This document shows, in pieces, positions 1 to 64,000 of a stretch of DNA of 64,000 nucleotides. The stretch is from an uncultured bacterium. GTDB lineage: Bacteria; Omnitrophota; Omnitrophia; Omnitrophales; Aquincolibacteriaceae. The stretch covers positions 78,665-142,664 of the forward strand of contig CAYPIR010000002.1 in assembly GCA_964410905.1 (NCBI GenBank), written 5' to 3'. The position numbers were made by a program, and so were the translations under genes. Within the stretch, counting starts at the first letter, position 1, and every line of letters starts with the position of its first letter. The notes under the pieces were generated by a model. That model did no database searches, was not told where the DNA came from, and worked only from the letters and a program-made list of their open reading frames with translations.

Positions 1-500
1 GAAAGATCATTGCAATGTGCGGTGAAGCAGTGTCCTTTCTTGATAGTATGCTGGAACGCTTGATTAGATTTTCTGGTGATTTCACGCAAATTGATGAGGA
101 AATGGTTGCTAAGTTTGAAGAGGATTGGGCGGAGATTGATGTTTTTAAATTAGGGAATGCTATTATTGCCCGCGATTCTAATTTGGCGGTTAAATGTTTT
201 AATATTTTATCGAACGCGGGAGAAGCTGAGCCTCTCGCGGTTATTCCAAGACTCCATTGGCAAATTAGACAGCTTTGGCAAGTTGCGATACTTTCAAATA
301 AAGGAGTTTCAGATAAAGAGATTTGTTCTAAACTAAGAATTCCGCCTTTTCGGCTTGCTCAAATGAAAAAAATTTCGCTGAAACGCGCTGAAGCGATGTT
401 GGAAGATTTGTATCAATTAGATATTAAATTGAAAACAGGTCGCGCTGGCGAGAATAAGGAAGCAGCACTTGAAAAATGGATTTTGGAATATTCAAAATAA
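1..500 (+). CDS. holA: DNA polymerase III delta subunit, C-terminal part (5' end cut off by the window edge)
   Basis: The ORF runs in frame to the window start. Its C-terminal helical region resembles the delta subunit (…AVIPRLHWQIRQLWQVAIL…). rpsT lies immediately downstream, as in many genomes. Confidence 0.5.
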   Translation, partial: KIIAMCGEAVSFLDSMLERLIRFSGDFTQIDEEMVAKFEEDWAEIDVFKLGNAIIARDSNLAVKCFNILSNAGEAEPLAVIPRLHWQIRQLWQVAILSNKGVSDKEICSKLRIPPFRLAQMKKISLKRAEAMLEDLYQLDIKLKTGRAGENKEAALEKWILEYSK

Positions 501-555
501 AAAAAGCAGACAACCACGGATGATTGCCTGCTTTTTGATTTGAAAATTAGATTTA

Positions 556-819
556 TTATTTTTTCTTGATTTTAGAAAGGAAGGAAGCGATGCGCGCTTT
601 GCGACGGTTGGCTCGTCCTTTTGGAATAATTCCTTTAAAAGCAGCGCGGTCGTAACGCGAAACAAGTGTTGCTGCGACTTCTTGTGCTTTTACAGAATCA
701 AGCGCGAGTTGAGCTAGCTTTTTGCTTAGGGTTCTAAGTTCAGAGATAACGGCTAAATTTCTTTCTCTTTTTTTCGCGTCACTTCTAATACGCTTTGCGG
801 CAGAACGAATATTGGGCAT
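556..819 (-). CDS. rpsT: 30S ribosomal protein S20
   Basis: 87-aa basic protein. MPNIRSAAKRIRSDAKKRERN… is the classic S20 N-terminus. Confidence 0.85.
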   Translation of the reverse strand: MPNIRSAAKRIRSDAKKRERNLAVISELRTLSKKLAQLALDSVKAQEVAATLVSRYDRAAFKGIIPKGRANRRKARIASFLSKIKKK

Positions 820-850
820 TTGAAAAAACTCCTATAGGTGAAAAATTTTT

Positions 851-2485
851 GTGAATTTATCACGCGATAATAAATCTGTCAACGAACAATCGGTAAATGA
901 AACTCATAACGCGGGGACGCGCCACCTTGTTCGCGCTACCGCTCTTATTGCGGCGCTTACTTTGATAGGACGGATACTTGGGCTCATTCGTGATATTGTT
1001 AGCGCTAAAACTTTTGGAACAAACTGGCATTATGACGCGTTTCTTTACGCGTTTATGCTGCCCAATCTTTTTAGGCGCATTGTGGGAGAGGGCGGACTGA
1101 CTAGCGCGTTTATCCCGATCTATAACTCAATTCATGAAAAACAGGGCGAAAAAGAGGCGTTTCGCTTCGCCAATGTTACGATTAGTGTTTTAGGCGTTGC
1201 GTTGCTTGTTTTTATTTTATGCGTGGAAGGCGTTTTGAGTATTCTCGTAGCCTGCGAGTTTAAATCACAAATTCTCAATCTCACTCTGCAGCTTTCTCGT
1301 ATTCTTTTCCCATACCTTTGGTTTCTTTCACTATACGCGCTAGGTATGGGAATTTTAAATAGCCATAAACATTTTTTCGCGCCTTCACTTGGTCCGGCGA
1401 TTTTAGATTTGACATGGATTCTTGCCGTCATATTTATTCCGCCGAAATTCTCAGGCGATTCTCTTCACGAAGTTACTTGGCTTTCTTACGCGGTTTTACT
1501 GGGAGGGTTGCTTCATGTGATAGTGGAGTTGCCACCGTTGTATGCCATTGGATTTAGGCTTCGCTGGATTTGGGACACGGCTTATGACGGACTAAAAAAA
1601 GCTTGGAAACTTTTATTGCCAGTAATTTTGGGATTTGCTGTAGTTCAAATAAACATTACAGTCGATATGACGCTTGGCATGGTTATTGGTTCTGGAGCAA
1701 ACTCAAGTCTTTGGTACGGAAACAGACTTATGCAGTTTCCGCTTGGGATTTTCGCGCTTGCCATGGGAACGGCGCTTTTACCTCTTATGGCTCGGCAAAT
1801 CGCGCGCGGCGAAAAAGAACTTTCAAAAAAAACATTATCGTTCGCGCTTCGTAATGTGTTCTTTATTATTTTACCGTCATCTGTCGGGCTTATTGTTTTG
1901 CGCGAACCGATTATACAAATGCTTTTTGAACGTGGCGCGTTTGACGCGACCTCAACCGCTAGGTGCGCGGCTGTGCTACTTGGCTATACGATAGGGCTTT
2001 TTGCTTTTGCTGGACAAAAAATTATGAACAGCGGTTATTATGCCGCGCATGATTCTAAAACACCGATGAAAACCGCCGTGTGGTCGCTTCTGTCAAATAT
2101 TATCATCAGCCTTATCCTTATGATTCCTTTAAAAGAGGCGGGGCTAGCGCTTGCGACTTCGATTTCAGGAATTATTCAACTAGGACAACTTATTTATTAT
2201 TACCCTAAAAAAGTTGGCGATTTTCCGTTTGCTAACATAGTAAAATCGTTTTTGAAACTTTTCTTAGCCGCTGTCGCGATGGGTGTTGTGGCGCATTTTT
2301 CGCTTGGAGCATTGAAAGATTTTTTTCCAGGCGAGACATCCGTAGCGAAGGTTTTGCAAGTTCTTGGTTCAATGGGGATTTCCGCGTTTGTGTACTTGGG
2401 AATTTGTTTTGTATTTAAACTTCCCGAGATTAGAGAAACATTGGAATGGTTTCTATTGAAACATAAAAATGAAAAAATTGCGTGA
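851..2485 (+). CDS. murJ: lipid II flippase MurJ/MviN
   Basis: 544-aa polytopic membrane protein with a GTG start. MurJ-like motifs (…LPNLFRRIVGEGGLTSAFIPIY…) and ~14 predicted TM helices. Confidence 0.85.
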   Translation: MNLSRDNKSVNEQSVNETHNAGTRHLVRATALIAALTLIGRILGLIRDIVSAKTFGTNWHYDAFLYAFMLPNLFRRIVGEGGLTSAFIPIYNSIHEKQGEKEAFRFANVTISVLGVALLVFILCVEGVLSILVACEFKSQILNLTLQLSRILFPYLWFLSLYALGMGILNSHKHFFAPSLGPAILDLTWILAVIFIPPKFSGDSLHEVTWLSYAVLLGGLLHVIVELPPLYAIGFRLRWIWDTAYDGLKKAWKLLLPVILGFAVVQINITVDMTLGMVIGSGANSSLWYGNRLMQFPLGIFALAMGTALLPLMARQIARGEKELSKKTLSFALRNVFFIILPSSVGLIVLREPIIQMLFERGAFDATSTARCAAVLLGYTIGLFAFAGQKIMNSGYYAAHDSKTPMKTAVWSLLSNIIISLILMIPLKEAGLALATSISGIIQLGQLIYYYPKKVGDFPFANIVKSFLKLFLAAVAMGVVAHFSLGALKDFFPGETSVAKVLQVLGSMGISAFVYLGICFVFKLPEIRETLEWFLLKHKNEKIA

Positions 2486-3896
2486 GAAAGTAAAAGATTT
2501 CCCGATTACGCCCGGCGTTTATGTCATGAGAAACGCGCGAGGAGACGCGATTTATATCGGCAAAGCCAAATCTCTTAAAAAACGAGCGCTGTCGTATTTC
2601 CGCATTCCCGCGCCTACGCCAAAAATCACGGTGTTGATGGAGAAAGTCGAAAGAATAGATTACATAGACACGCCTACGGAAATGGACGCGCTTTTGCTGG
2701 AAGCGCATCTTGTTCGCAAACACCAACCACGCTACAATCAAGAATTAAAAGACGACAAAAGTTTCCCGCTGCTAAAAATCACAAAAGAAAAATTTCCAAG
2801 ACTTTCCATTACGCGGCGAAAAGAAGATAAGAACGCGATTTATTACGGACCATACACAAGCTCACTTTTGCTAAAACAGGCGATCAATTTAATTCAGGCG
2901 CTTTTCCCAATACGGAAATGCCGAACATTGCCCAAGTCCGCGTGTCTTTATTTTCATATCGGTCAATGCGTTGCTCCCTGCATACATCCCGAAGTCCGAC
3001 CCAAATACGATTTGCTTATAGAAGAACTCAAAACATTTTTAGGCGGAGGGAAGAAAAGTTTTGTTCAATATTTGAAAGAGAGAATGGAAGATGCAAGCAA
3101 GGCGACTAAATTTGAGGAAGCGAAATTCTTTAAGGACCAAATTGACGCTTTGGGGAAGTTGAAGAGAAAAAGATTTTTTCCCAAAAATCCCGGCAAAGGC
3201 ATTTCTCTATCAGCCACTTTGGAATTAAAAGAAACTTTAAACCTTGCTAAAATTCCCGCGCGAATAGTTTGTTTTGATGTGTCGAATGTTCAAGGGAATA
3301 AATCTGTCGCGTCCCGCGTGGCTTTTTACCGCGAGTTTCCAGATAAGGCTTCGTATAGGCGATACCGCATAAAAGACATTTCGGGGATAAACGACTATGC
3401 GATGATTTCGCAAGCGTTGACGCGGATGATACGAGGAATTAACGAGAGGCGAGAAAGATTTATTCCCGACCTTATTGTGATAGACGGCGGGCTTGGACAT
3501 TTGAACGCGGCGATAAAAATATTGCGGCAAGAAAAAATGGAAAATGTGGAAATCGTTTCCATTGCTAAACAGTTTGAATGGATTTATTCGCCGAAATTTT
3601 TGCGGCCGATTGTTTTCGATTCGACTTCGCCGGCGATTTATCTTTTGAAAAAAATTCGCGATGAAGCCCATCGTTTTGCGATTACATATCATAGAAGTCT
3701 AAAGTCTAAATCTTTGGAAGAATCTGAGCTTGATAAAATAGAAGGCATTGGGGTGAAGCGAAAGCGGCTCTTACTCAAAAAATTTGAAAATATAGATAAA
3801 ATTCGAGATACTTCCATCAATGAAATCGCGAAAATAGACGGTTTTGACATTAAAATCGCGAAAAAAATTATAGAATTTTTAAATAGTAAAATATAG
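2469..3896 (+). CDS. uvrC: excinuclease ABC subunit C (short form)
   Basis: N-terminal GIY-YIG nuclease (PGVYVMRN…IYIGKAKSLKKR), an RNase H-like endonuclease domain and a C-terminal HhH. It overlaps the murJ stop by 17 nt. Confidence 0.8.
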   Translation: MKKLREKVKDFPITPGVYVMRNARGDAIYIGKAKSLKKRALSYFRIPAPTPKITVLMEKVERIDYIDTPTEMDALLLEAHLVRKHQPRYNQELKDDKSFPLLKITKEKFPRLSITRRKEDKNAIYYGPYTSSLLLKQAINLIQALFPIRKCRTLPKSACLYFHIGQCVAPCIHPEVRPKYDLLIEELKTFLGGGKKSFVQYLKERMEDASKATKFEEAKFFKDQIDALGKLKRKRFFPKNPGKGISLSATLELKETLNLAKIPARIVCFDVSNVQGNKSVASRVAFYREFPDKASYRRYRIKDISGINDYAMISQALTRMIRGINERRERFIPDLIVIDGGLGHLNAAIKILRQEKMENVEIVSIAKQFEWIYSPKFLRPIVFDSTSPAIYLLKKIRDEAHRFAITYHRSLKSKSLEESELDKIEGIGVKRKRLLLKKFENIDKIRDTSINEIAKIDGFDIKIAKKIIEFLNSKI

Positions 3897-4021
3897 CAAT
3901 TTATAGTATTAAAAATGTTTCAAAAGTTTTAACATCCCACCTTAAGCAGTTTTAATATGTATTAATAGCCTATTTTGCCCTCTCACTACCTTGAAAGTAA
4001 GAAAAAATGTGTTAGCTTCTA

Positions 4022-7000
4022 GTGATGCCCAATCTGATGAAAAAACATCTTTCTAAAACCTCAATACAAAGCTGGATTGAATCGCGATTTGTCCGCAGGC
4101 TGGTCGCGTCTTTAGTAGGGGTGTTTTTTATCTCTTCTAACATTCTTTATCCTACCGCCTTTGCAACGCCTAAGCCCATTGCTTTACAAGAAAAAATACA
4201 AAAGAAAGACGGCTTTGAAATACCCGAAAGTTTGGGAACGGTGATAAGCACAAGTTTAAATGCGCAAGAAAAAATACCGAATGTTTTTTTAATACAAGAC
4301 GCGCACGCGATCCCGAGCGCTCAAAAAAACCTTGGAAAATTGACTCAATATTTACAAGAAAATTATGGAATTCAAACGGTCGCGTTAGAAGGCGCGGACG
4401 GCGAAATTGACGCGACTCTTTTTAAAACATTTCCTGACAAACAAAAACGCGATGGATTTTTTAATGATCTGCTTGAACGCGGCGAGATTTCCGGAGTCGC
4501 GACGGCGAGCGTACTTTCTCAATTTCCATCAAAATACATAGGCTTGGAAGATTGGGCCCTTTATCAAAAAGGGACTGAGAGTTTTCTGAAAAGTATGGAG
4601 ACTAAAAGCGAGAAGATTGGAGAACTGGAGCTTTTAAAACAAAATCTTCAAAAATTAAAAAATAAATATTTCTCGAAAGAGCTGCTTGAATTTAACTATG
4701 AACAAACCAGGTGGGAAGAAGAGACAAGGAACATAGCGAGCTTTTTGAAATATCTTCTGCGGTATAAAAACTTAGCAGATACGGAAAGTGAAATTTTAAA
4801 TATTTTAAAAATCATAGACGAAGAAAACAAAGAACTGGATGCCCAAACTAACGCGGAAATAAAAGCGCTTGCGGAGCGAATCGAAAAGAAACTAAAAGAC
4901 AAAACGGAAATAATTAAATTTAATAAATTAAAACAAGAAGTTCAAACCTCACAAATCAACAAAATAGAATTTTTAAGTGAAAGCGTGAAGCTTTTGCCTG
5001 AGGAAATAGCGGATGTCTCGCCGACGGTTTGGCAAAAAGTTTTACAACATAGACGGCTGAACGCTTTGACAGGAAAAGAGTTTTTAAATTCTCTTGAGAG
5101 TTTCCTTGAGAACGTTGAGAAAAATCTTATTTTTTCCAACGCGGAAAAACAAATTTTAAAAATGGACGAGCAGTTGCTTTTATTGGGCAAGCTTTTTAGA
5201 TTAGAACTTACGCGCGGCTCTTTGAAAAAAATAAAAAAATTTTTTAGTGAAAATGTTTCTAGTAAAAATGCTGACATCGCGGAATTAAACGAAAGCATTT
5301 ATAAGTTTGCCAAGAATTCTTCGAATGATGTTTTTTATAATTTTTACAATATAGCCGAAGAGCGCGAAACTGTTTTTGAACAGAAACTTTTCTTACTAAA
5401 GAATTTATCCGACGTTTTAGTTGTTTTGGGCGGGTTTCACACTGACGCGGTAGCGGAAAAGCTCAGGTCTAAAAATATTTCTTACGCGATTATTTCGCCT
5501 GTCATAAAAGACATTCCCGCGGACGATCGCTACCTTAAACAAATGACGGGCAATGTGTCTTGGTCCAAATATTTTGTTTTGAATAATGGACAAATAAACT
5601 TGTATGACTCTTTAGCAAGAGCGTTTGTCGATAATGTTCGTGTCAAAGGCAATGTCGAGGACGCGAAACTTTGGCGTAATGAAATTATCCGTTTACTCGC
5701 TGGACAAAAGAGAGTTTCTGAATACGGTAAATACGCGGCTTATATTGCGGATGAGAATTTTAAAAAGAAAAAATCGGAATGGATTGTCAAACTCCAATCG
5801 TTTATTGAACGGCTCAAGTTTTTTGACCGCAATGGGCAGCTTACCGAACAAAACATTGCTAGCATTTTTGCCGCGCAAACCCATCAAACCCCATATGCTG
5901 TGGCGTCATTTGTGCCCAATACACAAATACAGGTTTCGTTTCCCTCTGCGCAGAATGACAAAACCGTCCGCTCTGAATCAAGAACTGATTTTGAAACGCG
6001 CCGTTCCTTTCGTTTTAACAATCACTATGGAATTCATATTCGCCCCAGTTCACTTCTCGCAGATTTTGCTTGGAAATCATTTGAAAAACTTGGACTGAAA
6101 GTTTCCATTAGAAAAAATAACGAAGAGCTTATCCCGATGACTTCCACTTTTCTTATTCGCGAACTTGGAATTGCCAGCGGCGACCAAATTGAAATTTTAA
6201 TAGAAGGCGAACAGCCTCAAACGCTTCGCGAGCAAGTCGCGAACCTTATTGAACAAGTTATTTCAGATAGCAATATGCTTGAAGAAGAGGGAATTGAGAA
6301 TCCTAAATATGAGTTATACGTTGAAAAGTTAAATAAAATTTCGGAACAGCAGACGTTTGACATTGATGATGCCGCGCAATCCGCTTTAGAAAATAGCAAT
6401 GGACGGTTTTTAAGTTGGATCGCGGAAAAAGGATTTGGAGGAATTGTTAGTTTTGCAAATGCTGCCGCAGACCACTTTTCAAATATTGGGAAGAAGTCTT
6501 TGGATGTGGATTTTGATGAAATCGAGTTTTATTATCAGAATGAAATAGTTCGCGGTTATCCATCTATAAAAAGCCGAATGCTTGGAATTGTAAACACCAA
6601 AGGAATATTTATTTTTAACGCGCGTGTCCAAGATGAAAAGAACGCGCTCGCGTTTGGTATTTATCCTGAGGATTATCAGCCGTCAAGCCGAAGCGGTTCC
6701 GTTGTGAAAATGAGACATAAAAACATTCCAAATCCCGGGCATGGCGATGGAGTTCTTGAATGCGTCTTCCAAAATGTCGGTGAAGTTCCTAAATTGCTGA
6801 TGGTGCCTGTTTTTCCCGGTAGAAAAGCTGCCGCGGAAGATTTTAGAAAATATACTAGCGATGCCGCGAGACTTGCCAGATTTTTGATTGTGGCTGGAAT
6901 GCCTAAAGCCACCCGCCTTGATGAAGCGACTCAATACGATATTGTTGATTTTATAAAAAAAGGCGGCGGCGACATCCGTTCGGAGCAGCTTCAAACGCTT

Positions 7001-10000
7001 AACGATTTGATCCGTCTTGATGAAGAAGATTTTCTTGAATCTAATTTTGAAAATGATGCTGATGAACAAATTCAGCGAAGTGAGACGCGCGGCAAAAGCG
7101 ATAGCCGGCAAAACTTGGGGGAAATTGAATTTTATGTGCGCGACGAAATGAAGTCGAAGGAAGAGACCAAAAAATTTCTTGCTGAAATTAATGCCAGTAA
7201 TAGAGAGTATATTTTTGTGGCGAAACAGCCAGAAGAAACTCTCCAAATAAACTTTGGAGTTCGCGGCAGTGATTTTCATGATGAACTTGGTTCTGAGATA
7301 GAAGGTTCTTTGTCCGGTGTGATTTATTCAGAATCTGGCGAGCGGGAAATTATTTTGGTGCCCAATTTCGAGAACCGCGTTTTTGGAAATTTTGGAAAAG
7401 CAATTAAAGATATAAAAAGAGTCTCGGGAATTTTAATTGAAAATGGATTGTCAAAAGATATTAAGATCGGTAAAGGTAACAAGAACGGAATTGCCAAGCT
7501 TTACAGACAGGCATTTGATAGTGAACCGCCTAGTTTGCCAGAAACGCTTGGTGATTTAGCCGAACTAATAACTAAGGATGAAATTGACGCAAGACGAGTT
7601 CAAGAGAGCATCGCGAAAAGTGAAGTTCGAAGCTATAGCGAAAGCAATTTTATAAATAAATCCCTAAACGCGATGAAAAAACTCCCTCCTGCCGTAAATG
7701 GCAAACCTCAGAAAGTAAGCGTGGTGATCTCTACAAAAAATGGTGATAGGTTTTTTTCTCCGGAAGAAAACAGAAACGGGCAAGACTCGCTTCTTGTAAA
7801 GATAGAGCAGCTTCAAGAGCTCTTTTCGCTCAATCCATCATATGACTGGGAACTTATTATTGTCGATGACAATTCGCCAGACGGACGAACGGGAAAACGA
7901 ATTTTAGAAAAAGCGAAGCTGCTCTATCCTGATGATGTTGAGAAAGGAAAAATCCGCGTCCTTTTTTCTCAAAATAAAGAGAGTAGAAAAGGCGGAGCTA
8001 TAGTTTATGGGATATCAGACGCGCTGAGCGAATATTCTGACTATATTGTTTACACGGATGTGGATTTATCAACTGATTTGCGGCAAATAGGATTATTGCT
8101 AAACAGTCTTGTAGTTGAGAAAAATGGAATTGCCATCGGTTCACGAAGGCTAAAAAAATCCCAAACTATCGGCAGGACAAATTACAGAGAATTTTCCAGC
8201 TGGTTTTACAATAATCTCGTAGGGCTGATTCTCCCGCTTTTGAGAAATATAAAAGACACGCAATGCGGATTTAAAGCAATGAGCCGTGATGCCGCGCTTG
8301 AAACGATGCCTTTTGTAAAAGATTTCGGGATGTCTTTTGACACGGAAATTTTGTTGCTCGCCAGAGAAAAAGGGTTATCAATTGAAGAGATTCCAATTTA
8401 TTGGGAGGATTATCGCGGCGGAACATCTATTGTGGTCGCGAGCGAGACATTAAAAATGATTCAAGGGTTGCTAGATCAAAGCTTGCGGCATCAAATTCGT
8501 GAATCCCAATATTGGCCTATAGGAACACAGAAACCTTTGGCAATGATAGCGACTCAAGCCGCTAAAGAAGCAATATCTGTACTGAAAGCGATTTTAAAAG
8601 GTTTTATGCCATTGAGGGAGATTGCGGAAAGACCTAGCGGCGTCAAAATTGGCGAGGAGTTACGTTCAATTGAAAATAGTAAAAAAAATCTCGCGGAATT
8701 TATCAAAAATGGAACGAAAGGAAAATTTTGGGCGGAGGATAAAACATCTGTTGAAGACAAAATCGCGATTATTAATAGCGATTATGGCATAAATCTTCTT
8801 AGCGATAGCGAAGTGGTGCTACTCGAGGGCTTTTCGGATAGACCACAGCGTCCGATCTTAATAACAGCTCAAGATGGAAAACAGTATGTGTTCAGACGAT
8901 TTTTTACAGACTTAGAAAAAACTAAATTTGTAGTTTCGTATCAGAAACATTTTAATCAAAAAAATATCGATGAAGTCCCGCGGCTTATTCCGCGTAAAAA
9001 TATGTCGGGCGATCGGGCTGAGGATTATGTTTCTAAAATAGGAGATTATTATTATGTTCTTGAAGAAGCTCGTTTTGAAGGTCATATAGTCGATTACAAG
9101 GACGCGACAGAAAAACATTTTGAAACCATAGGAAAAACCATCGCTCGATTCCAAAATATCTCAGACGGTTTTGCCCCTGAAGGAGAGAAAACGGATGAAA
9201 CGTTAATAGGCGTTTTGAAGGCTAGAGATGATTTGGAAACGTTGCTGAAACTAACGAAACGGAAAAGTGAAATCGCAGGGTTTGAAAATTTATCGTCTGC
9301 TGAAAAAATTTTTATCAAAGCAATTCCATTTTTACTTCAACAAATGGAAATTTTAAGCGCAAATCTCCCAGAATCTCTTTACGAACAATTACCCCAAGCG
9401 TTGACCGAATGCGATATTGGTTTTCACAATATGCGATTCAGTGAAAATGGTGAAGACGCGCCTTCGGTTTACGATTTTGAACTTGTCCGCAAACAACCGC
9501 GCATTCAAGATTTTAGAAATTCAATGACAACTTTTGGGATGTCAACGGGACGCAGATATGACCGTAAGCTAATGGAAGGAATTTTAGGCGGATATGAAAA
9601 AGCGATTAAAACACCTTTGACGGAAGAAGAAAAAAGAGCAATCCCGGAAATCATACGCGGAACATTTTTGTGGACGTTTGTGGGGCTTTTTTTTGTTCAA
9701 GAAGAAAAAATCAATAATAATGAAAACCTTAGAAAGACAGTAGAATTATCGTTTGCCGATTTTCAAAAATTTGCTGAGGATTTTTCGAGCGGGAACATCA
9801 TTGGATTGTCATCTGATGCGGCTCAAGGCGATGGTGCGATAAGAAGCGAAAACCTCTCTGACGACTATCGTCCTTCGCTTATGGCGGAATTGCTTTTTAT
9901 TTCTAACCAAATCGAGGATATCCAAATTATCTTAAATGAATTAAGAAAATTTAGGCACAGCGATGAAGAACAACAAGCGTTAGAAAAAATTGAACAAGCT

Positions 10001-13000
10001 TTAGAAAGAGTATCGTTAGAAGTGATGCAATTTGTAAATGTACAGGGAGATTTTTATGATGAGGAAGGTTATTTTAAGAATGTGTCGGAGGCTTGGAAAG
10101 AAGCTAGACGATGTTTGAATGGATATTCGGAAATAGCCTCGGAAGAAAAACAAAACCGCATTAAAGATGTTGATGTTCGCTTGTATCGTCTAGCGTCGCG
10201 TTTGGCGGGTCTTTTTGAGGCTAAGGAAGTTGCTGTTGTCGAAGAAATAGGGAAGGTTGAAAAAATAAATGACGCGGATGATTTTGAGGGATTTGTCTCT
10301 GATCTTTTGTATAGGCTTAATAAAGACAGTTCGAATTATATTTTTTTGACAGAGATTTTAAAAAATCCACAAAAATATGAAACGAATTTTTTAAATCATA
10401 TTGGCAAAATGATTCTTGGTAAATTAAGCGAAGACTTTGATTCTGCGAAGCAGTTTGTGGATTCTTCTCAGCTGATTTTAGATAAAGAAGGGTTTATGTC
10501 TTGGCGCAAGGCGTTAGTTGAAAACAACAGCATGTTTGTGAAGGAGTTTGAAAAGATTGTGCCAAAAAGAAAAGATGTTTCCATAGATCTTTATGGACAA
10601 ATGCTCTTTTTTATCGGAGAGGGATTTGATCGTTATTTTGAAATTATTTATGACAAGCTTATTGGAACAAAACCTCCTGTAGCTATTTATAACCCTAAAC
10701 GTTCATATCATGCGCGTGCAATGAGCTCGGTTCATATGCGGACAAAGCATTTGCTTTTTGGCGAGAAAACAGCAGACGATAAATATAAAGACAGCCGAAT
10801 AACATACTTGGATGACGAATTTGATCAGCGGTCGTCCGCCAACGCGGAAAAAGTAAAAAAAGCAATTAATATATGGAAAGATGTCGCGGCTAAAGACAAA
10901 CTCGAAATGCTGAGAAGAATAGACAATTTTCTCGAGACAACTTGGGTTGAAGAAATTGCGGAGCAAGGTGAAAAAATATCACCACTTGTGTTGATAGTGG
11001 CTGATGCGGAAGCAAACGTTGCGCGTGTTGTCCACACCGACAGATTGTCCAGGACATTGTTTTTTACTAAAGCGTATTTAGACACGTTAGATATAAATAA
11101 CGATGCTGACATGAGAGAACTGGCTGTTTGGCTTAATGTAAGCCAGAACTGGTTAGACCAGAGCGAAAAGAAATCAGCAGATGTGTCGAATTTGGAAAAC
11201 GATAGAAAAGTAGAAGACAATAAACAAGATTTGAATCGCCGTTTTTTTGAATTGGAAGACACGGGGCTGCTTTCCACGGATGAATTAAAACAAAGGCTTA
11301 GCCGTTTGATGAGAAATCATATTTTGAATCGATATCATTTTTTTGTAGGACGAGTGGCAGAAAAAGAAGAGCAGGCTTTCAAGTTGATAAAACTGGGAGA
11401 ACAGCGGATTCGTGATTTCTCCAAACATCCCGAATGGAATGAAGTCGTGGAATTGCGAGATCCTTTTCGCGATGCGGTAAAACCGCTTAAGGATTTAATT
11501 TTTCAATATGAGGCAATGGGAATGCGCAAGCAAGTTGATATTGCGTTTCAGCGTTTTCTTTACGCTATTTCAATGGTGCAGAAATTTGATCCAGGCGGAC
11601 TTTTGCCTTGGGGATTCCAGGTGGATTTGATTTTTATGTCCCTCAGACTTGATTATTGGGGACACTTTAAAAATGAAGTCGAGCTGTTTCTTACAGGCAG
11701 AGAATCGGATACTTGGGAGCCGAATGCGCGGGAAAATCAAGAAGAACAAAAAAGTTGGAAACGCGGATTTTGGAGAAGAGGGTTTCCAAGAAAGTTTTCA
11801 TCAATTAATGCTTACGAAATAGAATATTACTCGCTGCGCGCTAATGGTTGGCGTTTTTTTAGGCGTCTAAAATTAGAAATGATGGCGCAACTGAGTGCTT
11901 CATATCCTGAGCACCGCTTAAAGCGAAGTGCTATAGTGCGAAGCATTTACGAGCTTCTTGAAGAGTCGCAAAAGAATCCTTTGAAAAGTTTGAAAGAAAA
12001 GATAGCCGCACGAGGAGAGGCTTTAGAACTCGAAGAACTTTTCCCTAAGGCGCGGTCAGTGGAGCGTGAAATAAATCCGCTTGGAAGCAAGCTTGAAACA
12101 GGGGATGGAATGGTAGTTTACGATATTGAAAACGCAAAGAGTCGTCCAAGTGATTTGTTTGAAGAAGAAAAGCCTTGGTGGGTTTGGGGAGGCTCTAGCG
12201 GGCTTATCCGTTATTCGTCTTGGTGGAACGCGTTTCGTAGCCTTTTGCATGTTTATGAAACGGAGTTTAATCGTCTGCCTAAGCATCCCGAGGCGAAAAA
12301 CAAGTTAAATAAATGGAAAAATGTTTTTGCCAAAGACTTGTTGGAAATCGGGGGAATGAAATTTGATAAGTTGAAAACAAAACTAAGCTTGATTGAAACA
12401 AAATTGAGCGAAGGAAACATTGATGCTGTCCGGAAAAACGCGTTTGGTTTGAGACGACTCAGATGGCTGCGTTCAGAGCCTGAATTAAAACCCATGATAA
12501 ATCTTGCGGAGGAAATAAGCCGTTTGGCGGAGGATTCGCCTATTCGTAATAAAATAAAAATGGAAGAAGTAATTAAAAAGTTGAAAGAACGGCTTGCTCT
12601 GGCGGAAAGTTTGATAACCTTTCTAAGGGTTTATCACGAGATTTATTTTAAGTTGAGAATGGAAGAACAAGTACCGCATAGCTTTGCGGTTGATAAGGCT
12701 TTTAGAATGTCTTTAGAGAAATGTCGGGAAACGACAGACGCGATGAAATTACTTTTCTTTCAGTTTGTTTATTTTTCCAGAAAAAGAAACGCAAGTGATT
12801 TTGAATGGTTGTCGCATGTGATTATGTCGACTTTTGTCCGAAAGAACACACAACAAATGCTGCTTCCTCTCGATGAATCTTTCGTGATTCCCCAAAATGT
12901 GGAACGGCAAGCGTTGCCTGAAATTGTCAATGTGTTTATTCGAGTTTTGGATCTTCACAAAGATTTAATTACCCCAAATGGCTATGAGAAAATAGACATT

Positions 13001-13924
13001 GATGGAGCTGTTTTCCGTTCGGAAACTAGAGCGAAAATAATCGAGACTATTGTCGGGAGTGCTGTTGAAAATAAAAAACCGAATGATGAAACCGTTCAAA
13101 AATTCCGCTCGGAAATTTACAGCGAGGGGTTGGAAACAATAGAGAAGCGGCTTTGGGACGCATTTAACAATGTTTTTATCCCGACCGCGATGGCGAATAT
13201 AACGTCCGATGGGCTATTGGTGAACGCTTATGCCGAATTGGAGAAAATGCTTGTTGAAAGTAAAATTTCTTCAACCGAATTTAGCAACGCGGCGGATTTT
13301 ATATTTAACAACCAATTGAAAAGTCTTAGTGAATCTATAGAAAAAAAAGAGATAGAGGTCGCCGCGCCGATTATATTTTATTCGAATACGGAAATTATGC
13401 GTAATAGGCTGTTTGAATTTATTAAAACTATTCAGCAAGGCTTAGAATCGAATAATTATCAAATCTTTATTGTTTGTGAAAGCCGCAAAGAAGTTCAATC
13501 TCTTAGGACAGAACTTGGGCAACGGAAAATGTCGCAAGGGGTGAGAGTTTTAGGGGAAGAGGGAATGGATAACGCGGTCGAAGAAATGAGGAAATCTGTT
13601 TTTGAAAATAAAAAATTCAGTGAATCTTTTGGAGCTTTCTTTCCTTCAGGCGATGTGGCGATGAAAGTTACTGATTGGAAGCGTAAGGTTCATAACGAAA
13701 TTCCTGAAGAGTATGCTATGTTATTGCTGCCCGCGCTTACGAAATATTTTGCGGTGACACGAAACAAGGATTTGAACAGTGAAACTCTTGCCATCGCTTT
13801 GCAAAAAGCGTTTCCTGATATTTCTTCTTCTGTTAAATTTCAAACAGAACGCGGGATTGTCATTGCTATAGAGGTTTTGCAATCTATCATAGCCGCTGTT
13901 CGGCAGATTGCGACAGCTGCGTAG
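4022..13924 (+). CDS. giant 3300-aa multidomain protein: signal peptide/anchor + TraB/TIKI-like + HPr-like + GT2 glycosyltransferase + kinase-like + long unassigned helical C-terminal region
   Basis: One uninterrupted 9903-nt ORF. All antisense ORFs across it are short and low-complexity. The N-terminus has a basic n-region, a hydrophobic stretch and AFA-TP. The embedded domains are listed as separate features below. Confidence 0.8.
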   Translation: MMPNLMKKHLSKTSIQSWIESRFVRRLVASLVGVFFISSNILYPTAFATPKPIALQEKIQKKDGFEIPESLGTVISTSLNAQEKIPNVFLIQDAHAIPSAQKNLGKLTQYLQENYGIQTVALEGADGEIDATLFKTFPDKQKRDGFFNDLLERGEISGVATASVLSQFPSKYIGLEDWALYQKGTESFLKSMETKSEKIGELELLKQNLQKLKNKYFSKELLEFNYEQTRWEEETRNIASFLKYLLRYKNLADTESEILNILKIIDEENKELDAQTNAEIKALAERIEKKLKDKTEIIKFNKLKQEVQTSQINKIEFLSESVKLLPEEIADVSPTVWQKVLQHRRLNALTGKEFLNSLESFLENVEKNLIFSNAEKQILKMDEQLLLLGKLFRLELTRGSLKKIKKFFSENVSSKNADIAELNESIYKFAKNSSNDVFYNFYNIAEERETVFEQKLFLLKNLSDVLVVLGGFHTDAVAEKLRSKNISYAIISPVIKDIPADDRYLKQMTGNVSWSKYFVLNNGQINLYDSLARAFVDNVRVKGNVEDAKLWRNEIIRLLAGQKRVSEYGKYAAYIADENFKKKKSEWIVKLQSFIERLKFFDRNGQLTEQNIASIFAAQTHQTPYAVASFVPNTQIQVSFPSAQNDKTVRSESRTDFETRRSFRFNNHYGIHIRPSSLLADFAWKSFEKLGLKVSIRKNNEELIPMTSTFLIRELGIASGDQIEILIEGEQPQTLREQVANLIEQVISDSNMLEEEGIENPKYELYVEKLNKISEQQTFDIDDAAQSALENSNGRFLSWIAEKGFGGIVSFANAAADHFSNIGKKSLDVDFDEIEFYYQNEIVRGYPSIKSRMLGIVNTKGIFIFNARVQDEKNALAFGIYPEDYQPSSRSGSVVKMRHKNIPNPGHGDGVLECVFQNVGEVPKLLMVPVFPGRKAAAEDFRKYTSDAARLARFLIVAGMPKATRLDEATQYDIVDFIKKGGGDIRSEQLQTLNDLIRLDEEDFLESNFENDADEQIQRSETRGKSDSRQNLGEIEFYVRDEMKSKEETKKFLAEINASNREYIFVAKQPEETLQINFGVRGSDFHDELGSEIEGSLSGVIYSESGEREIILVPNFENRVFGNFGKAIKDIKRVSGILIENGLSKDIKIGKGNKNGIAKLYRQAFDSEPPSLPETLGDLAELITKDEIDARRVQESIAKSEVRSYSESNFINKSLNAMKKLPPAVNGKPQKVSVVISTKNGDRFFSPEENRNGQDSLLVKIEQLQELFSLNPSYDWELIIVDDNSPDGRTGKRILEKAKLLYPDDVEKGKIRVLFSQNKESRKGGAIVYGISDALSEYSDYIVYTDVDLSTDLRQIGLLLNSLVVEKNGIAIGSRRLKKSQTIGRTNYREFSSWFYNNLVGLILPLLRNIKDTQCGFKAMSRDAALETMPFVKDFGMSFDTEILLLAREKGLSIEEIPIYWEDYRGGTSIVVASETLKMIQGLLDQSLRHQIRESQYWPIGTQKPLAMIATQAAKEAISVLKAILKGFMPLREIAERPSGVKIGEELRSIENSKKNLAEFIKNGTKGKFWAEDKTSVEDKIAIINSDYGINLLSDSEVVLLEGFSDRPQRPILITAQDGKQYVFRRFFTDLEKTKFVVSYQKHFNQKNIDEVPRLIPRKNMSGDRAEDYVSKIGDYYYVLEEARFEGHIVDYKDATEKHFETIGKTIARFQNISDGFAPEGEKTDETLIGVLKARDDLETLLKLTKRKSEIAGFENLSSAEKIFIKAIPFLLQQMEILSANLPESLYEQLPQALTECDIGFHNMRFSENGEDAPSVYDFELVRKQPRIQDFRNSMTTFGMSTGRRYDRKLMEGILGGYEKAIKTPLTEEEKRAIPEIIRGTFLWTFVGLFFVQEEKINNNENLRKTVELSFADFQKFAEDFSSGNIIGLSSDAAQGDGAIRSENLSDDYRPSLMAELLFISNQIEDIQIILNELRKFRHSDEEQQALEKIEQALERVSLEVMQFVNVQGDFYDEEGYFKNVSEAWKEARRCLNGYSEIASEEKQNRIKDVDVRLYRLASRLAGLFEAKEVAVVEEIGKVEKINDADDFEGFVSDLLYRLNKDSSNYIFLTEILKNPQKYETNFLNHIGKMILGKLSEDFDSAKQFVDSSQLILDKEGFMSWRKALVENNSMFVKEFEKIVPKRKDVSIDLYGQMLFFIGEGFDRYFEIIYDKLIGTKPPVAIYNPKRSYHARAMSSVHMRTKHLLFGEKTADDKYKDSRITYLDDEFDQRSSANAEKVKKAINIWKDVAAKDKLEMLRRIDNFLETTWVEEIAEQGEKISPLVLIVADAEANVARVVHTDRLSRTLFFTKAYLDTLDINNDADMRELAVWLNVSQNWLDQSEKKSADVSNLENDRKVEDNKQDLNRRFFELEDTGLLSTDELKQRLSRLMRNHILNRYHFFVGRVAEKEEQAFKLIKLGEQRIRDFSKHPEWNEVVELRDPFRDAVKPLKDLIFQYEAMGMRKQVDIAFQRFLYAISMVQKFDPGGLLPWGFQVDLIFMSLRLDYWGHFKNEVELFLTGRESDTWEPNARENQEEQKSWKRGFWRRGFPRKFSSINAYEIEYYSLRANGWRFFRRLKLEMMAQLSASYPEHRLKRSAIVRSIYELLEESQKNPLKSLKEKIAARGEALELEELFPKARSVEREINPLGSKLETGDGMVVYDIENAKSRPSDLFEEEKPWWVWGGSSGLIRYSSWWNAFRSLLHVYETEFNRLPKHPEAKNKLNKWKNVFAKDLLEIGGMKFDKLKTKLSLIETKLSEGNIDAVRKNAFGLRRLRWLRSEPELKPMINLAEEISRLAEDSPIRNKIKMEEVIKKLKERLALAESLITFLRVYHEIYFKLRMEEQVPHSFAVDKAFRMSLEKCRETTDAMKLLFFQFVYFSRKRNASDFEWLSHVIMSTFVRKNTQQMLLPLDESFVIPQNVERQALPEIVNVFIRVLDLHKDLITPNGYEKIDIDGAVFRSETRAKIIETIVGSAVENKKPNDETVQKFRSEIYSEGLETIEKRLWDAFNNVFIPTAMANITSDGLLVNAYAELEKMLVESKISSTEFSNAADFIFNNQLKSLSESIEKKEIEVAAPIIFYSNTEIMRNRLFEFIKTIQQGLESNNYQIFIVCESRKEVQSLRTELGQRKMSQGVRVLGEEGMDNAVEEMRKSVFENKKFSESFGAFFPSGDVAMKVTDWKRKVHNEIPEEYAMLLLPALTKYFAVTRNKDLNSETLAIALQKAFPDISSSVKFQTERGIVIAIEVLQSIIAAVRQIATAA
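4270..5530 (+). other. TraB/GumN/TIKI-like domain inside the giant ORF, with a large coiled-coil insertion
   Basis: The N-terminal motif VFLIQDAHAIPS matches the family GTxHV signature. The following …TVALEG… matches V.vEl. The C-terminal motif DVLVVLGGFHTDAVAEKLRSKNISYAII matches vvVGagHl.G…L…Gy.v. Confidence 0.35.
5996..6270 (+). other. HPr-like phosphocarrier domain inside the giant ORF
   Basis: FRFNNHYGIHIRPSSLLADFAWKSFEKLGLKVSIRKNNEELIPMTSTFLIRELGIASGDQIEILIEGEQPQTL aligns to the HPr consensus N..GlHARPA…KS.m.lm.LGi..G..i.i.aeG.de. The active-site His in GIHIRP is conserved. Confidence 0.6.
7710..8480 (+). other. GT2 glycosyltransferase domain (DPM1/GtrB-like) inside the giant ORF
   Basis: VSVVISTKNG…WELIIVDDNSPDGRTG (DXD), GGAIVYGISDA…DYIVYTDVDLSTD, and QCGFKAMSRDAALE are typical GT2 family-2 motifs. 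Confidence 0.7.
8800..9700 (+). other. protein-kinase-like (APH/choline-kinase family) domain inside the giant ORF, possibly catalytically atypical
   Basis: The N-lobe LLEGFSDRPQRPILITAQDGKQYVFRRF matches the PF01636 consensus L.gG.sN..y.v...dg..yVlRr. The catalytic segment IGFHNMRFSENGEDAPSVYDFE has Brenner-motif H-N-M in place of H-N-D, with the conserved Asn and DFE retained. Confidence 0.4.
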
Positions 13925-13943
13925 CCGTTCTAGATAATTACAT

Positions 13944-13978
13944 AATTCTGGACACTGCAAAGCAGTCGTTCCAGAATT
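13944..13978 (+). terminator. 9-bp perfect stem-loop 20 nt after the giant ORF stop, with no U-tract
   Basis: AATTCTGGA-N17-TCCAGAATT, with an inner ACTGC-aaa-GCAGT hairpin. No T-run follows, so this may be a 3' stabiliser or a Rho-dependent site rather than an intrinsic terminator. Confidence 0.3.
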
Positions 13979-14157
13979 CCTGCTCTATTGAACATTATGC
14001 ACTATATAAAACATGCATTAATTCCAAGCCTCTTCGCTTTTTGAGGCATCGTTTGTCATCAATGTCGGTTTTATACCGTGTTTTTACCCATCCGCAATTA
14101 TGTCCACATTTACTCACTGTTTTGTATAAATTTTTTTTATGCTACAATTCATAGCTT

Positions 14158-17100
14158 ATGACGAGCCCACTTTTAAAACGACTTAGCGAAAAAGTTTTGA
14201 TTCTCGACGGAGCAGTTGGAACTAATATTCAAAAATTCAATCTCAAGCCCGAAGATTTTGGAGGTTATGAAGGCTGCACTGAAGCGTTGAATCTCTTTAG
14301 ACCTGATGTAGTCAGCGATATTCATGAAAGTTTTTTAAAAATCGGCTGCGACGCGATCGAGACAAATACATTTGGCGCTAGCCGAGTAGTCCTCGCCGAG
14401 TATGGCCTTCAAGATAAAGTTGTCCAAATAAATGAAAAAGCCGCGCGTATCGCGAAAGAAATAGCCCAAAAATATTCTACTCCGGAAAAATCTAGGTTTG
14501 TCGTCGGTTCTGTCGGGCCGGGGACAAAATTGCCATCATTGGGACATATTAGTTTTGATGAACTAAAAGATTCTTATAAAGAACAATATCAAGGGCTTAT
14601 TGTGGGCGGCGTTGACGCGATATTGATAGAAACCTGCCAGGATATTTTGCAAGCAAAGATAGCGATTATCGCCGCCGTTGAATGCTTTAAAACCATAGGC
14701 AAAAGACTCCCGATATTCGCGCAGGTAACTTTTGAAGCTTCGGGCACGATGTTGCTCGGAACGGAAATAGAGTCAGTAATCGCTACTTTGGAAATGTTTC
14801 CCGTAGATGTTATTGGGATTAATTGCGCTACGGGACCGAAGGAAATGGAGAAGATAGTTCGCGTTTTGAGCGAAAAAACTACAAAGTTTATTTCCGTATT
14901 GCCTAACGCGGGACTTCCGGAAAACAGAGATGGAGTCGCGCATTATCATTTAACTCCGGATGAACTTGCTGATTTTCACGAGAGATTTGTTAAGGAATAC
15001 GGCGTAACAATCGTTGGCGGATGCTGCGGGACTACGCCTGAGCATTTAAAAGCGGTTGTGGAACGCGTACAAAATGTTGTTCCCAAAAAACGAGAAGTAA
15101 AACGCGAACCATCGTGTTCCTGCCTATATAACGTTTCCGCGTATAAACAAGAACCTGCGCCGCTTATGATTGGCGAGCAAACAAATGCCAATGGAAGCAA
15201 AAAGTTTCGCGAGCTATTAGACAAGGAAGATTTTGACGCGATAACGGAAGTTGCGAAAGAAGCGGTGAGAGAGGGCGCGAAGGTGGTTGATTTGTGCGTG
15301 GCTTATGTTGGCCGTGATGAAAAAAAAGATATGTCGGAGGCGATAACGCGATTTAATCAACAAGTAACAGTTCCCATAATGGTTGATTCCACGGAGGCGG
15401 ATGTCATTGAAGAGGCCTTGAAACGCGTAGCGGGAAAACCGATTATTAATTCAATTAATTTGGAAGACGGCGGCGCGCGACTTCGCAAGATTTGTCCGCT
15501 TGCCAAAAAATACGGAGCGGCGCTTGTGGCTCTTACTATAGATGAGCGCGGAATGGCGAAAACTTGGGAAGAAAAAATTCGTGTTATGAGACGAATTTAT
15601 CAAATGGCGACGCAACAATATGGAATTCGTCCAGAAGATCTGTTTTTTGACTTACTGACCTTTACTGTGGGGAGCGGAAGCGAAGAATTTAGAACGGCTG
15701 CAATTGAGACTTTGAAAGCGCTTCGTAAATTAAAAAAAGATTATCCTGACGTTCAAACTATTTTGGGGGTGAGCAATATTTCTTTTGGACTTTCTCCCGC
15801 CGCGCGGCAAACGCTTAATAGTGTTTTCCTGCATGAATGCGTTGAAGCGGGACTTGATGCCGCAATCGTAAATGCAAAAAAAATTATTCCATTTTTTAAA
15901 ATATCGACAAATGACCTGGATGCCGCGAAAAGACTTTTGCGCAATCAGTGGATTGACGGCAAAGATCCTCTGCAAGCATACATCGAGCGGTTTACTGAGG
16001 AAAAAACAGCTGAGAGGTTGTCCGCGGCGGAAGATTCTTCGATAGAAGAAATTTTAAAAGCGCATATTCGCGATGGAAATTCAGTAGAACTTGATTCGCA
16101 TTTAAAAGACGCATTGAAAAAATATAAACCGCTTGAGATTATTAATAAATTCCTGTTAGAAGGAATGAAAGAAGTTGGAGAACTGTTCGCTGAAGGAAAA
16201 ACGCAGCTGCCGTTTGTTCTTCAGTCTGCTGAAACAATGAAAAAAGCCGTGGCGATTTTAGAACCTCGAATGGAAAAACAATCGAGCGTGGAACGCGGGC
16301 GTATTGTTCTCGCGACTGTTCAGGGCGATGTCCACGATATTGGGAAAAATCTCGTTGATATTCTTTTGACAAATAATGGTTATAAGGTTTTTAACATCGG
16401 GATCAAACAATCGGTAGACGCAATTGTGAACGCGGCGATTGAATCCAAAGCCGATGCCATTGGACTTTCTGGGCTTTTAGTTAAATCCACGTATATTATG
16501 AAAGAAAATTTGGAGGAAATGCGCAGACGCAGAATATCTATTCCTGTTATATGCGGCGGAGCGGCGCTCAATGAACAATATGTTAAAGAAGTGCTTGACG
16601 CGGCATACGGGTCTCCTGTTTTTTATGCCCGCGACGCGTTCTCCAGTCTTCGCATTATGGAGTCTATAAAAGGTCGCAGCTCTGAGGCGACTGCGAAGGA
16701 AACGCCGAAAGAAAATAAAAAAGAGGAAATCGCGCCCAACCTTAAAATCGAAAGCGCGCAATCGAATGTGCCTAAAATTGATACGGGCACACAGTTCCAA
16801 GACAATAATAAGAAAAAAACAAACTCGAATGTCTTGCGGCGAGTTGACGGCGTTCCTTATGGCGAATTGAAGGCGAAGGGACCGGAGTTTTTCATCCATC
16901 GCGACAATTTCATTCCTGAGCCGCCGTTCTGGGGCTATCGGGTTATGAAAAATATAAAATTGAAGGAAGTATTGGCTTGGGTAAATAAGCATGTTCTCTA
17001 TAGATCTCAATGGCAATTTAAGCAAGGCGACAGAACGTCCCGCGAGTTTGATTTTTATTTGGAAGAAAATGTTCGCCCGATTTTTGAAAGGTTTTCTTTG

Positions 17101-17700
17101 CTCGCCATAAAAGACAAAGTTTTTGAGCCCGCGATTATTTATGGATTTTATCACTGCTATTCTGAAAACAATGACTTGGTTATCGTTGACGGTTCGGGAA
17201 AGGCAGAATTGACTCGATTTTCTTTCCCACGGCAGACGAAAGAACCGCGTCAATGTATTTCCGATTTCTTTTTGCCTAAGGGCGAGAAACTCGATGTAGT
17301 GGCTTTGCAAGCGGTAACTATTGGTAAGCGCGCTAATGAATACGGTGAAAAATTGTATAAGAAAAATCGCTATGCTGAATATTTTTATTTGCATGGACTT
17401 TCGACCGCGACGGCGGAAGCGTTGGCGGAATATACTCACAAGATGATACGGACAGAATTGAGCATTAGCACGATGGATAAAAAAACAAAAGATGATATTT
17501 TTAGGCAAGGCTATCAAGGCGCGAGATACAGTTTGGGCTACGCGGCATGTCCTAATTTGGAAGATCATAAAAAAATTTTTGAGCTTCTACCTGCGCAAAA
17601 AATCGGTATATCGCTTAGCGAATCTTTGCAGCTTTTCCCTGAGCAATCAACAACCGCGATAATAATACACCACCCGCAAGCGAAATATTTTTCAGTATAA
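14158..17700 (+). CDS. metH: cobalamin-dependent methionine synthase
   Basis: 1180 aa with all four modules: Hcy methyltransferase (LILDGAVGT), pterin-binding, B12-binding (GDVHDIGKN) and the C-terminal AdoMet activation domain. Confidence 0.9.
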   Translation: MTSPLLKRLSEKVLILDGAVGTNIQKFNLKPEDFGGYEGCTEALNLFRPDVVSDIHESFLKIGCDAIETNTFGASRVVLAEYGLQDKVVQINEKAARIAKEIAQKYSTPEKSRFVVGSVGPGTKLPSLGHISFDELKDSYKEQYQGLIVGGVDAILIETCQDILQAKIAIIAAVECFKTIGKRLPIFAQVTFEASGTMLLGTEIESVIATLEMFPVDVIGINCATGPKEMEKIVRVLSEKTTKFISVLPNAGLPENRDGVAHYHLTPDELADFHERFVKEYGVTIVGGCCGTTPEHLKAVVERVQNVVPKKREVKREPSCSCLYNVSAYKQEPAPLMIGEQTNANGSKKFRELLDKEDFDAITEVAKEAVREGAKVVDLCVAYVGRDEKKDMSEAITRFNQQVTVPIMVDSTEADVIEEALKRVAGKPIINSINLEDGGARLRKICPLAKKYGAALVALTIDERGMAKTWEEKIRVMRRIYQMATQQYGIRPEDLFFDLLTFTVGSGSEEFRTAAIETLKALRKLKKDYPDVQTILGVSNISFGLSPAARQTLNSVFLHECVEAGLDAAIVNAKKIIPFFKISTNDLDAAKRLLRNQWIDGKDPLQAYIERFTEEKTAERLSAAEDSSIEEILKAHIRDGNSVELDSHLKDALKKYKPLEIINKFLLEGMKEVGELFAEGKTQLPFVLQSAETMKKAVAILEPRMEKQSSVERGRIVLATVQGDVHDIGKNLVDILLTNNGYKVFNIGIKQSVDAIVNAAIESKADAIGLSGLLVKSTYIMKENLEEMRRRRISIPVICGGAALNEQYVKEVLDAAYGSPVFYARDAFSSLRIMESIKGRSSEATAKETPKENKKEEIAPNLKIESAQSNVPKIDTGTQFQDNNKKKTNSNVLRRVDGVPYGELKAKGPEFFIHRDNFIPEPPFWGYRVMKNIKLKEVLAWVNKHVLYRSQWQFKQGDRTSREFDFYLEENVRPIFERFSLLAIKDKVFEPAIIYGFYHCYSENNDLVIVDGSGKAELTRFSFPRQTKEPRQCISDFFLPKGEKLDVVALQAVTIGKRANEYGEKLYKKNRYAEYFYLHGLSTATAEALAEYTHKMIRTELSISTMDKKTKDDIFRQGYQGARYSLGYAACPNLEDHKKIFELLPAQKIGISLSESLQLFPEQSTTAIIIHHPQAKYFSV

Positions 17701-17738
17701 AATAAACAAAGACAAATTTAAATTAAGGAGCGAGTGCT

Positions 17739-18101
17739 ATGTCAGATAAAGACATTCGATTTAGTGAAAAAAAAGTAGATGACAGCTGGAAAGAGCAAGT
17801 CGAAACTGCGAAAGAGCAATGCGCGCCTAAAAACACTGAGGCAAATAAGCCGCCGGAGAAAACCTCAAAACTTTTTCTGGGTCTTCTGCAATCCTTAGGT
17901 TATCAAGCTTTGATGCATCTTGGCGAAATTCCGGATCCCACAACTCAAGAGCGAACGATAAATAGTGAAGGCGCGAAAGAAGCCATAGAGCTTTTGATGA
18001 TGTTGAAAGACAAAACGGCAGACAATCTAAGCGATGATGAGAAAAAAACGCTTGAAACACTTTTGACGCAGCTTCAAATAAAATTTTCTCAAGTCGTATG
18101 A
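17739..18101 (+). CDS. DUF1844-family small protein
   Basis: LGLLQSLGYQALMHLGEIPDPTTQE…AKEAIELLMMLKDKTADNLSDDEKKTLE matches the DUF1844 pattern hLGeiPdP.tge…ldlL.mL..KT.gNL…E. Recalled from memory, not searched. Confidence 0.45.
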   Translation: MSDKDIRFSEKKVDDSWKEQVETAKEQCAPKNTEANKPPEKTSKLFLGLLQSLGYQALMHLGEIPDPTTQERTINSEGAKEAIELLMMLKDKTADNLSDDEKKTLETLLTQLQIKFSQVV

Positions 18102-19069
18102 AGCCATTTTTGTCTAAGGCGGTTCGCTTTGCCGTTAGCCTCGCCGTGCTCGGAACCGTTCTTTATCTGATGCGTGATAAATTTCACGATGCTCTTGCCA
18201 TTCTTCAAAATGAAGTTTCATGGCAATGGATTTTTCTGGCGGTTTTGGGGTATTTCTCCGCACTTGCCCTGATGGCTCTTCGTTTGCAACGGATTTTTAA
18301 AGTCCAAAATATTATTCTTCCATTTAAAGACTGCTATCATTTAGGATTTATAGGCCTTTTTTATAACTTGATGTTTCCATCCGCGATCGGTGGCGATTTG
18401 GCTAAGATTTTTTACGCGGCCAAACATTCAGGGAAGTCGGTCGAATCCGCTACGGCTATTTTTTTAGATAGAACACTTGGCGCAGTAGTGATTTTCCCAA
18501 TTGCTTGTGTCGGCATAGCTTTTTTAGGAATAGAGGATAAGAACCCGCGGGTTTTTTATTTTGCCGCGGCATTTGTTTTGGGAATGATATTTTTTGTCTT
18601 ATTTTTTACGAATGACAAATTTGCAGATATGTTCAAAACCGCCGCTAGATTAATTCCCGAAGGAAAAATTAAGCAGAAATTACGCGAGATTTATTTTGCG
18701 GTTAGAGAATATCGCAATCATTCAAAGCTAGTTTTATCGGCGGCTATGTTGTCGTTTTGTGGGCAGATTTTTTATATTGCAAGCTTTTATGCGATCGCTT
18801 GGGCGATTGACGCGAGAATATCTTTTTTGGAGTTTTTCATCTTGATACCTGTTTCATACATTGTTAGTATGGCGCCTTCAATTGGCGGTCTCGGAGTTCG
18901 CGAGGCAGGTTTAATATACCTTTTTAATCGATATCTTCAGCCTGAGCGCTCTATCGCTCTAACCCTTTTAATCGATTTGCTGTTGTATTCATTTAGTATC
19001 GGCGCGGGGATTTGGTATGGTTTCCGCGGCGGATTAAAAGCCCGAAACATAGAGCGGACTGTTTGCTAG
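18098..19069 (+). CDS. lysylphosphatidylglycerol-synthase-TM-like / flippase-like membrane protein (UPF0104)
   Basis: 323 aa with ~8 TM helices. The motif FYNLMFPSAIGGDLAKIFYAAK…FLDRTLGAV is typical of PF03706. Confidence 0.5.
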   Translation: MKPFLSKAVRFAVSLAVLGTVLYLMRDKFHDALAILQNEVSWQWIFLAVLGYFSALALMALRLQRIFKVQNIILPFKDCYHLGFIGLFYNLMFPSAIGGDLAKIFYAAKHSGKSVESATAIFLDRTLGAVVIFPIACVGIAFLGIEDKNPRVFYFAAAFVLGMIFFVLFFTNDKFADMFKTAARLIPEGKIKQKLREIYFAVREYRNHSKLVLSAAMLSFCGQIFYIASFYAIAWAIDARISFLEFFILIPVSYIVSMAPSIGGLGVREAGLIYLFNRYLQPERSIALTLLIDLLLYSFSIGAGIWYGFRGGLKARNIERTVC

Positions 19070-19085
19070 TAAAGGGCAACGATTC

Positions 19086-19541
19086 ATGACAAAAATATTA
19101 ATAATTCACGGGCCTAACCTTCAACTGCTGGGCGATAGAGAAACTTCAGTTTATGGTTCTACTACGCTTGAAGCTATAAACACGACGCTTGGGGCAGAAG
19201 CAAAGACTCTCGGCGTGTCGCTGGATTTTTTTCAGAGTAATCATGAAGGCGAGATTGTCGATAAAGTTGGTACTGCGAAAAAAGATTTCGCGGCGATTTT
19301 AATCAATCCTGCCGCTTATACTCATACGAGTATAGCAATCAGAGATGCCATCGCGGCGTCAAATCTTCCAGTTGTAGAAGTCCATTTGAGTAATATTTAT
19401 AAGCGCGAAGAGTTTCGTCATAATTCCATTACCGCTCCCGTATGCGTTGCCCAAGTCGCGGGATTTGGCGGCGAAAGCTATACCCTTGGGCTTCGTGGTC
19501 TTGTCAGTTACATTCAAAAAAATCAATCAAACAAAAAATAA
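19086..19541 (+). CDS. aroQ: type II 3-dehydroquinate dehydratase
   Basis: ILIIHGPNLQLLGDRE…YG… plus the HxSN motif VEVHLSNIYKREEFRH. Sits upstream of accBC as in E. coli. Confidence 0.85.
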   Translation: MTKILIIHGPNLQLLGDRETSVYGSTTLEAINTTLGAEAKTLGVSLDFFQSNHEGEIVDKVGTAKKDFAAILINPAAYTHTSIAIRDAIAASNLPVVEVHLSNIYKREEFRHNSITAPVCVAQVAGFGGESYTLGLRGLVSYIQKNQSNKK

Positions 19542-19556
19542 GATTCGGAGAAGAAA

Positions 19557-20018
19557 ATGAATCTAAAAGAAATTAAAGAACTGCTTGAATTGATGGAAAA
19601 TCACGGCATTGGAGAAATTGAAATAGAGAAAGAAGACGCGAAAATTAAACTCAGAAAACTCGCAAGCGGACAGCCTCAAGTTGTTTCTGCCGCTCCAGTA
19701 GCAATGCCAGCTCCAGTTGCCGCGTCGCCGGCGCAATTGTCCGTCGCGGCGGCTTCCGCGGCACCTGCAAATGATCCTAACGTTGTAATCGTTCGTTCTC
19801 CTATGGTTGGAACCTTTTATGCTGCTCCGGGCCCTGACCAATCGCCATTTGTTTCTGTCGGCAAAACAGTTAAAGAAGGTGACACCCTATGCATTGTTGA
19901 AGCGATGAAATTGATGAATGAAATCAAGGCGGAAACCGGCGGGACAGTTGTGGAAGTTCTCGTTCAAAATGGACAAACTGTTGAATACGATCAACCTATT
20001 TTGAAAATCAAAAAATAA
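19557..20018 (+). CDS. accB: biotin carboxyl carrier protein
   Basis: Pro/Ala-rich linker and a biotinyl domain with EAMKLMNEI. Confidence 0.85.
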
Positions 20019-20060
20019 CGTTGGTTTTTACACCTTTAACCTTACACAACGGAAAAGATT

Positions 20061-21446
20061 ATGTTCTCAAAAGTTTTAATAGCAAATCGTGGTGAGATAG
20101 CGGTTCGGATTATTCGTGCTTGTCGTGAACTTGGGGTTAAGACAGTCGCGGTTTTTTCTAAGGCTGACAGAGAATCTCTGCATGTAAAACTCGCGGATGA
20201 CGCGATTTGTATCGGCGAATCGCTAAGTTCGGAAAGTTATTTAAATATTCCGTCTTTGATTTCCGCGGCGGAAATAGCGGATGTCGAGGCGATACATCCG
20301 GGCTACGGGTTTTTGGCTGAAAACGCGCACTTTGCGGAAATTTGCGAATCTTGTCAAATTAAGTTTATTGGGCCAAGACCTGAGAGTATCAGGCTGGCGG
20401 GAGATAAATCTGTCGCGAGAATTGAAATGAAAAAGGCGGGAGTTCCAATTATTCCCGGCAGCAAAGGGACTGTTAGCGATCAAGAAGACGCTTTGCGCCT
20501 TGCCAAAAAGTTGAGTTATCCGGTAATTGTGAAAGCGTCTGCCGGCGGCGGCGGAAAGGGAATTAAAATAGCGCATAATGACGGAAAATTAATTAGTGCG
20601 TTTTTAACCGCTCAGGCTGAAGCGCAAGCCGCATTCGGCAACGGCGAAGTTTACATCGAAAAATACATTGAAGAACCGAGACATATTGAAGTGCAAATTA
20701 TCGCGGATAGTTTCGGCAATGTTGTGCATCTTGGAGAACGCGATTGTTCAGTGCAGCGACGGCATCAAAAATTAATAGAAGAATCTCCCGCGCCCGGACT
20801 TTCTTCAAAAGTCCGTAAAAAACTCGGCGAAGCGGCGACTCGCGCGGCAAAAGCGTTTAAATACGAAAACGCGGGAACAATAGAATTTTTAGTTGATAAG
20901 AATGGTGATTTTTATTTTATGGAGATGAATACACGTCTTCAAGTTGAGCATCCGGTAACGGAAATGGTAACTGGTATTGACCTTGTGAAAGAACAACTGC
21001 GCGTCGCGGCGGGCGAGAAACTTAGTTTTACGCAGGATCAAGTTGAATTTCGCGGGCACGCGATTGAATGTCGGTTAAACGCAGAAGATCCGGACAATAA
21101 TTTTATGCCGTCGCCTGGAAGGATTGATGTTTGGAGAATGCCGGGAGGTCCGAATATTCGCTTGGATAGTCATGTTTACAGCGGATATTCCATACCGCCG
21201 TTTTATGATTCGATGATCGCGAAACTGATAGCGTTTGGGAAAACTCGCCACGAAGCGATTACTACTATGTTGAGAGCGCTTCGCGAAATTGAAGTGAAGC
21301 CTATTAAAATCACTGCTCCGCTGCAGACTAAAATCTTAAACCATCCAACCTTTAGACGCGGCGGCGTAAATACTAAATTTATTGAATCTACAATTTTCAA
21401 TGATTCGGCGACGGAAGAAACCATAACAGAAAAAGAAAAAAAGTAA
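20061..21446 (+). CDS. accC: biotin carboxylase
   Basis: [21 protein letters not shown]… ATP-grasp, 461 aa. Confidence 0.9.
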
Positions 21447-21451
21447 GGGTT

Positions 21452-22012
21452 ATGAAAGCATTAAACGTTTTCTCCCATTTTTTTATAACCTTGGCATTTT
21501 TGGTCGTTGGAAGTTTGATGTTTTTGGTTTCTCTTCATTTGCTTGCGTTTGATGACGCGATTATAGAAGTCCAAAAAATTTACCAAAGCTCTCTGAGGTC
21601 GTTTCAAATGGGCGCGACGGGGCTTGTTTTTATCGCGGTAGGTTTGGGATGCGCGAAGGCGCTTGTGAAAATGGCGCGGCCTAATGAAGCGGTTATTTTC
21701 CAAACAGACATTGGGCCGATGGTTGTATCGGTCAAAACGCTTGTTAATGTGTCCATAAAAATCGCTAAAAAATTTTCTTTCGTAAAAACCGCAAAAGCAA
21801 AAGTGCAAATTCATGATAAAAAAGTCGAACTGAAATTAGGTTTAGTATTGTGGGAGGTTGGAGGACAGCCCGCGACTCTTTTATCCGAAGTCCAAGAAGC
21901 AGTTTTGGAACGTATTTCGCGGCTTCTGGGACGGAAAAATCATTTAACCATTGTTTGCTATATCAACGGCATTGATCAGATGCAAGAATCCAATACGGAT
22001 TCAGGGGAATAA
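21452..22012 (+). CDS. Asp23/Gls24-family envelope-stress protein with N-terminal TM
   Basis: Asp23-like beta-rich C-terminal half (…KVELKLGLVLWEVGGQPATLLSEVQEAVLERISRLLG). The accB-accC-asp23 linkage is as in the Bacillus accBC-yqhY cluster. Confidence 0.5.
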   Translation: MKALNVFSHFFITLAFLVVGSLMFLVSLHLLAFDDAIIEVQKIYQSSLRSFQMGATGLVFIAVGLGCAKALVKMARPNEAVIFQTDIGPMVVSVKTLVNVSIKIAKKFSFVKTAKAKVQIHDKKVELKLGLVLWEVGGQPATLLSEVQEAVLERISRLLGRKNHLTIVCYINGIDQMQESNTDSGE

Positions 22013-22017
22013 GAAAA

Positions 22018-22590
22018 ATGAAGACTAAAATTGAAGCGCGGATCAAAGGGCATTTGGATGCGTTCTCGAAGACTTTTTTTGCCGAGCAATATGAAATAAT
22101 GGAAAAAATGTCCCGCGCGATTATTCAGACGCTGAAAGCGGAAAATAAAATTCTTTTGTGCGGGAACGGCGGTTCCGCGTCCGACGCGCTTCATGTCGCG
22201 GCTGAATTTGTCGGCAGATTTGAAAAAAACAGACGAAGTCTTCCCGCCATTGCTCTTACGGCAGACATTGCGGCGTTGACTGCCATAGGAAATGATTTTG
22301 GCTATGACAAAGTTTTTTCGCGGCAAGTAGAAGGATTGGGAAAGAGAGGAGATATTCTTATCGCGATTTCGACTAGTGGAAATTCTCGTAATGTTTTAGA
22401 GGCCGTAACTCAAGCCAAAGAACAGGAAATTTTAACTTTCGGATTTACGGGAAGAGATGGAGGCATTTTAAAGGACGCCGTGGACATTTGTTTTTTATCT
22501 CATGCCGACAAGACGACTTATATTCAAGAAACGCATATCGCGGCGCTGCATATTATTTGTGAATTGGTGGAATCGGTTCTTTTTGGATAA
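22018..22590 (+). CDS. gmhA: phosphoheptose isomerase (SIS domain)
   Basis: LLCGNGGSASDALHVAAEF…ISTSGNSRNVLEA. Confidence 0.8.
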   Translation: MKTKIEARIKGHLDAFSKTFFAEQYEIMEKMSRAIIQTLKAENKILLCGNGGSASDALHVAAEFVGRFEKNRRSLPAIALTADIAALTAIGNDFGYDKVFSRQVEGLGKRGDILIAISTSGNSRNVLEAVTQAKEQEILTFGFTGRDGGILKDAVDICFLSHADKTTYIQETHIAALHIICELVESVLFG

Positions 22591-22591
22591 A

Positions 22592-23068
22592 ATGAAAAAT
22601 ATAAAAATTTTAAATTCTTGTCTTCTCGGAAAAGTTTTAAAATCCATAAAATTAAAAAAAAAATCTATAGCGTTTACGAACGGAACATTTGATATTTTAC
22701 ATTTGGGGCATATAACCTATCTTGAAAAAGCCAAACAGACGGCGGATGTTTTGATTGTCGGAGTAAACACCGACCGTTCCGTAAAAAGTTACAAAGACCC
22801 ATCGCGTCCTATAAATCCTCAGAATGATAGAGTTAAGGTTTTGTCAGCATTGGCTTGTGTGGACTATGCAATTCTTTTTGACGAACCGACGCCTCTTGAG
22901 CTTATAAAAAAAATCCGTCCCGATGTTTTGGTGAAAGGTGCCGATTGGGCGGTAAAAGACATTGCAGGAGCGAAAGAAGTTTTATCTTGGGGCGGAAAAG
23001 TCCGCCGTATTTCGCTTGTCAAAGGACGCTCGTCAACTCGCGTTATAAAAGCGCTTAATCTCGCCTAG
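22592..23068 (+). CDS. D-beta-D-heptose 1-phosphate adenylyltransferase (stand-alone HldE domain II)
   Basis: Cytidylyltransferase fold: FTNGTFDILHLGHITYLEKAK…VGVNTD. ATG at 22592 is 1 nt after the gmhA stop; the upstream extension of the ORF has no plausible start. Confidence 0.7.
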   Translation: MKNIKILNSCLLGKVLKSIKLKKKSIAFTNGTFDILHLGHITYLEKAKQTADVLIVGVNTDRSVKSYKDPSRPINPQNDRVKVLSALACVDYAILFDEPTPLELIKKIRPDVLVKGADWAVKDIAGAKEVLSWGGKVRRISLVKGRSSTRVIKALNLA

Positions 23069-23070
23069 CG

Positions 23071-23751
23071 ATGACGAAAAAACATCGCTTACTTCTTCAA
23101 AAATCGTTACTTTACGCCGTTACCAATTTAAAAATAAAAGACGACAGCATTATCGAAAAAATTGATTCGGCATATCGCGGCGGAGTGGATATTGTTCAGT
23201 TGAGATCGAAGGTTTTGACGGATTCAGAACTTATCCGGTTGGGCTTAAAAATAAAAAAAATCTCGGCAAGACACGGAAAGATTTTTATTGTGAACGATAG
23301 GATTGATATTGCAGCCGCTTGTCATGCGGATGGCGTTCATCTTGGGCAAGACGATTTATCGATAAAAACCGCAAAGACGATTTTGCGCAGAATAGACGAA
23401 AACATTTTAGTAGGAAAATCCACGCATTGCGTAAGGCAGGCTATTGAGGCTGAAAAGGAAGGCTCTGATTATATAGGCGTAGGCCCGGTTTTTTCTACTC
23501 CCACAAAACCGAGCGTTTTGCCCGTCGGGCTAAGATTCATCAAAGATGTTACCCCGCAAATCGAAATTCCATATTTTGCAATAGGCGGAATAGATGAAAA
23601 TAATTTAAACGATGTTTTGAGCGCGGGAGCCAGCCGAGTGGCCGTTGTGCGTGCTATTTTTGATAAACGAAATCCCGGTAAATCGGCTAAAAAAATAAAA
23701 GAAATTTTAAGCAATAAAACGAAAGGACTACGAAATGTTAAAAACTCCTAG
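23071..23751 (+). CDS. thiE: thiamine-phosphate synthase
   Basis: YRGGVDIVQLRSK, VNDRIDIAAACHADGVHLGQDD, GPVFSTPTKP. Confidence 0.8.
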   Translation: MTKKHRLLLQKSLLYAVTNLKIKDDSIIEKIDSAYRGGVDIVQLRSKVLTDSELIRLGLKIKKISARHGKIFIVNDRIDIAAACHADGVHLGQDDLSIKTAKTILRRIDENILVGKSTHCVRQAIEAEKEGSDYIGVGPVFSTPTKPSVLPVGLRFIKDVTPQIEIPYFAIGGIDENNLNDVLSAGASRVAVVRAIFDKRNPGKSAKKIKEILSNKTKGLRNVKNS

Positions 23752-24649
23752 TTTGGTGGTAATTGGAACAGTTGCTATAGATGAGTTGTCTACGCCGTTC
23801 GGCGCGAATAAAACGGTTTTTGGAGGTTCGGGAACTTATTTCTCATATGCGGCAAGTTTTTTTACTAGGGTTGGAATTGTCGCGGTTGTGGGCGAGGATT
23901 TTCCGAGAGAATATCGAAAAATTTTGGAAGAAAAGGGAATTGATTTAAGTCATTTGAGCACTTTGCCCGGAAAGACTTTTCATTGGAAAGGGAAATACGA
24001 AGCGGATATGAATTCGGCGATTACTTTGCAGACGGATTTGAATGTGTTGCTGCAGTTTAATCCGGAACTTCGTTTTGCAACTTCGCCCGAATTTGTTTTT
24101 TTGGCAAATATTGATCCCGATTTGCAATTGAAGGTATTGGATCAAGCTCATGGTTCAGCTTTGAAATTTGTAGCGTGCGACACGATGAATTTTTGGATAC
24201 AGAATAAACGGGACTCTGTTGAGAAAGTCTTAAATCGCGTCCACGCAGTTTTTATGAATGACGCGGAAGTCAGACAGTTTACGGGCGAAGTGAATTTAAT
24301 CAAAGCCGCGCAAGCGATACATAATAAAGGCCCTGAGTATGTGATTATTAAAAAAGGCGAACACGGAGTTTTGCTCTATAGCCACGAGGGGGTTTTTGTT
24401 TATCCCGCGTATCCTCTTGAAACTGTGTTTGATCCGACCGGAGCGGGAGACAGTTTCGCGGGCGGTGTTATGGGATATTTGGCATCCGCAAAAAAAGTGA
24501 ATCTTAAAATTATGAAAACAGCCATTGGCTATGGAACTATTGTCGCGTCTTTTACGGTAGAAAAATTTGGGCTTGAAAAACTTCGCGAAATAAAACGCGA
24601 GCAATTTGATAATCGCTTAAATATTTTGAAAAAAATTTGTAAAATTTGA
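23735..24649 (+). CDS. PfkB-family sugar kinase (candidate heptose-7-phosphate kinase / HldE domain I equivalent)
   Basis: Ribokinase fold with GG motif (VFGGSGTYF) and DPTGAGDSFAGG. The specific substrate assignment rests only on the neighbouring gmhA and adenylyltransferase. Confidence 0.6.
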   Translation: MLKTPSLVVIGTVAIDELSTPFGANKTVFGGSGTYFSYAASFFTRVGIVAVVGEDFPREYRKILEEKGIDLSHLSTLPGKTFHWKGKYEADMNSAITLQTDLNVLLQFNPELRFATSPEFVFLANIDPDLQLKVLDQAHGSALKFVACDTMNFWIQNKRDSVEKVLNRVHAVFMNDAEVRQFTGEVNLIKAAQAIHNKGPEYVIIKKGEHGVLLYSHEGVFVYPAYPLETVFDPTGAGDSFAGGVMGYLASAKKVNLKIMKTAIGYGTIVASFTVEKFGLEKLREIKREQFDNRLNILKKICKI

Positions 24650-24673
24650 ACGCGTAAAAAATTTTTTTCAAGT

Positions 24674-24719
24674 AAAAAAAATAAAAAATTTTAAACTGCA
24701 AAAAAAATAAAAAATTTTT
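24674..24719 (+). repeat. two direct copies of an A-tract motif aaaaaaaataaaaaatttt, ~26 bp apart
   Basis: Read directly at 24674-24692 and 24700-24719 in the 290-bp nrdD upstream region. Phased A-tracts of this kind are commonly UP-element or DNA-bending sequences. Confidence 0.4.
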
Positions 24720-24897
24720 CTTGCGATTAAAAAACAACGGAGTATTATTCACGAAGTTTTCAAGATGAAGTACGTTCGTGAGTTAATGAAAGAGATCTTT
24801 CACAAAATCGGCACTGCTTTTTTAACGCGTTCGCTTCCTTCTTAGAGAAACTCACCTGAAAAAATCCAAAAAATTTCTTCAAGTGGTTGGTCGCTGT

Positions 24898-24912
24898 CTA
24901 TACTAGGTATAG
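24898..24912 (+). promoter_or_regulatory. perfect palindrome CTATAC-tag-GTATAG, ~70 nt upstream of nrdD; candidate NrdR-type operator
   Basis: Seen in sequence. The right half TATAGTG resembles the NrdR box consensus (ACACTATATATAGTGT). No clear second box was found. Confidence 0.3.
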
Positions 24913-24982
24913 TGGCAGCTAATAAAAACCCCTACAGTATGTTGTGAAAATGCCGATAAAGAAAATGTCCAAAGGAGAATCC

Positions 24983-27034
24983 ATGGCTGAGCAATTTCTG
25001 TCCAAAAAAATTACAAGTATCCGTAAACGCGATGGCTCTATCGTTCCTTTTGATGGTGATAAAATCTACAAAGCGATAGCGAAGGCGGGTGCTGCAACAA
25101 GTGAATATGACGGGGCAGAGGCTCAATTACTAACTTTAGAGGTTATAAAAGTTATTGATAACCGTTATTCTTCTGGATTTCTTGATATAGAAAAAATACA
25201 AGATATTGTTGAGCAAGTTTTAATCTCTTATAATCACCTGAGAACCGCACGCGCTTACATTGTCTATCGTGAGCAGCATAAGAAATTACGCCGCGATCAA
25301 AAGACCGTGGTCGATGTTACTTCCTCTGTAAACGAATATCTTTATAAGTTGGATTGGCGCGTTAATGCCAACGCTAACCAGGGTTATTCGCTTGGCGGAA
25401 TGATCCTCAATATATCTGGCAAAGTCATAGCGAACTATTGGCTTTCGCATGTTTATCCTGATGAAGTCGCGAACGCTCACAGACATGGAGACGTTCATAT
25501 TCATGACCTAGATATGCTTTCTGGTTATTGCGCGGGCTGGTCGCTAAAGACTCTTTTGCGCGAAGGTTTTAATGGAGTTCCAGATAAGGTTGAATCTGCC
25601 GCGCCAAAACATTTAAGTTCTGCTGTCGGACAAATGGTCAATTTTCTTGGAACTCTTCAAAACGAATGGGCTGGAGCGCAAGCGTTTTCTTCTTTTGATA
25701 CTTATCTCGCGCCATTTATCCGCATAGATAAACTTCCTTATGAAGAAGTCCGCCAATGCATTCAGGAATTTATCTATAACTTGAACGTTCCGTCTCGTTG
25801 GGGAACTCAAACGCCGTTTACTAATGTAACATTTGATTGGACTTGTCCGGATGATTTGAAAAATGAGCATCCGATTGTCGGAGGCAAGGAAGTGGATTTT
25901 GTGTATGGTGATTTGCAGACTGAAATGGCTATGATAAATAAAGCCTACATAGAAGTTATGATGCTCGGCGACGCGAAGGGGCGAGTGTTTACATTCCCGA
26001 TACCTACATACAACATTACGCCGGACTTTGATTGGAATCATCCTAATTGCGAAGCTCTTTTTGAGATGACCGCCAAATATGGGCTTCCTTATTTTCAGAA
26101 CTTTTTGAATTCTGATCTTAAGCCTAATCAGATCCGTTCAATGTGCTGTCGTTTGCAGCTCGATTTGCGAGAACTATTAAAACGTGGCAATGGTCTTTTT
26201 GGTTCCGCGGAACAAACTGGCTCACTTGGAGTTGTAACAATCAATTGCGCTCGTATTGGCTACTTGTCAAAAGGCGATGAAACGGCATTTTTCAATCGTA
26301 TTGACTTGTTGCTGCAGCTTGCGAAGACAAGCCTTGAGCTGAAGCGTAAGGTGATTCAACGTCATATGGATGCCGGGCTTTTCCCTTATACCAAACGTTA
26401 TTTGGGAACGCTCCGCAATCACTTTTCAACCATTGGCGTAAACGGCATTAACGAGTGCATCCGCAACTTTACGAATGGAACGGATAACATTACAACAGAA
26501 ACAGGGTTTAAATTTGCCATTAAAATTTTAGACCATATCCGCGCGAAGATGACAACATTTCAAGAAGAGACGGGGCATCTTTATAATTTGGAAGCAACGC
26601 CTGCCGAAGGGACGACATATCGTTTTGCAAAAGAAGACATAAAGCGGTTCCCAGATATTCTTCATGCTGGGACAAAAGAGCGTCCTTATTATACCAACTC
26701 TTCACAACTTCCGGCGGCGTTTACCGATGACCCGTTTGAAGCGCTAAAGCGTCAAGAGGAGTTGCAGCGCAGATATACAGGTGGTACAGTTTTGCATCTT
26801 TATATGGGTGAGAGGATGTCTGATTCTGAGTCGTGCAAAAAACTTGTTCGCCGCGCGCTCGCTGGCTATCGCATTCCTTATATAACCGTAACGCCGACAT
26901 TTTCGATTTGTCCGACGCACGGTTATCTGGCGGGTGAGCACGAGTTTTGTCCAAAATGCGATAAGGAACTTATCAACAAGAAAATGATGCAAGAGACAGG
27001 TTCTCCTGCCGAAGCAACAGAAATCAAATTATAG
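24983..27034 (+). CDS. nrdD: anaerobic ribonucleoside-triphosphate reductase (class III), body without the glycyl-radical segment
   Basis: N-terminal ATP-cone (KRDGSIVPFDGDKI), class III RNR core, and a C-terminal Zn ribbon CPTHGY…CPKC. AAGGAG RBS 5 nt before ATG 24983. The ORF stops at TAG 27032 before any RxxGY motif. Confidence 0.85.
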   Translation: MAEQFLSKKITSIRKRDGSIVPFDGDKIYKAIAKAGAATSEYDGAEAQLLTLEVIKVIDNRYSSGFLDIEKIQDIVEQVLISYNHLRTARAYIVYREQHKKLRRDQKTVVDVTSSVNEYLYKLDWRVNANANQGYSLGGMILNISGKVIANYWLSHVYPDEVANAHRHGDVHIHDLDMLSGYCAGWSLKTLLREGFNGVPDKVESAAPKHLSSAVGQMVNFLGTLQNEWAGAQAFSSFDTYLAPFIRIDKLPYEEVRQCIQEFIYNLNVPSRWGTQTPFTNVTFDWTCPDDLKNEHPIVGGKEVDFVYGDLQTEMAMINKAYIEVMMLGDAKGRVFTFPIPTYNITPDFDWNHPNCEALFEMTAKYGLPYFQNFLNSDLKPNQIRSMCCRLQLDLRELLKRGNGLFGSAEQTGSLGVVTINCARIGYLSKGDETAFFNRIDLLLQLAKTSLELKRKVIQRHMDAGLFPYTKRYLGTLRNHFSTIGVNGINECIRNFTNGTDNITTETGFKFAIKILDHIRAKMTTFQEETGHLYNLEATPAEGTTYRFAKEDIKRFPDILHAGTKERPYYTNSSQLPAAFTDDPFEALKRQEELQRRYTGGTVLHLYMGERMSDSESCKKLVRRALAGYRIPYITVTPTFSICPTHGYLAGEHEFCPKCDKELINKKMMQETGSPAEATEIKL

Positions 27035-27064
27035 TTTTAAATAATTCAATAAGAGGAGGGAAGC

Positions 27065-27241
27065 ATGACACGTGATCAAGTAGTTTTAAATGATGAAGAA
27101 AGAACACGCTGCGAAGTGTGGACTAGAGTAATGGGTTATCATCGGCCTGTTGCCGGTTTTAATATTGGCAAAAAGGGCGAATATTATGAAAGAAAAAATT
27201 TTTTGGAACCCAAAGATGGCGGATGCTCTTGCCTTAAGTAA
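27065..27241 (+). CDS. stand-alone glycyl-radical domain ORF (NrdD C-terminal segment)
   Basis: 58 aa: MTRDQVVLNDEERTRCEVWTRVMGYHRPVAGFNIGKKGEYYERKNF… RVMGY…N.GK…E…R matches the NrdD C-terminus (E. coli TRVCGY…). Same frame as nrdD but separated by TAG, TAA, TAA, and preceded by AAGAGGAGGGA. Confidence 0.6.
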   Translation: MTRDQVVLNDEERTRCEVWTRVMGYHRPVAGFNIGKKGEYYERKNFLEPKDGGCSCLK

Positions 27242-27947
27242 TCTTAAGGATATTTGTGTTGCTGGTATAACGCCGTTTACAACTATAGATTTCCCCGGTC
27301 GCTTGGCCGGAGTTTTATATCTCCAGGGCTGTTCTTGGCGATGCGTATACTGCCATAACCCTGAGTTTTGGACGCTTCCTAAAAATCCCTCCGCGATTTC
27401 ATTTGAAAAAGTTTCTGAATATCTTTTAAAACGAAAAAGAGATTTAGATGGCATTGTTTTCTCAGGCGGCGAGCCGCTCATTCATAACCAGTTATGCTTG
27501 TGGATGAAAGCGGTAAAGGATTTGGGATTTCAAGTTGCCTTGCACACGGGCGGAGCGTTTCCTGAAAGATTGAGAGAAGTTTTACCGTTTTGTAATTGGG
27601 TAGGGATGGACATTAAATCCTCGTTTGAGATTTATGACGAAATAACGCAAGTCGCGGGAAGCGGAAAAAACGCGAGTATATCGGCGGAGATTTTGATTTC
27701 AAGCGGAGTTGATTATGAGTTTAGAACAACGTATCACCCGAAACTTTTTTCTGAAGAACAACTTTTGCGATTAGCTCAGGATTTATCGCGGCGGGGCTGC
27801 AAAAATTATTTTTTGCAACGGCTTCGTCCGTCGCATTGTCCGGATAAAAGATTGAGAGAAAGCAAGGCTGTTGGCATTGATATTTCTGCGGAGACTAGAA
27901 TGCGTTTAAAAGAACTAATTCCGCAAATGGGATTCAGGGAACAATAA
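27186..27947 (+). CDS. nrdG: anaerobic RNR activating protein (radical SAM)
   Basis: CSWRCVYCHN (CxxxCxxC) and …FSGGEPL. Start uncertain (27186 or 27216); it overlaps the glycyl-radical ORF. Confidence 0.8.
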   Translation: MKEKIFWNPKMADALALSNLKDICVAGITPFTTIDFPGRLAGVLYLQGCSWRCVYCHNPEFWTLPKNPSAISFEKVSEYLLKRKRDLDGIVFSGGEPLIHNQLCLWMKAVKDLGFQVALHTGGAFPERLREVLPFCNWVGMDIKSSFEIYDEITQVAGSGKNASISAEILISSGVDYEFRTTYHPKLFSEEQLLRLAQDLSRRGCKNYFLQRLRPSHCPDKRLRESKAVGIDISAETRMRLKELIPQMGFREQ

Positions 27948-27949
27948 AT

Positions 27950-28189
27950 ATGATTTCTAAAGATGAATTGTTGGCGGCGTTAAGGCGAAGTTTGTCGGAA
28001 GAAGAGTTTGCCATAGAACTTTATGAGCAAAACAAAAAAGACTCTTTTTTAACGGAAAATTTGCCCGAAGAAGTAAAAGAAAAGATTAAGACCTTATTTG
28101 AATCTTTTTCTAAAAATTCGCAAGAACATAGAGATGCTTATAATCAACTTATAGAAAAAATTGAGGAAACAGAACAAGATGTCTTTTAA
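27950..28189 (+). CDS. small acidic hypothetical protein (79 aa)
   Basis: The ORF begins 3 nt after nrdG. No recognisable family; helical and E/K-rich. Confidence 0.3.
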   Translation: MISKDELLAALRRSLSEEEFAIELYEQNKKDSFLTENLPEEVKEKIKTLFESFSKNSQEHRDAYNQLIEKIEETEQDVF

Positions 28190-28211
28190 TAACGGGAGGC
28201 GCAATTATTTC

Positions 28212-28661
28212 ATGAAATTGGCTAGCCTTGAACGCAGACGCGTTTATAGGATTAAGAGGATTCTTGATAAAGTTGAAGAAACATATATCGCTGGAATATT
28301 GCGCGAAAATTTCTGGGAGGCAAAGGATCGCCACTGCAAAATCACTGATTTGTTGGAATCCGATGCGTTTGTTTATGGAGAAAAGAACCGTCGTATTTTG
28401 TTGCGGCATTCCGAACTAGGGACAATTCGCCTTGTGTATAAAGATAAGGGCGTGTTCAAAGAAATACTTGCCGATTGCGTAGATTTTTCTCATCAAGGGA
28501 TGTGTTTTGAATCAGAAGTCTCGCCTGTCGCGGGTGAATATTATAACGCAACAATTTATTTTTTTAATAAACCTGACCCTGTATATGCCTCTGGGCACAT
28601 TGTTTGGATAAAAGATTTTATGCCGGGTGTGTTTTTGTCCGGTATGAACTTTGACAAATAA
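28212..28661 (+). CDS. PilZ-domain protein (putative c-di-GMP receptor)
   Basis: RxxxR (LERRRVYRIKR) followed by DxSxxG (DFSHQGMCF). GGGAGG SD 12 nt before ATG 28212. Confidence 0.5.
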   Translation: MKLASLERRRVYRIKRILDKVEETYIAGILRENFWEAKDRHCKITDLLESDAFVYGEKNRRILLRHSELGTIRLVYKDKGVFKEILADCVDFSHQGMCFESEVSPVAGEYYNATIYFFNKPDPVYASGHIVWIKDFMPGVFLSGMNFDK

Positions 28662-28682
28662 TCACTTCTTGTATAAAAACAA

Positions 28683-28727
28683 AATCCGATACCTTCTGAC
28701 TTTACAGAAAGTATCGGATTTTTTTTA
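28683..28727 (+). terminator. Rho-independent terminator after the nrdDG-PilZ unit
   Basis: aatccgataccttctg-acttta-cagaaagtatcggatt: 16-bp stem with one mismatch, then a T8 run. Confidence 0.7.
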
Positions 28728-28920
28728 ATACACTTTTATTATCAGAATGGGTTCTGAAACTCCTTGTGAGGGGTTATCTTGAGCCCCTCCTCTGCGCACT
28801 TGTTATAGAACTTTTGTTTTAGTCCTTCTTGGTTAGTTTCCATAAAATTACTATTTAGTAATCATTCCTATTTGTCAACTGTGTTAATTAACAACAATGG
28901 AAATGACTACATAGATCGTT

Positions 28921-28934
28921 CCCCCCCCCCCCCC
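28921..28934 (+). repeat. homopolymeric C14 tract
   Basis: Read directly: 14 consecutive C in a non-coding region. Confidence 0.9.
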
Positions 28935-29030
28935 TTCTGTATAACAGACGTTTTCCAGTGAAGCAAGCGGTCTAGATCAACAGGCGGGATATGAGGAGAT
29001 GTTTATCAAGATCCGGTCTTTTCTCCTGAG

Positions 29031-29761
29031 CTAACTGTCACGGTGTTTTGTGTTCCTTGTAAGAGTTGAGTCTGTAAAGATTGAAAAAGAGCTGGGCATG
29101 TGTGAGTGAGCGTTGATTGGCGAAAGCGAGAAAAAGGACGCCGCAGGATACCTCACGATAAGTGTACTAGACCTTGGGAAGACCGCAGGACTTGGTCTGG
29201 AGGAAATGCTCGGGAATATCCATAAGGTCTTTGGTGTCCTCCATGTCAAACTGGAAGAGTTGAAAGAGTTTTTTAACAACTCGGAGATTGTTTTTGGCGA
29301 CGTGTTTCTTAGGTCGCCTTCTCGAACGGATTAGTTCAGCACCAACGCGTTTGTAGGTAAGCTTTAGGGTGATGACATGGTTTTTGACAGACTGGGGGGC
29401 TCTTGGAAAATGAAGCGCTCCGCGGGAGCAGTCAGCAAGACCGAAGTAGCCTTAGGCATTGAATCGGTGAATCCATTTTCCGATAATAGGCGGGCTTGCG
29501 TGAAAAGACTTCGCGGCAGGTTTGACGCTATGTGAGAAGACGTATTGGAGCAATTGTTATCGCCACTGTTTTTTATCTTTCGTGTGTCGCAAGATTTGAC
29601 TGTGTTGGTATGGACAGATGCAGTTTAGACCTTCTTTGGTTTTGGAGAGACTTTAGGAGTTCTATTAAGTGCCTTTTTTCTTTTTCAAGGTTGATATTTT
29701 CGGTTTCGACTAAATCGTTGTTACCATTTTCTGACTTGCTCCCGGCGGCGTAAGTTGGCAT
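29031..29761 (-). mobile_element. degenerate IS630/Tc1-mariner-like transposase remnant (HTH region, interrupted by stops and frameshifts)
   Basis: Minus-strand translation across ~29370-29500 gives …VFSHSVKPAAKSFHASPPIIGKWIHRFNA*GYFGLADCSRGALHFPRAP…, resembling the IS630 N-terminal HTH …vS..tV.kWv.RfneeGl.GL.DrprsGrP. Local GC is visibly higher than flanking DNA. The + strand ORF 29113..29334 is probably its antisense shadow. Confidence 0.3.
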
Positions 29762-30016
29762 CGTTACAGCGGATAGCGTTTATTGGTTCATAAGGCGTTT
29801 GGGACACAACATTTTTAGTTTTTTCGCCGGCGAGGAGATATGTCCTTTTTCGGCTTTTTCCGTGTTGTTGATAGTTTGAGCAACTGCTGAAAAGAAATAA
29901 AACTCTGATAAACCTCGTCTCATACCTTGGGATTAATACACAAAATCTTTAAAATTCGCTCTCACACAGAGGGTAACGATCTATGGTGCCATTCTCAAAC
30001 AATTAATAAATAGAGT

Positions 30017-30045
30017 TTGACAAACAGTTGTAGATGGTAAATACT
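30017..30045 (+). promoter_or_regulatory. candidate sigma-70 promoter for cspA with a ~185-nt 5' UTR
   Basis: TTGACA (30017-30022), then a -10 as TAAATA at 15 nt spacing or AATACT at 17 nt. Long leaders are typical of cold-shock genes. Confidence 0.35.
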
Positions 30046-30229
30046 CCATATGCTTTTTTAGGAGGTAAGGCGATTTGCAGTCTGCAATTAGTTTCCCGCC
30101 AAAGAAAGTTCCTTGAAAAAGGATCAGTTTAGCAAGACCAGTTCCAACTGTAACAGGTTGATTTTTGCTGTCGTGAAGGTTGAACTTGTCATGCATTAAA
30201 ATCAATACAAATAAGGAGCAACATCAATC

Positions 30230-30430
30230 ATGGTGCAAGGTAAAGTAAAGTGGTTCAACAATTCTAAAGGCTACGGTTTTATTTCTCGCGAAGGCGGAGC
30301 AGATGTGTTCGTTCATCATACCGCAATTCAAGGGGAAGGCTACAAGTCTTTGGAAGAAGGTCAAGCGGTAGAATTTGAAGTAACCAAAGGACCTAAGGGC
30401 GAACAAGCGTCTAATGTTGTAAAGCTCTAA
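30230..30430 (+). CDS. cspA: cold-shock protein
   Basis: [14 protein letters not shown]…VFVHHTAI: RNP1/RNP2 motifs. AAGGAG RBS. Confidence 0.9.
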
Positions 30431-30451
30431 GAACCATACTTGGAACTGGAA

Positions 30452-30487
30452 ACCCCGATAGGCTTCGGCTTATCGGGGTTTTTTATT
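30452..30487 (+). terminator. Rho-independent terminator after cspA
   Basis: aaccccgataggc-ttcg-gcttatcggggtt, then TTTTATTTT. Confidence 0.75.
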
Positions 30488-30783
30488 TTGGGGACACCTC
30501 TATCCCGTAAATCGGTTTAGGCAGCAGCTCGTTTGCGTCATATCATAAATAGAAAATGTTTGTCCTTGAAAATGTATATAAAAAATAATAAAATGTGTAA
30601 AAAATTTGATTGAAAGCGATGCTTTTTTTTATTTTTTTGTTCCTCATTTTGACGCCTTCAATGAATCCTCATAAGCAAGGCCTCGTGTTGAAGTTTAAAG
30701 GGGTAATACGAATTTAGTTTGTGGCGGGGTGTGTAAATTTTTAAGTTTTGAAATTCTAACTTCAAACATAAAGGGAATATCAA

Positions 30784-33700
30784 ATGGCAGACTTTGCAAA
30801 TAAATCTTCCGTAAAGCATCACACAATGGACGCGAGCGAAGCTGTTGCCTACGTCGCTTATCGCGTCAATGAATGTATCGCGATTTATCCTATTACGCCA
30901 TCCTCGACCATGGGAGAATGGGCAGATCAATGGGCAGCGGAAGGAAAAAAAAATATTTGGGGAACGATTCCTTCCGTTGCTGAAATGCAAAGTGAAGGCG
31001 GCGCGGCTGGAGCGGTTCACGGTTCTTTGCAAAGAGGTGCGCTTACCACGACTTTTACCGCATCACAAGGTCTTTTGTTAATGATTCCTAATATGTATAA
31101 AATTGCGGGTGAACTCACCGCGATGGTAATCCATGTTTCCGCGCGCTCTCTCGCAGCGCAAGCACTGTCAATTTTTGGCGATCACTCAGACGTAATGTCT
31201 GTCCGTCAAACAGGGTTCGCACTTCTTTCTTCCGCATCCGTTCAAGAGGCAATGGATTTTGCGCTCATTGCGCATTCCGCGACGCTTGAATCTCGCATTC
31301 CTTTTTTGCATTTCTTTGATGGGTTCCGCACATCGCATGAAGTTCAAAAAATCGCGGTTTTATCGGAAGAACAAATCCGCGCGCTTATTCCAATGAATAG
31401 AGTTTTGGAGCATCGCGCACGCGGACTTACACCGGATAACCCTGTTCTTCGCGGAACCGCGCAAAACCCTGACGTTTATTTTCAAGGCCGCGAAACAGTT
31501 AATAAATTTTATCAAGCATGTCCGGATATTGTTCAAAAAACCATGGACGAATTCGCAAAACTAACCGGACGAAAATATCAACTTTTAAGTTATACAGGTT
31601 CACAAACAGCTGAAAATGTGATTGTCGCGATGGGCTCGGGCGTGGAGGTTGTTGAAGAAACAGTAAACGCGCTAAACAAATTAGGGGCAAATTTTGGCGT
31701 TGTAAAAATTTCTCTCTATCGTCCTTTTGACATAAGCAAATTTGTAAATCTTCTGCCTAAATCCGTCAAAAATATTATTGTTTTGGATAGAACAAAAGAG
31801 CCAGGCTCTATTGGCGAGCCTCTTTATCAAGACATCGTTTCCGCTTTGCAGGAAGCAAGTCAAAATGGTTGGTCGAATTTCAAAAATGCTCCCAAAGTTT
31901 TTGGAGGACGTTACGGACTTTCCTCCAAAGAATTTACGCCTGCGATGGTAAAAGGAATTTTTGACGCATTCGCGGCAGGAAAGGAAAAACACGGTTTTAC
32001 GATTGGTATTAATGATGACGTAACGCACACGAGCATTACTTATGATCCGGAATTTTCCATTGAAGGCGAGAATGTGAAAAGAGCTCTTTTTTATGGGCTG
32101 GGTTCGGATGGAACGGTCGGAGCAAATAAAAACTCTATCAAAATCATCGGCGAAAACACCTCGAATTACGCGCAAGGGTATTTCGTTTATGACTCTAAAA
32201 AATCTGGCGCGATGACGGTATCGCATTTGCGTTTCGGTCCAGATCCAATTCATTCTCCATATCTAATTTCAAAAGCTGATTTCATAGCCTGCCACCAAAC
32301 CGTATTTTTGGAAAAATTTGATATGTTGAAAAATTTGATTCCAGGCGGAACCTTTCTTTTGAATGTCGCGTGGGATACGGATAAAGTTTGGGAAAACTTG
32401 CCTATTGAAGTTCAAAAAGACATTATCGCGAAAAAAGTGAAATTGTTTGCTATCGATGCCTATAAGGTTGCGAACGCGAGCGGAATGGGTATGCGCATCA
32501 ACACAATTATGCAGGTTTGCTTTTTCGCGATTTCAGGCGTTCTTCCGCGCGAACAAGCCATTGAAGAAATCAAAAAAGCAATTCGCAAAACCTATGGTAA
32601 AAAAGGCGAAGATATTGTAAGCAAAAACCTCCAAGCGGTAGATATGAGCCTTGAACATTTGCATGAAATTGAGGTTCCCGCGACGGCCGATAGTAAAATT
32701 AAACGTTTGGAGCCAATATCGGGTAACGCGCCGGAATTTGTAAGAGAAGTCCTTGGACAAATTATTGAAGGCCGCGGAGATGATTTGCCCGTGAGCGCGA
32801 TGCCGGTTGACGGAACTTTCCCGACAGCTACAACTCAGTATGAAAAACGCAATATCGCGCTAGAAATTCCAGTATGGGATCCGGCGACTTGTATTCAATG
32901 CGGAAAATGTAATTTGGTTTGTCCCCACGCGGTAATTCGCATGAAAGTATATGAGCCGAACATACTTGAAAAAGCGCCATCCACATTCAAATCCACAGAT
33001 GCAAAAATGCCGGATTTTAAAGGTAAAAAAATCACCATTCAGCCCGCTCCGGAAGATTGCACAGGCTGCGGACTTTGCGTGGATGTTTGCCCCGCGAAAA
33101 ATAAAAATGACGCAACGAAAAAGGCAATCAATATGCATCCTCAAATGCCGCTTCGCGCGGAAGAAAAAATCAATTGGAATTTCTTTCTTTCAATTCCTGA
33201 TTATGACCGCCGAAAACTTAAAATCACCATGATAAATCAGCAGCAGGCAATGCGCCCACTTTTTGAATTTTCCGGCGCGTGCGCTGGGTGCGGCGAAACA
33301 CCATATGTAAAACTAGTTTCGCAACTTTATGGCGATAGAGCGATTGTGGCGAATGCGACAGGATGCTCTTCCATTTACGGCGGTAATATGCCGACAACGC
33401 CGTGGGCAAAGGATGAGAACGGACGCGGTCCGGCTTGGTCAAATTCGCTTTTTGAAGACAATGCCGAATTTGGATTTGGAATCCGTTTAGCGATTGATAA
33501 ACAAAACGAATACGCTCAAGAACTCTTGTTAAAACTTCAAGACAAAATTGGAACAGAACTCACGAAGTCAATTTTATCCGCGGTTCAAACCAATGAAGTG
33601 GAAATTTACGATCAACGAGAGCGGGTTGTTGAATTGAAAAAGAAACTTGCGAGTCTTCCGCAAGACATTGAAGTGTCTCAGCTTTTAAGTCTTGCCGATT

Positions 33701-34389
33701 CGCTTGTCAAAAAAAGCGTTTGGATTTTTGGCGGAGACGGTTGGGCATATGATATTGGATATGGCGGGCTTGATCACGTTTTAGCGTCAGGAAAAAATGT
33801 TAATGTATTTGTTCTTGATACTGAAGTCTATTCCAACACAGGCGGACAAATGTCCAAGTCAACACCAATTGGCGCCATTGCCAAATTCGCGATGGGTGGC
33901 AAACAAATGTTTAAGAAAAACCTCGGACTTATCGCGATGACTTACGGCAACATTTATGTCGCGTCAATTTCTATTGGAGCAAATGACGCGCAGGCTTTAA
34001 AGGCGATTCAAGAAGCGGAGTCTTATGATGGACCATCTCTTATAATCGCGTATAGCCATTGCATCGCGCACGGTATCGATATGGTAAACGGCCTTCGCAA
34101 CCAAAAAGCGGCTGTGGCATCGGGACAATGGCTGCTTTATCGCTTTGATCCGCGTCGCACGGCAAAAGGGGAAAATCCTCTGCAGCTTGATTCTAAAGCG
34201 CCGACGCTTCCTCTCGAGCAATTCCTGTCGCTTGAAAATCGTTTTAAACAACTCGCGAAGAGCCGACCCGAAGAAGCAAAAAAATTGTTCGCTCTCGCTC
34301 AACAAAATGTAAACGACAGATTTAAATTTTTTGAATTTCTCTCACAAGGTAAAATTCAAGCCGAATCTGCTCAAGCGGCAGCGCGATAA
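30784..34389 (+). CDS. por: pyruvate:ferredoxin (flavodoxin) oxidoreductase, single-chain
   Basis: 1201 aa. N-terminal …AYVAYRVNECIAIYPITPSS…, two 4Fe-4S ferredoxin motifs (CIQCGKCNLVCP, CTGCGLCVDVCP), and a TPP-binding C-terminal domain (GGDGWAYDIG). Confidence 0.9.
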   Translation: MADFANKSSVKHHTMDASEAVAYVAYRVNECIAIYPITPSSTMGEWADQWAAEGKKNIWGTIPSVAEMQSEGGAAGAVHGSLQRGALTTTFTASQGLLLMIPNMYKIAGELTAMVIHVSARSLAAQALSIFGDHSDVMSVRQTGFALLSSASVQEAMDFALIAHSATLESRIPFLHFFDGFRTSHEVQKIAVLSEEQIRALIPMNRVLEHRARGLTPDNPVLRGTAQNPDVYFQGRETVNKFYQACPDIVQKTMDEFAKLTGRKYQLLSYTGSQTAENVIVAMGSGVEVVEETVNALNKLGANFGVVKISLYRPFDISKFVNLLPKSVKNIIVLDRTKEPGSIGEPLYQDIVSALQEASQNGWSNFKNAPKVFGGRYGLSSKEFTPAMVKGIFDAFAAGKEKHGFTIGINDDVTHTSITYDPEFSIEGENVKRALFYGLGSDGTVGANKNSIKIIGENTSNYAQGYFVYDSKKSGAMTVSHLRFGPDPIHSPYLISKADFIACHQTVFLEKFDMLKNLIPGGTFLLNVAWDTDKVWENLPIEVQKDIIAKKVKLFAIDAYKVANASGMGMRINTIMQVCFFAISGVLPREQAIEEIKKAIRKTYGKKGEDIVSKNLQAVDMSLEHLHEIEVPATADSKIKRLEPISGNAPEFVREVLGQIIEGRGDDLPVSAMPVDGTFPTATTQYEKRNIALEIPVWDPATCIQCGKCNLVCPHAVIRMKVYEPNILEKAPSTFKSTDAKMPDFKGKKITIQPAPEDCTGCGLCVDVCPAKNKNDATKKAINMHPQMPLRAEEKINWNFFLSIPDYDRRKLKITMINQQQAMRPLFEFSGACAGCGETPYVKLVSQLYGDRAIVANATGCSSIYGGNMPTTPWAKDENGRGPAWSNSLFEDNAEFGFGIRLAIDKQNEYAQELLLKLQDKIGTELTKSILSAVQTNEVEIYDQRERVVELKKKLASLPQDIEVSQLLSLADSLVKKSVWIFGGDGWAYDIGYGGLDHVLASGKNVNVFVLDTEVYSNTGGQMSKSTPIGAIAKFAMGGKQMFKKNLGLIAMTYGNIYVASISIGANDAQALKAIQEAESYDGPSLIIAYSHCIAHGIDMVNGLRNQKAAVASGQWLLYRFDPRRTAKGENPLQLDSKAPTLPLEQFLSLENRFKQLAKSRPEEAKKLFALAQQNVNDRFKFFEFLSQGKIQAESAQAAAR

Positions 34390-34401
34390 GGAGAAATAAA
34401 A

Positions 34402-36534
34402 ATGAGCGCAGATGGCGTAGTAAATAATAAAAATCTTAAAGCGCTTTTGGAGCCCAAAGTTGTGACGCTTATTGGCGCTTCCAAAAGACCGGAATCCGTG
34501 GGTTATGCTATTATAAAAAACTTTCTCCAAGGCGGCTTTAAAGGAAAGTTTTATCCGGTTAATCCCAAAGGCGAAGAAATTTTGGGCGTAAAATGTGAAA
34601 CCTCAATTGCCGCGATACCAGAAAAGATCGATCTCGCGATTTTTACTATTCCAGGAAAATTCGTGCCCGCGGAACTTGAAAATGCCGCTAAAAAAGGCGC
34701 TACAGCGGCAATTGTTATCTCCGCTGGATTCCGTGAAATTGGCGGAGAAGGCGTTGCTCTTGAAAAAGAACTCAAGCGAATTTCTGATGAATATGGCATT
34801 TCAGTTTTAGGTCCCAATTGTCTTGGTATTATTAATTTCGATTCGGAAGTATCGTGCAACGCAAGTTTCGCGGGAACGATTCCAGCTGGCGGGAATATTG
34901 CGTTTGTTACGCAAAGCGGCGCGCTTGGCACAGCGTTTCTTGACTATGCCCATGGAGAAAATGCTAAATTTTCAAAATTCATAAGTCTTGGGAATAAAGT
35001 CGATGTTTCTGAGCTGGAAGCTCTTCGCTATCTTAAAGATGATCCAAAAACAGATGTAATTATGATGTATCTCGAAGATATCGGCGCAGGCTCGGAATTT
35101 ATAAAAACAGCGCGGAAGATTACAAGCAATGCATCAAAACCAAAACCCATTTTAGTTATAAAATCGGGAAGAACAGCGCAAGGCGCGAAAGCGGCAAGTT
35201 CCCATACCGGTTCGTTAATGGGTTCAGATGAAGTTTATGAGGCGGTTTTTGCCCAATCCGGTGTGCTGCGTATGGAGTCAGCCGAAGAAATGTTTGACCT
35301 CGCGCTTGCATTTGCGAATCAGCCGCTTATCAAAGGAAATAAAATCGCGATTGTTACTAACGCCGGCGGGCCCGGCATTATGGCGACCGATGCTTGCGTC
35401 CGGTTTGGCCTGCAAATGGCAGAACTGAGGCCGGAAACCGTAGCTAAGTTAAAAGAAAAACTTCCGCCAACCGCCAGCTTTTTAAATCCCGTAGATGTGA
35501 TTGGCGATGCTCGAAGCGACCGATACGAACATGCTCTAGAAATTGTTTTACAAGATGAGAATGTGGATGGCGTATTGGTTCTTCTCACTCCGCAAGCGAT
35601 GACTGACGCGGAAGCTACGGCTCGCGCGATCGCCAAATTGGATAAAAATTCCGATAAGACCATCGTTACGTGTTTTATGGGACATTCAAACGTGAAAGCA
35701 GGCGTTCGGATTTTAAAAGAAAATGGTATTCCTCATTGCTCATTTCCTGAAAATTCCGCGCGTACACTCGCCGCAATGAGCCGATTCCGCAAATGGATAG
35801 AAACAGCACACGAAAATGTTACGGAATACAAAGTAAATAGAGATGTTGTCAAAAAGATAATAGCACAAGCAAAATCCGAGAAAAAAACATTTCTCGCCAT
35901 TGATCGCTCAATGGAAATTTTTGAGGCATATTCATTGCCTACAATCCCATGCGGATTTGCTGCTACCCTTGATGAAGCCGTTGCTAAGTCAGAGAAAATA
36001 GGATTCCCATGCGTTATGAAAGTTGTCTCGCAGCAAATTATTCACAAGGTCGATGTCGGCGGCGTAAAACTCAACTTGAACTCTGTTGACGACATTAAAA
36101 ACGCATTTAACGATATTCAAGCCATTGGGGTAAAACTTAATGCGAAAATTGACGGCGTTTTTATGCAACGCATGTCGCCAAAAGGTCGTGAAGTTATTTT
36201 GGGAATGAAGAGGGACGCGCATTTTGGACCTGTCTTGATGTTTGGTTTAGGCGGAATTTATGTTGAAGCATTAAAGGACGTAACTTTCCGCGTAGCGCCG
36301 GTTCGCGATTTGAACGCGCAAAATATGATTAAGGACATTCGCTCATTTAAACTTTTGCAAGGTGTCCGGGGAGAAGAACCCGCCGATCTAGCCGTGATTG
36401 CCGAGTGCGTTAAAAAACTTTCGCAACTATCGCTTGAACATCCAGAAATTGAGGAAATTGATATAAATCCTCTAATTGTCTATGGTCAAGGAAAAGGCGC
36501 GGGAGTGGTTGACGCTCGCATCATTTTGAAATGA
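34402..36534 (+). CDS. acetyl-CoA synthetase (ADP-forming), fused alpha/beta
   Basis: N-terminal CoA-binding/succinyl-CoA-synthetase-like region (…VTLIGASKRPESVGY…), a phosphohistidine segment (AASSHTGSLMG), and a C-terminal ATP-grasp. 710 aa. Confidence 0.8.
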   Translation: MSADGVVNNKNLKALLEPKVVTLIGASKRPESVGYAIIKNFLQGGFKGKFYPVNPKGEEILGVKCETSIAAIPEKIDLAIFTIPGKFVPAELENAAKKGATAAIVISAGFREIGGEGVALEKELKRISDEYGISVLGPNCLGIINFDSEVSCNASFAGTIPAGGNIAFVTQSGALGTAFLDYAHGENAKFSKFISLGNKVDVSELEALRYLKDDPKTDVIMMYLEDIGAGSEFIKTARKITSNASKPKPILVIKSGRTAQGAKAASSHTGSLMGSDEVYEAVFAQSGVLRMESAEEMFDLALAFANQPLIKGNKIAIVTNAGGPGIMATDACVRFGLQMAELRPETVAKLKEKLPPTASFLNPVDVIGDARSDRYEHALEIVLQDENVDGVLVLLTPQAMTDAEATARAIAKLDKNSDKTIVTCFMGHSNVKAGVRILKENGIPHCSFPENSARTLAAMSRFRKWIETAHENVTEYKVNRDVVKKIIAQAKSEKKTFLAIDRSMEIFEAYSLPTIPCGFAATLDEAVAKSEKIGFPCVMKVVSQQIIHKVDVGGVKLNLNSVDDIKNAFNDIQAIGVKLNAKIDGVFMQRMSPKGREVILGMKRDAHFGPVLMFGLGGIYVEALKDVTFRVAPVRDLNAQNMIKDIRSFKLLQGVRGEEPADLAVIAECVKKLSQLSLEHPEIEEIDINPLIVYGQGKGAGVVDARIILK

Positions 36535-36695
36535 CACCAATCCTAATAAACAAATTTCTAACTACCTAGCGGATTGACCGGTTTCTCTTCAAAATTTATA
36601 TGGCGAGTAAAACGAAATTTTGCTTTTATGAGGCCAAGTTACGTGCTAGCATGCGTCAGTTTTTAAATTATTTCCATACAAAAACCTAAATTCAA

Positions 36696-39600
36696 ATGCG
36701 CCTAAAAAAACTCGAAATCTTAGGGTTCAAGTCGTTTGCCGACAAAACAGAAATTGCCTTTGACAAGGGCGTGACTTGCATTGTCGGCCCTAACGGTTGT
36801 GGTAAGAGCAATGTGTCAGACGCTATCCGTTGGGTTTTGGGCGAACGCAGCGCGAAACTTTTACGCGGTTCAACAATGGAAGACGTGATTTTTAATGGAA
36901 CTGAAGTCCGCAAACCTCTGGCGTTTGCCGAAGTATCTCTAACCATCGATAACTCCGACCGCGGAATGCCCATTGATTACAACGAAGTTACTATTGCACG
37001 AAGACTATACCGCACTGGCGAAAGCGAATACCTTCTCAACAAAACTCAATGCCGTTTGAAAGACATACAAGACATTATTCTTGATACCGGCATTGGTTCT
37101 TCCTCATACTCAATGATTGAACAGGGAAGAATTGATTACATTCTAAAAGCGGATCCCGAAGAACGCCGATTTTTGATTGAAGAAGCCGCGGGCATCGCTA
37201 AATACAAAGTAAAAAAAGACGAATCAATTCGCAAACTTGACCGGACGGAAGACAACCTGAAACGTCTTCAGGATATCGTGTTTGAAGTTCAAAAAAATAT
37301 TCAATACGCTGAACGGCAAGCAAAACGCGCGGAAAAATACAAACTCGAACTAGAACGGTTAAAAACGCTTGAAGTCAAACGTGCCTTTTATCAACAAAAC
37401 CAAATAGAATCCGACCGTCAAAACCTTGCCAAAGACCTGCAGCACAAAAAAGACGCCCTAGCGGAGCTTGAAAATAATTTGCAGAAACAGCATCAATTTA
37501 TAGAAGAACAAGAAATGAAAGTTCGCTCGCTTGGGCAACGCTGTCATGTAAAAGAAGGCGAACGATACCAAGTGCTTTCGCAAATCGAAACTAATGAGCA
37601 AAAACTGCAATTTCTGCGTGATAAACGTCTTGAGCTAGCTCAGCAGCGAGGACAATTGCTTCAAGAACAAGAACAGCTGCGTAAAGAAATAGAACTTGCG
37701 ATAGCAAAAAAAATTGAATTAGAAGAACAAATTAAAACAAAAGAAAATGAAGCTGGTTTAGGCGAAACCAAATTCAACGAAACTGCCGAAAAACTAAAAT
37801 CTCATGAGATTTTAATAGCGTCCGCAAAAGAGGCGCTAGAGATTGCGAGACAAAGCTTTTTTGAAGCGGCGCAGTCGGCCACGCAAGCGCGGAATGAGTA
37901 TCACAGAATCAAAGCGCAAGGCGATAATTTTGAACACCAGCACAAACGTTTGGAAGCAAACGCGACGCGTCTTACGGGCATACTTTCAGGCTTCCAAGAA
38001 AAATTTCAACTCTGTTTACGATCTCTGGATGAAACAAACCTTTCTTTGCAGGAAACGCTTAGCGGGCATCAAGGGCTGCGGACAACTGTGCATGCTTTTG
38101 AACACGAACTCTTAGAAGCGGAAAAAAATGCTAATAACCTCCGCCTCGCGCTTAGCGAAAAAGAATCACGGCTTAAGACGCTTACTGAAATTGAAGGCGC
38201 CAGCGAGGAGTCATTTCATAATTTTTTGACGCAGGCGGCAATCGAAGTTCCTGGTCTTGTTCAAAGTCTTCAGGAAATCATAAAAGTTCAAGAGGGCTAC
38301 GAATGGGTAATTGATGTGGCGCTTGGCCAGTTTGCCCGTTCAATTGTAGTAAATGATGTCGCAGTCGCGAAAACACTGATCGCGCGCCTAAATTTCCGTA
38401 AAAATCTTTCCGCCGGAATAATAATGAAAACGTCGCGCAAACAAACTGAAATAAACTCTAGCGCCGAAACGCTTGGCTTTAAGCCCATGTCTCAATTTGT
38501 CCAAATAGCGGAAGGTTACGAAACTCTTTTTGACAATGTGTATATTTCCGAAACTTTTCCTCTTGAATCAATTGAAGCGTTTTTACAAGCGCCTCCGGCA
38601 AATTGGATTTCAAAAGACGGCTTGTTTCTTACATCTGATAGACGATTTTTTTATTGGGACGATCAAAACCGTTCCCGTTTCTTTTTCTCCCGTGAAGTAG
38701 AAATGAAGAAGCTCGGCGAAGATGTTGGCGCGATAAAAACACAGGTTAAAGAAAAAGATGAAAAGATTTCTTTTTTGCGGCAAGAATTAGACAGTTTGGA
38801 AAAACAATCTCAAGAAGTCGATGCCCAAAAAACTTCCGTCCTGATTGAAAAAGAATCTCTGGAAAATGAACATCGCAACATCACGGAACGACTTGGTAGC
38901 ATTCAAAAGGAAATTGAATTGTCAGCCGCGGAAATTGAACAAATAAAATTAGAAACCGAAAAAACTTTAATAAACGCGCAAAACGCGCAAAACGTTTTGA
39001 CGCAAAAAGAGCAGGATGAAAAATTATTTGTCGAAGCGCAAAAGAACAAAGAACGCGAACTTGAAAACGCCCTTCAAATTCGCGACGCGCTATTAAGCGA
39101 TGTCCGCCGCGCTCAAACGAATTTGGATCAATGCAAGCAGGGCATATTGCATTTAAAAGAATCTCTTCAAATGATAGAAGGCCATGCCGCGAAAGACAAA
39201 GACCGTCAGAACGCAATTACGCAAAATACTGCGCGTATCGCGGCAAAAGAAAAAGAATTGGACACAGAAGAGTCGACCTCCGCAAGACTTGCCGAAGACC
39301 TACAGCAAAAACTGCGCAGCATTGACGTTGAATTAGAGCTTTTGCATAAAGATTTGAAAGGGCAGGAAGACTCGTTGGCAGTTTTAAGAACCGCACTTGA
39401 AGAACTTATTCAAAATCAGAAAAAGATTCAGGAAGATGAACATCAAATTTCGATAAAACAAATGGATTTGGATTATAAAATAAAAAATATTGGGGAAAGA
39501 CTTTTGCAGCGTTATCGCTTAAATCTTTCCGAGCTAAACCCTCAAGATTACGCTTTTACCGAAGATGAACTCCCGTCATCCGAAGAAGCCCTCACAGCGC

Positions 39601-40319
39601 TTCAGGGAAAAGTTGAGGCGCTTGGAACGGTAAACCTACTTGCCATTGAGGAATATCAGGAGCTAAAACAGCGCTATGATTTCTTACTTGCACAGCAAAA
39701 AGACCTTGAAGATGCCCGCACAGAGCTGATGGAGGCAATACGCAAAATCAATCAGACAACAAAACAGCTTTTTGAAGATACATTTAAACAAGTCCAAGAG
39801 GCTTTTAAACAATATTATCAAATTTTATTTCGCGGCGGAGAAGCAAAGTTGTTTTTAGTCGATGAAGCGCATCCTCTTGAATCCGGCATAGACATTGTAG
39901 TTCGTCCTCCCGGAAAGAAATTTCAAAATATGTCTCTTCTTTCGGGCGGCGAAAAAGCAATGACTGCCGTGGCTCTTTTGTTTGCTCTTTTCAAAATTAA
40001 GCCTTCTCCGTTCAGTCTTTTGGACGAAATTGACGCGCCGCTTGATGAAGCGAATATAGATAGATTTCTCGCGGTATTAACAACATTTCTTGAGCAGTCG
40101 CAATTTATAATTATCACGCATAATCGAAAAACCATTTCTATGGGCAACTCGCTTTATGGCGTTACGATGCAAGAGCCAGGTATATCAAAAATAGTTTCTG
40201 TGAAAGTCCGCTCTGCCGCGGAGTCTATTACGGGCGGACATTCCGCGGTTACCACAGTTCAAGAAACCACAAGCGCAATTGAAAACGAAAAAGAAAATTC
40301 GGACACTGTCGCGGCTTGA
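36696..40319 (+). CDS. smc: chromosome segregation protein SMC
   Basis: Walker A GPNGCGKSN, long coiled coils, hinge, and the C-terminal signature LSGGEKAMTAVALLFAL…LDEIDAPLD. Confidence 0.9.
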   Translation: MRLKKLEILGFKSFADKTEIAFDKGVTCIVGPNGCGKSNVSDAIRWVLGERSAKLLRGSTMEDVIFNGTEVRKPLAFAEVSLTIDNSDRGMPIDYNEVTIARRLYRTGESEYLLNKTQCRLKDIQDIILDTGIGSSSYSMIEQGRIDYILKADPEERRFLIEEAAGIAKYKVKKDESIRKLDRTEDNLKRLQDIVFEVQKNIQYAERQAKRAEKYKLELERLKTLEVKRAFYQQNQIESDRQNLAKDLQHKKDALAELENNLQKQHQFIEEQEMKVRSLGQRCHVKEGERYQVLSQIETNEQKLQFLRDKRLELAQQRGQLLQEQEQLRKEIELAIAKKIELEEQIKTKENEAGLGETKFNETAEKLKSHEILIASAKEALEIARQSFFEAAQSATQARNEYHRIKAQGDNFEHQHKRLEANATRLTGILSGFQEKFQLCLRSLDETNLSLQETLSGHQGLRTTVHAFEHELLEAEKNANNLRLALSEKESRLKTLTEIEGASEESFHNFLTQAAIEVPGLVQSLQEIIKVQEGYEWVIDVALGQFARSIVVNDVAVAKTLIARLNFRKNLSAGIIMKTSRKQTEINSSAETLGFKPMSQFVQIAEGYETLFDNVYISETFPLESIEAFLQAPPANWISKDGLFLTSDRRFFYWDDQNRSRFFFSREVEMKKLGEDVGAIKTQVKEKDEKISFLRQELDSLEKQSQEVDAQKTSVLIEKESLENEHRNITERLGSIQKEIELSAAEIEQIKLETEKTLINAQNAQNVLTQKEQDEKLFVEAQKNKERELENALQIRDALLSDVRRAQTNLDQCKQGILHLKESLQMIEGHAAKDKDRQNAITQNTARIAAKEKELDTEESTSARLAEDLQQKLRSIDVELELLHKDLKGQEDSLAVLRTALEELIQNQKKIQEDEHQISIKQMDLDYKIKNIGERLLQRYRLNLSELNPQDYAFTEDELPSSEEALTALQGKVEALGTVNLLAIEEYQELKQRYDFLLAQQKDLEDARTELMEAIRKINQTTKQLFEDTFKQVQEAFKQYYQILFRGGEAKLFLVDEAHPLESGIDIVVRPPGKKFQNMSLLSGGEKAMTAVALLFALFKIKPSPFSLLDEIDAPLDEANIDRFLAVLTTFLEQSQFIIITHNRKTISMGNSLYGVTMQEPGISKIVSVKVRSAAESITGGHSAVTTVQETTSAIENEKENSDTVAA

Positions 40320-40855
40320 GTATTCCCAATTACCTCACACTTTTTAGAATTATTCTTACACCCGTATTCTTTATTGCGCTTGTTTCCTACGGTCCAGGAA
40401 AAGAACATCTTCGCCTAATAGCTCTTGTGGTGTTTGCGGTCGCGGCCGTTACGGACGCGCTTGACGGTATACTCGCAAGGTATTTAAAGCAGCGGACGCA
40501 GCTGGGACAAATGCTAGATCCTCTTGCCGACAAAGTTCTACTTGTAACCGCGTATATTGGCCTTCTTTTCGCGACTTCGCTTCCATATCGTCCACCGCTT
40601 TGGATAACAGTGTCAATATTATTTCGCGACATCATTTTGCTTATAGGCTTTTTTATACTTCATCTTGCGGGAAAAAAAATTGAAGTAGAACCAAACAAAT
40701 GGGGAAAAGTAACCACAACTTGTCAGATGCTGCTTCTTTGTTTTGTTTTGCTCGAATGGTCGCTCGCTGTTCCTATTGCGTATATCACAGCTATTCTTAC
40801 TATAGCCTCCGGCATTATATATCTCTCAAAAGGATTAAAATTTCTCAATGAATAA
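40316..40855 (+). CDS. pgsA: CDP-alcohol phosphatidyltransferase (phosphatidylglycerophosphate synthase-like)
   Basis: D…DALDG…(G)…DPLADK motif: DALDGILAR…GQMLDPLADK. Confidence 0.7.
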   Translation: MSIPNYLTLFRIILTPVFFIALVSYGPGKEHLRLIALVVFAVAAVTDALDGILARYLKQRTQLGQMLDPLADKVLLVTAYIGLLFATSLPYRPPLWITVSILFRDIILLIGFFILHLAGKKIEVEPNKWGKVTTTCQMLLLCFVLLEWSLAVPIAYITAILTIASGIIYLSKGLKFLNE

Positions 40856-41459
40856 TCTTATCTTAAGCCTTATTTTTATTGTTGTCGCTTACCTCTTGGG
40901 CTCAATTCCATTCGGACTCATAATAGGTTTTAAAATTGCGAAACTAGATATTCGTGAACACGGAAGCAAAAACATCGGCGCGACAAATGTGTCACGAGTG
41001 GTAGGAAAAAAATGGGGAATTATCGTTCTTGTTTTGGACGCGCTAAAAGGTTTGCTCGCCTGTCTTCTTCCGCTTTTTTTTGTTCAAAATATATCCATCC
41101 CTTTTCAATTGTTACTAGGCAGTACAGCAATACTTGGCCACAGTTTCCCAATATGGTTAAAGTTTAAGGGCGGAAAGGGAGTGGCAACATCCCTTGGGGT
41201 TTTTCTGGCTGTTGCATGGGCGCCAACGCTCATCACTTTTGGCCTCTGGATTATCGTTTTTGCTATATCTCACATAATTTCTTTTGCCTCGCTTATTGCC
41301 GCCGCGGTTTTCCCAATAGTAATAACTTTGAAATATTGGGGGACATCGGACTTAAAATATCTTCTTTCAATCAGCTTGTTGATTACTATTTTTATTTTTT
41401 ATACCCACCGTGCTAATATCCAGCGTTTGATTCGCCGCGAAGAAAAAAAACTTTTCTAA
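40848..41459 (+). CDS. plsY: glycerol-3-phosphate acyltransferase PlsY
   Basis: GSIPFGLIIG…REHGSKNIGATNVSRVVGKKWG. Confidence 0.8.
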   Translation: MNNLILSLIFIVVAYLLGSIPFGLIIGFKIAKLDIREHGSKNIGATNVSRVVGKKWGIIVLVLDALKGLLACLLPLFFVQNISIPFQLLLGSTAILGHSFPIWLKFKGGKGVATSLGVFLAVAWAPTLITFGLWIIVFAISHIISFASLIAAAVFPIVITLKYWGTSDLKYLLSISLLITIFIFYTHRANIQRLIRREEKKLF

Positions 41460-41596
41460 GAAATTCTTGATAATTATTTATTTTCATATATAATATGCAA
41501 ATAAATAAAATGCTATTGACAAATATCGTGTTTTAACTTTACAGTAAACAACTTGATCGATAGAATTGCGAACCTATTTTAAAAGGAGAAGGATTT

Positions 41597-42664
41597 ATGA
41601 GCGAACGTAAAAAAACCGAAAAAACTAGTCCCGTAGCCGACAGCAAAAAGACTTCGGAAAGACAAAAAGCATTAGATCTCGCGCTCTTACAAATTGAGAA
41701 GCAATTTGGCAAAGGCTCTATTATGAAATTAGGCGATCAGCATCACGAAAATGTCGCTTCAATTCCCACAAACGCTCTAAGTCTTGACATTGCCACAGGC
41801 GTTGGAGGAGTTCCGCGTGGCCGAATTGTTGAAATCTATGGTCCTGAGTCGGGAGGCAAAACAACTCTCACACTCAATATCGTTGCCAGAATTCAATCGC
41901 AAGGCGGGGTTGCCGCGTTTATAGATGCCGAACACGCTTTAGATCCTCAATACGCTCAAAAAATCGGTGTAAAAGTAGACGAGCTTTTAATCTCTCAACC
42001 CGACTCTGGCGAGCAGGCTCTTCAAATCGCCGAAATGCTTGTCAGGTCAAACGCGGTGGATTTAATTATTGTGGACTCTGTCGCGGCTCTTGTTCCGAAG
42101 GCTGAAATTGAAGGAGATATGGGACAAGCTCAAATGGGTCTTCAAGCGCGCCTTATGTCGCAAGCGATGCGAAAACTCACGGCTATTATAAGCAAATCAA
42201 AAAGCTGCATTATTTTTATAAATCAATTGCGGGAAAAAATTGGCGTAATGTTTGGAAATCCTGAAACCACACCGGGTGGAAAAGCCCTCAAATTTTTTGC
42301 CTCTATGCGTCTTGATATTCGTCGCATCGCCAGTCTCAAAAAAGGCGACGCCGTAGTGGGGAATAGGGTTCGCGTAAAGGTTGTAAAAAATAAAGTCGCG
42401 GCGCCGTTTAGACAAGCCGAATTTGACATACTTTTTGAAGAAGGAATTTCGCGGTCGGCAAATGTCTTGGAATTAGGCGTTCAGTATCAAGTTATAGAGA
42501 AATCGGGAACTTGGCTTTCGTATGGAGATCACAAATTAGGCCAAGGCAAAGACGCGGCGAGAGCGTTTTTAAAAGAAAATCCCAAATTACTTGAAGAGAT
42601 TGAAAAGAAAATTTTGGAAAAAGTCGCGGCAGGTGAAAGCGCACTTGAAATAACAGAATCTTAA
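41597..42664 (+). CDS. recA: recombinase RecA
   Basis: [27 protein letters not shown]. Confidence 0.95.
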
Positions 42665-42696
42665 TAAACTTTGTTGCTTTAACTTTTCTGTATTTT

Positions 42697-43188
42697 ATGG
42701 ATAATTTTGTCAATCAAGCGTTAATCACATCGCTTCGCCTACTTGCTTCGAGTCCGAAAAGTGAAGCCGAGCTCCGAAAACGCCTTACGCAAAAGGGATT
42801 TCCTTCTGCGCCCATCGAACAAGCATTGCAAAATCTGCGGGGAAAAGGCGTTTTAAGTGATGAAAATTACGCGCAAGACCTTTTGACGAATTTGTTTAGA
42901 ATTAAGGGTGAGGGACGCCGCCGAATAGCTTTTGAAATGAAGCGTCGCGGACTGTCGCAAAAAACACAAAATTTGGTTTTATCAAAAATAACTGAGAAAG
43001 ACGAAATCGACAAAGCGTTTGAAATCGCTCGGAATAAATTCGCGAGTTTCAAGTCCGTTGATGAACAAAAACAAAAAAAACGTTTATACGACTTCTTGAT
43101 GCGAAAAGGATATGACTTCGGCATTGCAAAAGAAGTAACGGAAAAAGTAATAAAAACCTCAAAGGAAACTGACAACGAAGAACTATGA
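42697..43188 (+). CDS. recX: RecA regulator RecX
   Basis: 163-aa helical repeat protein immediately after recA, with RecX-like repeats. Confidence 0.65.
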   Translation: MDNFVNQALITSLRLLASSPKSEAELRKRLTQKGFPSAPIEQALQNLRGKGVLSDENYAQDLLTNLFRIKGEGRRRIAFEMKRRGLSQKTQNLVLSKITEKDEIDKAFEIARNKFASFKSVDEQKQKKRLYDFLMRKGYDFGIAKEVTEKVIKTSKETDNEEL

Positions 43189-45809
43189 AAACCGGAACAG
43201 ACGAACTCAGAAGCGCCTTCCTCGAATTTTTCAAATCCAAAAACCACACATATGTCAAAAGCGATTCATTAGTTCCACAAAATGATCCTTCGCTTCTTTT
43301 TACCGGCGCGGGAATGAATCAATTTAAAGAATATTTTCTTGGCGTAAAAAAAGATTTAAAACGAGCCGCGACTTCGCAAAAATGCCTAAGGACGGGCGAC
43401 CTTGACGAAGTTGGAAAAACTCCTTTTCATCATTCTTTTTTTGAAATGTTAGGTAATTTTTCTTTTGGCGATTATTTTAAAAAAGACGCGATTGCTTGGG
43501 CTTGGGAATTTTTGACCGTTTCTCTCGGCATCGATAAAAACAGACTCAGAGTAACCGTTCACAAAGACGATTCTGAGGCGTTTGATATTTGGACTAAAGA
43601 AATTGGTCTCCCCAAAGACTGGTTGTTTTTGTGCGGCGACAAATCAAACTTTTGGCCTGCGAACGCGCCGTCAGATGGCCCGAACGGTCCATGCGGCCCG
43701 TGTTCTGAAATTTATTATGACCAAAATCCTCAAATAAACGGAACGCCTATTGACAATTCGGGTAAATACGCGGAAATTTGGAATCTTGTTTTTACGCAAT
43801 ACGATCGACAAGACGGCGGCAAATTAGTTCCTCTGGCGCAAAAAAACATTGATACGGGTATGGGTCTGGAGCGGCTAGCGTGTGTTCTACAAAGCAAGAC
43901 TTCCAATTTTGAAATTGATATTTTTCAGCCGATTCATCAAGCAATTTTAAAAGCATTGTCAATCAAACTTTCCGCGTCTGATATAAAGAAAATTTATCCA
44001 ATTTCAGACCACTTGCGCGCTGTGGTTTTTTCGATCGCCGATGGAGTAATTCCATCCAACGAAGGCCGCGGCTATGTCATTCGCAAACTTATTCGCCGGG
44101 CATTTTGGCGGGCGTATGAACTTTTAGACGCGAACGCGAAACAAAAACTCACTTCATTTTTGCATAAGGCTGTCCTTTCCGTCGCGGACGTAATGAAAAA
44201 AACTTATCCCGAAATCCACGAAGCGCAAGACAGCATTCAATCAGTCTTATCACAAGAAGAAGAGCGTTTTGCGGCAAACTTAAAAGACGGACTAGGGATT
44301 TTATCAAAGCATTTGCAAAAACTGGAAGACAGCTCCCAAAAAGTTGTACCCGGCAAAATCGCGTTTGAACTGTATGACACCTACGGCTTTCCCGTGGAAC
44401 TTACGCGCGATGTGGCGGAGCAAAAAAAGTTTGTCATTGATTTTGAAAGTTTTGAGAAGTTGATGGAAGAACAGCGGGCGCGCTCAAAAGAAGGCAGTAA
44501 AATATCCGCTAAAATATTTGCGAGCTCAGGACTGGATAAAATTCCATCTCAGACTCCGCCAACAAATTTTCAAGGCTACGACACGCTTGAAACAACTTCT
44601 AAAATACTTTGGTATCAAACATCGGGCAAACAAGCTACTGTAATTTTGGACACTACGCCTTTTTATGCTGAAAGCGGCGGACAAGTCGGCGACAAAGGAA
44701 TAATTGAAGGCGAAAATTTTAAATTAAAAGTCTTTGATACAAAAAAACTCGATAGGTATTTTTTGCATCAAGCTGAAATCACTAACGGTGAAATTCGTGA
44801 CAATGCGACGGTTAACGCGAAAGTGGAAATCCCAAGGCGTGAAAACATAATGCGCAATCACACGGCAACGCATCTTTTGCACGCGGCTTTACGCGAAACG
44901 CTTGGGGTATCAGTCCGTCAGCTTGGTTCATTAGTAACGCCTGAAAGATTCCGCTTCGACTTCTCTTTTGGAAGGGCTTTAGCAGATGAAGAAATACAAA
45001 AAATTGAGACGATTGTAAATCGTGAAATCTTAAAATGCATACCAGTTAAGAAGGAGACTAAGACATTAGACGAAGCGAAAAAAGGCGGGGCGCTCGCATT
45101 TTTCGGTGATAAATACGACGACAGCGTTCGCATGATTACGATCCCTGGATTCAGCAAAGAACTTTGCGGCGGAACTCACTGCGACAACACCGGACAAATT
45201 GGTTCGTTCGTAATTTTAAGTGAATCTTCTGTGGCTAGCGGCGTTAGACGCATTGAAGCGTTTACGGGAAATTCCGTTTTGGATTATATTCATACACTTC
45301 AAGACCAACTTTCTCAAATATCAAAAATGTTAAAAGTGAGCGCGGCAGACATTCCCACTCGAATCGGGAAAATGCTCGAAACCGCTAAGGCAAAAAAGAA
45401 ATCGGAAGGACAAAACGCGCTGAATACTATCGACATTAAAACTCTCGCGAAAAAAAGCGTGGGCGGCGGAGAAGTCAAAGTTTTTGTAGATTCTTTTAAC
45501 GGTATTGGAATCGACGGGATCAGAGAGCTTGCGGCGCGCATCAGAGAAGAAACCAGCAAACTAATTTTTGTGATTGCCGCTATCGAGGACGAGAAATTGA
45601 GCGTAATAACCGGCGTTACTTCAGATATTGTCAAAAACGGTTTTGATGCTCGCGTTATTTTTAAAACTTTTTCAGGAATACTTGGTATAAACGGCGGCGG
45701 AAAATCTGATATTGTTCAGGCGGGCGGAGCGTTTCAGGGAGATTTTTTATTGGTAAAGCCCAACATAGAAAAAGCCGTTCTTTTATATCTAAAAGAAAAG
45801 GGAATTTAA
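43185..45809 (+). CDS. alaS: alanine--tRNA ligase
   Basis: 874 aa. FTGAGMNQFK, editing domain, HxxxH…CGGTH, C-terminal DHHA1. Confidence 0.9.
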   Translation: MKTGTDELRSAFLEFFKSKNHTYVKSDSLVPQNDPSLLFTGAGMNQFKEYFLGVKKDLKRAATSQKCLRTGDLDEVGKTPFHHSFFEMLGNFSFGDYFKKDAIAWAWEFLTVSLGIDKNRLRVTVHKDDSEAFDIWTKEIGLPKDWLFLCGDKSNFWPANAPSDGPNGPCGPCSEIYYDQNPQINGTPIDNSGKYAEIWNLVFTQYDRQDGGKLVPLAQKNIDTGMGLERLACVLQSKTSNFEIDIFQPIHQAILKALSIKLSASDIKKIYPISDHLRAVVFSIADGVIPSNEGRGYVIRKLIRRAFWRAYELLDANAKQKLTSFLHKAVLSVADVMKKTYPEIHEAQDSIQSVLSQEEERFAANLKDGLGILSKHLQKLEDSSQKVVPGKIAFELYDTYGFPVELTRDVAEQKKFVIDFESFEKLMEEQRARSKEGSKISAKIFASSGLDKIPSQTPPTNFQGYDTLETTSKILWYQTSGKQATVILDTTPFYAESGGQVGDKGIIEGENFKLKVFDTKKLDRYFLHQAEITNGEIRDNATVNAKVEIPRRENIMRNHTATHLLHAALRETLGVSVRQLGSLVTPERFRFDFSFGRALADEEIQKIETIVNREILKCIPVKKETKTLDEAKKGGALAFFGDKYDDSVRMITIPGFSKELCGGTHCDNTGQIGSFVILSESSVASGVRRIEAFTGNSVLDYIHTLQDQLSQISKMLKVSAADIPTRIGKMLETAKAKKKSEGQNALNTIDIKTLAKKSVGGGEVKVFVDSFNGIGIDGIRELAARIREETSKLIFVIAAIEDEKLSVITGVTSDIVKNGFDARVIFKTFSGILGINGGGKSDIVQAGGAFQGDFLLVKPNIEKAVLLYLKEKGI

Positions 45810-45812
45810 GAC

Positions 45813-47066
45813 GTGCAATTGCTTCATTGGGATAAAACAACACAAAAAAAAGTTCTCCGCGACTACGCCACTTTTTTTGATCCGGCAATAGCAAAAAAAG
45901 TTGGCAAAATCCTCTCTGATGTTCGCCAATCGGGCGATTCCGCCATTCGTCGCTATACAAGGGAATTTGACGGTATAAATCTTCCTCTAAAACGACTTTC
46001 TGTTACCGAGGGCGACATTAACCGAGCCTTTGAGAAAATTCGAGTTCAATTTGTGCCTCTTTTAAAACAAATAAAAGAAAATGTTCAGGAATATTATGAA
46101 CGCGAATTAAAACAATCATTTAATATATCGGGCAAAGACGGCGTGGAACTCGGCAAAAGATACAAGGCTCTTGACCGAGTTGGGATTTATATACCGGCTG
46201 GAACCGCGCCTCTTGTATCCACCGTTTACATGACAGTAATTCCGGCTAAAGTCGCCGGCGTTCGAGAAATTGTTCTTGTTTCACCTCCGCGAAAAGACAC
46301 GGGCGATATTGATCCGCATATTCTTGCCGTCGCTAATCTTTTGGGCATAAATGAAATTTATCGAGTGGGCGGAGTTCAAGCGATAGGCGCGTTAGCATTT
46401 GGAACAAAAACTATAGCAAAAGTTGATAAAATTGTTGGGCCCGGAAATTCCTATGTTACCGAAGCAAAACGACAAGTCTACGGTTTTGTTGATATTGACA
46501 TGGTGGCTGGTCCAAGTGAGGTTGCGATTATTGCTGACGACACGGCTAATCCCGATTATGTAACCTGCGATTTGCTCGCCCAAACAGAACACAATGGAGG
46601 GATGTGTTATCTAATAACACCTTCTAAAAAACTTGCCGAAACAATGAAAAAAAGAGTCGATTCCGGAACGATTATTATGGTCAAATCCATTGCCGAAGCT
46701 GTCGAGGCCGCAAACGCCATTGCCGCCGAACATTTAGAAATCATGACCGAAGAACCCAACAAAGTTGCCGAGTCAATACGGCATGCGGGCGCTGTTTTTA
46801 TCGGCGACTATTCTCCGACTGTTATCGGCGATTACTTCGCGGGTCCAAGCCATGTTTTGCCAACAGGCGGAACAGCAAGATATTTTTCGCCGTTAAGCGC
46901 CTCAACATTCATAAAAAGCTCACAACTTATTCACTATACCCCCGAAGCATTAAAGAGCGCGCAGGAACATGTGCGAATGCTCACTGATATGGAAGGACTT
47001 TTCTTACACAAGATTTCTCTTGATGCTCGCCTTATAAAGCGTGAAGACGCATCTCAAAAAGGATAA
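45813..47066 (+). CDS. hisD: histidinol dehydrogenase
   Basis: GTG start 3 nt after alaS. HisD motifs (…DMVAGPSEVAIIAD…). Confidence 0.85.
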   Translation: MQLLHWDKTTQKKVLRDYATFFDPAIAKKVGKILSDVRQSGDSAIRRYTREFDGINLPLKRLSVTEGDINRAFEKIRVQFVPLLKQIKENVQEYYERELKQSFNISGKDGVELGKRYKALDRVGIYIPAGTAPLVSTVYMTVIPAKVAGVREIVLVSPPRKDTGDIDPHILAVANLLGINEIYRVGGVQAIGALAFGTKTIAKVDKIVGPGNSYVTEAKRQVYGFVDIDMVAGPSEVAIIADDTANPDYVTCDLLAQTEHNGGMCYLITPSKKLAETMKKRVDSGTIIMVKSIAEAVEAANAIAAEHLEIMTEEPNKVAESIRHAGAVFIGDYSPTVIGDYFAGPSHVLPTGGTARYFSPLSASTFIKSSQLIHYTPEALKSAQEHVRMLTDMEGLFLHKISLDARLIKREDASQKG

Positions 47067-47069
47067 AAA

Positions 47070-47666
47070 ATGCCCATACGCAAAGCCAAAATTAGTAGAA
47101 AAACAGCTGAAACAAATATCCAAGCCGAGTTCGTCATAGACGGTGAAGGAAAATCAAAAATAGACACACAAATTCCTTTTCTCGACCATATGCTTACGCT
47201 TCTCGCAAAACATGGACTTTTCAATATAAACCTAAAAGCACGCGGCGATCTTGAGGTTGATATTCATCATACAAACGAAGATATAGGAATATCTCTGGGG
47301 ACCGCGTTTGCTAAGGCTTTGGGCAACAAAAAAGGGATTCGCCGATATGGTTCTTTTGCTGTTCCTATGGATGAAGCGCTCGTTAGAGTTACCCTTGATA
47401 TTTCGGGCCGTCCATCGTTTTTTATTACCAAAGCAAAAGGCGTCCGTCTTACAAGGCAGCCGCAATATACATACGAAGATGCCATAGATTTAACACGCTC
47501 ATTTGCCCAAAACGCCGGAATAAATATGCACATAGGAGTTTTGGGGGGAGAAGACACACATCATATCGTTGAAGGAATTTTTAAAGGGTTAGCCAAAGCG
47601 CTTGATATGGCGACTTCAATCGACGCAAGAGTAAAGGGCGTTCCTTCTACAAAAGGTAAGTTGTAA
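47070..47666 (+). CDS. hisB: imidazoleglycerol-phosphate dehydratase
   Basis: RKTAETNI…DHMLT…GDLEVDIHH. Confidence 0.85.
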   Translation: MPIRKAKISRKTAETNIQAEFVIDGEGKSKIDTQIPFLDHMLTLLAKHGLFNINLKARGDLEVDIHHTNEDIGISLGTAFAKALGNKKGIRRYGSFAVPMDEALVRVTLDISGRPSFFITKAKGVRLTRQPQYTYEDAIDLTRSFAQNAGINMHIGVLGGEDTHHIVEGIFKGLAKALDMATSIDARVKGVPSTKGKL

Positions 47667-47724
47667 AAATAATTTTTATTTGTTTTGCAAAAAAAATAAC
47701 CATCGCAAACAATAAGCACTCCAT

Positions 47725-48336
47725 ATGATAGCCATCATCGATTACGGAATGGGCAATTTAAAAAGCGTTCAGAAGGCCTTTGACTATCTTGGCGCGAAAA
47801 CGAAACTTTGCTTTAAAGGCAGCGAAATATCAAAATCCACGAAAGTTATTTTGCCCGGCGTAGGCGCGTTTGGCGATGCCATGAAAGAAATAAAAGCACG
47901 CGGTTTTATTGAACCATTAAGAGATATGGTTAGCAAAAAAAATACGAAAATCATGGGCGTATGCTTGGGTCTTCAACTTTTTTTTGAATCAAGCGAAGAG
48001 TCGCCGAGAATAAAAGGGCTTGGTTTGTTGAAAGGTAAGGTTATTCGCTTTCGTTCTAAAACGGAAAAAATACCGCATATGGGCTGGAATGATTTAATAA
48101 TAAATCAAAAGCATCCAATGCTTCACAATGTAACCAGCGGACAATATTTTTATTTTGTTCATTCGTATTTTGCAAAGCCTAAGGCGAAATCGGCCGCACT
48201 TGCCTGCTGCAATTACGGAAAAGAAACTTTTGCCGCGGTTGTCGGTAACGAAAATCTTTTTGCCACGCAATTCCATCCTGAAAAAAGCCAAGATGTCGGA
48301 TTACGAATTTTAAAAAATTTTATTGACTGGAAATAA
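47725..48336 (+). CDS. hisH: imidazole glycerol phosphate synthase, glutaminase subunit
   Basis: MIAIIDYGMGNL…GVCLGLQ…QFHPEKS. Confidence 0.85.
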   Translation: MIAIIDYGMGNLKSVQKAFDYLGAKTKLCFKGSEISKSTKVILPGVGAFGDAMKEIKARGFIEPLRDMVSKKNTKIMGVCLGLQLFFESSEESPRIKGLGLLKGKVIRFRSKTEKIPHMGWNDLIINQKHPMLHNVTSGQYFYFVHSYFAKPKAKSAALACCNYGKETFAAVVGNENLFATQFHPEKSQDVGLRILKNFIDWK

Positions 48337-48342
48337 CACAAA

Positions 48343-49095
48343 ATGAATCTTTATCCCGCTATAGATATTTTGGAAGGACAAGTTGTTCGACTAATAAAAG
48401 GCGATTATAACGCGCTTACCGTTTACTCAAATAATCCTGCCGAAATCGCTTTGGAGTGGGATAATGCCGGAACAAATTGGATTCATGTTGTCGATCTTGA
48501 CGGCGCAAGAGATGGACGCCTTGTTAATGAAGACTCCATCAAATCTATTTGCAAATCCGTATCCGCGAAAGTTGAGGTTGGCGGCGGAATAAGAACAAAG
48601 TCTGATATTGAAAAAGTTTTAGAGCTGGGAGCGTCTCGCGTAATACTCGGGACAAAAGCGCTTGAAAAGTTTTTTCTAAAATCAATAGTGTCGGAATTTG
48701 GCGATAAAATCGCGGTAGGAATGGATGTTAGAAACGACAAAGTCAAAACAGCTGGCTGGCTGCGCGATGGAAATATTTCTTATACTGAAGCCATTGATAT
48801 GTTCAATGAACTTGGTGTTGCCACTCTAATTTATACCGATATTGAGAAAGACGGCGTTTTGAACGGTCCTAACTGGGAAAAACTCCAACATGTTTTAGAG
48901 AAAAGCAATTCGCGAATTATTCTGTCTGGCGGCATTAGTAAAATAGATGATATTAAACGCTGCTACGAGATGGCGCATACGAGGTTTGAAGGTGTCATTA
49001 TCGGCAAAGCTTTGTATGACAAAAAATTCACTTTAGAAGATGCTGTAAAACTTGGTCAGAACAGAGAAAAAGGAGGCTTCAAAAATGGACGCTAA
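48343..49095 (+). CDS. hisA: ProFAR isomerase
   Basis: LYPAIDILEGQVVRL…VDLDGA…GGGIR. Confidence 0.85.
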   Translation: MNLYPAIDILEGQVVRLIKGDYNALTVYSNNPAEIALEWDNAGTNWIHVVDLDGARDGRLVNEDSIKSICKSVSAKVEVGGGIRTKSDIEKVLELGASRVILGTKALEKFFLKSIVSEFGDKIAVGMDVRNDKVKTAGWLRDGNISYTEAIDMFNELGVATLIYTDIEKDGVLNGPNWEKLQHVLEKSNSRIILSGGISKIDDIKRCYEMAHTRFEGVIIGKALYDKKFTLEDAVKLGQNREKGGFKNGR

Positions 49096-49486
49096 CAATT
49101 TTTTTCAGACTATTTTAGGCGAACGCAATTGGACTTGGGCGCTTGCCGGACTTGCTTATCTTTTTGCATTTCTTATCGTGAGACATTTTTTTATGCGCTC
49201 GCTTATTAAACGGGCAAAAGGGCTTCAGTCAAAATGGCTCAAAGAAATTAAAATCTTATATTCAAAGCAATGCTATGGAGGCTGGATTCTTTTTATGGTT
49301 TCCTTTTTCCTTTTTGTTTTTGTTTGGGAAACAGGAAATTTTAATTCACCTTCTCTATACGAAATAGGCATCGATTCAATTATTGTTCTGACGCTCCTTC
49401 TGGCAATTATTTCTCATATTATCGCGTTTGGATTCTCAACTATTCAAATTCTAAAACGCCTTGAAAACAATCAGATGACGCTATAA
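49085..49486 (+). CDS. hypothetical integral membrane protein inserted between hisA and hisF
   Basis: AGGAGG RBS before ATG 49085. ~4 predicted TM helices. No recognisable family. Confidence 0.4.
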
Positions 49487-49490
49487 CTAT

Positions 49491-50249
49491 ATGTTTGCCC
49501 GTCGAATTATTCCGTGTCTTGATATTGCCGATGGTCGCGTAGTAAAAGGAGTTAAGTTTGTGTCCCTTAAAGACGCGGGCGATCCCGTGTCTTGCGCCCA
49601 AGCCTACAATCAGCAAAACGCCGATGAACTTGTTTTTTTAGACATAACCGCTTCGCATGAAAAACGCAAAACTTTGATTGATCTGGCAGAAAAAGTTGCC
49701 TCATCTATTTTTATTCCATTCACCGTAGGCGGAGGAATAAATACCATAACTGATATTCGCGAGCTTTTAAAAACTGGCTGCGACAAAGTTTCAATCAATA
49801 CTTCCGCAGTAAAAAATCCAAAATTTATTTTAGAAGCCGCAAAACGTTTTGGCAGACAATGCATTGTCGTGGCAATTGACGCTAAAAAAGAAGCGCAAGA
49901 CAAATGGGGCGTTTATACCCATGGCGGAAGATGTTTGGCAAATCTTGACGCCATAAAATGGGCAAAACAAGCTGAAAAACTTGGCGCGGGCGAAATACTT
50001 TTGACTAGCATGGATGCGGACGGAACAAAAAACGGCTACGATTTGGAGCTGACTCGTAAAATATCAGAATCTGTTCGTATCCCAGTTATCGCGTCGGGAG
50101 GAGCTGGAAACTTGCGTCATATTTACGAAGCCTTCAGCAAGGGAAAGGCAGACGCGTGTCTTGCCGCTTCGATATTCCATTTTGGGCAATTCACGATTCC
50201 AGAAACTAAAGCTTTTCTAAAATCAAAGGGCGTTCCGGTGAGGTTTTGA
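49491..50249 (+). CDS. hisF: imidazole glycerol phosphate synthase, cyclase subunit
   Basis: [18 protein letters not shown]…GDP. Confidence 0.9.
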
Positions 50250-50250
50250 A

Positions 50251-51069
50251 ATGAAAAAAATTTCTTTTTTTCTTATTTTCACATTTTTTATTTTTTTTCT
50301 TTATGGTTGCGCATCTAACAAAGAACCTGAAGTTACCTGCGGCGCGTGTGTCGCTCCAAAACCTCTGAATCTTGATACTCTTTCAAACGACCATATTACG
50401 CAAGTAAAAAAAATTATTGCGACTCTCAAACCTTATATTGATTCATTAGATAAATCCGGGAAACTGCCATATCTTTCGCTAACGGATTTGCAATCGCGCC
50501 TTGAGTCTAGAGATTTCACTCTTTTATCATCATTTCGTCTTATCGATCCGGCAGAACTTGGCACCGCTTCAAAGTTTCAAGGTTTCTCGTATGGCGACCC
50601 AGCGCTTGTAAAACTTGAAAATCAAACTATTACTCTTAATGGCAAAAAGACAAAAATTCCTCCACAATTCTTAACCGCGCAAGTCTACGCGGCATATGAG
50701 GCAATGTCGCAGGCAATGGAAAAAGATTTGGGCAAGCGGCTTTATATAGAATCGGCTTACAGGTCAAGCGCTTATCAACTTTATCTCTTCGTTTTCTATC
50801 TACAAAATCACGACTATTCAATACGCGAAACTGCAAAGTGGGTTGCGTTGCCGGGCTATAGCGAGCACGGAAACACAACTCATCTCGCTCTGGATTTTAT
50901 CAATCAAAATGGCATTAGTGGCGAAACAGACCCGCAAGCCTTTGAGAATTTAATTGAATATAAATGGCTGGAGAAAAACGCGCATTTATTCGGTTTTGTT
51001 TTATCCTATCCTAAGTCATCGCAAGATGATGTAACTTTTGAGCCTTGGCATTGGCGTTTTGACCGATAA
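50251..51069 (+). CDS. lipoprotein with M15B (VanY-like) D-Ala-D-Ala carboxypeptidase domain
   Basis: Signal peptide + lipobox (FFLYGC). M15 motifs GYSEHGNTTHLALDF (SxHxxGxAxD) and EPWHWRF. Confidence 0.6.
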   Translation: MKKISFFLIFTFFIFFLYGCASNKEPEVTCGACVAPKPLNLDTLSNDHITQVKKIIATLKPYIDSLDKSGKLPYLSLTDLQSRLESRDFTLLSSFRLIDPAELGTASKFQGFSYGDPALVKLENQTITLNGKKTKIPPQFLTAQVYAAYEAMSQAMEKDLGKRLYIESAYRSSAYQLYLFVFYLQNHDYSIRETAKWVALPGYSEHGNTTHLALDFINQNGISGETDPQAFENLIEYKWLEKNAHLFGFVLSYPKSSQDDVTFEPWHWRFDR

Positions 51070-51187
51070 ACCCGTTTATGCCCAATTTTAAAGTGTGCCT
51101 ACTTGACACATTTTGTAATATAGGGCATACATAGCAGCCGCCTCTTATAAATATCTGCAAATTTAATACCATAAAAGGAGTAATTTA

Positions 51188-51568
51188 ATGGAAAATCTAA
51201 AATATAACGAACAAGGGCTTTTGCCGGTAATTATTCAAGACTCCAAATCCGGAGAAGTCTTGATGCTTGCTTATATGGACAAAACGGCTGTGGAAAGAAC
51301 TCTCAAAGAAAAACACACTGTTTTTTATTCCCGTTCCAGAAATAAATATTGGGTAAAAGGCGAAGAATCAGGGCATACCCAGTCGGTATGTCAGGTGTTA
51401 ACCGATTGCGATAAAGACACTTTGCTCGTTAAAGTGATACAAGAAAAAGGCGGAGCGTGTCATCTCGGCTACCGGACATGTTTCGTTCACGAAATGAATG
51501 AGTCGGGTGATGTTACTCGCGTAACGCAGGAAAAGATTTTTAATCCAGAAAAAATTTATAAAAAATGA
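51188..51568 (+). CDS. hisI: phosphoribosyl-AMP cyclohydrolase (HisI only, no HisE domain)
   Basis: GLLPVIIQD…MLAYM…TVFYSRSR…WVKGEESGH…C. 126 aa. Confidence 0.8.
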   Translation: MENLKYNEQGLLPVIIQDSKSGEVLMLAYMDKTAVERTLKEKHTVFYSRSRNKYWVKGEESGHTQSVCQVLTDCDKDTLLVKVIQEKGGACHLGYRTCFVHEMNESGDVTRVTQEKIFNPEKIYKK

Positions 51569-53037
51569 TTAGTCCAAACTTTGATGATTTTAAAAAAATC
51601 GCCAAAAAAGGCAATCTAGTCGCCGTTGTCGAAACCTTTCCTGCCGACTTGGAAACGCCCGTATCAAGTTTTTTGAAAATCAGTAAAAACTCAAAATACG
51701 CGTTCTTACTCGAATCGGCTGAACAGACAGAAAAAATCGGACGCTTTTCATTTCTTGGAATTAATCCCGCTGCAGTTTACAGCGCCACAAATGACGGGGT
51801 TACTGTTATCGAGAACAGTAAAAAAAATGTTTTGAAAAACAAAAAAATCCTTAGCGTTTTAAATAACGAACTCGCGGCGCGAAAGCTCGCGAATCCCGAA
51901 GCTTTTCCCGGTCTGCCGGGCGGTTTTATCGGTTATCTTTCATATGAAAACGTTCAGGATTTTGAAAAAATAAAACTTACTCCCAAAAAAGATGTCGGTT
52001 TTCCGCTTAGTATTTTTTTTCGCGCAGAAGATTTTGTGGTTTTTGACCATTTTAGAAAAACGCTTTCCGTTGTCGTTCTGGCTGATTTAAAAAAAAATAA
52101 GTCCGAAAAATCCGCTTATGCCAAAACTCTGCAACGAATGAGCAATTACAAAACTCTATTAAAACGTCCAATAGAGATTCCAAAGCCGACAAAAAAAATT
52201 GCCCCTAAGAAAATCACGTCAAACATGACGCGAAATGAATATGAGTCAAAAGTCCGCCGAATTAAAAAATACATAAATGCGGGCGATTGTATTCAAGTTG
52301 TTTTATCGCAAAGATTCCAATTTGAGCATGAGGGCGATGATTTTCAAATTTATCGAGCTCTGCGTTCAATAAATCCCTCTCCTTATATGTTTTACTTTAG
52401 AAGCGGAGATCATCGTCTCATAGGAGCGTCTCCCGAACTTCTTGTAAAAAAGACTGGACGGCTTGCTGAGGTTCGGCCGATTGCCGGAACCCGTCCGCGC
52501 GGAGCTGATGAACAAAAAGACTTGCAACGCGAAAAACAACTTAAATCGTCAGTAAAGGAAATGGCAGAACATCTTATGCTGGTAGATTTGGGCAGGAATG
52601 ATTTGGGACGCGTGTCAGAATTTAAAACTGTTAAAGTAAACGGGTTTGCGTTTGTCGAACGCTATTCCCATGTAATGCATCTTGTAAGCCGAGTGCAGGG
52701 AATACTAAAAAAAGAAAAGTCTACGATGGATCTTTTGTGTTCGACATTTCCGGCTGGAACTTTGTCGGGCGCGCCCAAAATTCGCGCGATGCAAATTATT
52801 GATGAGCTGGAACCCGAAGCGCGCGGTCCATACGGCGGATGTTTTGGCTACTTTGACTACAATGGGGATATGGATATGTGCATTACTATTCGCACACTTA
52901 TGTTGCACAAAAACAAGGTTTTTTTGCAAGCAGGCGCAGGCATTGTCAGTGATTCCAACCCCGAAAAAGAATATATAGAAACTGTCAACAAATCCCGCGC
53001 GCTGTTAAAGGCTATGGAAGAGCGGTTTCTTTTTTAG
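51565..53037 (+). CDS. trpE: anthranilate synthase component I
   Basis: Chorismate-binding domain (…[14 protein letters not shown]…). ATGA overlap with the hisI stop. Confidence 0.85.
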
Positions 53038-53054
53038 AGAGGATATGGCGCAAA

Positions 53055-53624
53055 ATGCTGCTGGTCATCGATAATTACGATTCGTTTACATATAATTTGG
53101 TTCAGTATTTTGGCGAGTTAAACGCAAAGCCGATAACTGTCCGTAATGATGAAATTACTATTGGAAAAATAAAAAAACTAAGTCCCGACCAGATTCTTAT
53201 TTCGCCGGGACCTTGCACGCCGAAAGAAGCTGGTATTTCCCGTGAAGTCCTTCAAGAATTTAGCGGTAAAATCCCAATATTAGGAGTTTGCCTTGGACAT
53301 CAGGCTATTGGCGATGTGTTTGGAGGAAAAGTGGTGCCCGCGAAACGGGCAATGCACGGGAAAATTTCACTTGTTCATCATAATAACGATCCAATTTTTA
53401 ACGGTGTTTCAAACCCTTTTAAAGCCACGCGTTATCATTCACTCTTAGTTGAAAAACGCTCGCTGCCCAAAATTCTTGAAATAACGGCTTGGACTGCAGA
53501 TGGCGAAATTATGGGACTTAAGCACAAGAAACATTCAACATGGGGGCTGCAATTTCATCCCGAATCAATTATGACTGAATCGGGAATGCGAATGGTAAAA
53601 AATTTTTTGGAGCTTTCAAAATGA
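53055..53624 (+). CDS. trpG: anthranilate synthase component II (GATase)
   Basis: [17 protein letters not shown]…[10 protein letters not shown]…FHPES. Confidence 0.8.
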
Positions 53625-54676
53625 AATCGGCTCTCGGCATATCACAAAAAAGAACATTTGAAACACTTGTAGCCAAGCTCGCGAATGGCAAATCTCTTTC
53701 GCGAAATGACGCTCACAGGTCTTTCTCGTGGCTTTTTACTGAACGGCTTTCTTTTCAACAAGCAAAAACTTTTTTGCTTTTGATAACAAAAAAAGGCGAG
53801 ACCGCCAATGAACTTTTAGGCTGCCTTGAAGCATTGCAGGAGCTTGAGAAACCCATAAGAACAAGAATTTCCGGACTCATGGATACGTGCGGAACGGGCG
53901 GAGACGGGAGCCAAACGCTCAATGTTTCAACCCTAGTATCTCTTGTTATAGCCGCGGCAGGAGGAAAAATCGCGAAACACGGCAACCGAGCTGTTTCATC
54001 AAAATCCGGCAGTTCCGACTTGATGGAAGCGTTTGGCGTGAAACTTCACGCCTTTCCGCAAAAAATGATTCAAGCGCTAAAACGCTCGGGACTGGGATAT
54101 TTTCACGCGCCTGTTTATCATCCTGTATTTGCAAAAATGCAGCCTTTGCGGCAAGCAATAAAACGTCGGACAATTTTAAATTTGCTTGGTCCGCTTGTAA
54201 ATCCAATGCGTCTTGACTATCAACTTGTCGGCGTGGCGCAAAAACGCCTTGTTCCGCTTTACGCAAAAGTTCTTTCAAAATTATCAAGAAAAGCGTCTCT
54301 TGTGTGTCATAGCGAAGACGGCATGGACGAAATATCAACTTCTGCCACAACAACCGCCGCGTGGGTAACGCCGGGCCGCGTCCGCATGACCGCTATAAAC
54401 CCGTCATCGCTTGGACTTTTACAAGCAAAAACTGAGGACTTAAAAGTCGATTCAGTTTACAAAAGCAAACAGCGCGCGGAAGATATTTTAGCTGGAAAAG
54501 ACAGAAGCGCGGCGCGGGATATGATTGTCTTGAATGCCGCTTACGGACTTCTTCTTTGCCAAAAAGTAAAATCTGTCCCCGAAGGAATAACGCTGGCCAA
54601 TAAAGCTCTTGATAGCGGAAAGGCGCTTGGCGTTTTGGAACAACTCAAAACGTTATCAAATGAATATGATTCTTAA
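53621..54676 (+). CDS. trpD: anthranilate phosphoribosyltransferase
   Basis: [32 protein letters not shown]. Confidence 0.85.
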
Positions 54677-55478
54677 CGATATTCTCATTCAAAAAAGAAA
54701 AGATTTAGACGAGCTTAAACTTCGCATGCCTCTTGCGCGCTTGCGAAAAATAGTCGAGCAAACGGAACGAAAAAATATCCGCTCGTTCAAAAATGCCATT
54801 TTATCCGTTAAGCATTTAAACATCATAGCGGAACTCAAAAAAGCGTCTCCGTCTGAGGGCGTTATTTGTGAAAACTTTCAGCCGTTGCGCATCGCGAGCA
54901 TTTATGAATTTGCGGGCGCGAGCGCGATTTCCGTTCTTACTGAATCGCATTTTTTTAAGGGCCGTCCAAGTTATTTGAAGACAGTCCGTCAAGTTACAAA
55001 ACTTCCTCTTCTTAGAAAAGATTTCATCTTTGATCCATTTCAAATTTATGAAACAGCGCTCCTTGAAGCCGACGCGTTTTTGCTTATTGCCGCAATATTA
55101 ACCGAGGAAGAATTGCGAAGCCTGATTCAGCTGGGGGAGTCTTTAAGAATGGACGCTTTGGTTGAAATTCATTCTGAGGAAGAACTGAAAAAAGCAATCG
55201 CCGCCGGCGCACGCATCATAGGAATAAATAATCGCGATTTAAGAACCTTGTCTGTCGATTCAAACCGTGGAAAAAATTTAATACCTCATATACCAAAAGG
55301 AATTACGATTGTCATTGAAAGCGGATTAACAAATCATGATGAATTGCTTGCGTATAAAAGCCTTGGAGTAAACGCATTTCTGATAGGAACAAGTCTTGTA
55401 AAGTCTAAGGACATAGCAGCCGCTCTTCAAAACCTTCTCGGACAAAAAAACACATCCAGTGCTGCCGAACTGCCATGA
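54660..55478 (+). CDS. trpC: indole-3-glycerol phosphate synthase
   Basis: …IIAELKKASPSEG…, LIGTSL… The start overlaps the trpD end. Confidence 0.8.
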   Translation: MNMILNDILIQKRKDLDELKLRMPLARLRKIVEQTERKNIRSFKNAILSVKHLNIIAELKKASPSEGVICENFQPLRIASIYEFAGASAISVLTESHFFKGRPSYLKTVRQVTKLPLLRKDFIFDPFQIYETALLEADAFLLIAAILTEEELRSLIQLGESLRMDALVEIHSEEELKKAIAAGARIIGINNRDLRTLSVDSNRGKNLIPHIPKGITIVIESGLTNHDELLAYKSLGVNAFLIGTSLVKSKDIAAALQNLLGQKNTSSAAELP

Positions 55479-56098
55479 CTCGAATAAAAATTTGCGGAAA
55501 TACCGAATATGATACATCACGTTTAGCCATAGATTTGGGCGCAGATTATTTAGGGTTTATCTTTACACCGAAGAGCAAACGGTATATTGATTTCCTGCGC
55601 GCCGCGGATATCTTTTCAAGACTAAAAGATTTCCCAAACAAAGTCGGCGTTTTTTTAAATCAAGATATAAACGAAGTTGAGAAAATAGCCGCGGAACTCG
55701 ATTTGCAAATCCTTCAATTTCATGGCGATGAGTCTTCAGAGTATTGCGGTTATTTTTCCAATAAAGGTTACAAAATAATCAAAACTATTTCAATTCAAAC
55801 TGAATTGGACGCAATCAAAGTCAAAAATTACGCGACTCCATTTTTTTTATTCGATACATACATAAAAGACGAACCCGGTGGGACCGGAAAGATATTTGAT
55901 TGGAGAGGCATAAAAAAGGCTGATTATGTTCACAATAAACTTTTTCTAGCGGGCGGCTTAAATCCCGAAAATGTTTCAACATCTATAAAAACGGTCCGTC
56001 CATTCGCGGTCGATGTCGCAAGCGGCGTGGAGATCGCACCGGGCAAAAAATCTCCGGAACTTTTAAAATCTTTTATAACACAAGCAAAGTCTGCTTAA
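55475..56098 (+). CDS. trpF: phosphoribosylanthranilate isomerase
   Basis: MTRIKICGNT…GADYLGFIF…VGVF… No trpB/trpA follows. Confidence 0.75.
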   Translation: MTRIKICGNTEYDTSRLAIDLGADYLGFIFTPKSKRYIDFLRAADIFSRLKDFPNKVGVFLNQDINEVEKIAAELDLQILQFHGDESSEYCGYFSNKGYKIIKTISIQTELDAIKVKNYATPFFLFDTYIKDEPGGTGKIFDWRGIKKADYVHNKLFLAGGLNPENVSTSIKTVRPFAVDVASGVEIAPGKKSPELLKSFITQAKSA

Positions 56099-56102
56099 TC
56101 AT

Positions 56103-57278
56103 ATGAACGAAAAACTAGAATTCTTAAAGCGTCTTAAACCAAAACTTTCGCTTATCGAAAAAGATTCTTTATACGAACAACTTCTTGATGCTGTCGCTAG
56201 CCAAACGCTTCTGATAGACACTATTGAAAATTTAGAAGAAACCGTTTTTCTAACAAACGATATCGCTCAAACAATTTACGCGAATCAAAAAGCAGCTGTA
56301 ACGCTTGGCGTCTCGCTAACCAAAACTCGCAGATTTGTATGGGAACAAATAGCGGACGATTCAATCAGCCGTTTTTTAGAACATAATTTGTTGAAAACAA
56401 AAAATAAAACGGTTCGTGATTTTAAAGTCATTACACCGCGAGAACTGATTCTTAGACTCACTGTAATTCCTCTTGAACAAAACGATAAAAAAATATTCGC
56501 GCTCATTTTTAACGACATCTCATCGCGACGCAGCAAAGAATCCGAAGCTCTCATACTATCCAAGATGGAAAGTCTTGTCCGTCTTGCAAGCGGGATCGCT
56601 CACGAAATCGGCAATCCGCTAAACGCCATCACAATACATCTTGAAATCTTAAAAAAGCGGCTTTCTTCGTTGCCGAGTAACAAACGGCAAGTATTAAATG
56701 AGTCTTTGATGGAAATCCAAGATGAAACACGAAGACTGGATAAAGTTATTCGAAATTTTTTAAAAGCCACGCGAAAGCCTCCGCTTCGTTTTCGCCAAGA
56801 CAGCTTGAATGAAATAATCGGCGAGGCATTGTCATTTATGAAACCGCAGCTTGCACGCGGCAATATACATTCACAGGTTAAATACGATGAAAGTTTGCCG
56901 TCATTTTTGATGGACAAAGACAGACTTTATTCAGTGTTCATTAATCTCATTAAAAATGCTGAAGAGTCCATGTCGGGACGCGACGGAACATTAAAAGTTC
57001 AAACAGCAAGAAAAAACAACTGCGCGGTTATCAGTATTACCGACACGGGCTGCGGAATAGATAAAAAAAATATCGATAAAATTTTCGACATCTACTACAC
57101 AACCAAAAGAGAAGGCTCTGGGCTGGGATTGATGATGGTATATGATTCAATCGCTGAACACGGCGGAAAAATCGAAGTCAAAAGCAAATTGCAAAAAGGC
57201 ACAACATTTAAAATAATTTTGCCGATACGTGAGCCGCAGCTTCAATTGCCTCATTATCAAAGTAGCGCGGAGGAATAA
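56103..57278 (+). CDS. cytoplasmic sensor histidine kinase
   Basis: H-box SGIAHEIGNPLNAI; HATPase N/G boxes (NLIKNAEES…, TDTGCGI, GSGLGL). No TM segment. Confidence 0.7.
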   Translation: MNEKLEFLKRLKPKLSLIEKDSLYEQLLDAVASQTLLIDTIENLEETVFLTNDIAQTIYANQKAAVTLGVSLTKTRRFVWEQIADDSISRFLEHNLLKTKNKTVRDFKVITPRELILRLTVIPLEQNDKKIFALIFNDISSRRSKESEALILSKMESLVRLASGIAHEIGNPLNAITIHLEILKKRLSSLPSNKRQVLNESLMEIQDETRRLDKVIRNFLKATRKPPLRFRQDSLNEIIGEALSFMKPQLARGNIHSQVKYDESLPSFLMDKDRLYSVFINLIKNAEESMSGRDGTLKVQTARKNNCAVISITDTGCGIDKKNIDKIFDIYYTTKREGSGLGLMMVYDSIAEHGGKIEVKSKLQKGTTFKIILPIREPQLQLPHYQSSAEE

Positions 57279-57280
57279 CT

Positions 57281-58645
57281 ATGTTTGAAAGTATTTTACT
57301 TGTAGAAGACGAGTCATCTTCCCGCAAGGGTTTAACACAGTTTTTGCAAGCATTAGATTTTGATGTAATCACTGCGGAAAACGGCAAAGAGGCATTGGAG
57401 TTTTTTAAGTCAGAAAAACCAGACCTTGTTATTTCCGATATTAAAATGCCTGAGATGAGCGGAACCGACTTGCTTGACTCAATCAAACAAATATCGCCAA
57501 ACGCAAAAGTAATACTTCTCACAGCTTACGGCTCCGTCGAAGACGCGGTAAAGGCCATGAAAAATGGAGCGTTTTATTATCTGACAAAACCGGTAAACCT
57601 CGAAGAGCTTGAGTTTCTTATAAAAAAAGCTTTCAACAGCCATCAGCTGGAAGAAGAAAATCGCGAGCTAAAACAAGAGCTTTTTCGCGAACGTTACGAT
57701 CAAGGACAGCTTGTCGCTCAATCAAAAAAAATGCGAGAACTTTTAAAAACTGTAGATAAAATTGCCGCTTCAAGCGCCTCTGTTTTGATTGAAGGGGAAA
57801 GCGGAACAGGTAAAGAGTTAATCGCCCGCCGCATCCATGAATTGAGCAGTAGACGGCAATATCCATTTGTTGCCGTTCATTGCGCCGCACTTACGGAAAC
57901 GCTTCTTTCAAGCGAACTTTTTGGACATGAAAAAGGTTCATTTACTGGCGCCGCCGACCGTAAAAAGGGACGATTTGAGCGCGCTCACGAAGGAAGTCTC
58001 TTTCTTGACGAAATAGGCGAAATATCAAAAGACACGCAAGTAAAACTTTTGCGCGTTCTTCAGGAAGGCGAGTTTGAGCGAGTCGGAGGAACAAAAACAA
58101 TTAAAGTAGATGTCCGACTTATCGCGGCCACAAACAAAACTCTCATTGATGAAGTCCACGCCGACAGATTCCGTGAAGACCTCTATTATCGAATAAATGT
58201 AATTTATTTAAAAGTTCCCACGCTGCGTGAAAGAAAAGAAGATGTTCCGCTTCTTGTTGAAACTTTCATTAGACAATACTCACAATCCAATTCAAAGAAA
58301 ATTAAAGGTATTGAAAAAGCTGCGTTGGAGGCGCTTGTTAGTTATGATTGGCCTGGAAATATCCGCGAGCTTAAAAATGTTGTGGAACGTATGATTGTCT
58401 TAAGTTCAAGCGAAATGCTGACGCTCGATTTGATTTCCGAAGATATCCGGCAGAATCAAAATAACCAAATTTTCAAAGATGAGAAAAAAACAATTCCGCT
58501 AACAACAATATGCGATGCCGAGAAAGAGTTAATAAAATCCGCGCTGTCAGTCGCCAATGGAAACAAATCTCTTGCGGCAGAAAAGCTTGGAATATCAAGA
58601 CGAACGCTTTATAGAAAACTGCAAGAGTATTCACTGAAAGATTAA
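57281..58645 (+). CDS. sigma-54-dependent response regulator (NtrC family)
   Basis: REC (DESSSRKG…D…K), AAA+ GESGTGKE, a GAFTGA-like GSFTGA, and a C-terminal Fis HTH. Confidence 0.85.
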   Translation: MFESILLVEDESSSRKGLTQFLQALDFDVITAENGKEALEFFKSEKPDLVISDIKMPEMSGTDLLDSIKQISPNAKVILLTAYGSVEDAVKAMKNGAFYYLTKPVNLEELEFLIKKAFNSHQLEEENRELKQELFRERYDQGQLVAQSKKMRELLKTVDKIAASSASVLIEGESGTGKELIARRIHELSSRRQYPFVAVHCAALTETLLSSELFGHEKGSFTGAADRKKGRFERAHEGSLFLDEIGEISKDTQVKLLRVLQEGEFERVGGTKTIKVDVRLIAATNKTLIDEVHADRFREDLYYRINVIYLKVPTLRERKEDVPLLVETFIRQYSQSNSKKIKGIEKAALEALVSYDWPGNIRELKNVVERMIVLSSSEMLTLDLISEDIRQNQNNQIFKDEKKTIPLTTICDAEKELIKSALSVANGNKSLAAEKLGISRRTLYRKLQEYSLKD

Positions 58646-58671
58646 AAGATACAGATAAGTTCCAATTCAGT

Positions 58672-58699
58672 TTGACAGTAAAAACGGCTTTGATATACT
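58672..58699 (+). promoter_or_regulatory. sigma-70-type promoter upstream of mreB
   Basis: TTGACA-N16-TATACT, read directly, ~50 nt upstream of the mreB ATG. Confidence 0.5.
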
Positions 58700-58730
58700 A
58701 TGGCGTTATTGAGACCTTCGACTTCTTTAA

Positions 58731-59804
<1,074 letters not shown>

Positions 59805-59893
59805 ATTATAAGCGGTTTTAGTTTTCCGCGCCTCCGAAAACGGTTCTCGTGTTACGCTTTTAATTTTCTCTTTTACCGTTCTAATGGAGATTT

Positions 59894-60700
59894 TTGCCCG
59901 TGAAACGCTGGCGTTCCTATTACTTTCTTATTATTCCTATTCTTCTTTTGATTTTTTTCTCCCAACAGCTGCGACTAAATCAATTGCTTCAATCTGCTTT
60001 TTTTTCTATCACTAGACCCGTTTTTTTGTTCGGTTCAACAATCCGTCAAGGTATGTATTCTTTTCGCAATTATTCGGGTAATTTCTTTGTCGCTGTCCAA
60101 AAACAAAAAGAATATTTGGATAAAATCTCAGCCTTAGAACGCCAGCTTGATCAATTTCGTGAAATGGAACGCGAAAATGGGAGGCTTAAAAAATTGCTCG
60201 ATTTTGAAAAACCCATAAAAAGTAAATCAGTTGGCGTGCGCGTAATCGCCGAAGACGCGTCTACTTGGAAAAAAAACGTTCTATTGGACAAAGGAAGCAA
60301 AGACGGTATTAAAAAAGACTGTGTTTTGATAGCCCCTGAAGGGCTTGTCGGACGAGTCCTCGAAGTAACCGCCAGAACTTCTCAAGCAATTTTACTAATT
60401 GATCCGGATTTTCGCGTAAGCGCGCGAACAACGGAAAGCCGCGCGCAAGGCGTGATTGCAGGTTTTGGGACTGAAAAAGTTCAGTTGAGATTTCTGTCTC
60501 TCGATTCCGGCGTATCAATCGGCGAAGAAGTAACAACATCAGGAGTGGGAAGCATTTTCCCGAAAGGAATTTTAATCGGTGTGATTGAATCTATTGGGTG
60601 TGATGAAGACGGTTTGCATTTATTAGCCACAGTAAAACCATCCGTGCCTTTTTCCAAACTAGAAGAAATGTTATGCCTCACATCTATTCAACACGAGTAA
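59894..60700 (+). CDS. mreC: rod-shape determining protein MreC
   Basis: N-terminal TM, coiled coil, and a C-terminal beta domain (GLVGRVLEV…). TTG/GTG start. Confidence 0.65.
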   Translation: MPVKRWRSYYFLIIPILLLIFFSQQLRLNQLLQSAFFSITRPVFLFGSTIRQGMYSFRNYSGNFFVAVQKQKEYLDKISALERQLDQFREMERENGRLKKLLDFEKPIKSKSVGVRVIAEDASTWKKNVLLDKGSKDGIKKDCVLIAPEGLVGRVLEVTARTSQAILLIDPDFRVSARTTESRAQGVIAGFGTEKVQLRFLSLDSGVSIGEEVTTSGVGSIFPKGILIGVIESIGCDEDGLHLLATVKPSVPFSKLEEMLCLTSIQHE

Positions 60701-61188
60701 TTTTATATTTCCTCTGTCTCGCTGTTTTGGACTCTACAGTAATGCCTGTTTGTCAAATCGGAGGAGCGTTTCCAAGACTTCTTTACCTATTTGTCTGTTA
60801 TTCCGCTTTTGAATGGCACGCGTCAAAAACAGTTTATGTCGCGTTTTGGGCGGGACTTTTGCGTGATATTATCTCAGGGAGTATACTCGGCGTAGACGCG
60901 TTTATTTTGTCATCTCTCGCGTTCGGTTTGAATTTTCTTGTCCAAAAAATGGAACGCGGTTTACCCGGTATTTATTTTTTAGTCGTGTTTATCTTTTCAT
61001 TCACAGCAGGATTTTTTGAACTGATTGCCGGTTTCATAGGCGGACTGCCTCTTGCCGGGTTAGGAACATTCACAGCTAAAATTTTCGGCACCGCACTTTA
61101 CACATCGGCGCTATTACCAATATTTAATAAAATGACTGCGTTTTTCTTAGGCAGAACCAACGTCAAACAATTTGAACTGTTCAAATAA
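60673..61188 (+). CDS. mreD: rod-shape determining protein MreD
   Basis: Small polytopic membrane protein in the canonical position. Confidence 0.55.
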   Translation: MPHIYSTRVILYFLCLAVLDSTVMPVCQIGGAFPRLLYLFVCYSAFEWHASKTVYVAFWAGLLRDIISGSILGVDAFILSSLAFGLNFLVQKMERGLPGIYFLVVFIFSFTAGFFELIAGFIGGLPLAGLGTFTAKIFGTALYTSALLPIFNKMTAFFLGRTNVKQFELFK

Positions 61189-62913
61189 ATGTTTACCCGT
61201 TTCGATTTTTTTAAATACTGCATTTTTTCGCTCCTCGTATGCCTTGGGTTTGGGCTCTTTTATACTCAAGTAATAAGAGGACAACGTTATAGAGAATTAA
61301 GCAAACGAAACTACGTCCGTTTAATTCCGATGGAAGCGTCGAGAGGTCGCGTTTTTGATAGCCAAAATCGCGCGATAGCCACAAACCGTGCCTCTTATAA
61401 TGTTGTGGCAATCCCCGAAGACGTAAAGCCTGAGGTGTATCCTCGTCTGGCAAAACTTCTCAATATGCCCGAACAAGAGATTCGTCACAGAATGAGCTCG
61501 CGGCGCGAATCTCCATTTTCTCCGGCAATAATTCGGGAAGATATAGAGTTGAAAAAAGCATTTGAAATTGAAGAACGCCGCCCCGAACTCCCCGGCGTGA
61601 GCATACAGGCGAGCGGTATCCGCTACTATCCATATGCGGATGTCGCATCGCATGTAATAGGGTATATTGGAACAATTACGCGTGAAGAATACGACACTTT
61701 GGATAGAGATAGATTTGGGCTGAATTCCAAAATCGGTCGAGCGGGAATAGAAAAAGCCCTTGACGAAAAATTGCGGGGTTGGCGAGGCGGCGAACAAATA
61801 GAAGTAGACGCGCGAGGTCAAATGATAAGGACAATTTCCGAACGTTCGCCAGAGCCGGGCTCAGATATCCATTTAACAATCGACCTTGAATTTCAGAAAA
61901 AAATCGCAGCAATGATTAAGGACGTTACCGCGAGTATTGCTGTTTTGGACTTAGAAACAGAAGGAATTTTAGCACTCGCGAGCTCACCTTCATACGATCC
62001 AAATATTTTTGTATCTCCATCTTCAAGCGAGCAGCGGTTGCAAGTTTTACGCGACCAAAACGCTCCAATGTTAGAACGCGGAACAAAAGCCGCTTATCCG
62101 CCGGGATCGATTTTTAAATTAGTAACCGCAATTGCCGCGCTTGATCTAAATAGAATCACGCCAAATACCCGGTTTCACTGTTCTGGTTCATTTAAATTAA
62201 ATCCAAAATCAAAACCAGCTCGCTGCTGGCTTCAAGAGGGGCATGGCAGCCTCAATCTTTATGAGGCAATCGAACGCTCATGCAATGTATATTTTTACAA
62301 TCTCGCCAAACGCTTAACGCCCGATGAAATTGCTCATTACGCTCATGAACTTGGATTGGGAGAGCCTCTAAAACTGGAAATCTCGCGAATGGCTCCCGGT
62401 TTAATTCCCGATTCGACTTGGAAAAAAACACGCTTCAAACAACCTTGGTATCAAGGCGAAACGCTGAACATGGCAATCGGACAAGGATATATGCTCGTAA
62501 CGCCATTTGAGATTTTGCGGTTGACATCAATAATCGCAAAAGGTGGGAAAGTCGTCGAGCCTCATTTAGTGTCAGAATCCTTAAAAGGCAGAGCTCTTTC
62601 ATCAAAGGTTGCTATAAAAGAAGAAAATTTAGACACGATAAAACGCGCTATGCTGCAAGTTGTAGAATCTGATTATGGGACAGGTCAACTCGCGCGCGTT
62701 GACTTTGACAAGCTGGCGGGAAAAACAGGCACAGCGCAAGCTCCACCCAAAAAAGCACATAGCTGGATGACGGGATTTTTCCCATACAAAAATCCCAAAA
62801 TTGCTTTTGTCGTATTTGTTGAACACGGCGGCTCAGGGGGTATTACCAGCGCATTAATTGTTAAACAAATTCTTGAATCATGGAGAAAAATCAATGCCTC
62901 GCCGGTTAGCTAA
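61189..62913 (+). CDS. mrdA: penicillin-binding protein 2 (peptidoglycan D,D-transpeptidase)
   Basis: Transpeptidase motifs SIFK (STFK-like), SCN, KTGT. Confidence 0.85.
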   Translation: MFTRFDFFKYCIFSLLVCLGFGLFYTQVIRGQRYRELSKRNYVRLIPMEASRGRVFDSQNRAIATNRASYNVVAIPEDVKPEVYPRLAKLLNMPEQEIRHRMSSRRESPFSPAIIREDIELKKAFEIEERRPELPGVSIQASGIRYYPYADVASHVIGYIGTITREEYDTLDRDRFGLNSKIGRAGIEKALDEKLRGWRGGEQIEVDARGQMIRTISERSPEPGSDIHLTIDLEFQKKIAAMIKDVTASIAVLDLETEGILALASSPSYDPNIFVSPSSSEQRLQVLRDQNAPMLERGTKAAYPPGSIFKLVTAIAALDLNRITPNTRFHCSGSFKLNPKSKPARCWLQEGHGSLNLYEAIERSCNVYFYNLAKRLTPDEIAHYAHELGLGEPLKLEISRMAPGLIPDSTWKKTRFKQPWYQGETLNMAIGQGYMLVTPFEILRLTSIIAKGGKVVEPHLVSESLKGRALSSKVAIKEENLDTIKRAMLQVVESDYGTGQLARVDFDKLAGKTGTAQAPPKKAHSWMTGFFPYKNPKIAFVVFVEHGGSGGITSALIVKQILESWRKINASPVS

Positions 62914-63976
62914 CGATTTTTTTCCGCCTCTTTTTTTCTCAATTCTCGCGCTTGTTTCAGTCGGGCTTATTTTTATATACAGCGCGGCATACCACGATGT
63001 CGGAGATTACGAGACAAAGCAAGTTTTTTGGTGCTGCGTTGGCGCATTGGTTTTAATAGCTGTTCCAAAGATTGGTTTTCGCACTTTCTTAAGCGTATCT
63101 TATCCCTTTTACGTATTTACAATTTTTTTGCTTCTTTTCGTTGAATTTTTTGGCAGCACCATCTTAGGCGCGCAGCGTTGGATAAGCGTTGGCTCGTTCG
63201 CTATACAGCCATCAGAATTTGCAAAGCTGGGAACACTTTTAGCCGTTGTTAATTTTTTAGGTTCGCATCATCCTTGGGAAGGACAGGTAAAAACCGTAAC
63301 AATTGCGACTATTATTCTGCTAATTCCGCTTCTCTTAATTATGGGACAACCCGACCTTGGAACAGCGCTTCTTTTTATACCCATGTCTGTTGTTATGCTT
63401 TTTTTATGGGGAGTCCGAAAACGATTTTTGATTATATGTTTCTCTCTGATAGCAATCGCCGCTCCTTTTGCTTACGGCTTTCTGAAAGCATATCAAAAGA
63501 AACGCTTACTTGTATTTTTGAACCCTGAACTTGACCCGTTGGGTTCTGGATATACGGCTCTTCAGTCTAAGATAGCGGTCGGTTCTGGAGGCTTGCTAGG
63601 CAAAGGATACTTGCAAGGGACTCAGACTCAACTTCATTTTGTTCCTGAACATCACACCGATTTCATTTTTTGTGTTATTGGAGAAGAATGGGGCTTCATG
63701 GGAAGTCTTTTGGTTTTGGGACTCTATGGCGTTTTGTTTTATTCGATGTTCCAAGTAATGCAGCGGACAACAGATGTTAAAGCTAAAATGTTGTGCGGCG
63801 GTGTTTTGGCGCTTATTTTTTCACACGTAATAATTAACGTTGGCATGACGATAGGGCTGATGCCTATAGCAGGCGTTCCGCTTCCGCTGATAAGCTACGG
63901 CGGATCCTCATTGTTAATGACCTGTATCAGTCTTGGTCTTGTTTTGAGTGTGTATAAAGAACGTTCCATTTTTTAA
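62894..63976 (+). CDS. rodA: SEDS-family peptidoglycan glycosyltransferase RodA
   Basis: FtsW/RodA/SpoVE family, 10 TM helices. The start may be 62858. Confidence 0.8.
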   Translation: MPRRLANDFFPPLFFSILALVSVGLIFIYSAAYHDVGDYETKQVFWCCVGALVLIAVPKIGFRTFLSVSYPFYVFTIFLLLFVEFFGSTILGAQRWISVGSFAIQPSEFAKLGTLLAVVNFLGSHHPWEGQVKTVTIATIILLIPLLLIMGQPDLGTALLFIPMSVVMLFLWGVRKRFLIICFSLIAIAAPFAYGFLKAYQKKRLLVFLNPELDPLGSGYTALQSKIAVGSGGLLGKGYLQGTQTQLHFVPEHHTDFIFCVIGEEWGFMGSLLVLGLYGVLFYSMFQVMQRTTDVKAKMLCGGVLALIFSHVIINVGMTIGLMPIAGVPLPLISYGGSSLLMTCISLGLVLSVYKERSIF

Positions 63977-64000
63977 AAAACATTTTTATTAATGTTAAAA

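Follow-up and report, generated by a model that had tools for sequence, protein, structure and literature searches.

A 64,000-nucleotide stretch of DNA from an uncultured bacterium of the phylum Omnitrophota (hereafter, the window) carries one very long gene between uvrC and metH. The question raised by this locus is what kind of protein such a gene encodes and where its apparently unrelated enzyme domains would act. The gene is an unbroken open reading frame (ORF) on the + strand (4022..13924) with a GTG start at 4022 and an ATG as the next codon (4025); it encodes 3300 aa plus stop, with a protein mass of ∼375 kDa. An identical 3299-aa protein (P0001) is on record from an NCBI contig of 147.7 kb; an exact-protein look-up for P0001 in public collections returned no contig. 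Upstream lies uvrC (2469..3896) and downstream metH (14158..17700), both on the + strand like all features described below, and murJ and holA are found further upstream, beyond uvrC. The ORF scan and the flanking gene calls agree on a single giant gene between uvrC and metH, as an earlier first-pass annotation of this DNA had it. The same annotation had seen no plausible antisense genes, and the antisense ORFs across the gene are indeed all short, the longest measuring 198 aa. Promoter and terminator scans gave no signals above those of shuffled sequences, and no Rfam family was detected in the window, the region upstream of metH included. A signal peptide, a protein family, a C-terminal tail and a junction motif were absent from the first-pass annotation.

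Database searches provided 173 matches, nearly all to giant proteins of Omnitrophota, in which the common part corresponds to aa ∼25-600 of the query and is always their own N-terminus. At least 119 other Candidatus Omnitrophota proteins start with a Sec-type signal peptide followed by a ∼550-aa TIKI-like head; their sizes range from 1,900 to 5,750 aa, with one locus of 9,106 aa. Additionally, a hidden Markov model (HMM) of the head matched 13 further loci, each time where a long ORF begins. A pattern scan of 185,579 species genomes returned 14 loci, of which 13 are real; their labels are Omnitrophota or an auto-binned 'Planctomycetia'. The query combines all three features, namely the signal peptide with the head, a C-terminal helix and the junction motifs seen in its clade. 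By direct sequence comparison, on which membership rests, it belongs to a large family, hardly studied so far, of giant, predicted exported proteins of ultra-small Omnitrophota. The earlier view of an uncultivated source lineage in which giant genes abound was well founded, its relatives being Candidatus Omnitrophota giants.

The first 48 aa (4022..4165) were called by rule from a hydropathy scan as a predicted Sec-type signal peptide. It consists of a basic n-region with a net charge of about +5, the hydrophobic core LVASLVGVFFISSNIL and, after the core, an A-x-A cleavage-type site (AFA/TP). Comparable N-termini occur in 84 of the 106 family members with a complete N-terminus. An RR pair in the n-region of the query was considered as a Tat signal and dropped as a family feature, as RR is missing in most members. 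The hydropathy scan of the giant protein revealed no transmembrane segment beyond the N-terminal hydrophobic one. With a Sec-type signal peptide at its N-terminus, the protein is unlikely to be a machine confined to the cytoplasm.

The signal peptide is followed by the family-defining head, aa ∼60-600 (4199..5821), with a TIKI/erythromycin-esterase-like α/β core that fits the parallel-sheet fold of the TIKI/Ere/ChaN/TraB proteins. Its motifs are found at positions 91-95 (IQDAH), E123, R448 and 470-473 (GGFH), and a helical insertion of ∼280 aa spans aa ∼178-457. In an alignment of 120 sequences, D93, H95, E123, R448 and H473 are invariant or nearly so, and the predicted catalytic constellation corresponds to the 2His/2Glu (+Arg) type. 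The gap of 28 residues between H95 and E123 equals the spacing in RRSP, with its catalytic set E3900/H3902/E3930/R4001/H4030, and in Bcr135 (H85/E113) (PMC6254334). The head thus shares with the TIKI/Ere/ChaN/TraB-PrgY/RRSP-HopBA1 superfamily a parallel-sheet α/β core and the order Asp(Glu)-x-His, 28 residues, Glu, Arg, His. Unlike members of that superfamily, it contains the long helical insertion and forms one polypeptide with a signal peptide and thousands of cargo residues. It also differs from the members represented in Pfam or PDB in lacking any sequence-profile match to them: aa 56-600 gave no Pfam match at E ≤ 5, be it to the curated families PF01963, PF04187 and PF05139 or to any other, the head profile matched no PDB sequence, and a Foldseek search of PDB gave nothing significant. 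The head is probably a catalytic, TIKI/erythromycin-esterase-type hydrolase core, and the TIKI/TraB-like module proposed earlier holds in both its fold type and its intact Asp/His/Glu/Arg/His set.

At the opposite end, the C-terminal domain (aa 3086-3300; 13277..13921) is homologous to the last 207 aa of P0174 (blastp E 5e-11), a relative in the same uvrC slot. It closes with an amphipathic helix, recognized by the family pattern, that ends in AAVRQIATAA-COOH (13847..13921). The final two residues are [AS]A in 67 of the 120 family members, and the last residue is A in 85. The tail of the query (VRQIATAA at its end) fits all hydrophobic positions and ranks in the top 0.12 % of all 25-aa windows, although its score of 4.3 against a family median of 17.6 makes this a moderate fit only. 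A 90-aa C-terminal family HMM did not detect the query, and no relative emerged when metagenomes were scanned with the C-terminal alignment. At the sequence level, the family-wide C-terminal part is the last ∼25 residues only. Word-index searches for which aa 1901-3300 or the last 225 aa served as query missed even the giant protein itself and were not counted as absence; an exhaustive search identified P0124, P0174 and P0172 as related to its C-terminal regions.

Between head and tail lies the cargo. Its first recognizable module is an HPr-like phosphocarrier domain (aa 661-744; 6002..6253), which matches PF00381 with E 3.4e-7 and 30.6 bits, above the cut-off of 23, in agreement with the first-pass call; its 30.1 bits against NCBIfam TIGR01003 fall under the cut-off of 47.9 of that model. 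In HPr, the active-site residue is His15, accompanied by Arg17, and Ser46 is regulatory. The active-site pattern G-x-H-x-R-P is kept in the query as GIHIRP, with His672 and Arg674, and Ser708 is found within MTSTF...ELG. The domain therefore resembles PTS HPr/NPr and multiphosphoryl-transfer fusions in its fold signature and in its phosphorylatable His, Arg and Ser, whereas it differs from them in being located inside a predicted exported giant, beside a GT2 and a kinase, and without EI, EII or permease in the same protein. A scan of the giant protein and of 19 window ORFs revealed no EI, EII, EIIA or sugar permease; other family members do have EI (PEP-utilisers) or EIIA-2 domains.

Downstream of HPr, sequence comparison revealed two copies of a ∼190-aa domain without known function, referred to as mid (aa ∼823-1011, 6488..7054; aa ∼1020-1190, 7079..7591). 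They are followed by a GT2 glycosyltransferase of the GT-A type (aa ∼1254-1490; 7781..8491), a call of the first-pass annotation upheld by PF00535 (aa 1254-1425, E 1e-12, 48.7 bits against a cut-off of 23.3). Nearly all of the 8,821 matches in an exhaustive HMMER search fall in this part. Both the nucleotide-binding DD (1282-1283, within IVDDNS 1280-1285) and the metal-binding DVD (1346-1348, within TDVDLS 1345-1350) are present. The nearest solved relative is dolichol-phosphate mannose synthase (PDB 5mlz, E 7e-7), and it is this relative alone that suggests a polyprenyl-phosphate acceptor.

The next module, aa ∼1560-1930 (8699..9811), is a kinase-like domain of the APH fold. Taken alone, the region scores 22.3 bits against PF01636 (APH), just below the cut-off of 23.2; the cut-off is passed by five of its homologues (P0243, P0127, P0129, P0200 and P0123). 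A profile of the region matches YtaA/CotS (2q83, E 1.7e-12) and homoserine kinase (2ppq, E 1.3e-9). The catalytic loop residues D1798 and N1803 (D-x4-N) and D1818, the metal-binding Asp of the D-[FW]-[ED] motif, are invariant in 8 sequences, and the ATP-anchoring β3 Lys is present in six of the eight aligned, being replaced by Arg in the query (YVFRRF) and in P0125. The module is predicted to be a small-molecule kinase of the CotS/homoserine-kinase-II type, and by way of the homologues and the region profile the kinase-like call made earlier gains a more precise identity.

The remainder of the cargo consists of conserved blocks. Block A (aa 1948-2637; 9863..11932) has no known domain, is preceded by the near-motif IRSENL and is homologous to aa 1777-2449 of P0124 (E 2e-41). 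Block B (aa 2714-2956; 12161..12889) is common to P0124 (E 2e-33) and P0172, and block C (aa 2999-3062; 13016..13207) is common to P0124. Altogether, ∼1,100 aa of conserved sequence are without assigned domain, and a Pfam search in tiles over all unassigned regions returned sub-threshold noise only. The last ∼1400 aa had been described as E/K-rich helical sequence; this description does not hold, as E+K make up 11-23 % per 100 aa and the region includes blocks with homology to a further Omnitrophota giant.

Over half of the query cannot be assigned to any domain, and the β3 Lys is replaced, which would suit a surface or periplasmic structural or adhesive giant whose enzyme-like domains are binding modules or non-catalytic relics. 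Such a role as adhesin or surface coat has been proposed for giant Omnitrophota proteins (PMC10066038). We nevertheless consider it very doubtful here. Catalytic residues are kept in all recognizable modules, namely D/H/E/R/H of the head across 120 sequences, DD and DxD of the GT2, D/N/D of the kinase and His/Arg/Ser of HPr, and the giant protein contains no adhesin-type or internal repeats other than the mid duplication.

The modules are separated by a recurrent short motif. In the clade of the query, R-S-E-[LVM]-R is ∼17-fold enriched over chance at module junctions; across the family, 245 occurrences were observed against 14.5 expected, and the motif ranks first in an unbiased 4-mer scan. 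The query has four sites where 0.15 are expected, a number reached in none of 500 shuffles: RSESR (aa 650-654; 5969..5983), 7 aa ahead of the HPr domain; RSETR (aa 1019-1023; 7076..7090), between the two mid copies; KSEVR (aa 1199-1203; 7616..7630), between the second mid copy and the GT2; and RSETR (aa 2999-3003; within 13016..13207), at the start of block C. All four lie at inferred module borders, and sites at module borders are likewise found in the relative at locus L017. A DNA-level repeat as the source of the motif was ruled out, the sites differing in synonymous codons. R-S-E-x-R is missing from the distant half of the family, though the head is kept there, and the two are therefore not strictly coupled.

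The constant parts of the family are the head and the tail; the cargo is exchanged, even where genes occupy one and the same chromosomal slot. In two other Omnitrophota genomes, a relative with other cargo occupies the uvrC/metH slot: at L018 the gene order is lptE-holA-rpsT-murJ-uvrC-giant and the cargo is unlike that of the query, and at L017 the order is giant-metH, again with differing cargo. With aa 751-3300 as query, phmmer returned no match at E ≤ 1 among the 119 family members, so the cargo is not common to them. Family cargo as a whole is varied and includes PTS EI/HPr, kinases, methyltransferases, glycogen and glycolysis enzymes, radical SAM proteins and response regulators. An HPr+GT2 cassette is also present in P0124, P0132 and P0167, and a kinase+GT2 cassette in P0125, P0129, P0149, P0150, P0155 and P0123, with P0129 adding a PTS EIIA. 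At seven loci, the genes beside family members include no conserved secretion system, PDZ protease or other partner.

These comparisons also bear on the notion that the ORF is an assembly chimera, or several genes joined by sequencing errors. The assembly is of the metagenome type, the closest non-self match in the exhaustive HMMER search reaches 34 % identity over one module only, and at locus L022 related cassettes are found as separate back-to-back genes. Against this, 3300 codons run without a stop in DNA of 37-42 % GC, with uniform composition along the gene. Moreover, the N-terminal end adjoins uvrC as in L018 and the C-terminal end adjoins metH as in L017; HPr, mid and blocks A, B and C follow the order of the L017 ORF, the GT2 alone lying on the opposite side of mid; and the family head stands at the start and the family tail at the end. 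An artefact is hardly credible.

The first-pass annotation had regarded the fusion of these domains in one polypeptide as an undescribed architecture. Its domains stand, whereas the idea of a one-off does not, given at least 119 family members and the recurrence of the HPr+GT2 and GT2+kinase combinations. Likewise, an isolated, self-contained 'phosphorylation-regulated glycosylation machine' is not supported, given a constant head in more than 120 giants, freely variable cargo and recurring cassettes. The protein may serve envelope biogenesis or cell-cell interaction, the other role suggested there.

A membrane-tethered scaffold facing its own cytoplasm would be a further reading, possible rather than probable. 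The N-terminal segment would then be an uncleaved anchor, and HPr, GT2 and kinase would act on the cell's own polyprenyl-phosphate sugars in envelope glycan synthesis under PTS-type phosphorelay control. All recognizable cargo is indeed of a cytoplasmic type, dependent on ATP, NDP-sugar or PEP-derived phosphate. The closest GT2 relative of known structure uses a lipid carrier on the cytoplasmic side of the membrane, and two neighbours, those for murJ and an LPG-synthase-TM protein, are genes of the envelope. However, an n-region of about +5 followed by an A-x-A site predicts an N-in/C-out topology or cleavage, with the bulk exported, in the query and in the family alike, and no further transmembrane segment would return the chain. 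Additionally, a constant head and tail around freely swapped cargo are hard to square with a dedicated biosynthetic machine. The scaffold is close to the 'glycosylation machine' of the first-pass annotation.

Among the closest known systems are the class 1 'multi-enzyme metabolic cluster' proteins of the Nielsen & Lui (2026) preprint and the 'Archaeovorins' of the West-Roberts et al. (2023) preprint, which come from the same phylum. Like the query, they tile many unrelated enzyme domains in long polypeptides (glycosyltransferases, methyltransferases, kinases, HATPase, PGM and radical SAM), commonly have signal peptides and are poorly conserved in sequence. For most multi-enzyme giants of Omnitrophota, export or membrane association is predicted (10.64898/2026.06.07.730766), and a predatory or host-dependent lifestyle has been proposed for Omnitrophota (PMC10066038; 10.1101/2023.11.21.568195). 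In contrast to these giants, which measure ≥10,000 or ≥30,000 aa and have SecA-like domains and many transmembrane helices, the query has 3,300 aa and one signal peptide, without transmembrane array or SecA domain. An assignment to the Archaeovorins (>30,000 aa, numerous transmembrane regions, SecA DEAD-like) was rejected on its size, its one hydrophobic segment and the lack of a SecA match. West-Roberts et al. describe N-terminal regions generally without identifiable domains (10.1101/2023.11.21.568195), and a TIKI-like head, an -AA tail, HPr/PTS modules and the junction motif are mentioned in neither Nielsen & Lui (2026) nor West-Roberts et al. (2023).

MARTX and polymorphic multi-effector toxins share with the query a size of 3-5 kaa, constant ends around an exchangeable array of enzymatic effectors and a built-in hydrolase, and RRSP, a MARTX effector, belongs to the fold superfamily of the head. 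Unlike MARTX, the query has no RTX/glycine-rich repeats or cysteine protease domain, bears a Sec signal peptide instead of using type I secretion, and carries metabolic and regulatory enzymes instead of recognized toxins. The likeness is one of design only. Identification as a MARTX toxin, defined by glycine-rich A/B/C repeats, a cysteine protease and type I secretion, was discarded for want of repeats and of the corresponding Pfam matches.

The best explanation, to which we give an even chance, is that the query is an exported modular polyenzyme, possibly processed at its linkers, that acts at or in a host cell. We infer export, linker processing and site of action from the sequence features described above. 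Head and tail would serve export, maturation or targeting and the cargo would provide the activity; the junction motifs may be processing or docking sites, which would make the protein a secreted polyenzyme or polyprotein. GT2 glycosyltransferases, HPr and ATP-dependent kinases are classical cytoplasmic enzymes, for which an exported location is paradoxical unless another cell is reached. Because the cargo enzymes would need ATP, nucleotide sugars and a phosphoryl donor, they likely act in the contact zone with, or the cytoplasm of, a host or prey cell, on which ultra-small Omnitrophota are thought to depend. The GT2/kinase unit may modify a polyprenyl-phosphate-linked or other sugar acceptor under the control of an HPr phosphorelay.

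Extended to the whole family, the exported polyenzyme might be a delivery platform of host-dependent Omnitrophota, a speculative proposal that we hold to be rather unlikely. In this scheme, a Sec-exported polyprotein would be cut at R-S-E-x-R by the head or by a partner protease, and the freed enzymes, ordinarily cytoplasmic, would pass into or onto a host or prey cell and rewire or drain its metabolism. These would be an HPr-controlled glycosyltransferase/kinase unit in the query and glycogen, glycolysis, PTS and signalling enzymes in other members; the -AA tail would act as a signal for sorting or processing that is peculiar to the phylum, and cargo modules would be shuffled even at fixed loci.

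Giant genes occupy much of the small Omnitrophota genomes. For one large subset of these giant proteins, the probably catalytic head, the conserved C-terminal tail and the over-represented linker motif now offer handles that open concrete experiments on a family that exchanges its cargo modules without a change of head, tail or even chromosomal position. They also sharpen the paradox of ATP-, PEP- and nucleotide-sugar-dependent enzymes placed behind signal peptides, the solution of which would tell much about how ultra-small Omnitrophota deal with other cells.

The 3300-aa giant protein (hereafter the query) is encoded by one ORF running from 4022 to 13924 on the + strand, with a GTG start codon directly followed by ATG. 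The single giant gene claimed in the first-pass annotation is borne out: the frame is unbroken, none of the short antisense ORFs exceeds 198 aa, and NCBI holds an identical 3299-aa protein from a 147.7 kb contig. Base composition is uniform along the gene. It is preceded by holA (C-terminal part), murJ and uvrC, and followed by metH, genes for a DUF1844 and an LPG-synthase-TM protein, aroQ, accB and accC. Ten other large ORFs scanned further along the window are all housekeeping and all on the + strand. Housekeeping ORFs scanned were murJ, uvrC, metH, accBC, nrdD, PFOR, ADP-forming acetyl-CoA synthetase, smc and recA, with alaS, hisD, trpE, an NtrC-type regulator and PBP2 as further ORFs. All ORFs of at least 200 aa in 1-64000 are on the + strand, apart from a 363-aa ORF entirely within metH on the opposite strand, and GC skew, profiled for the first 20 kb, is positive in every interval but one. 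The window uvrC (2469-3896) is short, at 475 aa, and shares 17 nt with the 3' end of murJ. In an Rfam scan, the 233-nt spacer ahead of metH (13925-14157) matched no family, which leaves it without a recognised cobalamin or SAM riboswitch; across the whole 64 kb, no Rfam family reached threshold.

A whole-protein search with the query returned 173 matches, nearly all Candidatus Omnitrophota proteins of 1,900-5,750 aa. The only region common to all is query aa ~25-600 (22-30 % identity), always located at the match's own N-terminus. The fusion, which the first-pass annotation did not recognise as a described architecture, is not a one-off but a member of a family sharing this head with different cargo. 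Pfam content, taken from precomputed annotations, varies widely: PTS EI, HPr, ABC1 and Ser/Thr kinases, M48 peptidase, methyltransferases and GT2; starch synthase, glycogen phosphorylase, PGM, PGI, GAPDH, PPDK, ROK kinases and radical SAM enzymes; and histidine-kinase ATPases, receivers, FHA, RelA/SpoT, SecA-like and AAA+ domains. Nearly all members start in a signal-peptide-like manner (basic n-region, hydrophobic core, A-x-A), and 84 of the 106 N-terminally complete ones satisfy a strict signal-peptide rule. Except for its amphipathic C-terminal helix, the query has no further transmembrane candidate.

With a head HMM, the module was found to open long ORFs in 13 further loci, including two tandem genes (4,675 and 9,106 aa). 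These head-first tandem members, from an Omnitrophota genome (GCA_030698625.1; L015 10001-24028 and 26191-34028), lie downstream of a response-regulator, PAS-histidine-kinase and KaiB gene cluster. When one genome per species was scanned with a degenerate pattern, the head turned up almost only in Omnitrophota-labelled MAGs. The sole pattern match outside Omnitrophota and 'Planctomycetia' MAGs, on a 4.9 kb contig labelled Pseudomonadales (L001 468-572), was negative with the head HMM and was discarded as a chance match.

Sequence-profile comparison of the head with Pfam and PDB gave no match. An AlphaFold2 model built from 27 family sequences is confident (pLDDT 88.1, pTM 0.79), and D93-x-H95, E123, R448 and H473 are invariant across 120 family sequences. 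These residues reproduce the 2His/2Glu(+Arg) constellation of the TIKI/erythromycin esterase/ChaN/TraB superfamily, down to the distance of 28 residues between His and Glu seen in Bcr135 (H85/E113) and RRSP (H3902/E3930) (PMC6254334). Foldseek of the model against PDB was not significant, probably because a ~280-aa helical insertion dominates it. Given the absent profile match and this Foldseek result, the predicted superfamily assignment is good but not beyond doubt.

Among the cargo domains, the GT2 match is strong (PF00535, aa 1254-1425, E 1e-12); its closest solved relative is dolichol-phosphate mannose synthase 5mlz, and DD and DxD motifs are present. The HPr domain scores above the Pfam cut-off (30.6 vs 23 bits), does not reach the NCBIfam HPr cut-off, and retains His672, Arg674 and Ser708. 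The kinase-like region alone falls slightly below the Pfam APH cut-off, which five of its homologues pass, and a profile of eight sequences matches YtaA/CotS 2q83 (E 1.7e-12) and homoserine kinase 2ppq (E 1.3e-9). No variation is seen at catalytic D1798, N1803 or D1818; in the query, Arg takes the place of the beta3 Lys. Judged from sequence, the HPr, GT2, kinase-like and TIKI-like modules originally named are real and keep their catalytic residues.

No close orthologue emerged from an exhaustive HMMER search with query aa 661-1860: the best match other than the query itself is 34 % identical. That search did recover P0124, a 6,573-aa Omnitrophota protein annotated as 'HPr family phosphocarrier protein', which has in common with the query HPr, GT2 and the mid domain, present twice in the query (aa ~823-1011 and ~1020-1190). 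P0124 also shares three C-terminal blocks, aa 1948-2637 (block A; E 2e-41), 2714-2956 (E 2e-33) and 2999-3062, all within the last ~1400 aa that the first-pass annotation could not assign. Word-indexed searches with the C-terminal 1,400 or 225 residues missed the query's own entry; negatives of such searches for distal parts of very long proteins are not evidence of absence. The deposited P0124 starts at an internal Met. Its true ORF comprises at least 9,239 aa, running off the fetched locus (L017 1-27722), and the upstream extension contains a further mid copy by HMM. A LMW-phosphatase-like motif (CNANRERS) and a PPDK-like ATP-grasp stretch were read there by eye from the translation.

As in the window, metH lies directly downstream of the P0124 gene. 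P0174 (4,728 aa) has the head, a methyltransferase and a GT2, and its 207 C-terminal residues are homologous to those of the query. Its gene lies directly 3' of lptE-holA-rpsT-murJ-uvrC, again as in the window; uvrC is likewise short (480 aa) at this locus. In different genomes, one slot is thus occupied by family members that differ in cargo, which argues against an assembly chimera. The HPr+GT2 pairing recurs in P0132 and P0167, and kinase+GT2 in P0125, P0129 (with PTS EIIA-2), P0149, P0150, P0155 and P0123 (921 aa). Other members are found in unrelated housekeeping contexts, with no conserved secretion or protease partner adjoining. At one locus (L022 1-11413), four large genes follow one another on a single strand, 3-13 nt apart, among them that of a 921-aa GT2-APH protein with its own predicted signal peptide and a -QAA ending. 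This arrangement points to interconversion between giant genes and series of individual genes through stop-codon gain or loss.

A recurrent junction motif, [RK][SA]E[VITLS]R, chiefly R-S-E-[LV]-R, occurs 245 times in the 120 proteins vs 14.5 expected from shuffles. Per 1,000 aa there are 1.4 sites among the nearest relatives of the query and 0.04 in the distant branch; other window ORFs totalling 16.7 kaa have none. An unbiased scan for 4-mers enriched in cargo regions put words belonging to R-S-E-[MVL]-R in the first six ranks. The sequence upstream of the motif is linker-like, rich in A/S/P/G. The query carries four strict sites vs 0.15 expected (none of 500 shuffles reached four). The first precedes HPr (aa 650), the second separates the mid copies (aa 1019), the third precedes GT2 (aa 1199) and the fourth is at aa 2999; near-matches occur at 1941 (before block A) and 3029. 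In the related L017 ORF, sites lie right before HPr, right after the mid domain and right before block A. Synonymous codons differ among sites, so what is maintained is the amino-acid motif.

When family C-termini are right-aligned, Ala is last in 85 of 120 and [AS]A in 67 of 120; the remaining complete proteins mostly end in [ST/A]-[LV]. Hydrophobic positions at -5, -9 (Ala), -11, -14/-15, -18 and -22 define an amphipathic helix. The query C-terminus (...IVIAIEVLQSIIAAVRQIATAA) matches all tail positions and scores in the top 0.12 % of 410,835 internal windows, yet under the family median; an [AS]A ending is found in just 3 of 44 other window ORFs. In the closest relatives the tail reads ...R-[SA]-E-[IV]-R-K-A-A, that is, the junction motif plus KAA. 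Omnitrophota giants with different N-termini carry this tail too, as do ~900-aa GT2-APH proteins bearing predicted signal peptides. The query belongs to a large Omnitrophota family with a constant predicted signal peptide, TIKI-like head and tail, exchangeable cargo and a strongly enriched linker motif.

Giant multi-enzyme proteins of Omnitrophota are already known from two preprints (10.1101/2023.11.21.568195; 10.64898/2026.06.07.730766). Those giants are much longer than the query, and the preprints name no TIKI-like head, PTS modules, C-terminal tail or junction motif. Among the papers in the library searched, none linked Omnitrophota and polyproteins. Head and tail would serve export, maturation or targeting, and the linkers may be processing or docking sites. 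The main alternative is a scaffold tethered to the membrane and turned towards the cytoplasm of the bacterium itself; it agrees with the enzymology of the cargo but disagrees with the predicted topology. Since the cargo needs ATP, nucleotide sugars and phosphoryl donors, it would probably act at or inside another cell. Such action on another cell would be consistent with the way of life, host-dependent or predatory, that has been proposed for Omnitrophota (PMC10066038; 10.1101/2023.11.21.568195; 10.64898/2026.06.07.730766).

What the first reader, a model, noticed from the sequence alone, without database searches (positions are those of the whole stretch)
5996..6270. HPr-like phosphocarrier domain with conserved active-site His, embedded at residues ~660-750 of the giant protein
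HPr is normally an ~88-aa stand-alone PTS protein, or is fused only to other PTS modules. Here a near-full-length HPr fold sits in the middle of a 3300-aa protein: GIHIRPSS, the TSTF region corresponding to the Ser46 loop, and LGIASGDQIEILIEGEQ. His retention suggests it is phosphorylatable. That would make the giant protein a possible target or branch of PEP-dependent phosphorelay or HprK-type regulation. No other PTS genes are in the window.
Basis: partly seen in the sequence, partly recalled or inferred. Interest (0 to 1): 0.8.

Follow-up and report, generated by a model that had tools for sequence, protein, structure and literature searches.

The report
HPr-like cassette in an Omnitrophota giant protein
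The giant protein does contain a real but divergent copy of the small sugar-signalling protein HPr with its phosphorylatable histidine intact; it is one swappable module in a family of huge, probably exported, multi-enzyme proteins of Omnitrophota bacteria, so it is unlikely to belong to an ordinary sugar-uptake system.

Summary
Residues 661-744 of the 3,300-aa ORF (window 4022-13924) match Pfam PF00381 above its curated cut-off. A high-confidence AlphaFold model (pLDDT 93) matches only HPr, Crh and NPr structures. The His15, Arg17, Pro18 and Ser46 equivalents are present (H672, R674, P675, S708).

The protein belongs to a large Omnitrophota-specific family of giant paralogues. They share only an N-terminal signal-peptide-like sequence and a ~600-aa module, which I find has a TIKI/erythromycin-esterase/ChaN-like fold with conserved His and acidic residues. 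After that module they carry different enzyme cassettes, often separated by a strongly over-represented RSExR pentapeptide.

HPr-like cassettes recur in this family, and all 13 copies examined keep the His. Three giants have an Enzyme-I-like cassette just upstream in the same polypeptide. Three have a GT2 glycosyltransferase cassette downstream. This copy belongs to a subfamily with a ~35-aa helical C-terminal extension.

The window holds no other PTS gene. Phosphorylation was not tested, and the predicted export conflicts with a cytoplasmic PEP relay. I read it as a new variant of a known domain: a phospho-His carrier or switch cassette internal to the giant family.

The parts
4022..13924 (+). 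Giant ORF, 3,300 aa from GTG 4022 (3,299 aa from ATG 4025, identical to database protein P0001). It lies between uvrC and metH.
   Evidence: The 3' 667 codons plus metH are also present on an independent Logan contig, L001.
4022..4165 (+). N-terminal signal-peptide-like segment: a basic region, the hydrophobic stretch LVASLVGVFFISSNILYPTAFA, then TPKP. It is the only clear hydrophobic segment, apart from a possibly amphipathic C-terminal helix.
   Evidence: Kyte-Doolittle scan. Homologues have classic AxA-type signal peptides. No dedicated signal-peptide predictor was available.
4154..5941 (+). Conserved N-module (aa ~45-640), the only part shared with the other ~120 Omnitrophota giants. It has a predicted TIKI/erythromycin-esterase/ChaN/TraB/RRSP-like fold with a large helical insertion. 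Invariant residues are D93-x-H95 (4298-4306), E123 (4388-4390) and GGFH473 (5429-5440).
5969..5983 (+). RSESR pentapeptide (aa 650-654), in the low-confidence linker between the N-module and the first strand of the HPr-like domain.
   Evidence: The linker has low pLDDT in both models.
5993..6268 (+). HPr-like core domain (aa 658-749; Pfam 661-744). H672 (6035-6037) corresponds to His15, R674 to Arg17, P675 to Pro18 and S708 (6143-6145) to Ser46.
6269..6367 (+). C-terminal helical extension of the HPr-like domain (aa 750-782, D-x3-L-E ... NP.Y..Y...I). It defines an Omnitrophota subfamily.
   Evidence: invariant D, L, E, Y; helices 100-104 and 111-132 of the model
6488..7042 (+). Unknown ~185-aa domain, copy 1 (aa 823-1007). 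It is also present in the relative P0123.
7076..7090 (+). RSETR pentapeptide (aa 1019-1023) between the two copies of the unknown domain.
7091..7591 (+). Unknown domain, copy 2 (aa 1024-1190), 23% identical to copy 1.
7616..7630 (+). KSEVR (aa 1199-1203), a motif variant just upstream of the GT2 cassette.
7781..8296 (+). GT2 glycosyltransferase domain (aa 1254-1425), similar to dolichol-phosphate-mannose synthase. The homologous cassette lies next to the HPr-like cassette in P0123 and P0126.
8861..9598 (+). APH-type kinase-like region (aa 1614-1859). The match is just below the Pfam cut-off.
   Evidence: 22.3 bits against a cut-off of 23.2
9599..13921 (+). About 1,440 aa with no family match. 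Parts are co-linear with P0123 (aa 1948-2637, 2714-2956, 2999-3062). It contains a further RSETR at aa 2999-3003 (13016-13030).

Best explanation
Shown: aa 658-782 form a genuine, divergent HPr-family domain with the phosphorylatable His retained, followed by a subfamily-specific helical extension. It is one modular cassette of an Omnitrophota giant protein. That protein's architecture is a signal-like N-terminus, a conserved TIKI/Ere-like N-module, and then variable enzyme cassettes set off by RSExR linkers.

Inferred: the cassette acts as a phospho-histidine carrier or switch within a phosphorelay internal to the giant-protein family, not within a sugar PTS. It would take a phosphoryl group on H672 from an Enzyme-I-like or PPDK-like cassette. 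In this protein that donor would have to be on another giant (in trans). In relatives the donor-like cassette lies upstream in the same polypeptide.

Inferred: the cassette passes the phosphoryl group to, or controls, the neighbouring cassettes. The DPM-synthase-like GT2 that travels with it in three giants is the first candidate. Whether this happens in the producer's cytoplasm or elsewhere is not settled.
For: The domain is real.

His and Pro18 are invariant in all 13 giant-embedded HPr-like copies, at pairwise identities of roughly 20-35% to this domain (measured for 9 of the 13), while Arg17 and the Ser46 position vary. That pattern points to selection on the His.

Three family members have an Enzyme-I-like cassette followed by an HPr-like cassette in cis. 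In P0029, PEP-utilizers_C lies at 1466-1639 and HPr at 1890-1969. In P0068, the mobile and PEP-binding domains lie at 1639-2127 and the HPr-like domain at 2276-2377. In L012, the Enzyme-I-like segment lies at 1971-2330 and HPr at 2465-2538. P0068 keeps motifs resembling the TSH, RTE, GTND and CGE catalytic motifs of Enzyme I as I recall them.

Further giants of the family carry PF02896, PF00391 or PF01326.

The positional orthologue (uvrC ... giant-metH) in GCA_035352955.1 has PPDK_N upstream of its HPr-like cassette in one open frame.

The HPr-like cassette lies next to a homologous GT2 cassette in P0123 and P0126, and close to one here.
Against: No phosphorylation data exist.

No Enzyme-I-like or PPDK-like sequence is present in this protein or anywhere in the 64-kb window. 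The rest of the genome could not be retrieved.

The domain scores below the NCBIfam HPr-family cut-off and fails the recalled HPr His and Ser signatures.

The N-termini of this protein and of the family look like cleavable Sec signal peptides. That would put the cassette outside the cytoplasm, where PEP is not expected.

The closest GT2 homologues (51-56% identity; L006, L011, L026) have no HPr-like cassette within their first ~3,500 aa, so the HPr-GT2 link is not universal. The three HPr-GT2 cases may reflect one inherited block rather than three independent associations.
Confidence: 0.45

Rival explanations
1. One reading: the giant protein is a branch or target of the bacterium's own classical PTS. 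Free Enzyme I would phosphorylate H672, and HprK/P would phosphorylate S708, coupling the giant's activity to carbon status.
For: His15, Arg17, Pro18 and Ser46 equivalents are present, and the fold is HPr-like.
Against: The 64-kb window holds no ptsI, hprK, EII or free ptsH. The residues around S708 (PMTSTF) do not fit the recalled Ser46 signature that both control HPr proteins match. The Ser column is not conserved across giant-embedded copies. The signal-peptide-like N-terminus argues against a cytoplasmic location. Two full-text searches found no paper discussing a PTS in Omnitrophota: the two papers holding both 'Omnitrophota' and 'phosphotransferase system' are on unrelated subjects.
Confidence: 0.1
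2. Exported polyprotein effector. The giant is secreted. The TIKI-like N-module, or another protease, cuts it at the RSExR linkers. The released HPr-like fragment (here aa ~655-1018) acts in a prey or host cell and engages that cell's Enzyme I or its HPr-binding partners.
For: The whole family has signal-peptide-like N-termini, and 37 of 111 members have no further hydrophobic segment.

The N-module has the fold and conserved His/acid residues of the TIKI/Ere superfamily. That superfamily includes site-specific endopeptidases such as the MARTX effector RRSP (PMC6254334).

RSE[LMIVTF]R occurs 252 times against 3.3 expected, and 134 per 100,000 aa in giant ORFs against 8.6 in ordinary ORFs of the same loci. 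It lies in A/S/P/E-rich linkers, with a median spacing of 359 aa. The first site usually falls at the end of the N-module.

Motifs bracket the HPr-like cassettes: 22, 28 and 35 aa upstream of the His in three giants (this protein, P0131, P0126), and 86-121 aa downstream in three (P0029, P0131, P0126).

The cargo consists of cytoplasm-type enzymes that could not work in a periplasm.

Omnitrophota are inferred to be predators or parasites, and cleavage of their giants has been proposed but no cleavage sites are known (PMC10066038; 10.1101/2023.11.21.568195).
Against: There is no evidence of cleavage or delivery. 64 of 124 giants have no strict motif. No translocation apparatus, RTX repeats or cysteine protease domain was detected. 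The gene sits among core housekeeping genes at a conserved position. The motif could equally be a linker, a modification site or a docking site.
Confidence: 0.15
3. Decayed or repurposed HPr fold. The domain is never phosphorylated and serves as a structural or protein-binding module between cassettes, in the way that Crh and HPr bind partner proteins.
For: The score is below the NCBIfam family cut-off. The recalled signatures are not matched. Arg17 is lost in 4 of 13 family copies. No donor is present in cis or in the window. Helix A is lengthened and there is an added C-terminal extension.
Against: His and Pro18 are invariant in all 13 copies despite low overall identity, whereas a purely structural module would be expected to let the His drift. 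Three relatives pair the domain with Enzyme-I-like cassettes.
Confidence: 0.2

Closest known systems
HPr (PtsH), NPr and Crh, the histidine phosphocarrier family (Pfam PF00381)
   Same: It has the same open-faced beta-sandwich fold (TM-score 0.7-0.87 to solved HPr structures). The His sits at the N-cap of helix A followed by x-Arg-Pro, a Ser sits at the N-cap of helix B, and the LGI...G...I...G core motifs are present.
   Different: Identity to solved HPr structures is about 20-25%, and the score is below the NCBIfam family cut-off. Ile follows the His, and Thr flanks the Ser on both sides. Helix A is about 5 residues longer. There is an added ~35-aa helical extension. The domain is embedded at aa 658-782 of a 3,300-aa protein with a signal-like N-terminus, with no PTS partner in cis or nearby.
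Multidomain PTS proteins containing an HPr domain: FPr/FruB, DhaM and the multiphosphoryl transfer proteins (EIIA-HPr-EI fusions). This comparison rests on my own knowledge; NCBIfam models NF008319, NF010351 and NF008478 gave weak matches to the domain.
   Same: The HPr domain is covalently linked to other modules. In DhaM the phosphoryl group goes to a non-sugar acceptor, a precedent for an HPr domain serving something other than sugar transport.
   Different: Those fusions contain only PTS modules. Here the partners are a TIKI/Ere-like N-module, a GT2, an APH-like kinase and unknown domains. In family relatives the Enzyme-I-like cassette sits upstream of HPr inside giants of 3,400-4,600 aa.
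Omnitrophota giant or 'very long' proteins (West-Roberts et al. 2023 preprint, 10.1101/2023.11.21.568195; Seymour et al. 2023, PMC10066038; 2026 preprint 10.64898/2026.06.07.730766)
   Same: The phylum is the same. Like the 'multi-enzyme' class described there, this protein combines many unrelated Pfam domains with a signal peptide or TM features.
   Different: Those papers focus on proteins above ~6,700 aa (>20 kb), or 10,000 aa and more. In the text I could search they do not mention HPr, a shared N-terminal TIKI-like module, or an RSExR motif. This protein is a 3,300-aa member at a conserved uvrC-metH position.
MARTX toxins and their RRSP effector domain (TIKI superfamily; PMC6254334)
   Different: No RTX repeats and no inositol-phosphate-activated cysteine protease domain were found. 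The first acidic residue is Asp, not Glu. Protease activity, cleavage and delivery are all unproven, so the resemblance is an analogy and not a membership claim.

Membership tests
HPr family (PF00381 / TIGR01003) | Match to Pfam PF00381 at or above the gathering score (23 bits) over most of the model | tested here: met
   30.6 bits for the whole protein and 36.6 bits for the excised domain, covering profile positions 3-80 of 81
HPr family (PF00381 / TIGR01003) | Match to NCBIfam TIGR01003 (HPr family) at or above its cut-off of 47.9 bits | tested here: not met
   30.1 and 36.2 bits. The domain is a divergent member.
HPr family (PF00381 / TIGR01003) | Open-faced beta-sandwich with beta-alpha-beta-beta-alpha-beta-alpha topology | tested here: met
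   AF2 model with pLDDT 93.4 and the expected element order. The top 38 Foldseek PDB hits are all HPr, Crh or NPr.
HPr family (PF00381 / TIGR01003) | Active-site His at the N-cap of helix A, followed by x-Arg-Pro | tested here: met
   H672-I-R674-P675 aligns with His15-x-Arg17-Pro18. The His is residue 22 of the model, immediately before helix 23-40.
HPr family (PF00381 / TIGR01003) | PROSITE-type His signature G-[LIVM]-H-[STA]-R-[PA]-[GSTA]-[STAMVN] (pattern recalled from memory) | tested here: not met
   GIHIRPSS fails at the residue after His (Ile). The pattern matched the E. coli and B. subtilis control sequences.
HPr family (PF00381 / TIGR01003) | Regulatory Ser46 in its signature context, as the HprK/P substrate (pattern recalled from memory) | tested here: inconclusive
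   S708 aligns with Ser46 at the N-cap of helix B. The surrounding signature is not matched, and the column varies among family copies.
HPr family (PF00381 / TIGR01003) | Reversible phosphorylation of the His by Enzyme I with PEP | not testable with these tools
   Needs biochemistry on the excised domain.
Classical PEP:sugar PTS, as a system | Enzyme I, EII components and/or HprK encoded in the genome, usually near ptsH | tested here: not met
   None is present in the 64-kb window (Pfam on all ORFs of 120 aa or more; six-frame HPr and EI searches). The rest of the genome could not be reached.
Omnitrophota N-module giant family (not described in the papers I searched) | Signal-like N-terminus, then a conserved ~600-aa module with QDAH, EG and GGFH motifs, then variable cargo | tested here: met
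   119 homologues share only aa ~50-600, always at their N-terminus. Invariant columns are listed. All 80 genomic loci that carry a phylum-level name are Omnitrophota MAGs (about a third are titled only 'uncultured bacterium'; one is labelled Planctomycetales), with several loci per genome.
TIKI / erythromycin esterase / ChaN / TraB superfamily (applies to the N-module, not the HPr domain) | Parallel beta-sheet core fold of the superfamily | tested here: met
   [not shown]
TIKI / erythromycin esterase / ChaN / TraB superfamily (applies to the N-module, not the HPr domain) | 2His/2Glu catalytic residues (PMC6254334) | tested here: inconclusive
   D93-x-H95, E123 and H473 are invariant in 15 aligned sequences. 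The H-to-E spacing of 28 equals that of RRSP. The first acid is Asp, and spatial clustering in the model was not checked.
MARTX-type autoprocessing toxins | RTX repeat regions and a cysteine protease domain that cuts between effector modules | tested here: not met
   No such Pfam domains at E <= 1. Only the modular layout and the RSExR linkers are analogous.

The most novel reading that the evidence does not exclude
The Omnitrophota N-module giants are secreted, self-processing effector polyproteins. The conserved TIKI-like N-module cuts at RSExR linkers and releases cargo cassettes, which act inside a prey or host cell. On this reading the HPr-like cassette is a mimic that taps or jams the victim's PEP-dependent phosphorelay, or its HPr-regulated enzymes. 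It would be the first HPr used as an inter-cellular weapon, and the first defined processing code for bacterial giant proteins.
Probability: 0.1. Interest if true: 0.9.

Novelty: new variant of a known kind. Interest (0 to 1): 0.62.

Why it matters
HPr is among the best-studied bacterial signalling proteins. As far as I know, it is found either free or fused only to other PTS modules.

Here the His is strictly conserved in an HPr fold that serves as a reusable cassette in giant, apparently exported, multi-enzyme proteins of an uncultivated, probably predatory or parasitic phylum. In some of these proteins an Enzyme-I-like cassette sits upstream. That suggests PEP-type phosphorelay chemistry has been recruited for a purpose unrelated to sugar uptake.

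The context found on the way may matter more than the domain itself. The giants share a TIKI/Ere-like N-terminal module and a highly enriched RSExR linker motif. Together these give a concrete, testable handle on an open question raised in the giant-gene literature: whether these proteins are cut into pieces, and where.

Tried and rejected
- Exact-sequence look-ups of the giant protein, in three forms, returned nothing. The source genome and its PTS complement could not be examined.
- The first genome-contig scan, with the first 1,200 aa, found no relative. The source genome is therefore not among the GTDB species representatives, or the scan patterns missed it.
- The search for homologous proteins found nothing with the HPr domain alone or with the subfamily alignment A4, not even the protein itself. 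The word index seems not to reach internal segments of giants.
- Alignments A3 and A4 were too divergent for the search for related loci. A narrower alignment, A5, worked.
- A profile of the N-module against PDB sequences gave only noise. Only the fold comparison was informative.
- The afdb50 fold library was unavailable.
- I considered that the HPr match might be chance or low-complexity. Pfam coverage, the structure model and the exclusive HPr hits rule this out.
- I considered a Tat signal because of the RR at aa 25-26. No NCBIfam Tat model matched, and only 9 of 111 homologues have an RR motif.
- I considered a mobile-element or viral origin. All neighbours are housekeeping genes in conserved synteny.
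- I considered that the HPr-like cassette always follows the N-module directly. This is false: it lies at positions ~1,060 to ~3,700 in other giants.
Full report
**1. The observation**

Window 5996-6270 lies in frame inside a single ORF, 4022-13924 on the + strand (3,300 aa from GTG 4022, 3,299 aa from ATG 4025).

Pfam finds PF00381 (PTS-HPr) at aa 661-744, covering positions 3-80 of the 81-position model. The score is 30.6 bits for the whole protein and 36.6 bits for the excised segment, against a gathering score of 23. NCBIfam TIGR01003 matches the same stretch at 36.2 bits but below its 47.9-bit cut-off.

phmmer against PDB sequences aligns GIHIRPSS with GIHARPAT of Bacillus HPr, and the Ser of PMTSTF with Ser46.

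An AlphaFold2 model of aa 651-783, built with 14 aligned sequences, has pLDDT 93.4 and pTM 0.86. Its element order is beta-alpha-beta-beta-alpha-beta-alpha plus two extra helices. H672 sits immediately before helix A and S708 immediately before helix B.

In a Foldseek search of the PDB, the first 38 hits are all HPr, Crh or NPr (TM-score normalised to target 0.60-0.87, rmsd 1.7-4.6 A). The next hit has probability 0.2.

**2. How divergent it is**

Identity to solved HPr structures is about 20-25%.

I recalled two PROSITE-type signatures from memory. Neither matches this domain. The residue after His is Ile rather than Ser, Thr or Ala. The Ser is flanked by Thr on both sides rather than by a basic or Asn/Asp residue before it and a hydrophobic residue after it.

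Helix A is about five residues longer than in canonical HPr.

**3. What the giant protein is**

Besides the HPr domain, Pfam finds only two things. One is a GT2 glycosyltransferase at aa 1254-1425 (E 1e-12), whose nearest solved relative is dolichol-phosphate-mannose synthase 5mlz. The other is an APH-type kinase-like region at aa 1614-1859, just below the cut-off.

A search of 5.8 billion proteins with the whole sequence returned the identical protein (P0001, NCBI, contig of 147,726 bp) and 119 other listed proteins of 1,900-5,750 aa. Where these are named, almost all come from Candidatus Omnitrophota.

They share only aa ~50-600 of the query, and always at their own N-terminus. Beyond that each carries different domains: ABC1 kinases, response regulators, HATPase_c, methyltransferases, radical SAM, J domains, PEP-utilising domains and others.

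A genome scan with a narrow alignment of this N-module found 132 matches. All 80 loci kept that carry a phylum-level name are Omnitrophota MAGs (about a third are titled only 'uncultured bacterium'; one is labelled Planctomycetales), with several loci per genome.

The neighbours in the window are housekeeping genes: holA, murJ and uvrC upstream, then metH, aroQ, accBC, nrdD, PFOR, smc, recA, alaS, his and trp genes, and mreBCD.

The same holA-murJ-uvrC-giant arrangement occurs in at least 14 of the fetched loci, with murJ 61-71% identical. A giant-metH junction occurs in GCA_035352955.1. The gene is therefore a positional orthologue of a core-genome-embedded giant, not an island.

**4. The N-module**

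These are the members of the TIKI superfamily as listed in PMC6254334, which describes a 2His/2Glu catalytic set. In the N-module, QDAH (D93, H95), E123 and GGFH (H473) are invariant. The H95-to-E123 spacing of 28 equals that of RRSP H3902 to E3930.

I infer a hydrolase, either protease or esterase. This is not shown.

**5. N-terminus and topology**

The only clear hydrophobic segment is aa 24-48, which follows a basic stretch and ends in AFA. The family's N-termini look like classic Sec signal peptides with AxA sites, and 37 of 111 members have no further strongly hydrophobic segment.

No dedicated predictor was available, so export is an inference. It is nevertheless a serious problem for any cytoplasmic PEP-dependent relay. 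The 2026 preprint raises the same paradox for the very long Omnitrophota proteins.

**6. RSExR motif**

While reading linkers I noticed RSE(L/V/M/A)R.

- In 124 giants, RSE[LMIVTF]R occurs 252 times against 3.3 expected from shuffling.
- In the fetched loci, RSExR occurs 134 times per 100,000 aa in ORFs of 1,500 aa or more, against 8.6 in ORFs of 250-1,200 aa.
- The flanks are unconserved and rich in A, S, P and E. The median spacing is 359 aa. In 38 of 64 motif-bearing giants the first site lies at aa 500-800, the end of the N-module.

Here the sites are RSESR 650-654, RSETR 1019-1023, KSEVR 1199-1203 and RSETR 2999-3003. The first lies in the low-confidence linker just before the first HPr strand.

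In motif-bearing giants the motifs lie close to the HPr-like cassette. Upstream sites sit 22, 28 and 35 aa before the His (this protein, P0131, P0126). Downstream sites sit 86-121 aa after it (P0029, P0131, P0126).

The West-Roberts preprint states that cleavage points in Omnitrophota giants are unknown. This motif is a candidate, but nothing more than that.

**7. The HPr-like cassette across the family**

An exhaustive phmmer search of 1.84 billion representative proteins with the domain gave 13 hits. The closest are P0121, P0122, P0123, P0125, P0126, P0129 and P0131.

These share a C-terminal extension (D-x3-L-E ... NP.Y..Y...I) and form a subfamily. The named ones, P0123 and P0126, are Omnitrophota. 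P0123 and P0029 are already labelled 'HPr family phosphocarrier protein' by NCBI, and P0125 and P0129 are labelled 'HPr-like' by IMG.

A profile search of everything fetched shows that several giants carry two or three copies. In all 13 giant-embedded copies the His and the Pro three residues later are kept. Arg17 is kept in 9 of the 13, and the Ser46 column varies.

Three giants have an Enzyme-I-like cassette directly upstream of the HPr-like one: P0029, P0068 and L012. P0068 retains motifs that resemble the TSH, RTE, GTND and CGE motifs of Enzyme I as I remember them.

**8. Closest relatives of this particular giant**

P0123 is co-linear with this protein over the HPr cassette, the GT2-like region, an unknown ~170-aa domain that is duplicated here, and about 1,000 aa of the C-terminal region. 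It lies directly upstream of metH.

Its annotated start is internal. The frame is open through all 3,334 upstream codons fetched and contains the N-module motifs. The true ORF is therefore at least 9,900 aa. That upstream part holds LMWPc, PPDK_N, DnaJ, HEAT and HATPase_c domains.

In P0126 the HPr-like cassette (1302-1431) is followed at once by a GT2 that is 32% identical to the one here. HPr-GT2 is thus a conserved block in three giants.

However, the closest GT2 homologues (51-56% identity; L006, L011, L026) show no HPr-like cassette in their first ~3,500 aa.

**9. Mechanism**

Shown: an HPr fold, a conserved His, modular cassette behaviour, co-occurrence with EI-type or PPDK-type cassettes in relatives, and a link to GT2.

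Inferred: the cassette carries a phosphoryl group on H672. It would receive the group from an EI-like or PPDK-like cassette, here necessarily in trans, and would act on or regulate neighbouring cassettes.

The rivals are a branch of the cell's own PTS or HprK circuit, an exported and cleaved effector aimed at a prey cell's PTS, and a non-phosphorylated binding module. Each is set out with its evidence in its own section. I put the family-internal relay at 0.45, mainly because of the invariant His and the EI-HPr pairs. The unresolved topology and the lack of any donor in the window hold that figure down.

**10. Comparison with what is known, and novelty**

As a domain it is a divergent member of the HPr family. 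The Pfam and fold tests are met. The NCBIfam cut-off and the recalled signatures are not.

As a system it is not a PTS: no EI, EII or HprK was found where I could look.

None of the three papers on Omnitrophota giant proteins that I could search mentions HPr, a shared TIKI-like N-module or the motif. Two further full-text searches found no paper discussing a PTS in Omnitrophota: the two papers that contain both 'Omnitrophota' and 'phosphotransferase system' are on unrelated subjects.

I therefore rate it a new variant of a known kind. The side observations, the N-module fold and the RSExR motif, may be the more useful leads.

Noticed in passing
window 5969-5983, 7076-7090, 7616-7630, 13016-13030; also throughout P0002-P0131 and loci L002-L084: The pentapeptide RSExR (mostly RSELR, RSEVR, RSEMR or RSEAR) is about 75-fold over-represented in Omnitrophota giants: 252 observed against 3.3 expected, and 134 against 8.6 per 100,000 aa compared with ordinary ORFs. 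It sits in unconserved linkers at domain boundaries, typically first at the end of the N-module. It is a candidate processing or recognition site. The papers I searched do not mention it.
   Followed up: partly
[not shown]
   Followed up: yes
L082 1-10000 and 10001-29722 (GCA_035352955.1, contig DAOPYQ010000005.1); L008: The NCBI protein HNX68846.1 (P0123, 6,573 aa, 'HPr family phosphocarrier protein') starts at an internal Met. The reading frame is open through all 3,334 codons fetched upstream and includes the N-module, so the real ORF is at least 9,900 aa. It is the positional orthologue (uvrC ... giant-metH) of the window's 3,300-aa gene, which implies very large cassette gain or loss at one locus.
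   Followed up: partly
window 6488-7042 and 7091-7591: Two diverged copies (23% identity, E 2e-6) of an unknown ~170-185-aa domain, each beginning with (D/E)IEFY. The domain also occurs in P0123 (aa 553-719). It has no Pfam or PDB sequence match.
   Followed up: partly
P0129 (3220-3311, 3453-3578, 3702-3819), P0131 (1060-1183, 3529-3650), P0126 (1311-1437, 6304-6397): Single giants carry two or three HPr-like cassettes, all with the His retained. This recalls the repeated carrier domains of megasynthases, or a multi-step relay.
   Followed up: no
P0121 (887 aa), P0125 (472 aa), P0122 (637 aa): The same HPr-plus-extension cassette also occurs in smaller proteins. Some have a different N-terminal domain (LWVNLSP.EK.R...GRDLLAQDY.LKQ), and some have a C-terminal 'TPGGIDLDPR ... 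LTGL.P.IG.I.P..DLK.LLTQ' tail. Neither element could be identified.
   Followed up: no
window 28730-30100; 28677-28726; 30097-30430: About 1.4 kb has no credible ORF and no Rfam match. It lies between a terminator-like hairpin that follows a weak PilZ-like ORF and a cold-shock protein gene (30230-30430). The leader of that gene gives a weak cspA-thermoregulator match (E 0.0056, below gathering score). A 23-nt inverted repeat pair (28902-28924 and 29971-29993) brackets about 1 kb of the gap.
   Followed up: partly
window 1-64000: Every ORF with a family assignment lies on the + strand, and cumulative GC skew rises almost monotonically. This fits a single leading-strand stretch of a replichore. 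The window holds no tRNA or rRNA genes.
   Followed up: no
window 56103-58645: A histidine kinase and a sigma-54-dependent response regulator (NtrC type) form a pair downstream of the trp genes. They are the only conventional signalling genes in the window. No rpoN-linked PTS-Ntr genes are adjacent.
   Followed up: no

Follow-up and report, generated by a model that had tools for sequence, protein, structure and literature searches.

A giant modular ORF in a housekeeping context

The window (the whole 64-kb stretch of DNA analysed) carries a giant ORF that hosts a GT2 glycosyltransferase domain, and its 3300-codon reading frame runs without interruption across 4022..13924 (+). An identical 3299-aa protein is present in NCBI (P0001), from a 147.7-kb contig. 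Its modules, and the short peptides that delimit them, are as follows, in window positions:

4022..13924, plus strand: giant ORF, host of the GT2 domain (3300 codons; GTG start, ATG at codon 2)
4022..4165, plus strand: Sec-signal-like N-terminus, aa 1-48 (basic n-region, core aa 27-47, AFA before TP)
4166..5968, plus strand: conserved head module, aa 49-649, the sole long region common to the family
5969..5983, plus strand: delimiter pentapeptide RSESR, aa 650-654
6002..6253, plus strand: HPr-like domain, aa 661-744, with GIHIRP (His15/Arg17 equivalents)
6488..7030, plus strand: first of two copies of a ~170-aa domain, aa 823-1003, matched to the second by pairwise BLASTP
7076..7090, plus strand: delimiter pentapeptide RSETR, aa 1019-1023
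7091..7579, plus strand: ~170-aa domain, copy 2, aa 1024-1186
7616..7630, plus strand: delimiter pentapeptide KSEVR, aa 1199-1203, directly upstream of the GT2 module
7634..8521, plus strand: catalytic GT2 domain of GT-A fold, aa 1205-1500, including the two interface-type helices (Pfam core nt 7781-8296)
8684..9796, plus strand: APH-type (protein-kinase-like fold) kinase module, aa ~1555-1925
9842..9856, plus strand: RSENL, a putative degenerate delimiter, aa 1941-1945, in an A/G-rich linker just past the kinase
10253..12001, plus strand: recurrent module X, aa ~2078-2660
13016..13030, plus strand: delimiter pentapeptide RSETR, aa 2999-3003, preceding the tail
13031..13924, plus strand: tail module, ~297 aa, with an amphipathic helix at its end and ATAA-COOH as the last residues

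The only strong hydrophobic segments of the giant ORF are the N-terminal one and the extreme C-terminal helix, and no segment of TM-level hydrophobicity was found between aa 48 and 3278. The sequence-only reading had taken the protein to be membrane-anchored, yet the N-terminal segment on which this view depends lies ~1150 residues upstream of the GT2 domain and looks more like a cleavable Sec signal.

The HPr-like domain is called by Pfam (PTS-HPr, E 3.4e-7, 30.6 bits vs a cut-off of 23), whilst NCBIfam TIGR01003 stays below its own cut-off. A similar domain is found at the N-terminus of a relative, P0267, which also contains the ~170-aa domain, whose two copies here are 24% identical (E 3e-6, pairwise BLASTP). 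Module X is matched by ~45 proteins (E down to 2.6e-83), mostly other giant proteins; its representatives have no Pfam family and no PDB relative. HPr, GT2 and module X occur together again in P0267.

A gene for the lipid II flippase MurJ lies ~1.5 kb upstream of the giant ORF, followed by uvrC, and a gene for a PF03706 membrane protein lies 4 kb downstream, preceded by metH and DUF1844. This neighbourhood is a housekeeping context and not a glycan operon. A downstream flippase or WecA-type gene, for which a search had been proposed, is not linked to the ORF in the window: the MurJ and PF03706 genes sit among housekeeping genes. There are also no secretion-system genes within the 64-kb window.

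The GT2 domain is complete and retains the residues conserved in its clade

A complete GT2 domain with a GT-A fold is present at window positions 7634-8521. The GT2 assignment had been made to depend on a Pfam or dbCAN call over this segment, and PF00535 (Glycos_transf_2) matches aa 1254-1425 with an E of 1e-12 and 48.7 bits, vs a gathering cut-off of 23.3. The domain is thus complete as first described, but the interval then given, 7710-8480 (aa 1230-1486), is too short; the real domain covers ~nt 7634-8521 and also takes in a helix at its N-terminal end and an amphipathic one at its C-terminal end. The segment is matched at an E of 1.6e-79 by a profile made from 120 relatives, and an AlphaFold2 model of aa 1205-1500 reached a mean pLDDT of 92.7 and a pTM of 0.91. 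Foldseek returned 256 PDB matches at E<=0.001, and among the matches listed all are GT-A enzymes: PfDPMS comes first (E 6e-14, TM 0.66), then ArnC and GtrB, then GpgS and MpgS. The last two, which use 3-phosphoglycerate and so have phosphate-bearing acceptors, are also significant fold matches. PfDPMS is the sole PDB sequence match to the domain (E 3e-8).

Alignment to PfDPMS, for which the roles of Asp39, D89/D91, Arg117, Arg131 and Ser135 are taken from PMC5526996, locates the functional elements:

7859..7885, plus strand: IVDDNSPDG nucleotide-binding motif; D1282 corresponds to PfDPMS Asp39 (alignment; PMC5526996)
8054..8071, plus strand (TDVDLSTD to 8077): TDVDLS, the actual DXD, in which D1346 and D1348 match D89 and D91 of PfDPMS
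8144..8200, plus strand: acceptor-phosphate triad equivalents R1375, R1389 and S1393, corresponding to PfDPMS Arg117, Arg131 and Ser135 (HMMER alignment)
8255..8275, plus strand: active-site motif DTQCGFK, with D, Q, G and K unchanged in all 121 relatives
8435..8509, plus strand: C-terminal amphipathic helix (IFH2-like), aa 1472-1496 (helix 268-292 of the AlphaFold2 model)

IVDDNSPDG, TDVDLSTD and QCGFK all occur exactly as quoted in the sequence-only reading, and their labels require revision. IVDDNSPDG, then named the DXD, is the nucleotide-base-binding motif (Asp39 equivalent); TDVDLS is intact as claimed, but it is itself the DXD and not a second acidic motif; and DTQCGFK aligns with 154-DPVSGFF of PfDPMS and not with the acceptor loop of the DPMS literature. 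Two PfDPMS positions differ: Gln93 is replaced by S1350, and Lys178 is not conserved, with Ser at the aligned position.

R1375 (R171) is invariant in alignment A1, where the triad Ser is the majority residue; in A2, both R1375 and R1389 (R185) reach at least 90% conservation. R1389 and S1393 sit inside an IFH1-like helix (nt 8180-8230) that is hydrophobic and conserved (FSSWFYNNLVGLILPLL), and the AlphaFold2 model has a helix at the position of IFH1 and another at that of IFH2. For the C-terminal helix the hydrophobic moment is 0.52 vs a family mean of 0.47, and this helix is less basic than its counterparts (net charge +1 vs a family mean of +2.7). Across the 121-sequence alignment, every invariant or nearly invariant column is retained. 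Since the clade-invariant residues and the counterparts of the lipid-phosphate triad are kept, and the closest relatives agree, the earlier assignment to the GtrB/DPM1 type is supported.

The closest relatives are stand-alone polyprenyl-phosphate glycosyltransferases

The nearest database relatives of the GT2 domain (32-38% identity) are stand-alone GT2 proteins, a number of which bear the name dolichyl-phosphate beta-glucosyltransferase, and some of which carry a fused GtrA domain. No giant protein or kinase fusion was found among the 120 best matches. The closest clade is that of the dolichyl-phosphate beta-glucosyltransferase-type enzymes (ALG5/DPG-synthase-like), with ~85-95% of the domain covered and with DADLST-type DXD, GSR, DTQCGFK and FDTE motifs in common. 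A subclade-specific insertion after beta1 is common to the GT2 module and P0121-P0136. Unlike the module, members of this clade are stand-alone, either 230-275 aa and soluble-type or 380-440 aa with GtrA or other extensions. The genomic contexts of the closest subclade are uninformative.

GtrB and ArnC carry two C-terminal TM helices and form tetramers. These undecaprenyl-phosphate glycosyltransferases of family GT2 share the fold class and the predicted reaction type with the module (Foldseek E 1e-10 to 3e-9), which is however only 16-18% identical to them and has no TM helix of its own. The best sequence and structural match is PfDPMS (PDB 5MLZ/5MM1; Pyrococcus furiosus, GT2), with the GT-A core, DXD, nucleotide-binding Asp, Arg/Arg/Ser lipid-phosphate triad and, putatively, interface-helix elements in common. 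Identity is nevertheless only 22-25%, the four-helix TM domain of PfDPMS is absent, and the module sits within a 3300-aa protein, joined to a kinase. GDP-Man is probably not the donor, given the glucosyltransferase annotation of the relatives. Within the polyprenyl-phosphate group, a TM domain of the enzyme's own or a dedicated membrane partner (DPM3, GtrA) is not universal. Human DPM1, a catalytic polyprenyl-P GT2, likewise lacks a TM domain of its own, but it is recruited by DPM3 (PMC5526996), and an equivalent partner of the GT2 module is not known. PfDPMS lacking its TM domain (delta230-352) still reaches the membrane and is fully active (PMC5526996), its catalytic domain and interface helices being sufficient for both, which implies that a TM-less module can use a lipid acceptor.

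GT2 recurs with an APH-type kinase

Directly downstream of the GT2 domain, in the same polypeptide, lies a kinase that is a conserved GT2 partner and was absent from the sequence-only reading. Its Pfam APH score is just below threshold (22.3 bits vs a cut-off of 23.2), with relatives reaching an E of 3e-19, and the module recurs in ~75 proteins. D1798, N1803 and D1818 are kept, the HxD His is lost, and the beta3 ATP-binding Lys is replaced by R1625, so that the cassette may be partly degenerate in the giant ORF.

Matches to the clade-specific GT2 profile accompany the kinase module in 12 other proteins, in both orders, and in three of the 12 (820-920 aa) GT2 and kinase are the only identified domains. 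P0271 and P0306 have the same unusual insertion after beta1 as the GT2 module of the giant ORF. This repeated fusion indicates that GT2 and kinase form a conserved unit, which in the giant ORF (aa ~1205-1940) begins without a signal or anchor sequence and requires nucleotide-activated substrates. Taken alone, the GT2 domain is nothing unusual within a class of enzymes that is well understood; the recurrent GT2-plus-APH-kinase cassette has no characterised counterpart and is a hint of a lipid-linked sugar (phosphate) pathway not yet studied.

Taken together, residues and relatives suggest that the GT2 domain is probably a catalytically competent, non-processive, inverting polyprenyl-phosphate-type transferase, carried as a kinase-paired cargo module of an Omnitrophota giant. 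Its function would most likely be a single hexose transfer from an NDP-sugar to polyprenyl phosphate at the membrane surface. By homology, a divalent cation at TDVDLS would position the diphosphate of the NDP-hexose, and R1375, R1389 and S1393 would bind the phosphate of polyprenyl phosphate in the space between two amphipathic interface helices on the membrane; the lipid phosphate would then attack sugar C1, giving a polyprenyl-P-monosaccharide. Lipid acceptor, donor sugar, compartment and any cleavage are putative throughout.

It is rather unlikely that the enzyme instead glycosylates a soluble phosphorylated metabolite, sugar or protein, in series with the kinase and perhaps HPr, without a lipid carrier. 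Such a role would fit a module that has neither a TM domain nor a GtrA partner (no GtrA domain was found in the giant protein by Pfam, nor in the window ORFs scanned) and that is fused, in a conserved manner, to a kinase of a small-molecule-type family; the company of HPr and module X in P0267, the fold matches to GpgS and MpgS and the less basic C-terminal helix point the same way. At the sequence level, however, the relatives are polyprenyl-P transferases and not GpgS or MpgS, close relatives are fused to GtrA, and the PfDPMS triad and the hydrophobic IFH1-like helix are conserved.

An Omnitrophota family with conserved head, variable cargo and tail

The host protein is a member of an Omnitrophota-restricted, multi-copy modular family with a conserved head, variable enzymes and a tail. 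In blastp alignments, the majority of the 119 homologues listed cover aa ~50-500, with coverage falling off to 650, and head-only homology links the ORF to >100 giant proteins carrying different Pfam cargo. The head was found at 206 loci in species-representative genomes; nearly all taxon-named ones are Omnitrophota, the exceptions being one locus labelled 'Planctomycetales' and one match named 'bacterium F11'. Copy number reaches 5 or more per genome. Tail homology across the family gave marginal jackhmmer inclusion, with the start of the tail 48% identical to P0267, and 66 of 119 members end in [AS]A, as the giant ORF does in ATAA. Cargo consists mostly of housekeeping-type cytoplasmic domains (HPr, EI, response regulators, methyltransferases, phosphoglucomutase, J domain).

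Sec-signal-like N-termini were found in 98 of 102 family members, as a sequence pattern with a charge of +2.7 before the core and -0.6 after it and with AxA-like sites. A Sec-like start without a further TM segment is a counterpoint to our preferred reading, as it would naively place the GT2 domain outside, where NDP-sugars are absent.

The pentapeptide R-S-E-x-R occurs 287 times in the family, vs 9 expected. The median spacing between motifs is 349 aa; one motif lies where the head ends and the last at a median of 290 aa from the C-terminus, and the giant ORF follows this layout with delimiters at aa 650, 1019, 1199 (KSEVR) and 2999. RSENL at 1941, after the kinase, is presumably a decayed delimiter. 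Because synonymous codons vary within the motif, its conservation is at the protein level. A signal-like segment follows only 6% of motifs vs 3.4% of controls (p = 0.018), and some internal modules carry their own Sec/Tat-like signals directly after a delimiter.

These junctions are concrete candidate cleavage or recognition points, bearing on whether the giant is a scaffold or a polyprotein, and thereby on the compartment in which enzymes like its GT2 domain would work. We tentatively propose, as a possibility well short of an established case, that the giant ORF encodes a bacterial polyprotein cut at R-S-E-x-R, with the pieces following their own N-terminal signal or staying cytoplasmic. A Sec-exported head, protein-sized modules and a ~290-aa tail would then be encoded as one chain, and the cassette would be freed as a peripheral membrane enzyme of ~740 aa, making, and perhaps phosphorylating, a polyprenyl-P-sugar. 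If true, this would be a phylum-wide alternative to operons and would provide the first defined cleavage points for Omnitrophota giants.

Such cleavage points have been stated as lacking (10.1101/2023.11.21.568195). The giant ORF resembles the 'multi-enzyme metabolic cluster' giants of Omnitrophota (Nielsen & Lui 2026; West-Roberts et al. 2023 preprints) in phylum, in the tiling of unrelated enzyme Pfams on one chain and in predicted signal peptides and/or TM segments; cleavage into several products has been suggested for those giants. The head/cargo/tail family overlaps the 'multi-enzyme' class of the 2026 preprint. The surveys, however, take in proteins from 10,000 (or from 30,000) aa upwards, whereas the giant ORF has only 3300. 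Word searches of both survey preprints turned up neither a linker motif nor a cleavage site, and the shared head, RSExR delimiter, AA-ending tail and GT2-kinase cassette were not found described in them. Mid-sized Omnitrophota giants (2-6 kaa) form one paralogous family with a conserved exported head, a conserved tail and freely exchanged enzyme cargo, which offers a handle for classing 'multi-enzyme' giants that recent surveys could only catalogue.

A rather unlikely alternative: export of the intact chain

MARTX-type architecture places a conserved head and tail around variable enzyme cargo. The family recalls this layout and, by analogy only, shares conserved ends, swappable enzyme modules and short conserved junctions with MARTX toxins and viral polyproteins, whilst differing from them in that its cargo looks metabolic or regulatory and not toxic. 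A rather unlikely reading holds that the whole giant, by virtue of its N-terminal signal peptide, is Sec-translocated and delivered to a host or prey cell, where the cassette would use the victim's NDP-sugars and ATP, for example glycosylating and thereby sequestering undecaprenyl or dolichyl phosphate; the layout would then resemble that of multi-effector toxins cut between effector domains. It would account for signal-like N-termini family-wide, for the lack of a second TM segment in the giant ORF, and for the signal-like peptides with which the short GT2-kinase proteins P0258, P0271 and P0306 also begin. Omnitrophota have been read as host-dependent or predatory, with most giant proteins predicted to be secreted or membrane-associated (bioRxiv 10.64898/2026.06.07.730766; 10.1101/2023.11.21.568195), which is consistent with such an effector.

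The cargo, however, comprises mainly housekeeping-type cytoplasmic domains and not known toxin domains, and internal Sec/Tat-like signals after delimiters make little sense in a chain that is already outside. At Pfam E<=0.1 the giant ORF contains no glycine-rich MARTX repeats, inositol-phosphate-activated cysteine protease, type I secretion signal or any protease domain, and neither translocation or pore-forming repeats nor an autoprotease. The housekeeping neighbourhood, free of secretion-system genes over 64 kb, also argues against export of the intact chain.

Two improbable readings: loss of function and processive synthesis

A structurally intact but functionless GT2 relic in a fast-evolving giant gene is very improbable. 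The kinase without its canonical ATP-binding Lys and HxD His, the degenerate RSENL and the highly fluid family cargo would agree with decay; against this, the predicted GT2 fold is very confident, and retention of all invariant or near-invariant positions at only ~35% identity argues for purifying selection on catalysis.

The sequence-only reading had seen in the embedding of the domain a sign of processive or scaffolded glycan synthesis, yet the clade performs single transfers, aa 1205-1500 contain no QxxRW motif of processive synthases, there are no TM helices near the module that could form the multi-helix membrane channel typical of cellulose, chitin or hyaluronan synthases, and Pfam found no second glycan-synthesis domain (glycosyltransferase, polymerase, ligase or flippase) in the giant protein. 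Embedding is no such sign either, as the same head/tail scaffold carries very different enzymes in >100 homologues. A membrane-anchored assembly line for glycans or lipid-linked oligosaccharides is therefore largely refuted and hardly credible, even for a very large, multi-domain protein with an N-terminal hydrophobic segment and with MurJ and PF03706 genes nearby, since these genes belong to the MurJ/uvrC and metH/DUF1844/PF03706 housekeeping context.

The head module

The head has invariant QDAH, EG, R and GGFH residues in the family alignment and an AlphaFold2 pLDDT of 83. Its profile found no match in the PDB, and a link to an EreA/ChaN-like fold, of the Tiki/TraB/ChaN/erythromycin-esterase superfamily with its split alpha/beta core and paired His motifs, is weak: EreC, 3b55, ChaN and HopBA1 appear in the top 15 Foldseek matches at a weak E of 0.3-3, and in one relative the GGFH region is matched by DUF5694 with an E of 3e-4 and by Erythro_esteras with an E of 0.14.

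The GT2 domain of the giant protein is of the DPM1/GtrB type

The sequence-only reading had placed an intact GT2 domain of Dpm1/GtrB type at 7710-8480. This interval corresponds to aa 1230-1486 of an uninterrupted ORF of 3300 codons (4022-13924, + strand), whose product, the query used here, is identical to an NCBI protein of 3299 aa from a 147.7-kb contig; the domain itself extends slightly further, over ~nt 7634-8521. Pfam Glycos_transf_2 matched aa 1254-1425 (E 1e-12), scoring 48.7 bits where the gathering score is 23.3, so the domain call, for which a missing Pfam match had been named as the refutation, held. The three peptides quoted in its support (IVDDNSPDG, TDVDLSTD and QCGFK) all match the translated ORF exactly. 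An AlphaFold2 model of aa 1205-1500 (121 sequences) has a mean pLDDT of 92.7 and a pTM of 0.91, and all invariant and nearly invariant columns of the 121-sequence alignment are retained in the query. The domain looks catalytically competent, as had been argued, and by itself we rate it as ordinary.

We consider both the GT2 call and the DPM1/GtrB-type assignment sound. The sole PDB sequence match is the dolichyl-phosphate mannose synthase of Pyrococcus furiosus (PfDPMS; E 3e-8), which also ranks first in a Foldseek search with the model (E 6e-14, TM 0.66), followed by ArnC and GtrB, these three being polyprenyl-phosphate transferases, and only then by GpgS and MpgS. The closest database proteins are 32-38% identical to the query and stand alone as GT2s, either 230-275 aa or 380-440 aa long; several bear the name dolichyl-phosphate beta-glucosyltransferase, and a subset carries a fused GtrA membrane domain. 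A subclade-specific insertion after beta1 is common to the query and its top matches. The closest stand-alone GT2 relatives (P0124, P0125 and P0126) have unrelated neighbours: kinase, GtrA and glycan genes are all absent nearby, and P0124 is followed by a gene that does not encode a kinase.

We then mapped query residues onto PfDPMS, using the alignment from the PDB sequence search and published residue roles (PMC5526996).

Table. PfDPMS residues, their roles (PMC5526996) and the aligned query residues
Asp39, base binding: D1282, within IVDDNSPDG
D89/D91, DXD: D1346/D1348, within TDVDLS
Gln93, metal/diphosphate contact: S1350, residue not conserved
Arg117/Arg131/Ser135, holding the lipid phosphate: R1375/R1389/S1393

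Two of the motifs singled out by the sequence-only reading therefore change names: IVDDNSPDG, taken for the DXD, is the nucleotide-binding motif, and the "second acidic motif" TDVDLS is the true DXD. QCGFK belongs to the active site and is conserved, yet it does not correspond to the "acceptor loop" of DPMS. A motif search of aa 1205-1500 found no QxxRW.

A hydrophobicity scan of the query found no hydrophobic segment near the GT2 domain. This is still compatible with a lipid acceptor, because PfDPMS lacking its TM domain keeps its membrane targeting and full activity (PMC5526996). In the AlphaFold2 model, helices fill the positions of the PfDPMS interface helices IFH1 and IFH2, and the C-terminal helix of the domain is amphipathic (hydrophobic moment 0.52).

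GT2 and an APH-type kinase form a recurrent cassette

Recurrent modules were sought by exhaustive HMMER search with aa 1495-2694, which placed an APH-type kinase module and a further module, termed X, in the layout of the query.

Table. Modules and RSExR delimiters of the giant ORF (window positions, + strand)
4166-5968, head module, ~600 aa
5969-5983, delimiter
6002-6253, HPr-like phosphocarrier domain
6488-7030, ~170-aa domain of no named family, first copy
7076-7090, delimiter
7091-7579, ~170-aa domain, second, diverged copy
7616-7630, delimiter
8684-9796, APH-type kinase module, aa ~1555-1925
9842-9856, degenerate delimiter
10253-12001, module X, aa ~2078-2660
13016-13030, delimiter
13031-13924, tail of ~290 aa, following the last delimiter

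The query kinase lies just below the Pfam cut-off, and its relatives match with E-values down to 3e-19. Module X (~580 aa) matches ~45 mostly giant proteins, with E-values down to 2.6e-83, and no Pfam or PDB relative of it was found. A profile specific to the GT2 clade matched 12 proteins carrying the kinase or module X, in which both domain orders occur. GT2 and kinase, which recur jointly in these 12 proteins, thus form an evolutionary unit. In the query this unit occupies aa 1205-1940, with KSEVR (aa 1199) in front of it and RSENL (aa 1941), a degenerate copy of the delimiter, behind it. Three of the 12 are proteins of only 820-920 aa with a signal-like N-terminus and GT2 and kinase as sole identified domains, and two of these share the query's GT2 insertion. 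All three (P0258, P0271 and P0306) run from the signal-like N-terminus through a conserved [CA]LRP, GT2 and kinase to an ..AA end, and look like a minimal stand-alone form of the cassette.

The kinase module retains D1798, N1803 and D1818. Its activity in the query is uncertain because an arginine, R1625 (8894-8896), stands where 16 of 18 relatives have the beta3 ATP-binding Lys; Glu also replaces His in the HxD motif. The module may be a pseudokinase or a kinase of weakened activity.

In P0267, a relative of 6573 aa, the HPr-like domain and the duplicated ~170-aa domain of the query recur along with GT2, module X and the beginning of the tail, so these modules travel together. The two ~170-aa copies are 24% identical (pairwise E 3e-6). 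The HPr-like domain starts seven residues past a delimiter, and its GIHIRP holds the His15/Arg17 equivalents; since EI (PEP-utilising) domains occur elsewhere in the family, these proteins may incorporate a PTS-like phosphorelay. Nothing useful came from sequence searches of the PDB, whether with aa 1501-1960, with aa 1961-3300 or with the head. A word-indexed homology search returned no match for aa 1496-2999, a weak negative, as it also missed the query's own protein for sub-segments. We regard the cassette and the delimiter-structured family as moderately novel and directly testable.

Family members share a head and are punctuated by RSExR

A whole-protein search gave 173 matches. The best 120 are almost all 1900-5700 aa long, nearly all Omnitrophota where a taxon is named, and align to query aa ~50-650 only; their precomputed Pfam content is varied (M48 + ABC1, EI, HPr, methyltransferases, response regulators, radical SAM, phosphoglucomutase and others). 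The shared head has invariant QDAH, EG, R and GGFH, is modelled with a pLDDT of 83 and is split by a helical insertion of ~280 aa; an erythromycin-esterase/ChaN/Tiki-like core is no more than a weak lead. Species-representative genomes, the source genome not among them, hold 206 confirmed loci of the head family, with several copies per genome and the named loci nearly all in Omnitrophota. Such genes can be adjacent, as at locus L004 (contig k141_2069052), where the gene for the 5335-aa homologue P0012 is directly followed by another giant gene, its listed 7909-aa product running past the fetched locus.

N-termini across the family are Sec-signal-like, and 66 of 119 members (~55%) end in AA or SA. 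In these an amphipathic helix precedes the ..AA/..SA-COOH, an ending that recalls C-terminal degradation or secretion tags. Homology of the query tail is marginal: it was not taken into a jackhmmer profile (67-sequence database) until round 4 (E 2e-4).

Outside the head, R-S-E-[LVMA]-R was the only enriched pattern in 119 proteins, with 287 instances observed against 9 expected. It recurs between enzyme modules in homologues P0002-P0050, follows a flank rich in A/S/P/G, marks the head end in 36 of 48 proteins, and has a median spacing of 349 aa and a median distance of 290 aa from its last copy to the C-terminus. In P0012, 14 instances of it use differing synonymous codons, so conservation acts at the protein level, and a DNA-level origin as a recombination or repeat element is ruled out. 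The pentapeptide is a candidate processing or recognition site. Two preprints on Omnitrophota "multi-enzyme" giants speculate on cleavage (10.64898/2026.06.07.730766; 10.1101/2023.11.21.568195); the latter gives the cleavage points as unknown, and a word search of the former found no mention of motif, linker or cleavage.

Some modules appear to start with their own Sec/Tat-like signals. A first, crude test for signals or anchors behind RSExR gave p = 0.09 and p = 0.16, neither of them significant. A stricter positional test found such signals directly after the delimiter in 6.0% of cases versus 3.4% of controls (p = 0.018), a result that is suggestive only, because this test was devised after examples had been seen.

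Predicted reaction and location

Most likely, the GT2 domain would catalyse a single transfer of a hexose at a membrane surface, with an NDP-sugar as donor and polyprenyl phosphate as acceptor, and would act in concert with the fused kinase; the processive or scaffolded glycan synthesis proposed from sequence alone found no support. Taken at face value, the N-terminal signal would direct the entire giant chain to export. The substrates that the cargo requires, and the signals found inside the chain behind delimiters, would fit better if modules were released at RSExR or if the cargo were at least cytoplasmic.

Genomic surroundings

All scanned ORFs in the window lie on the + strand and are housekeeping wherever a family was assigned.

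Table. Genes around the giant ORF (+ strand)
Upstream: holA, murJ, uvrC
Downstream: metH, DUF1844, PF03706 membrane protein, aroQ, accBC, ADP-heptose genes, nrdD, PFOR, smc, recA, alaS, his, trp, mreBC

They included no glycan operon, WecA or secretion system. Neither tRNA genes (tRNA scan) nor Rfam matches at gathering thresholds were found in the 64 kb. Within an ORF-poor stretch (28661-30783), an Rfam cspA thermoregulator match (30097-30482, +; 72.6 bits versus a gathering score of 78, E 9e-18) overlaps a 66-codon ORF at 30230-30430 that probably encodes a cold-shock protein. Most 2-kb windows show positive GC skew, and the long gene-like ORFs are all on the + strand. At 22018-24649, genes with domains of the types used in ADP-heptose synthesis (SIS_2, cytidylyltransferase-like and PfkB kinase) are interleaved with thiE, which suggests an LPS-core heptose pathway in the source organism.
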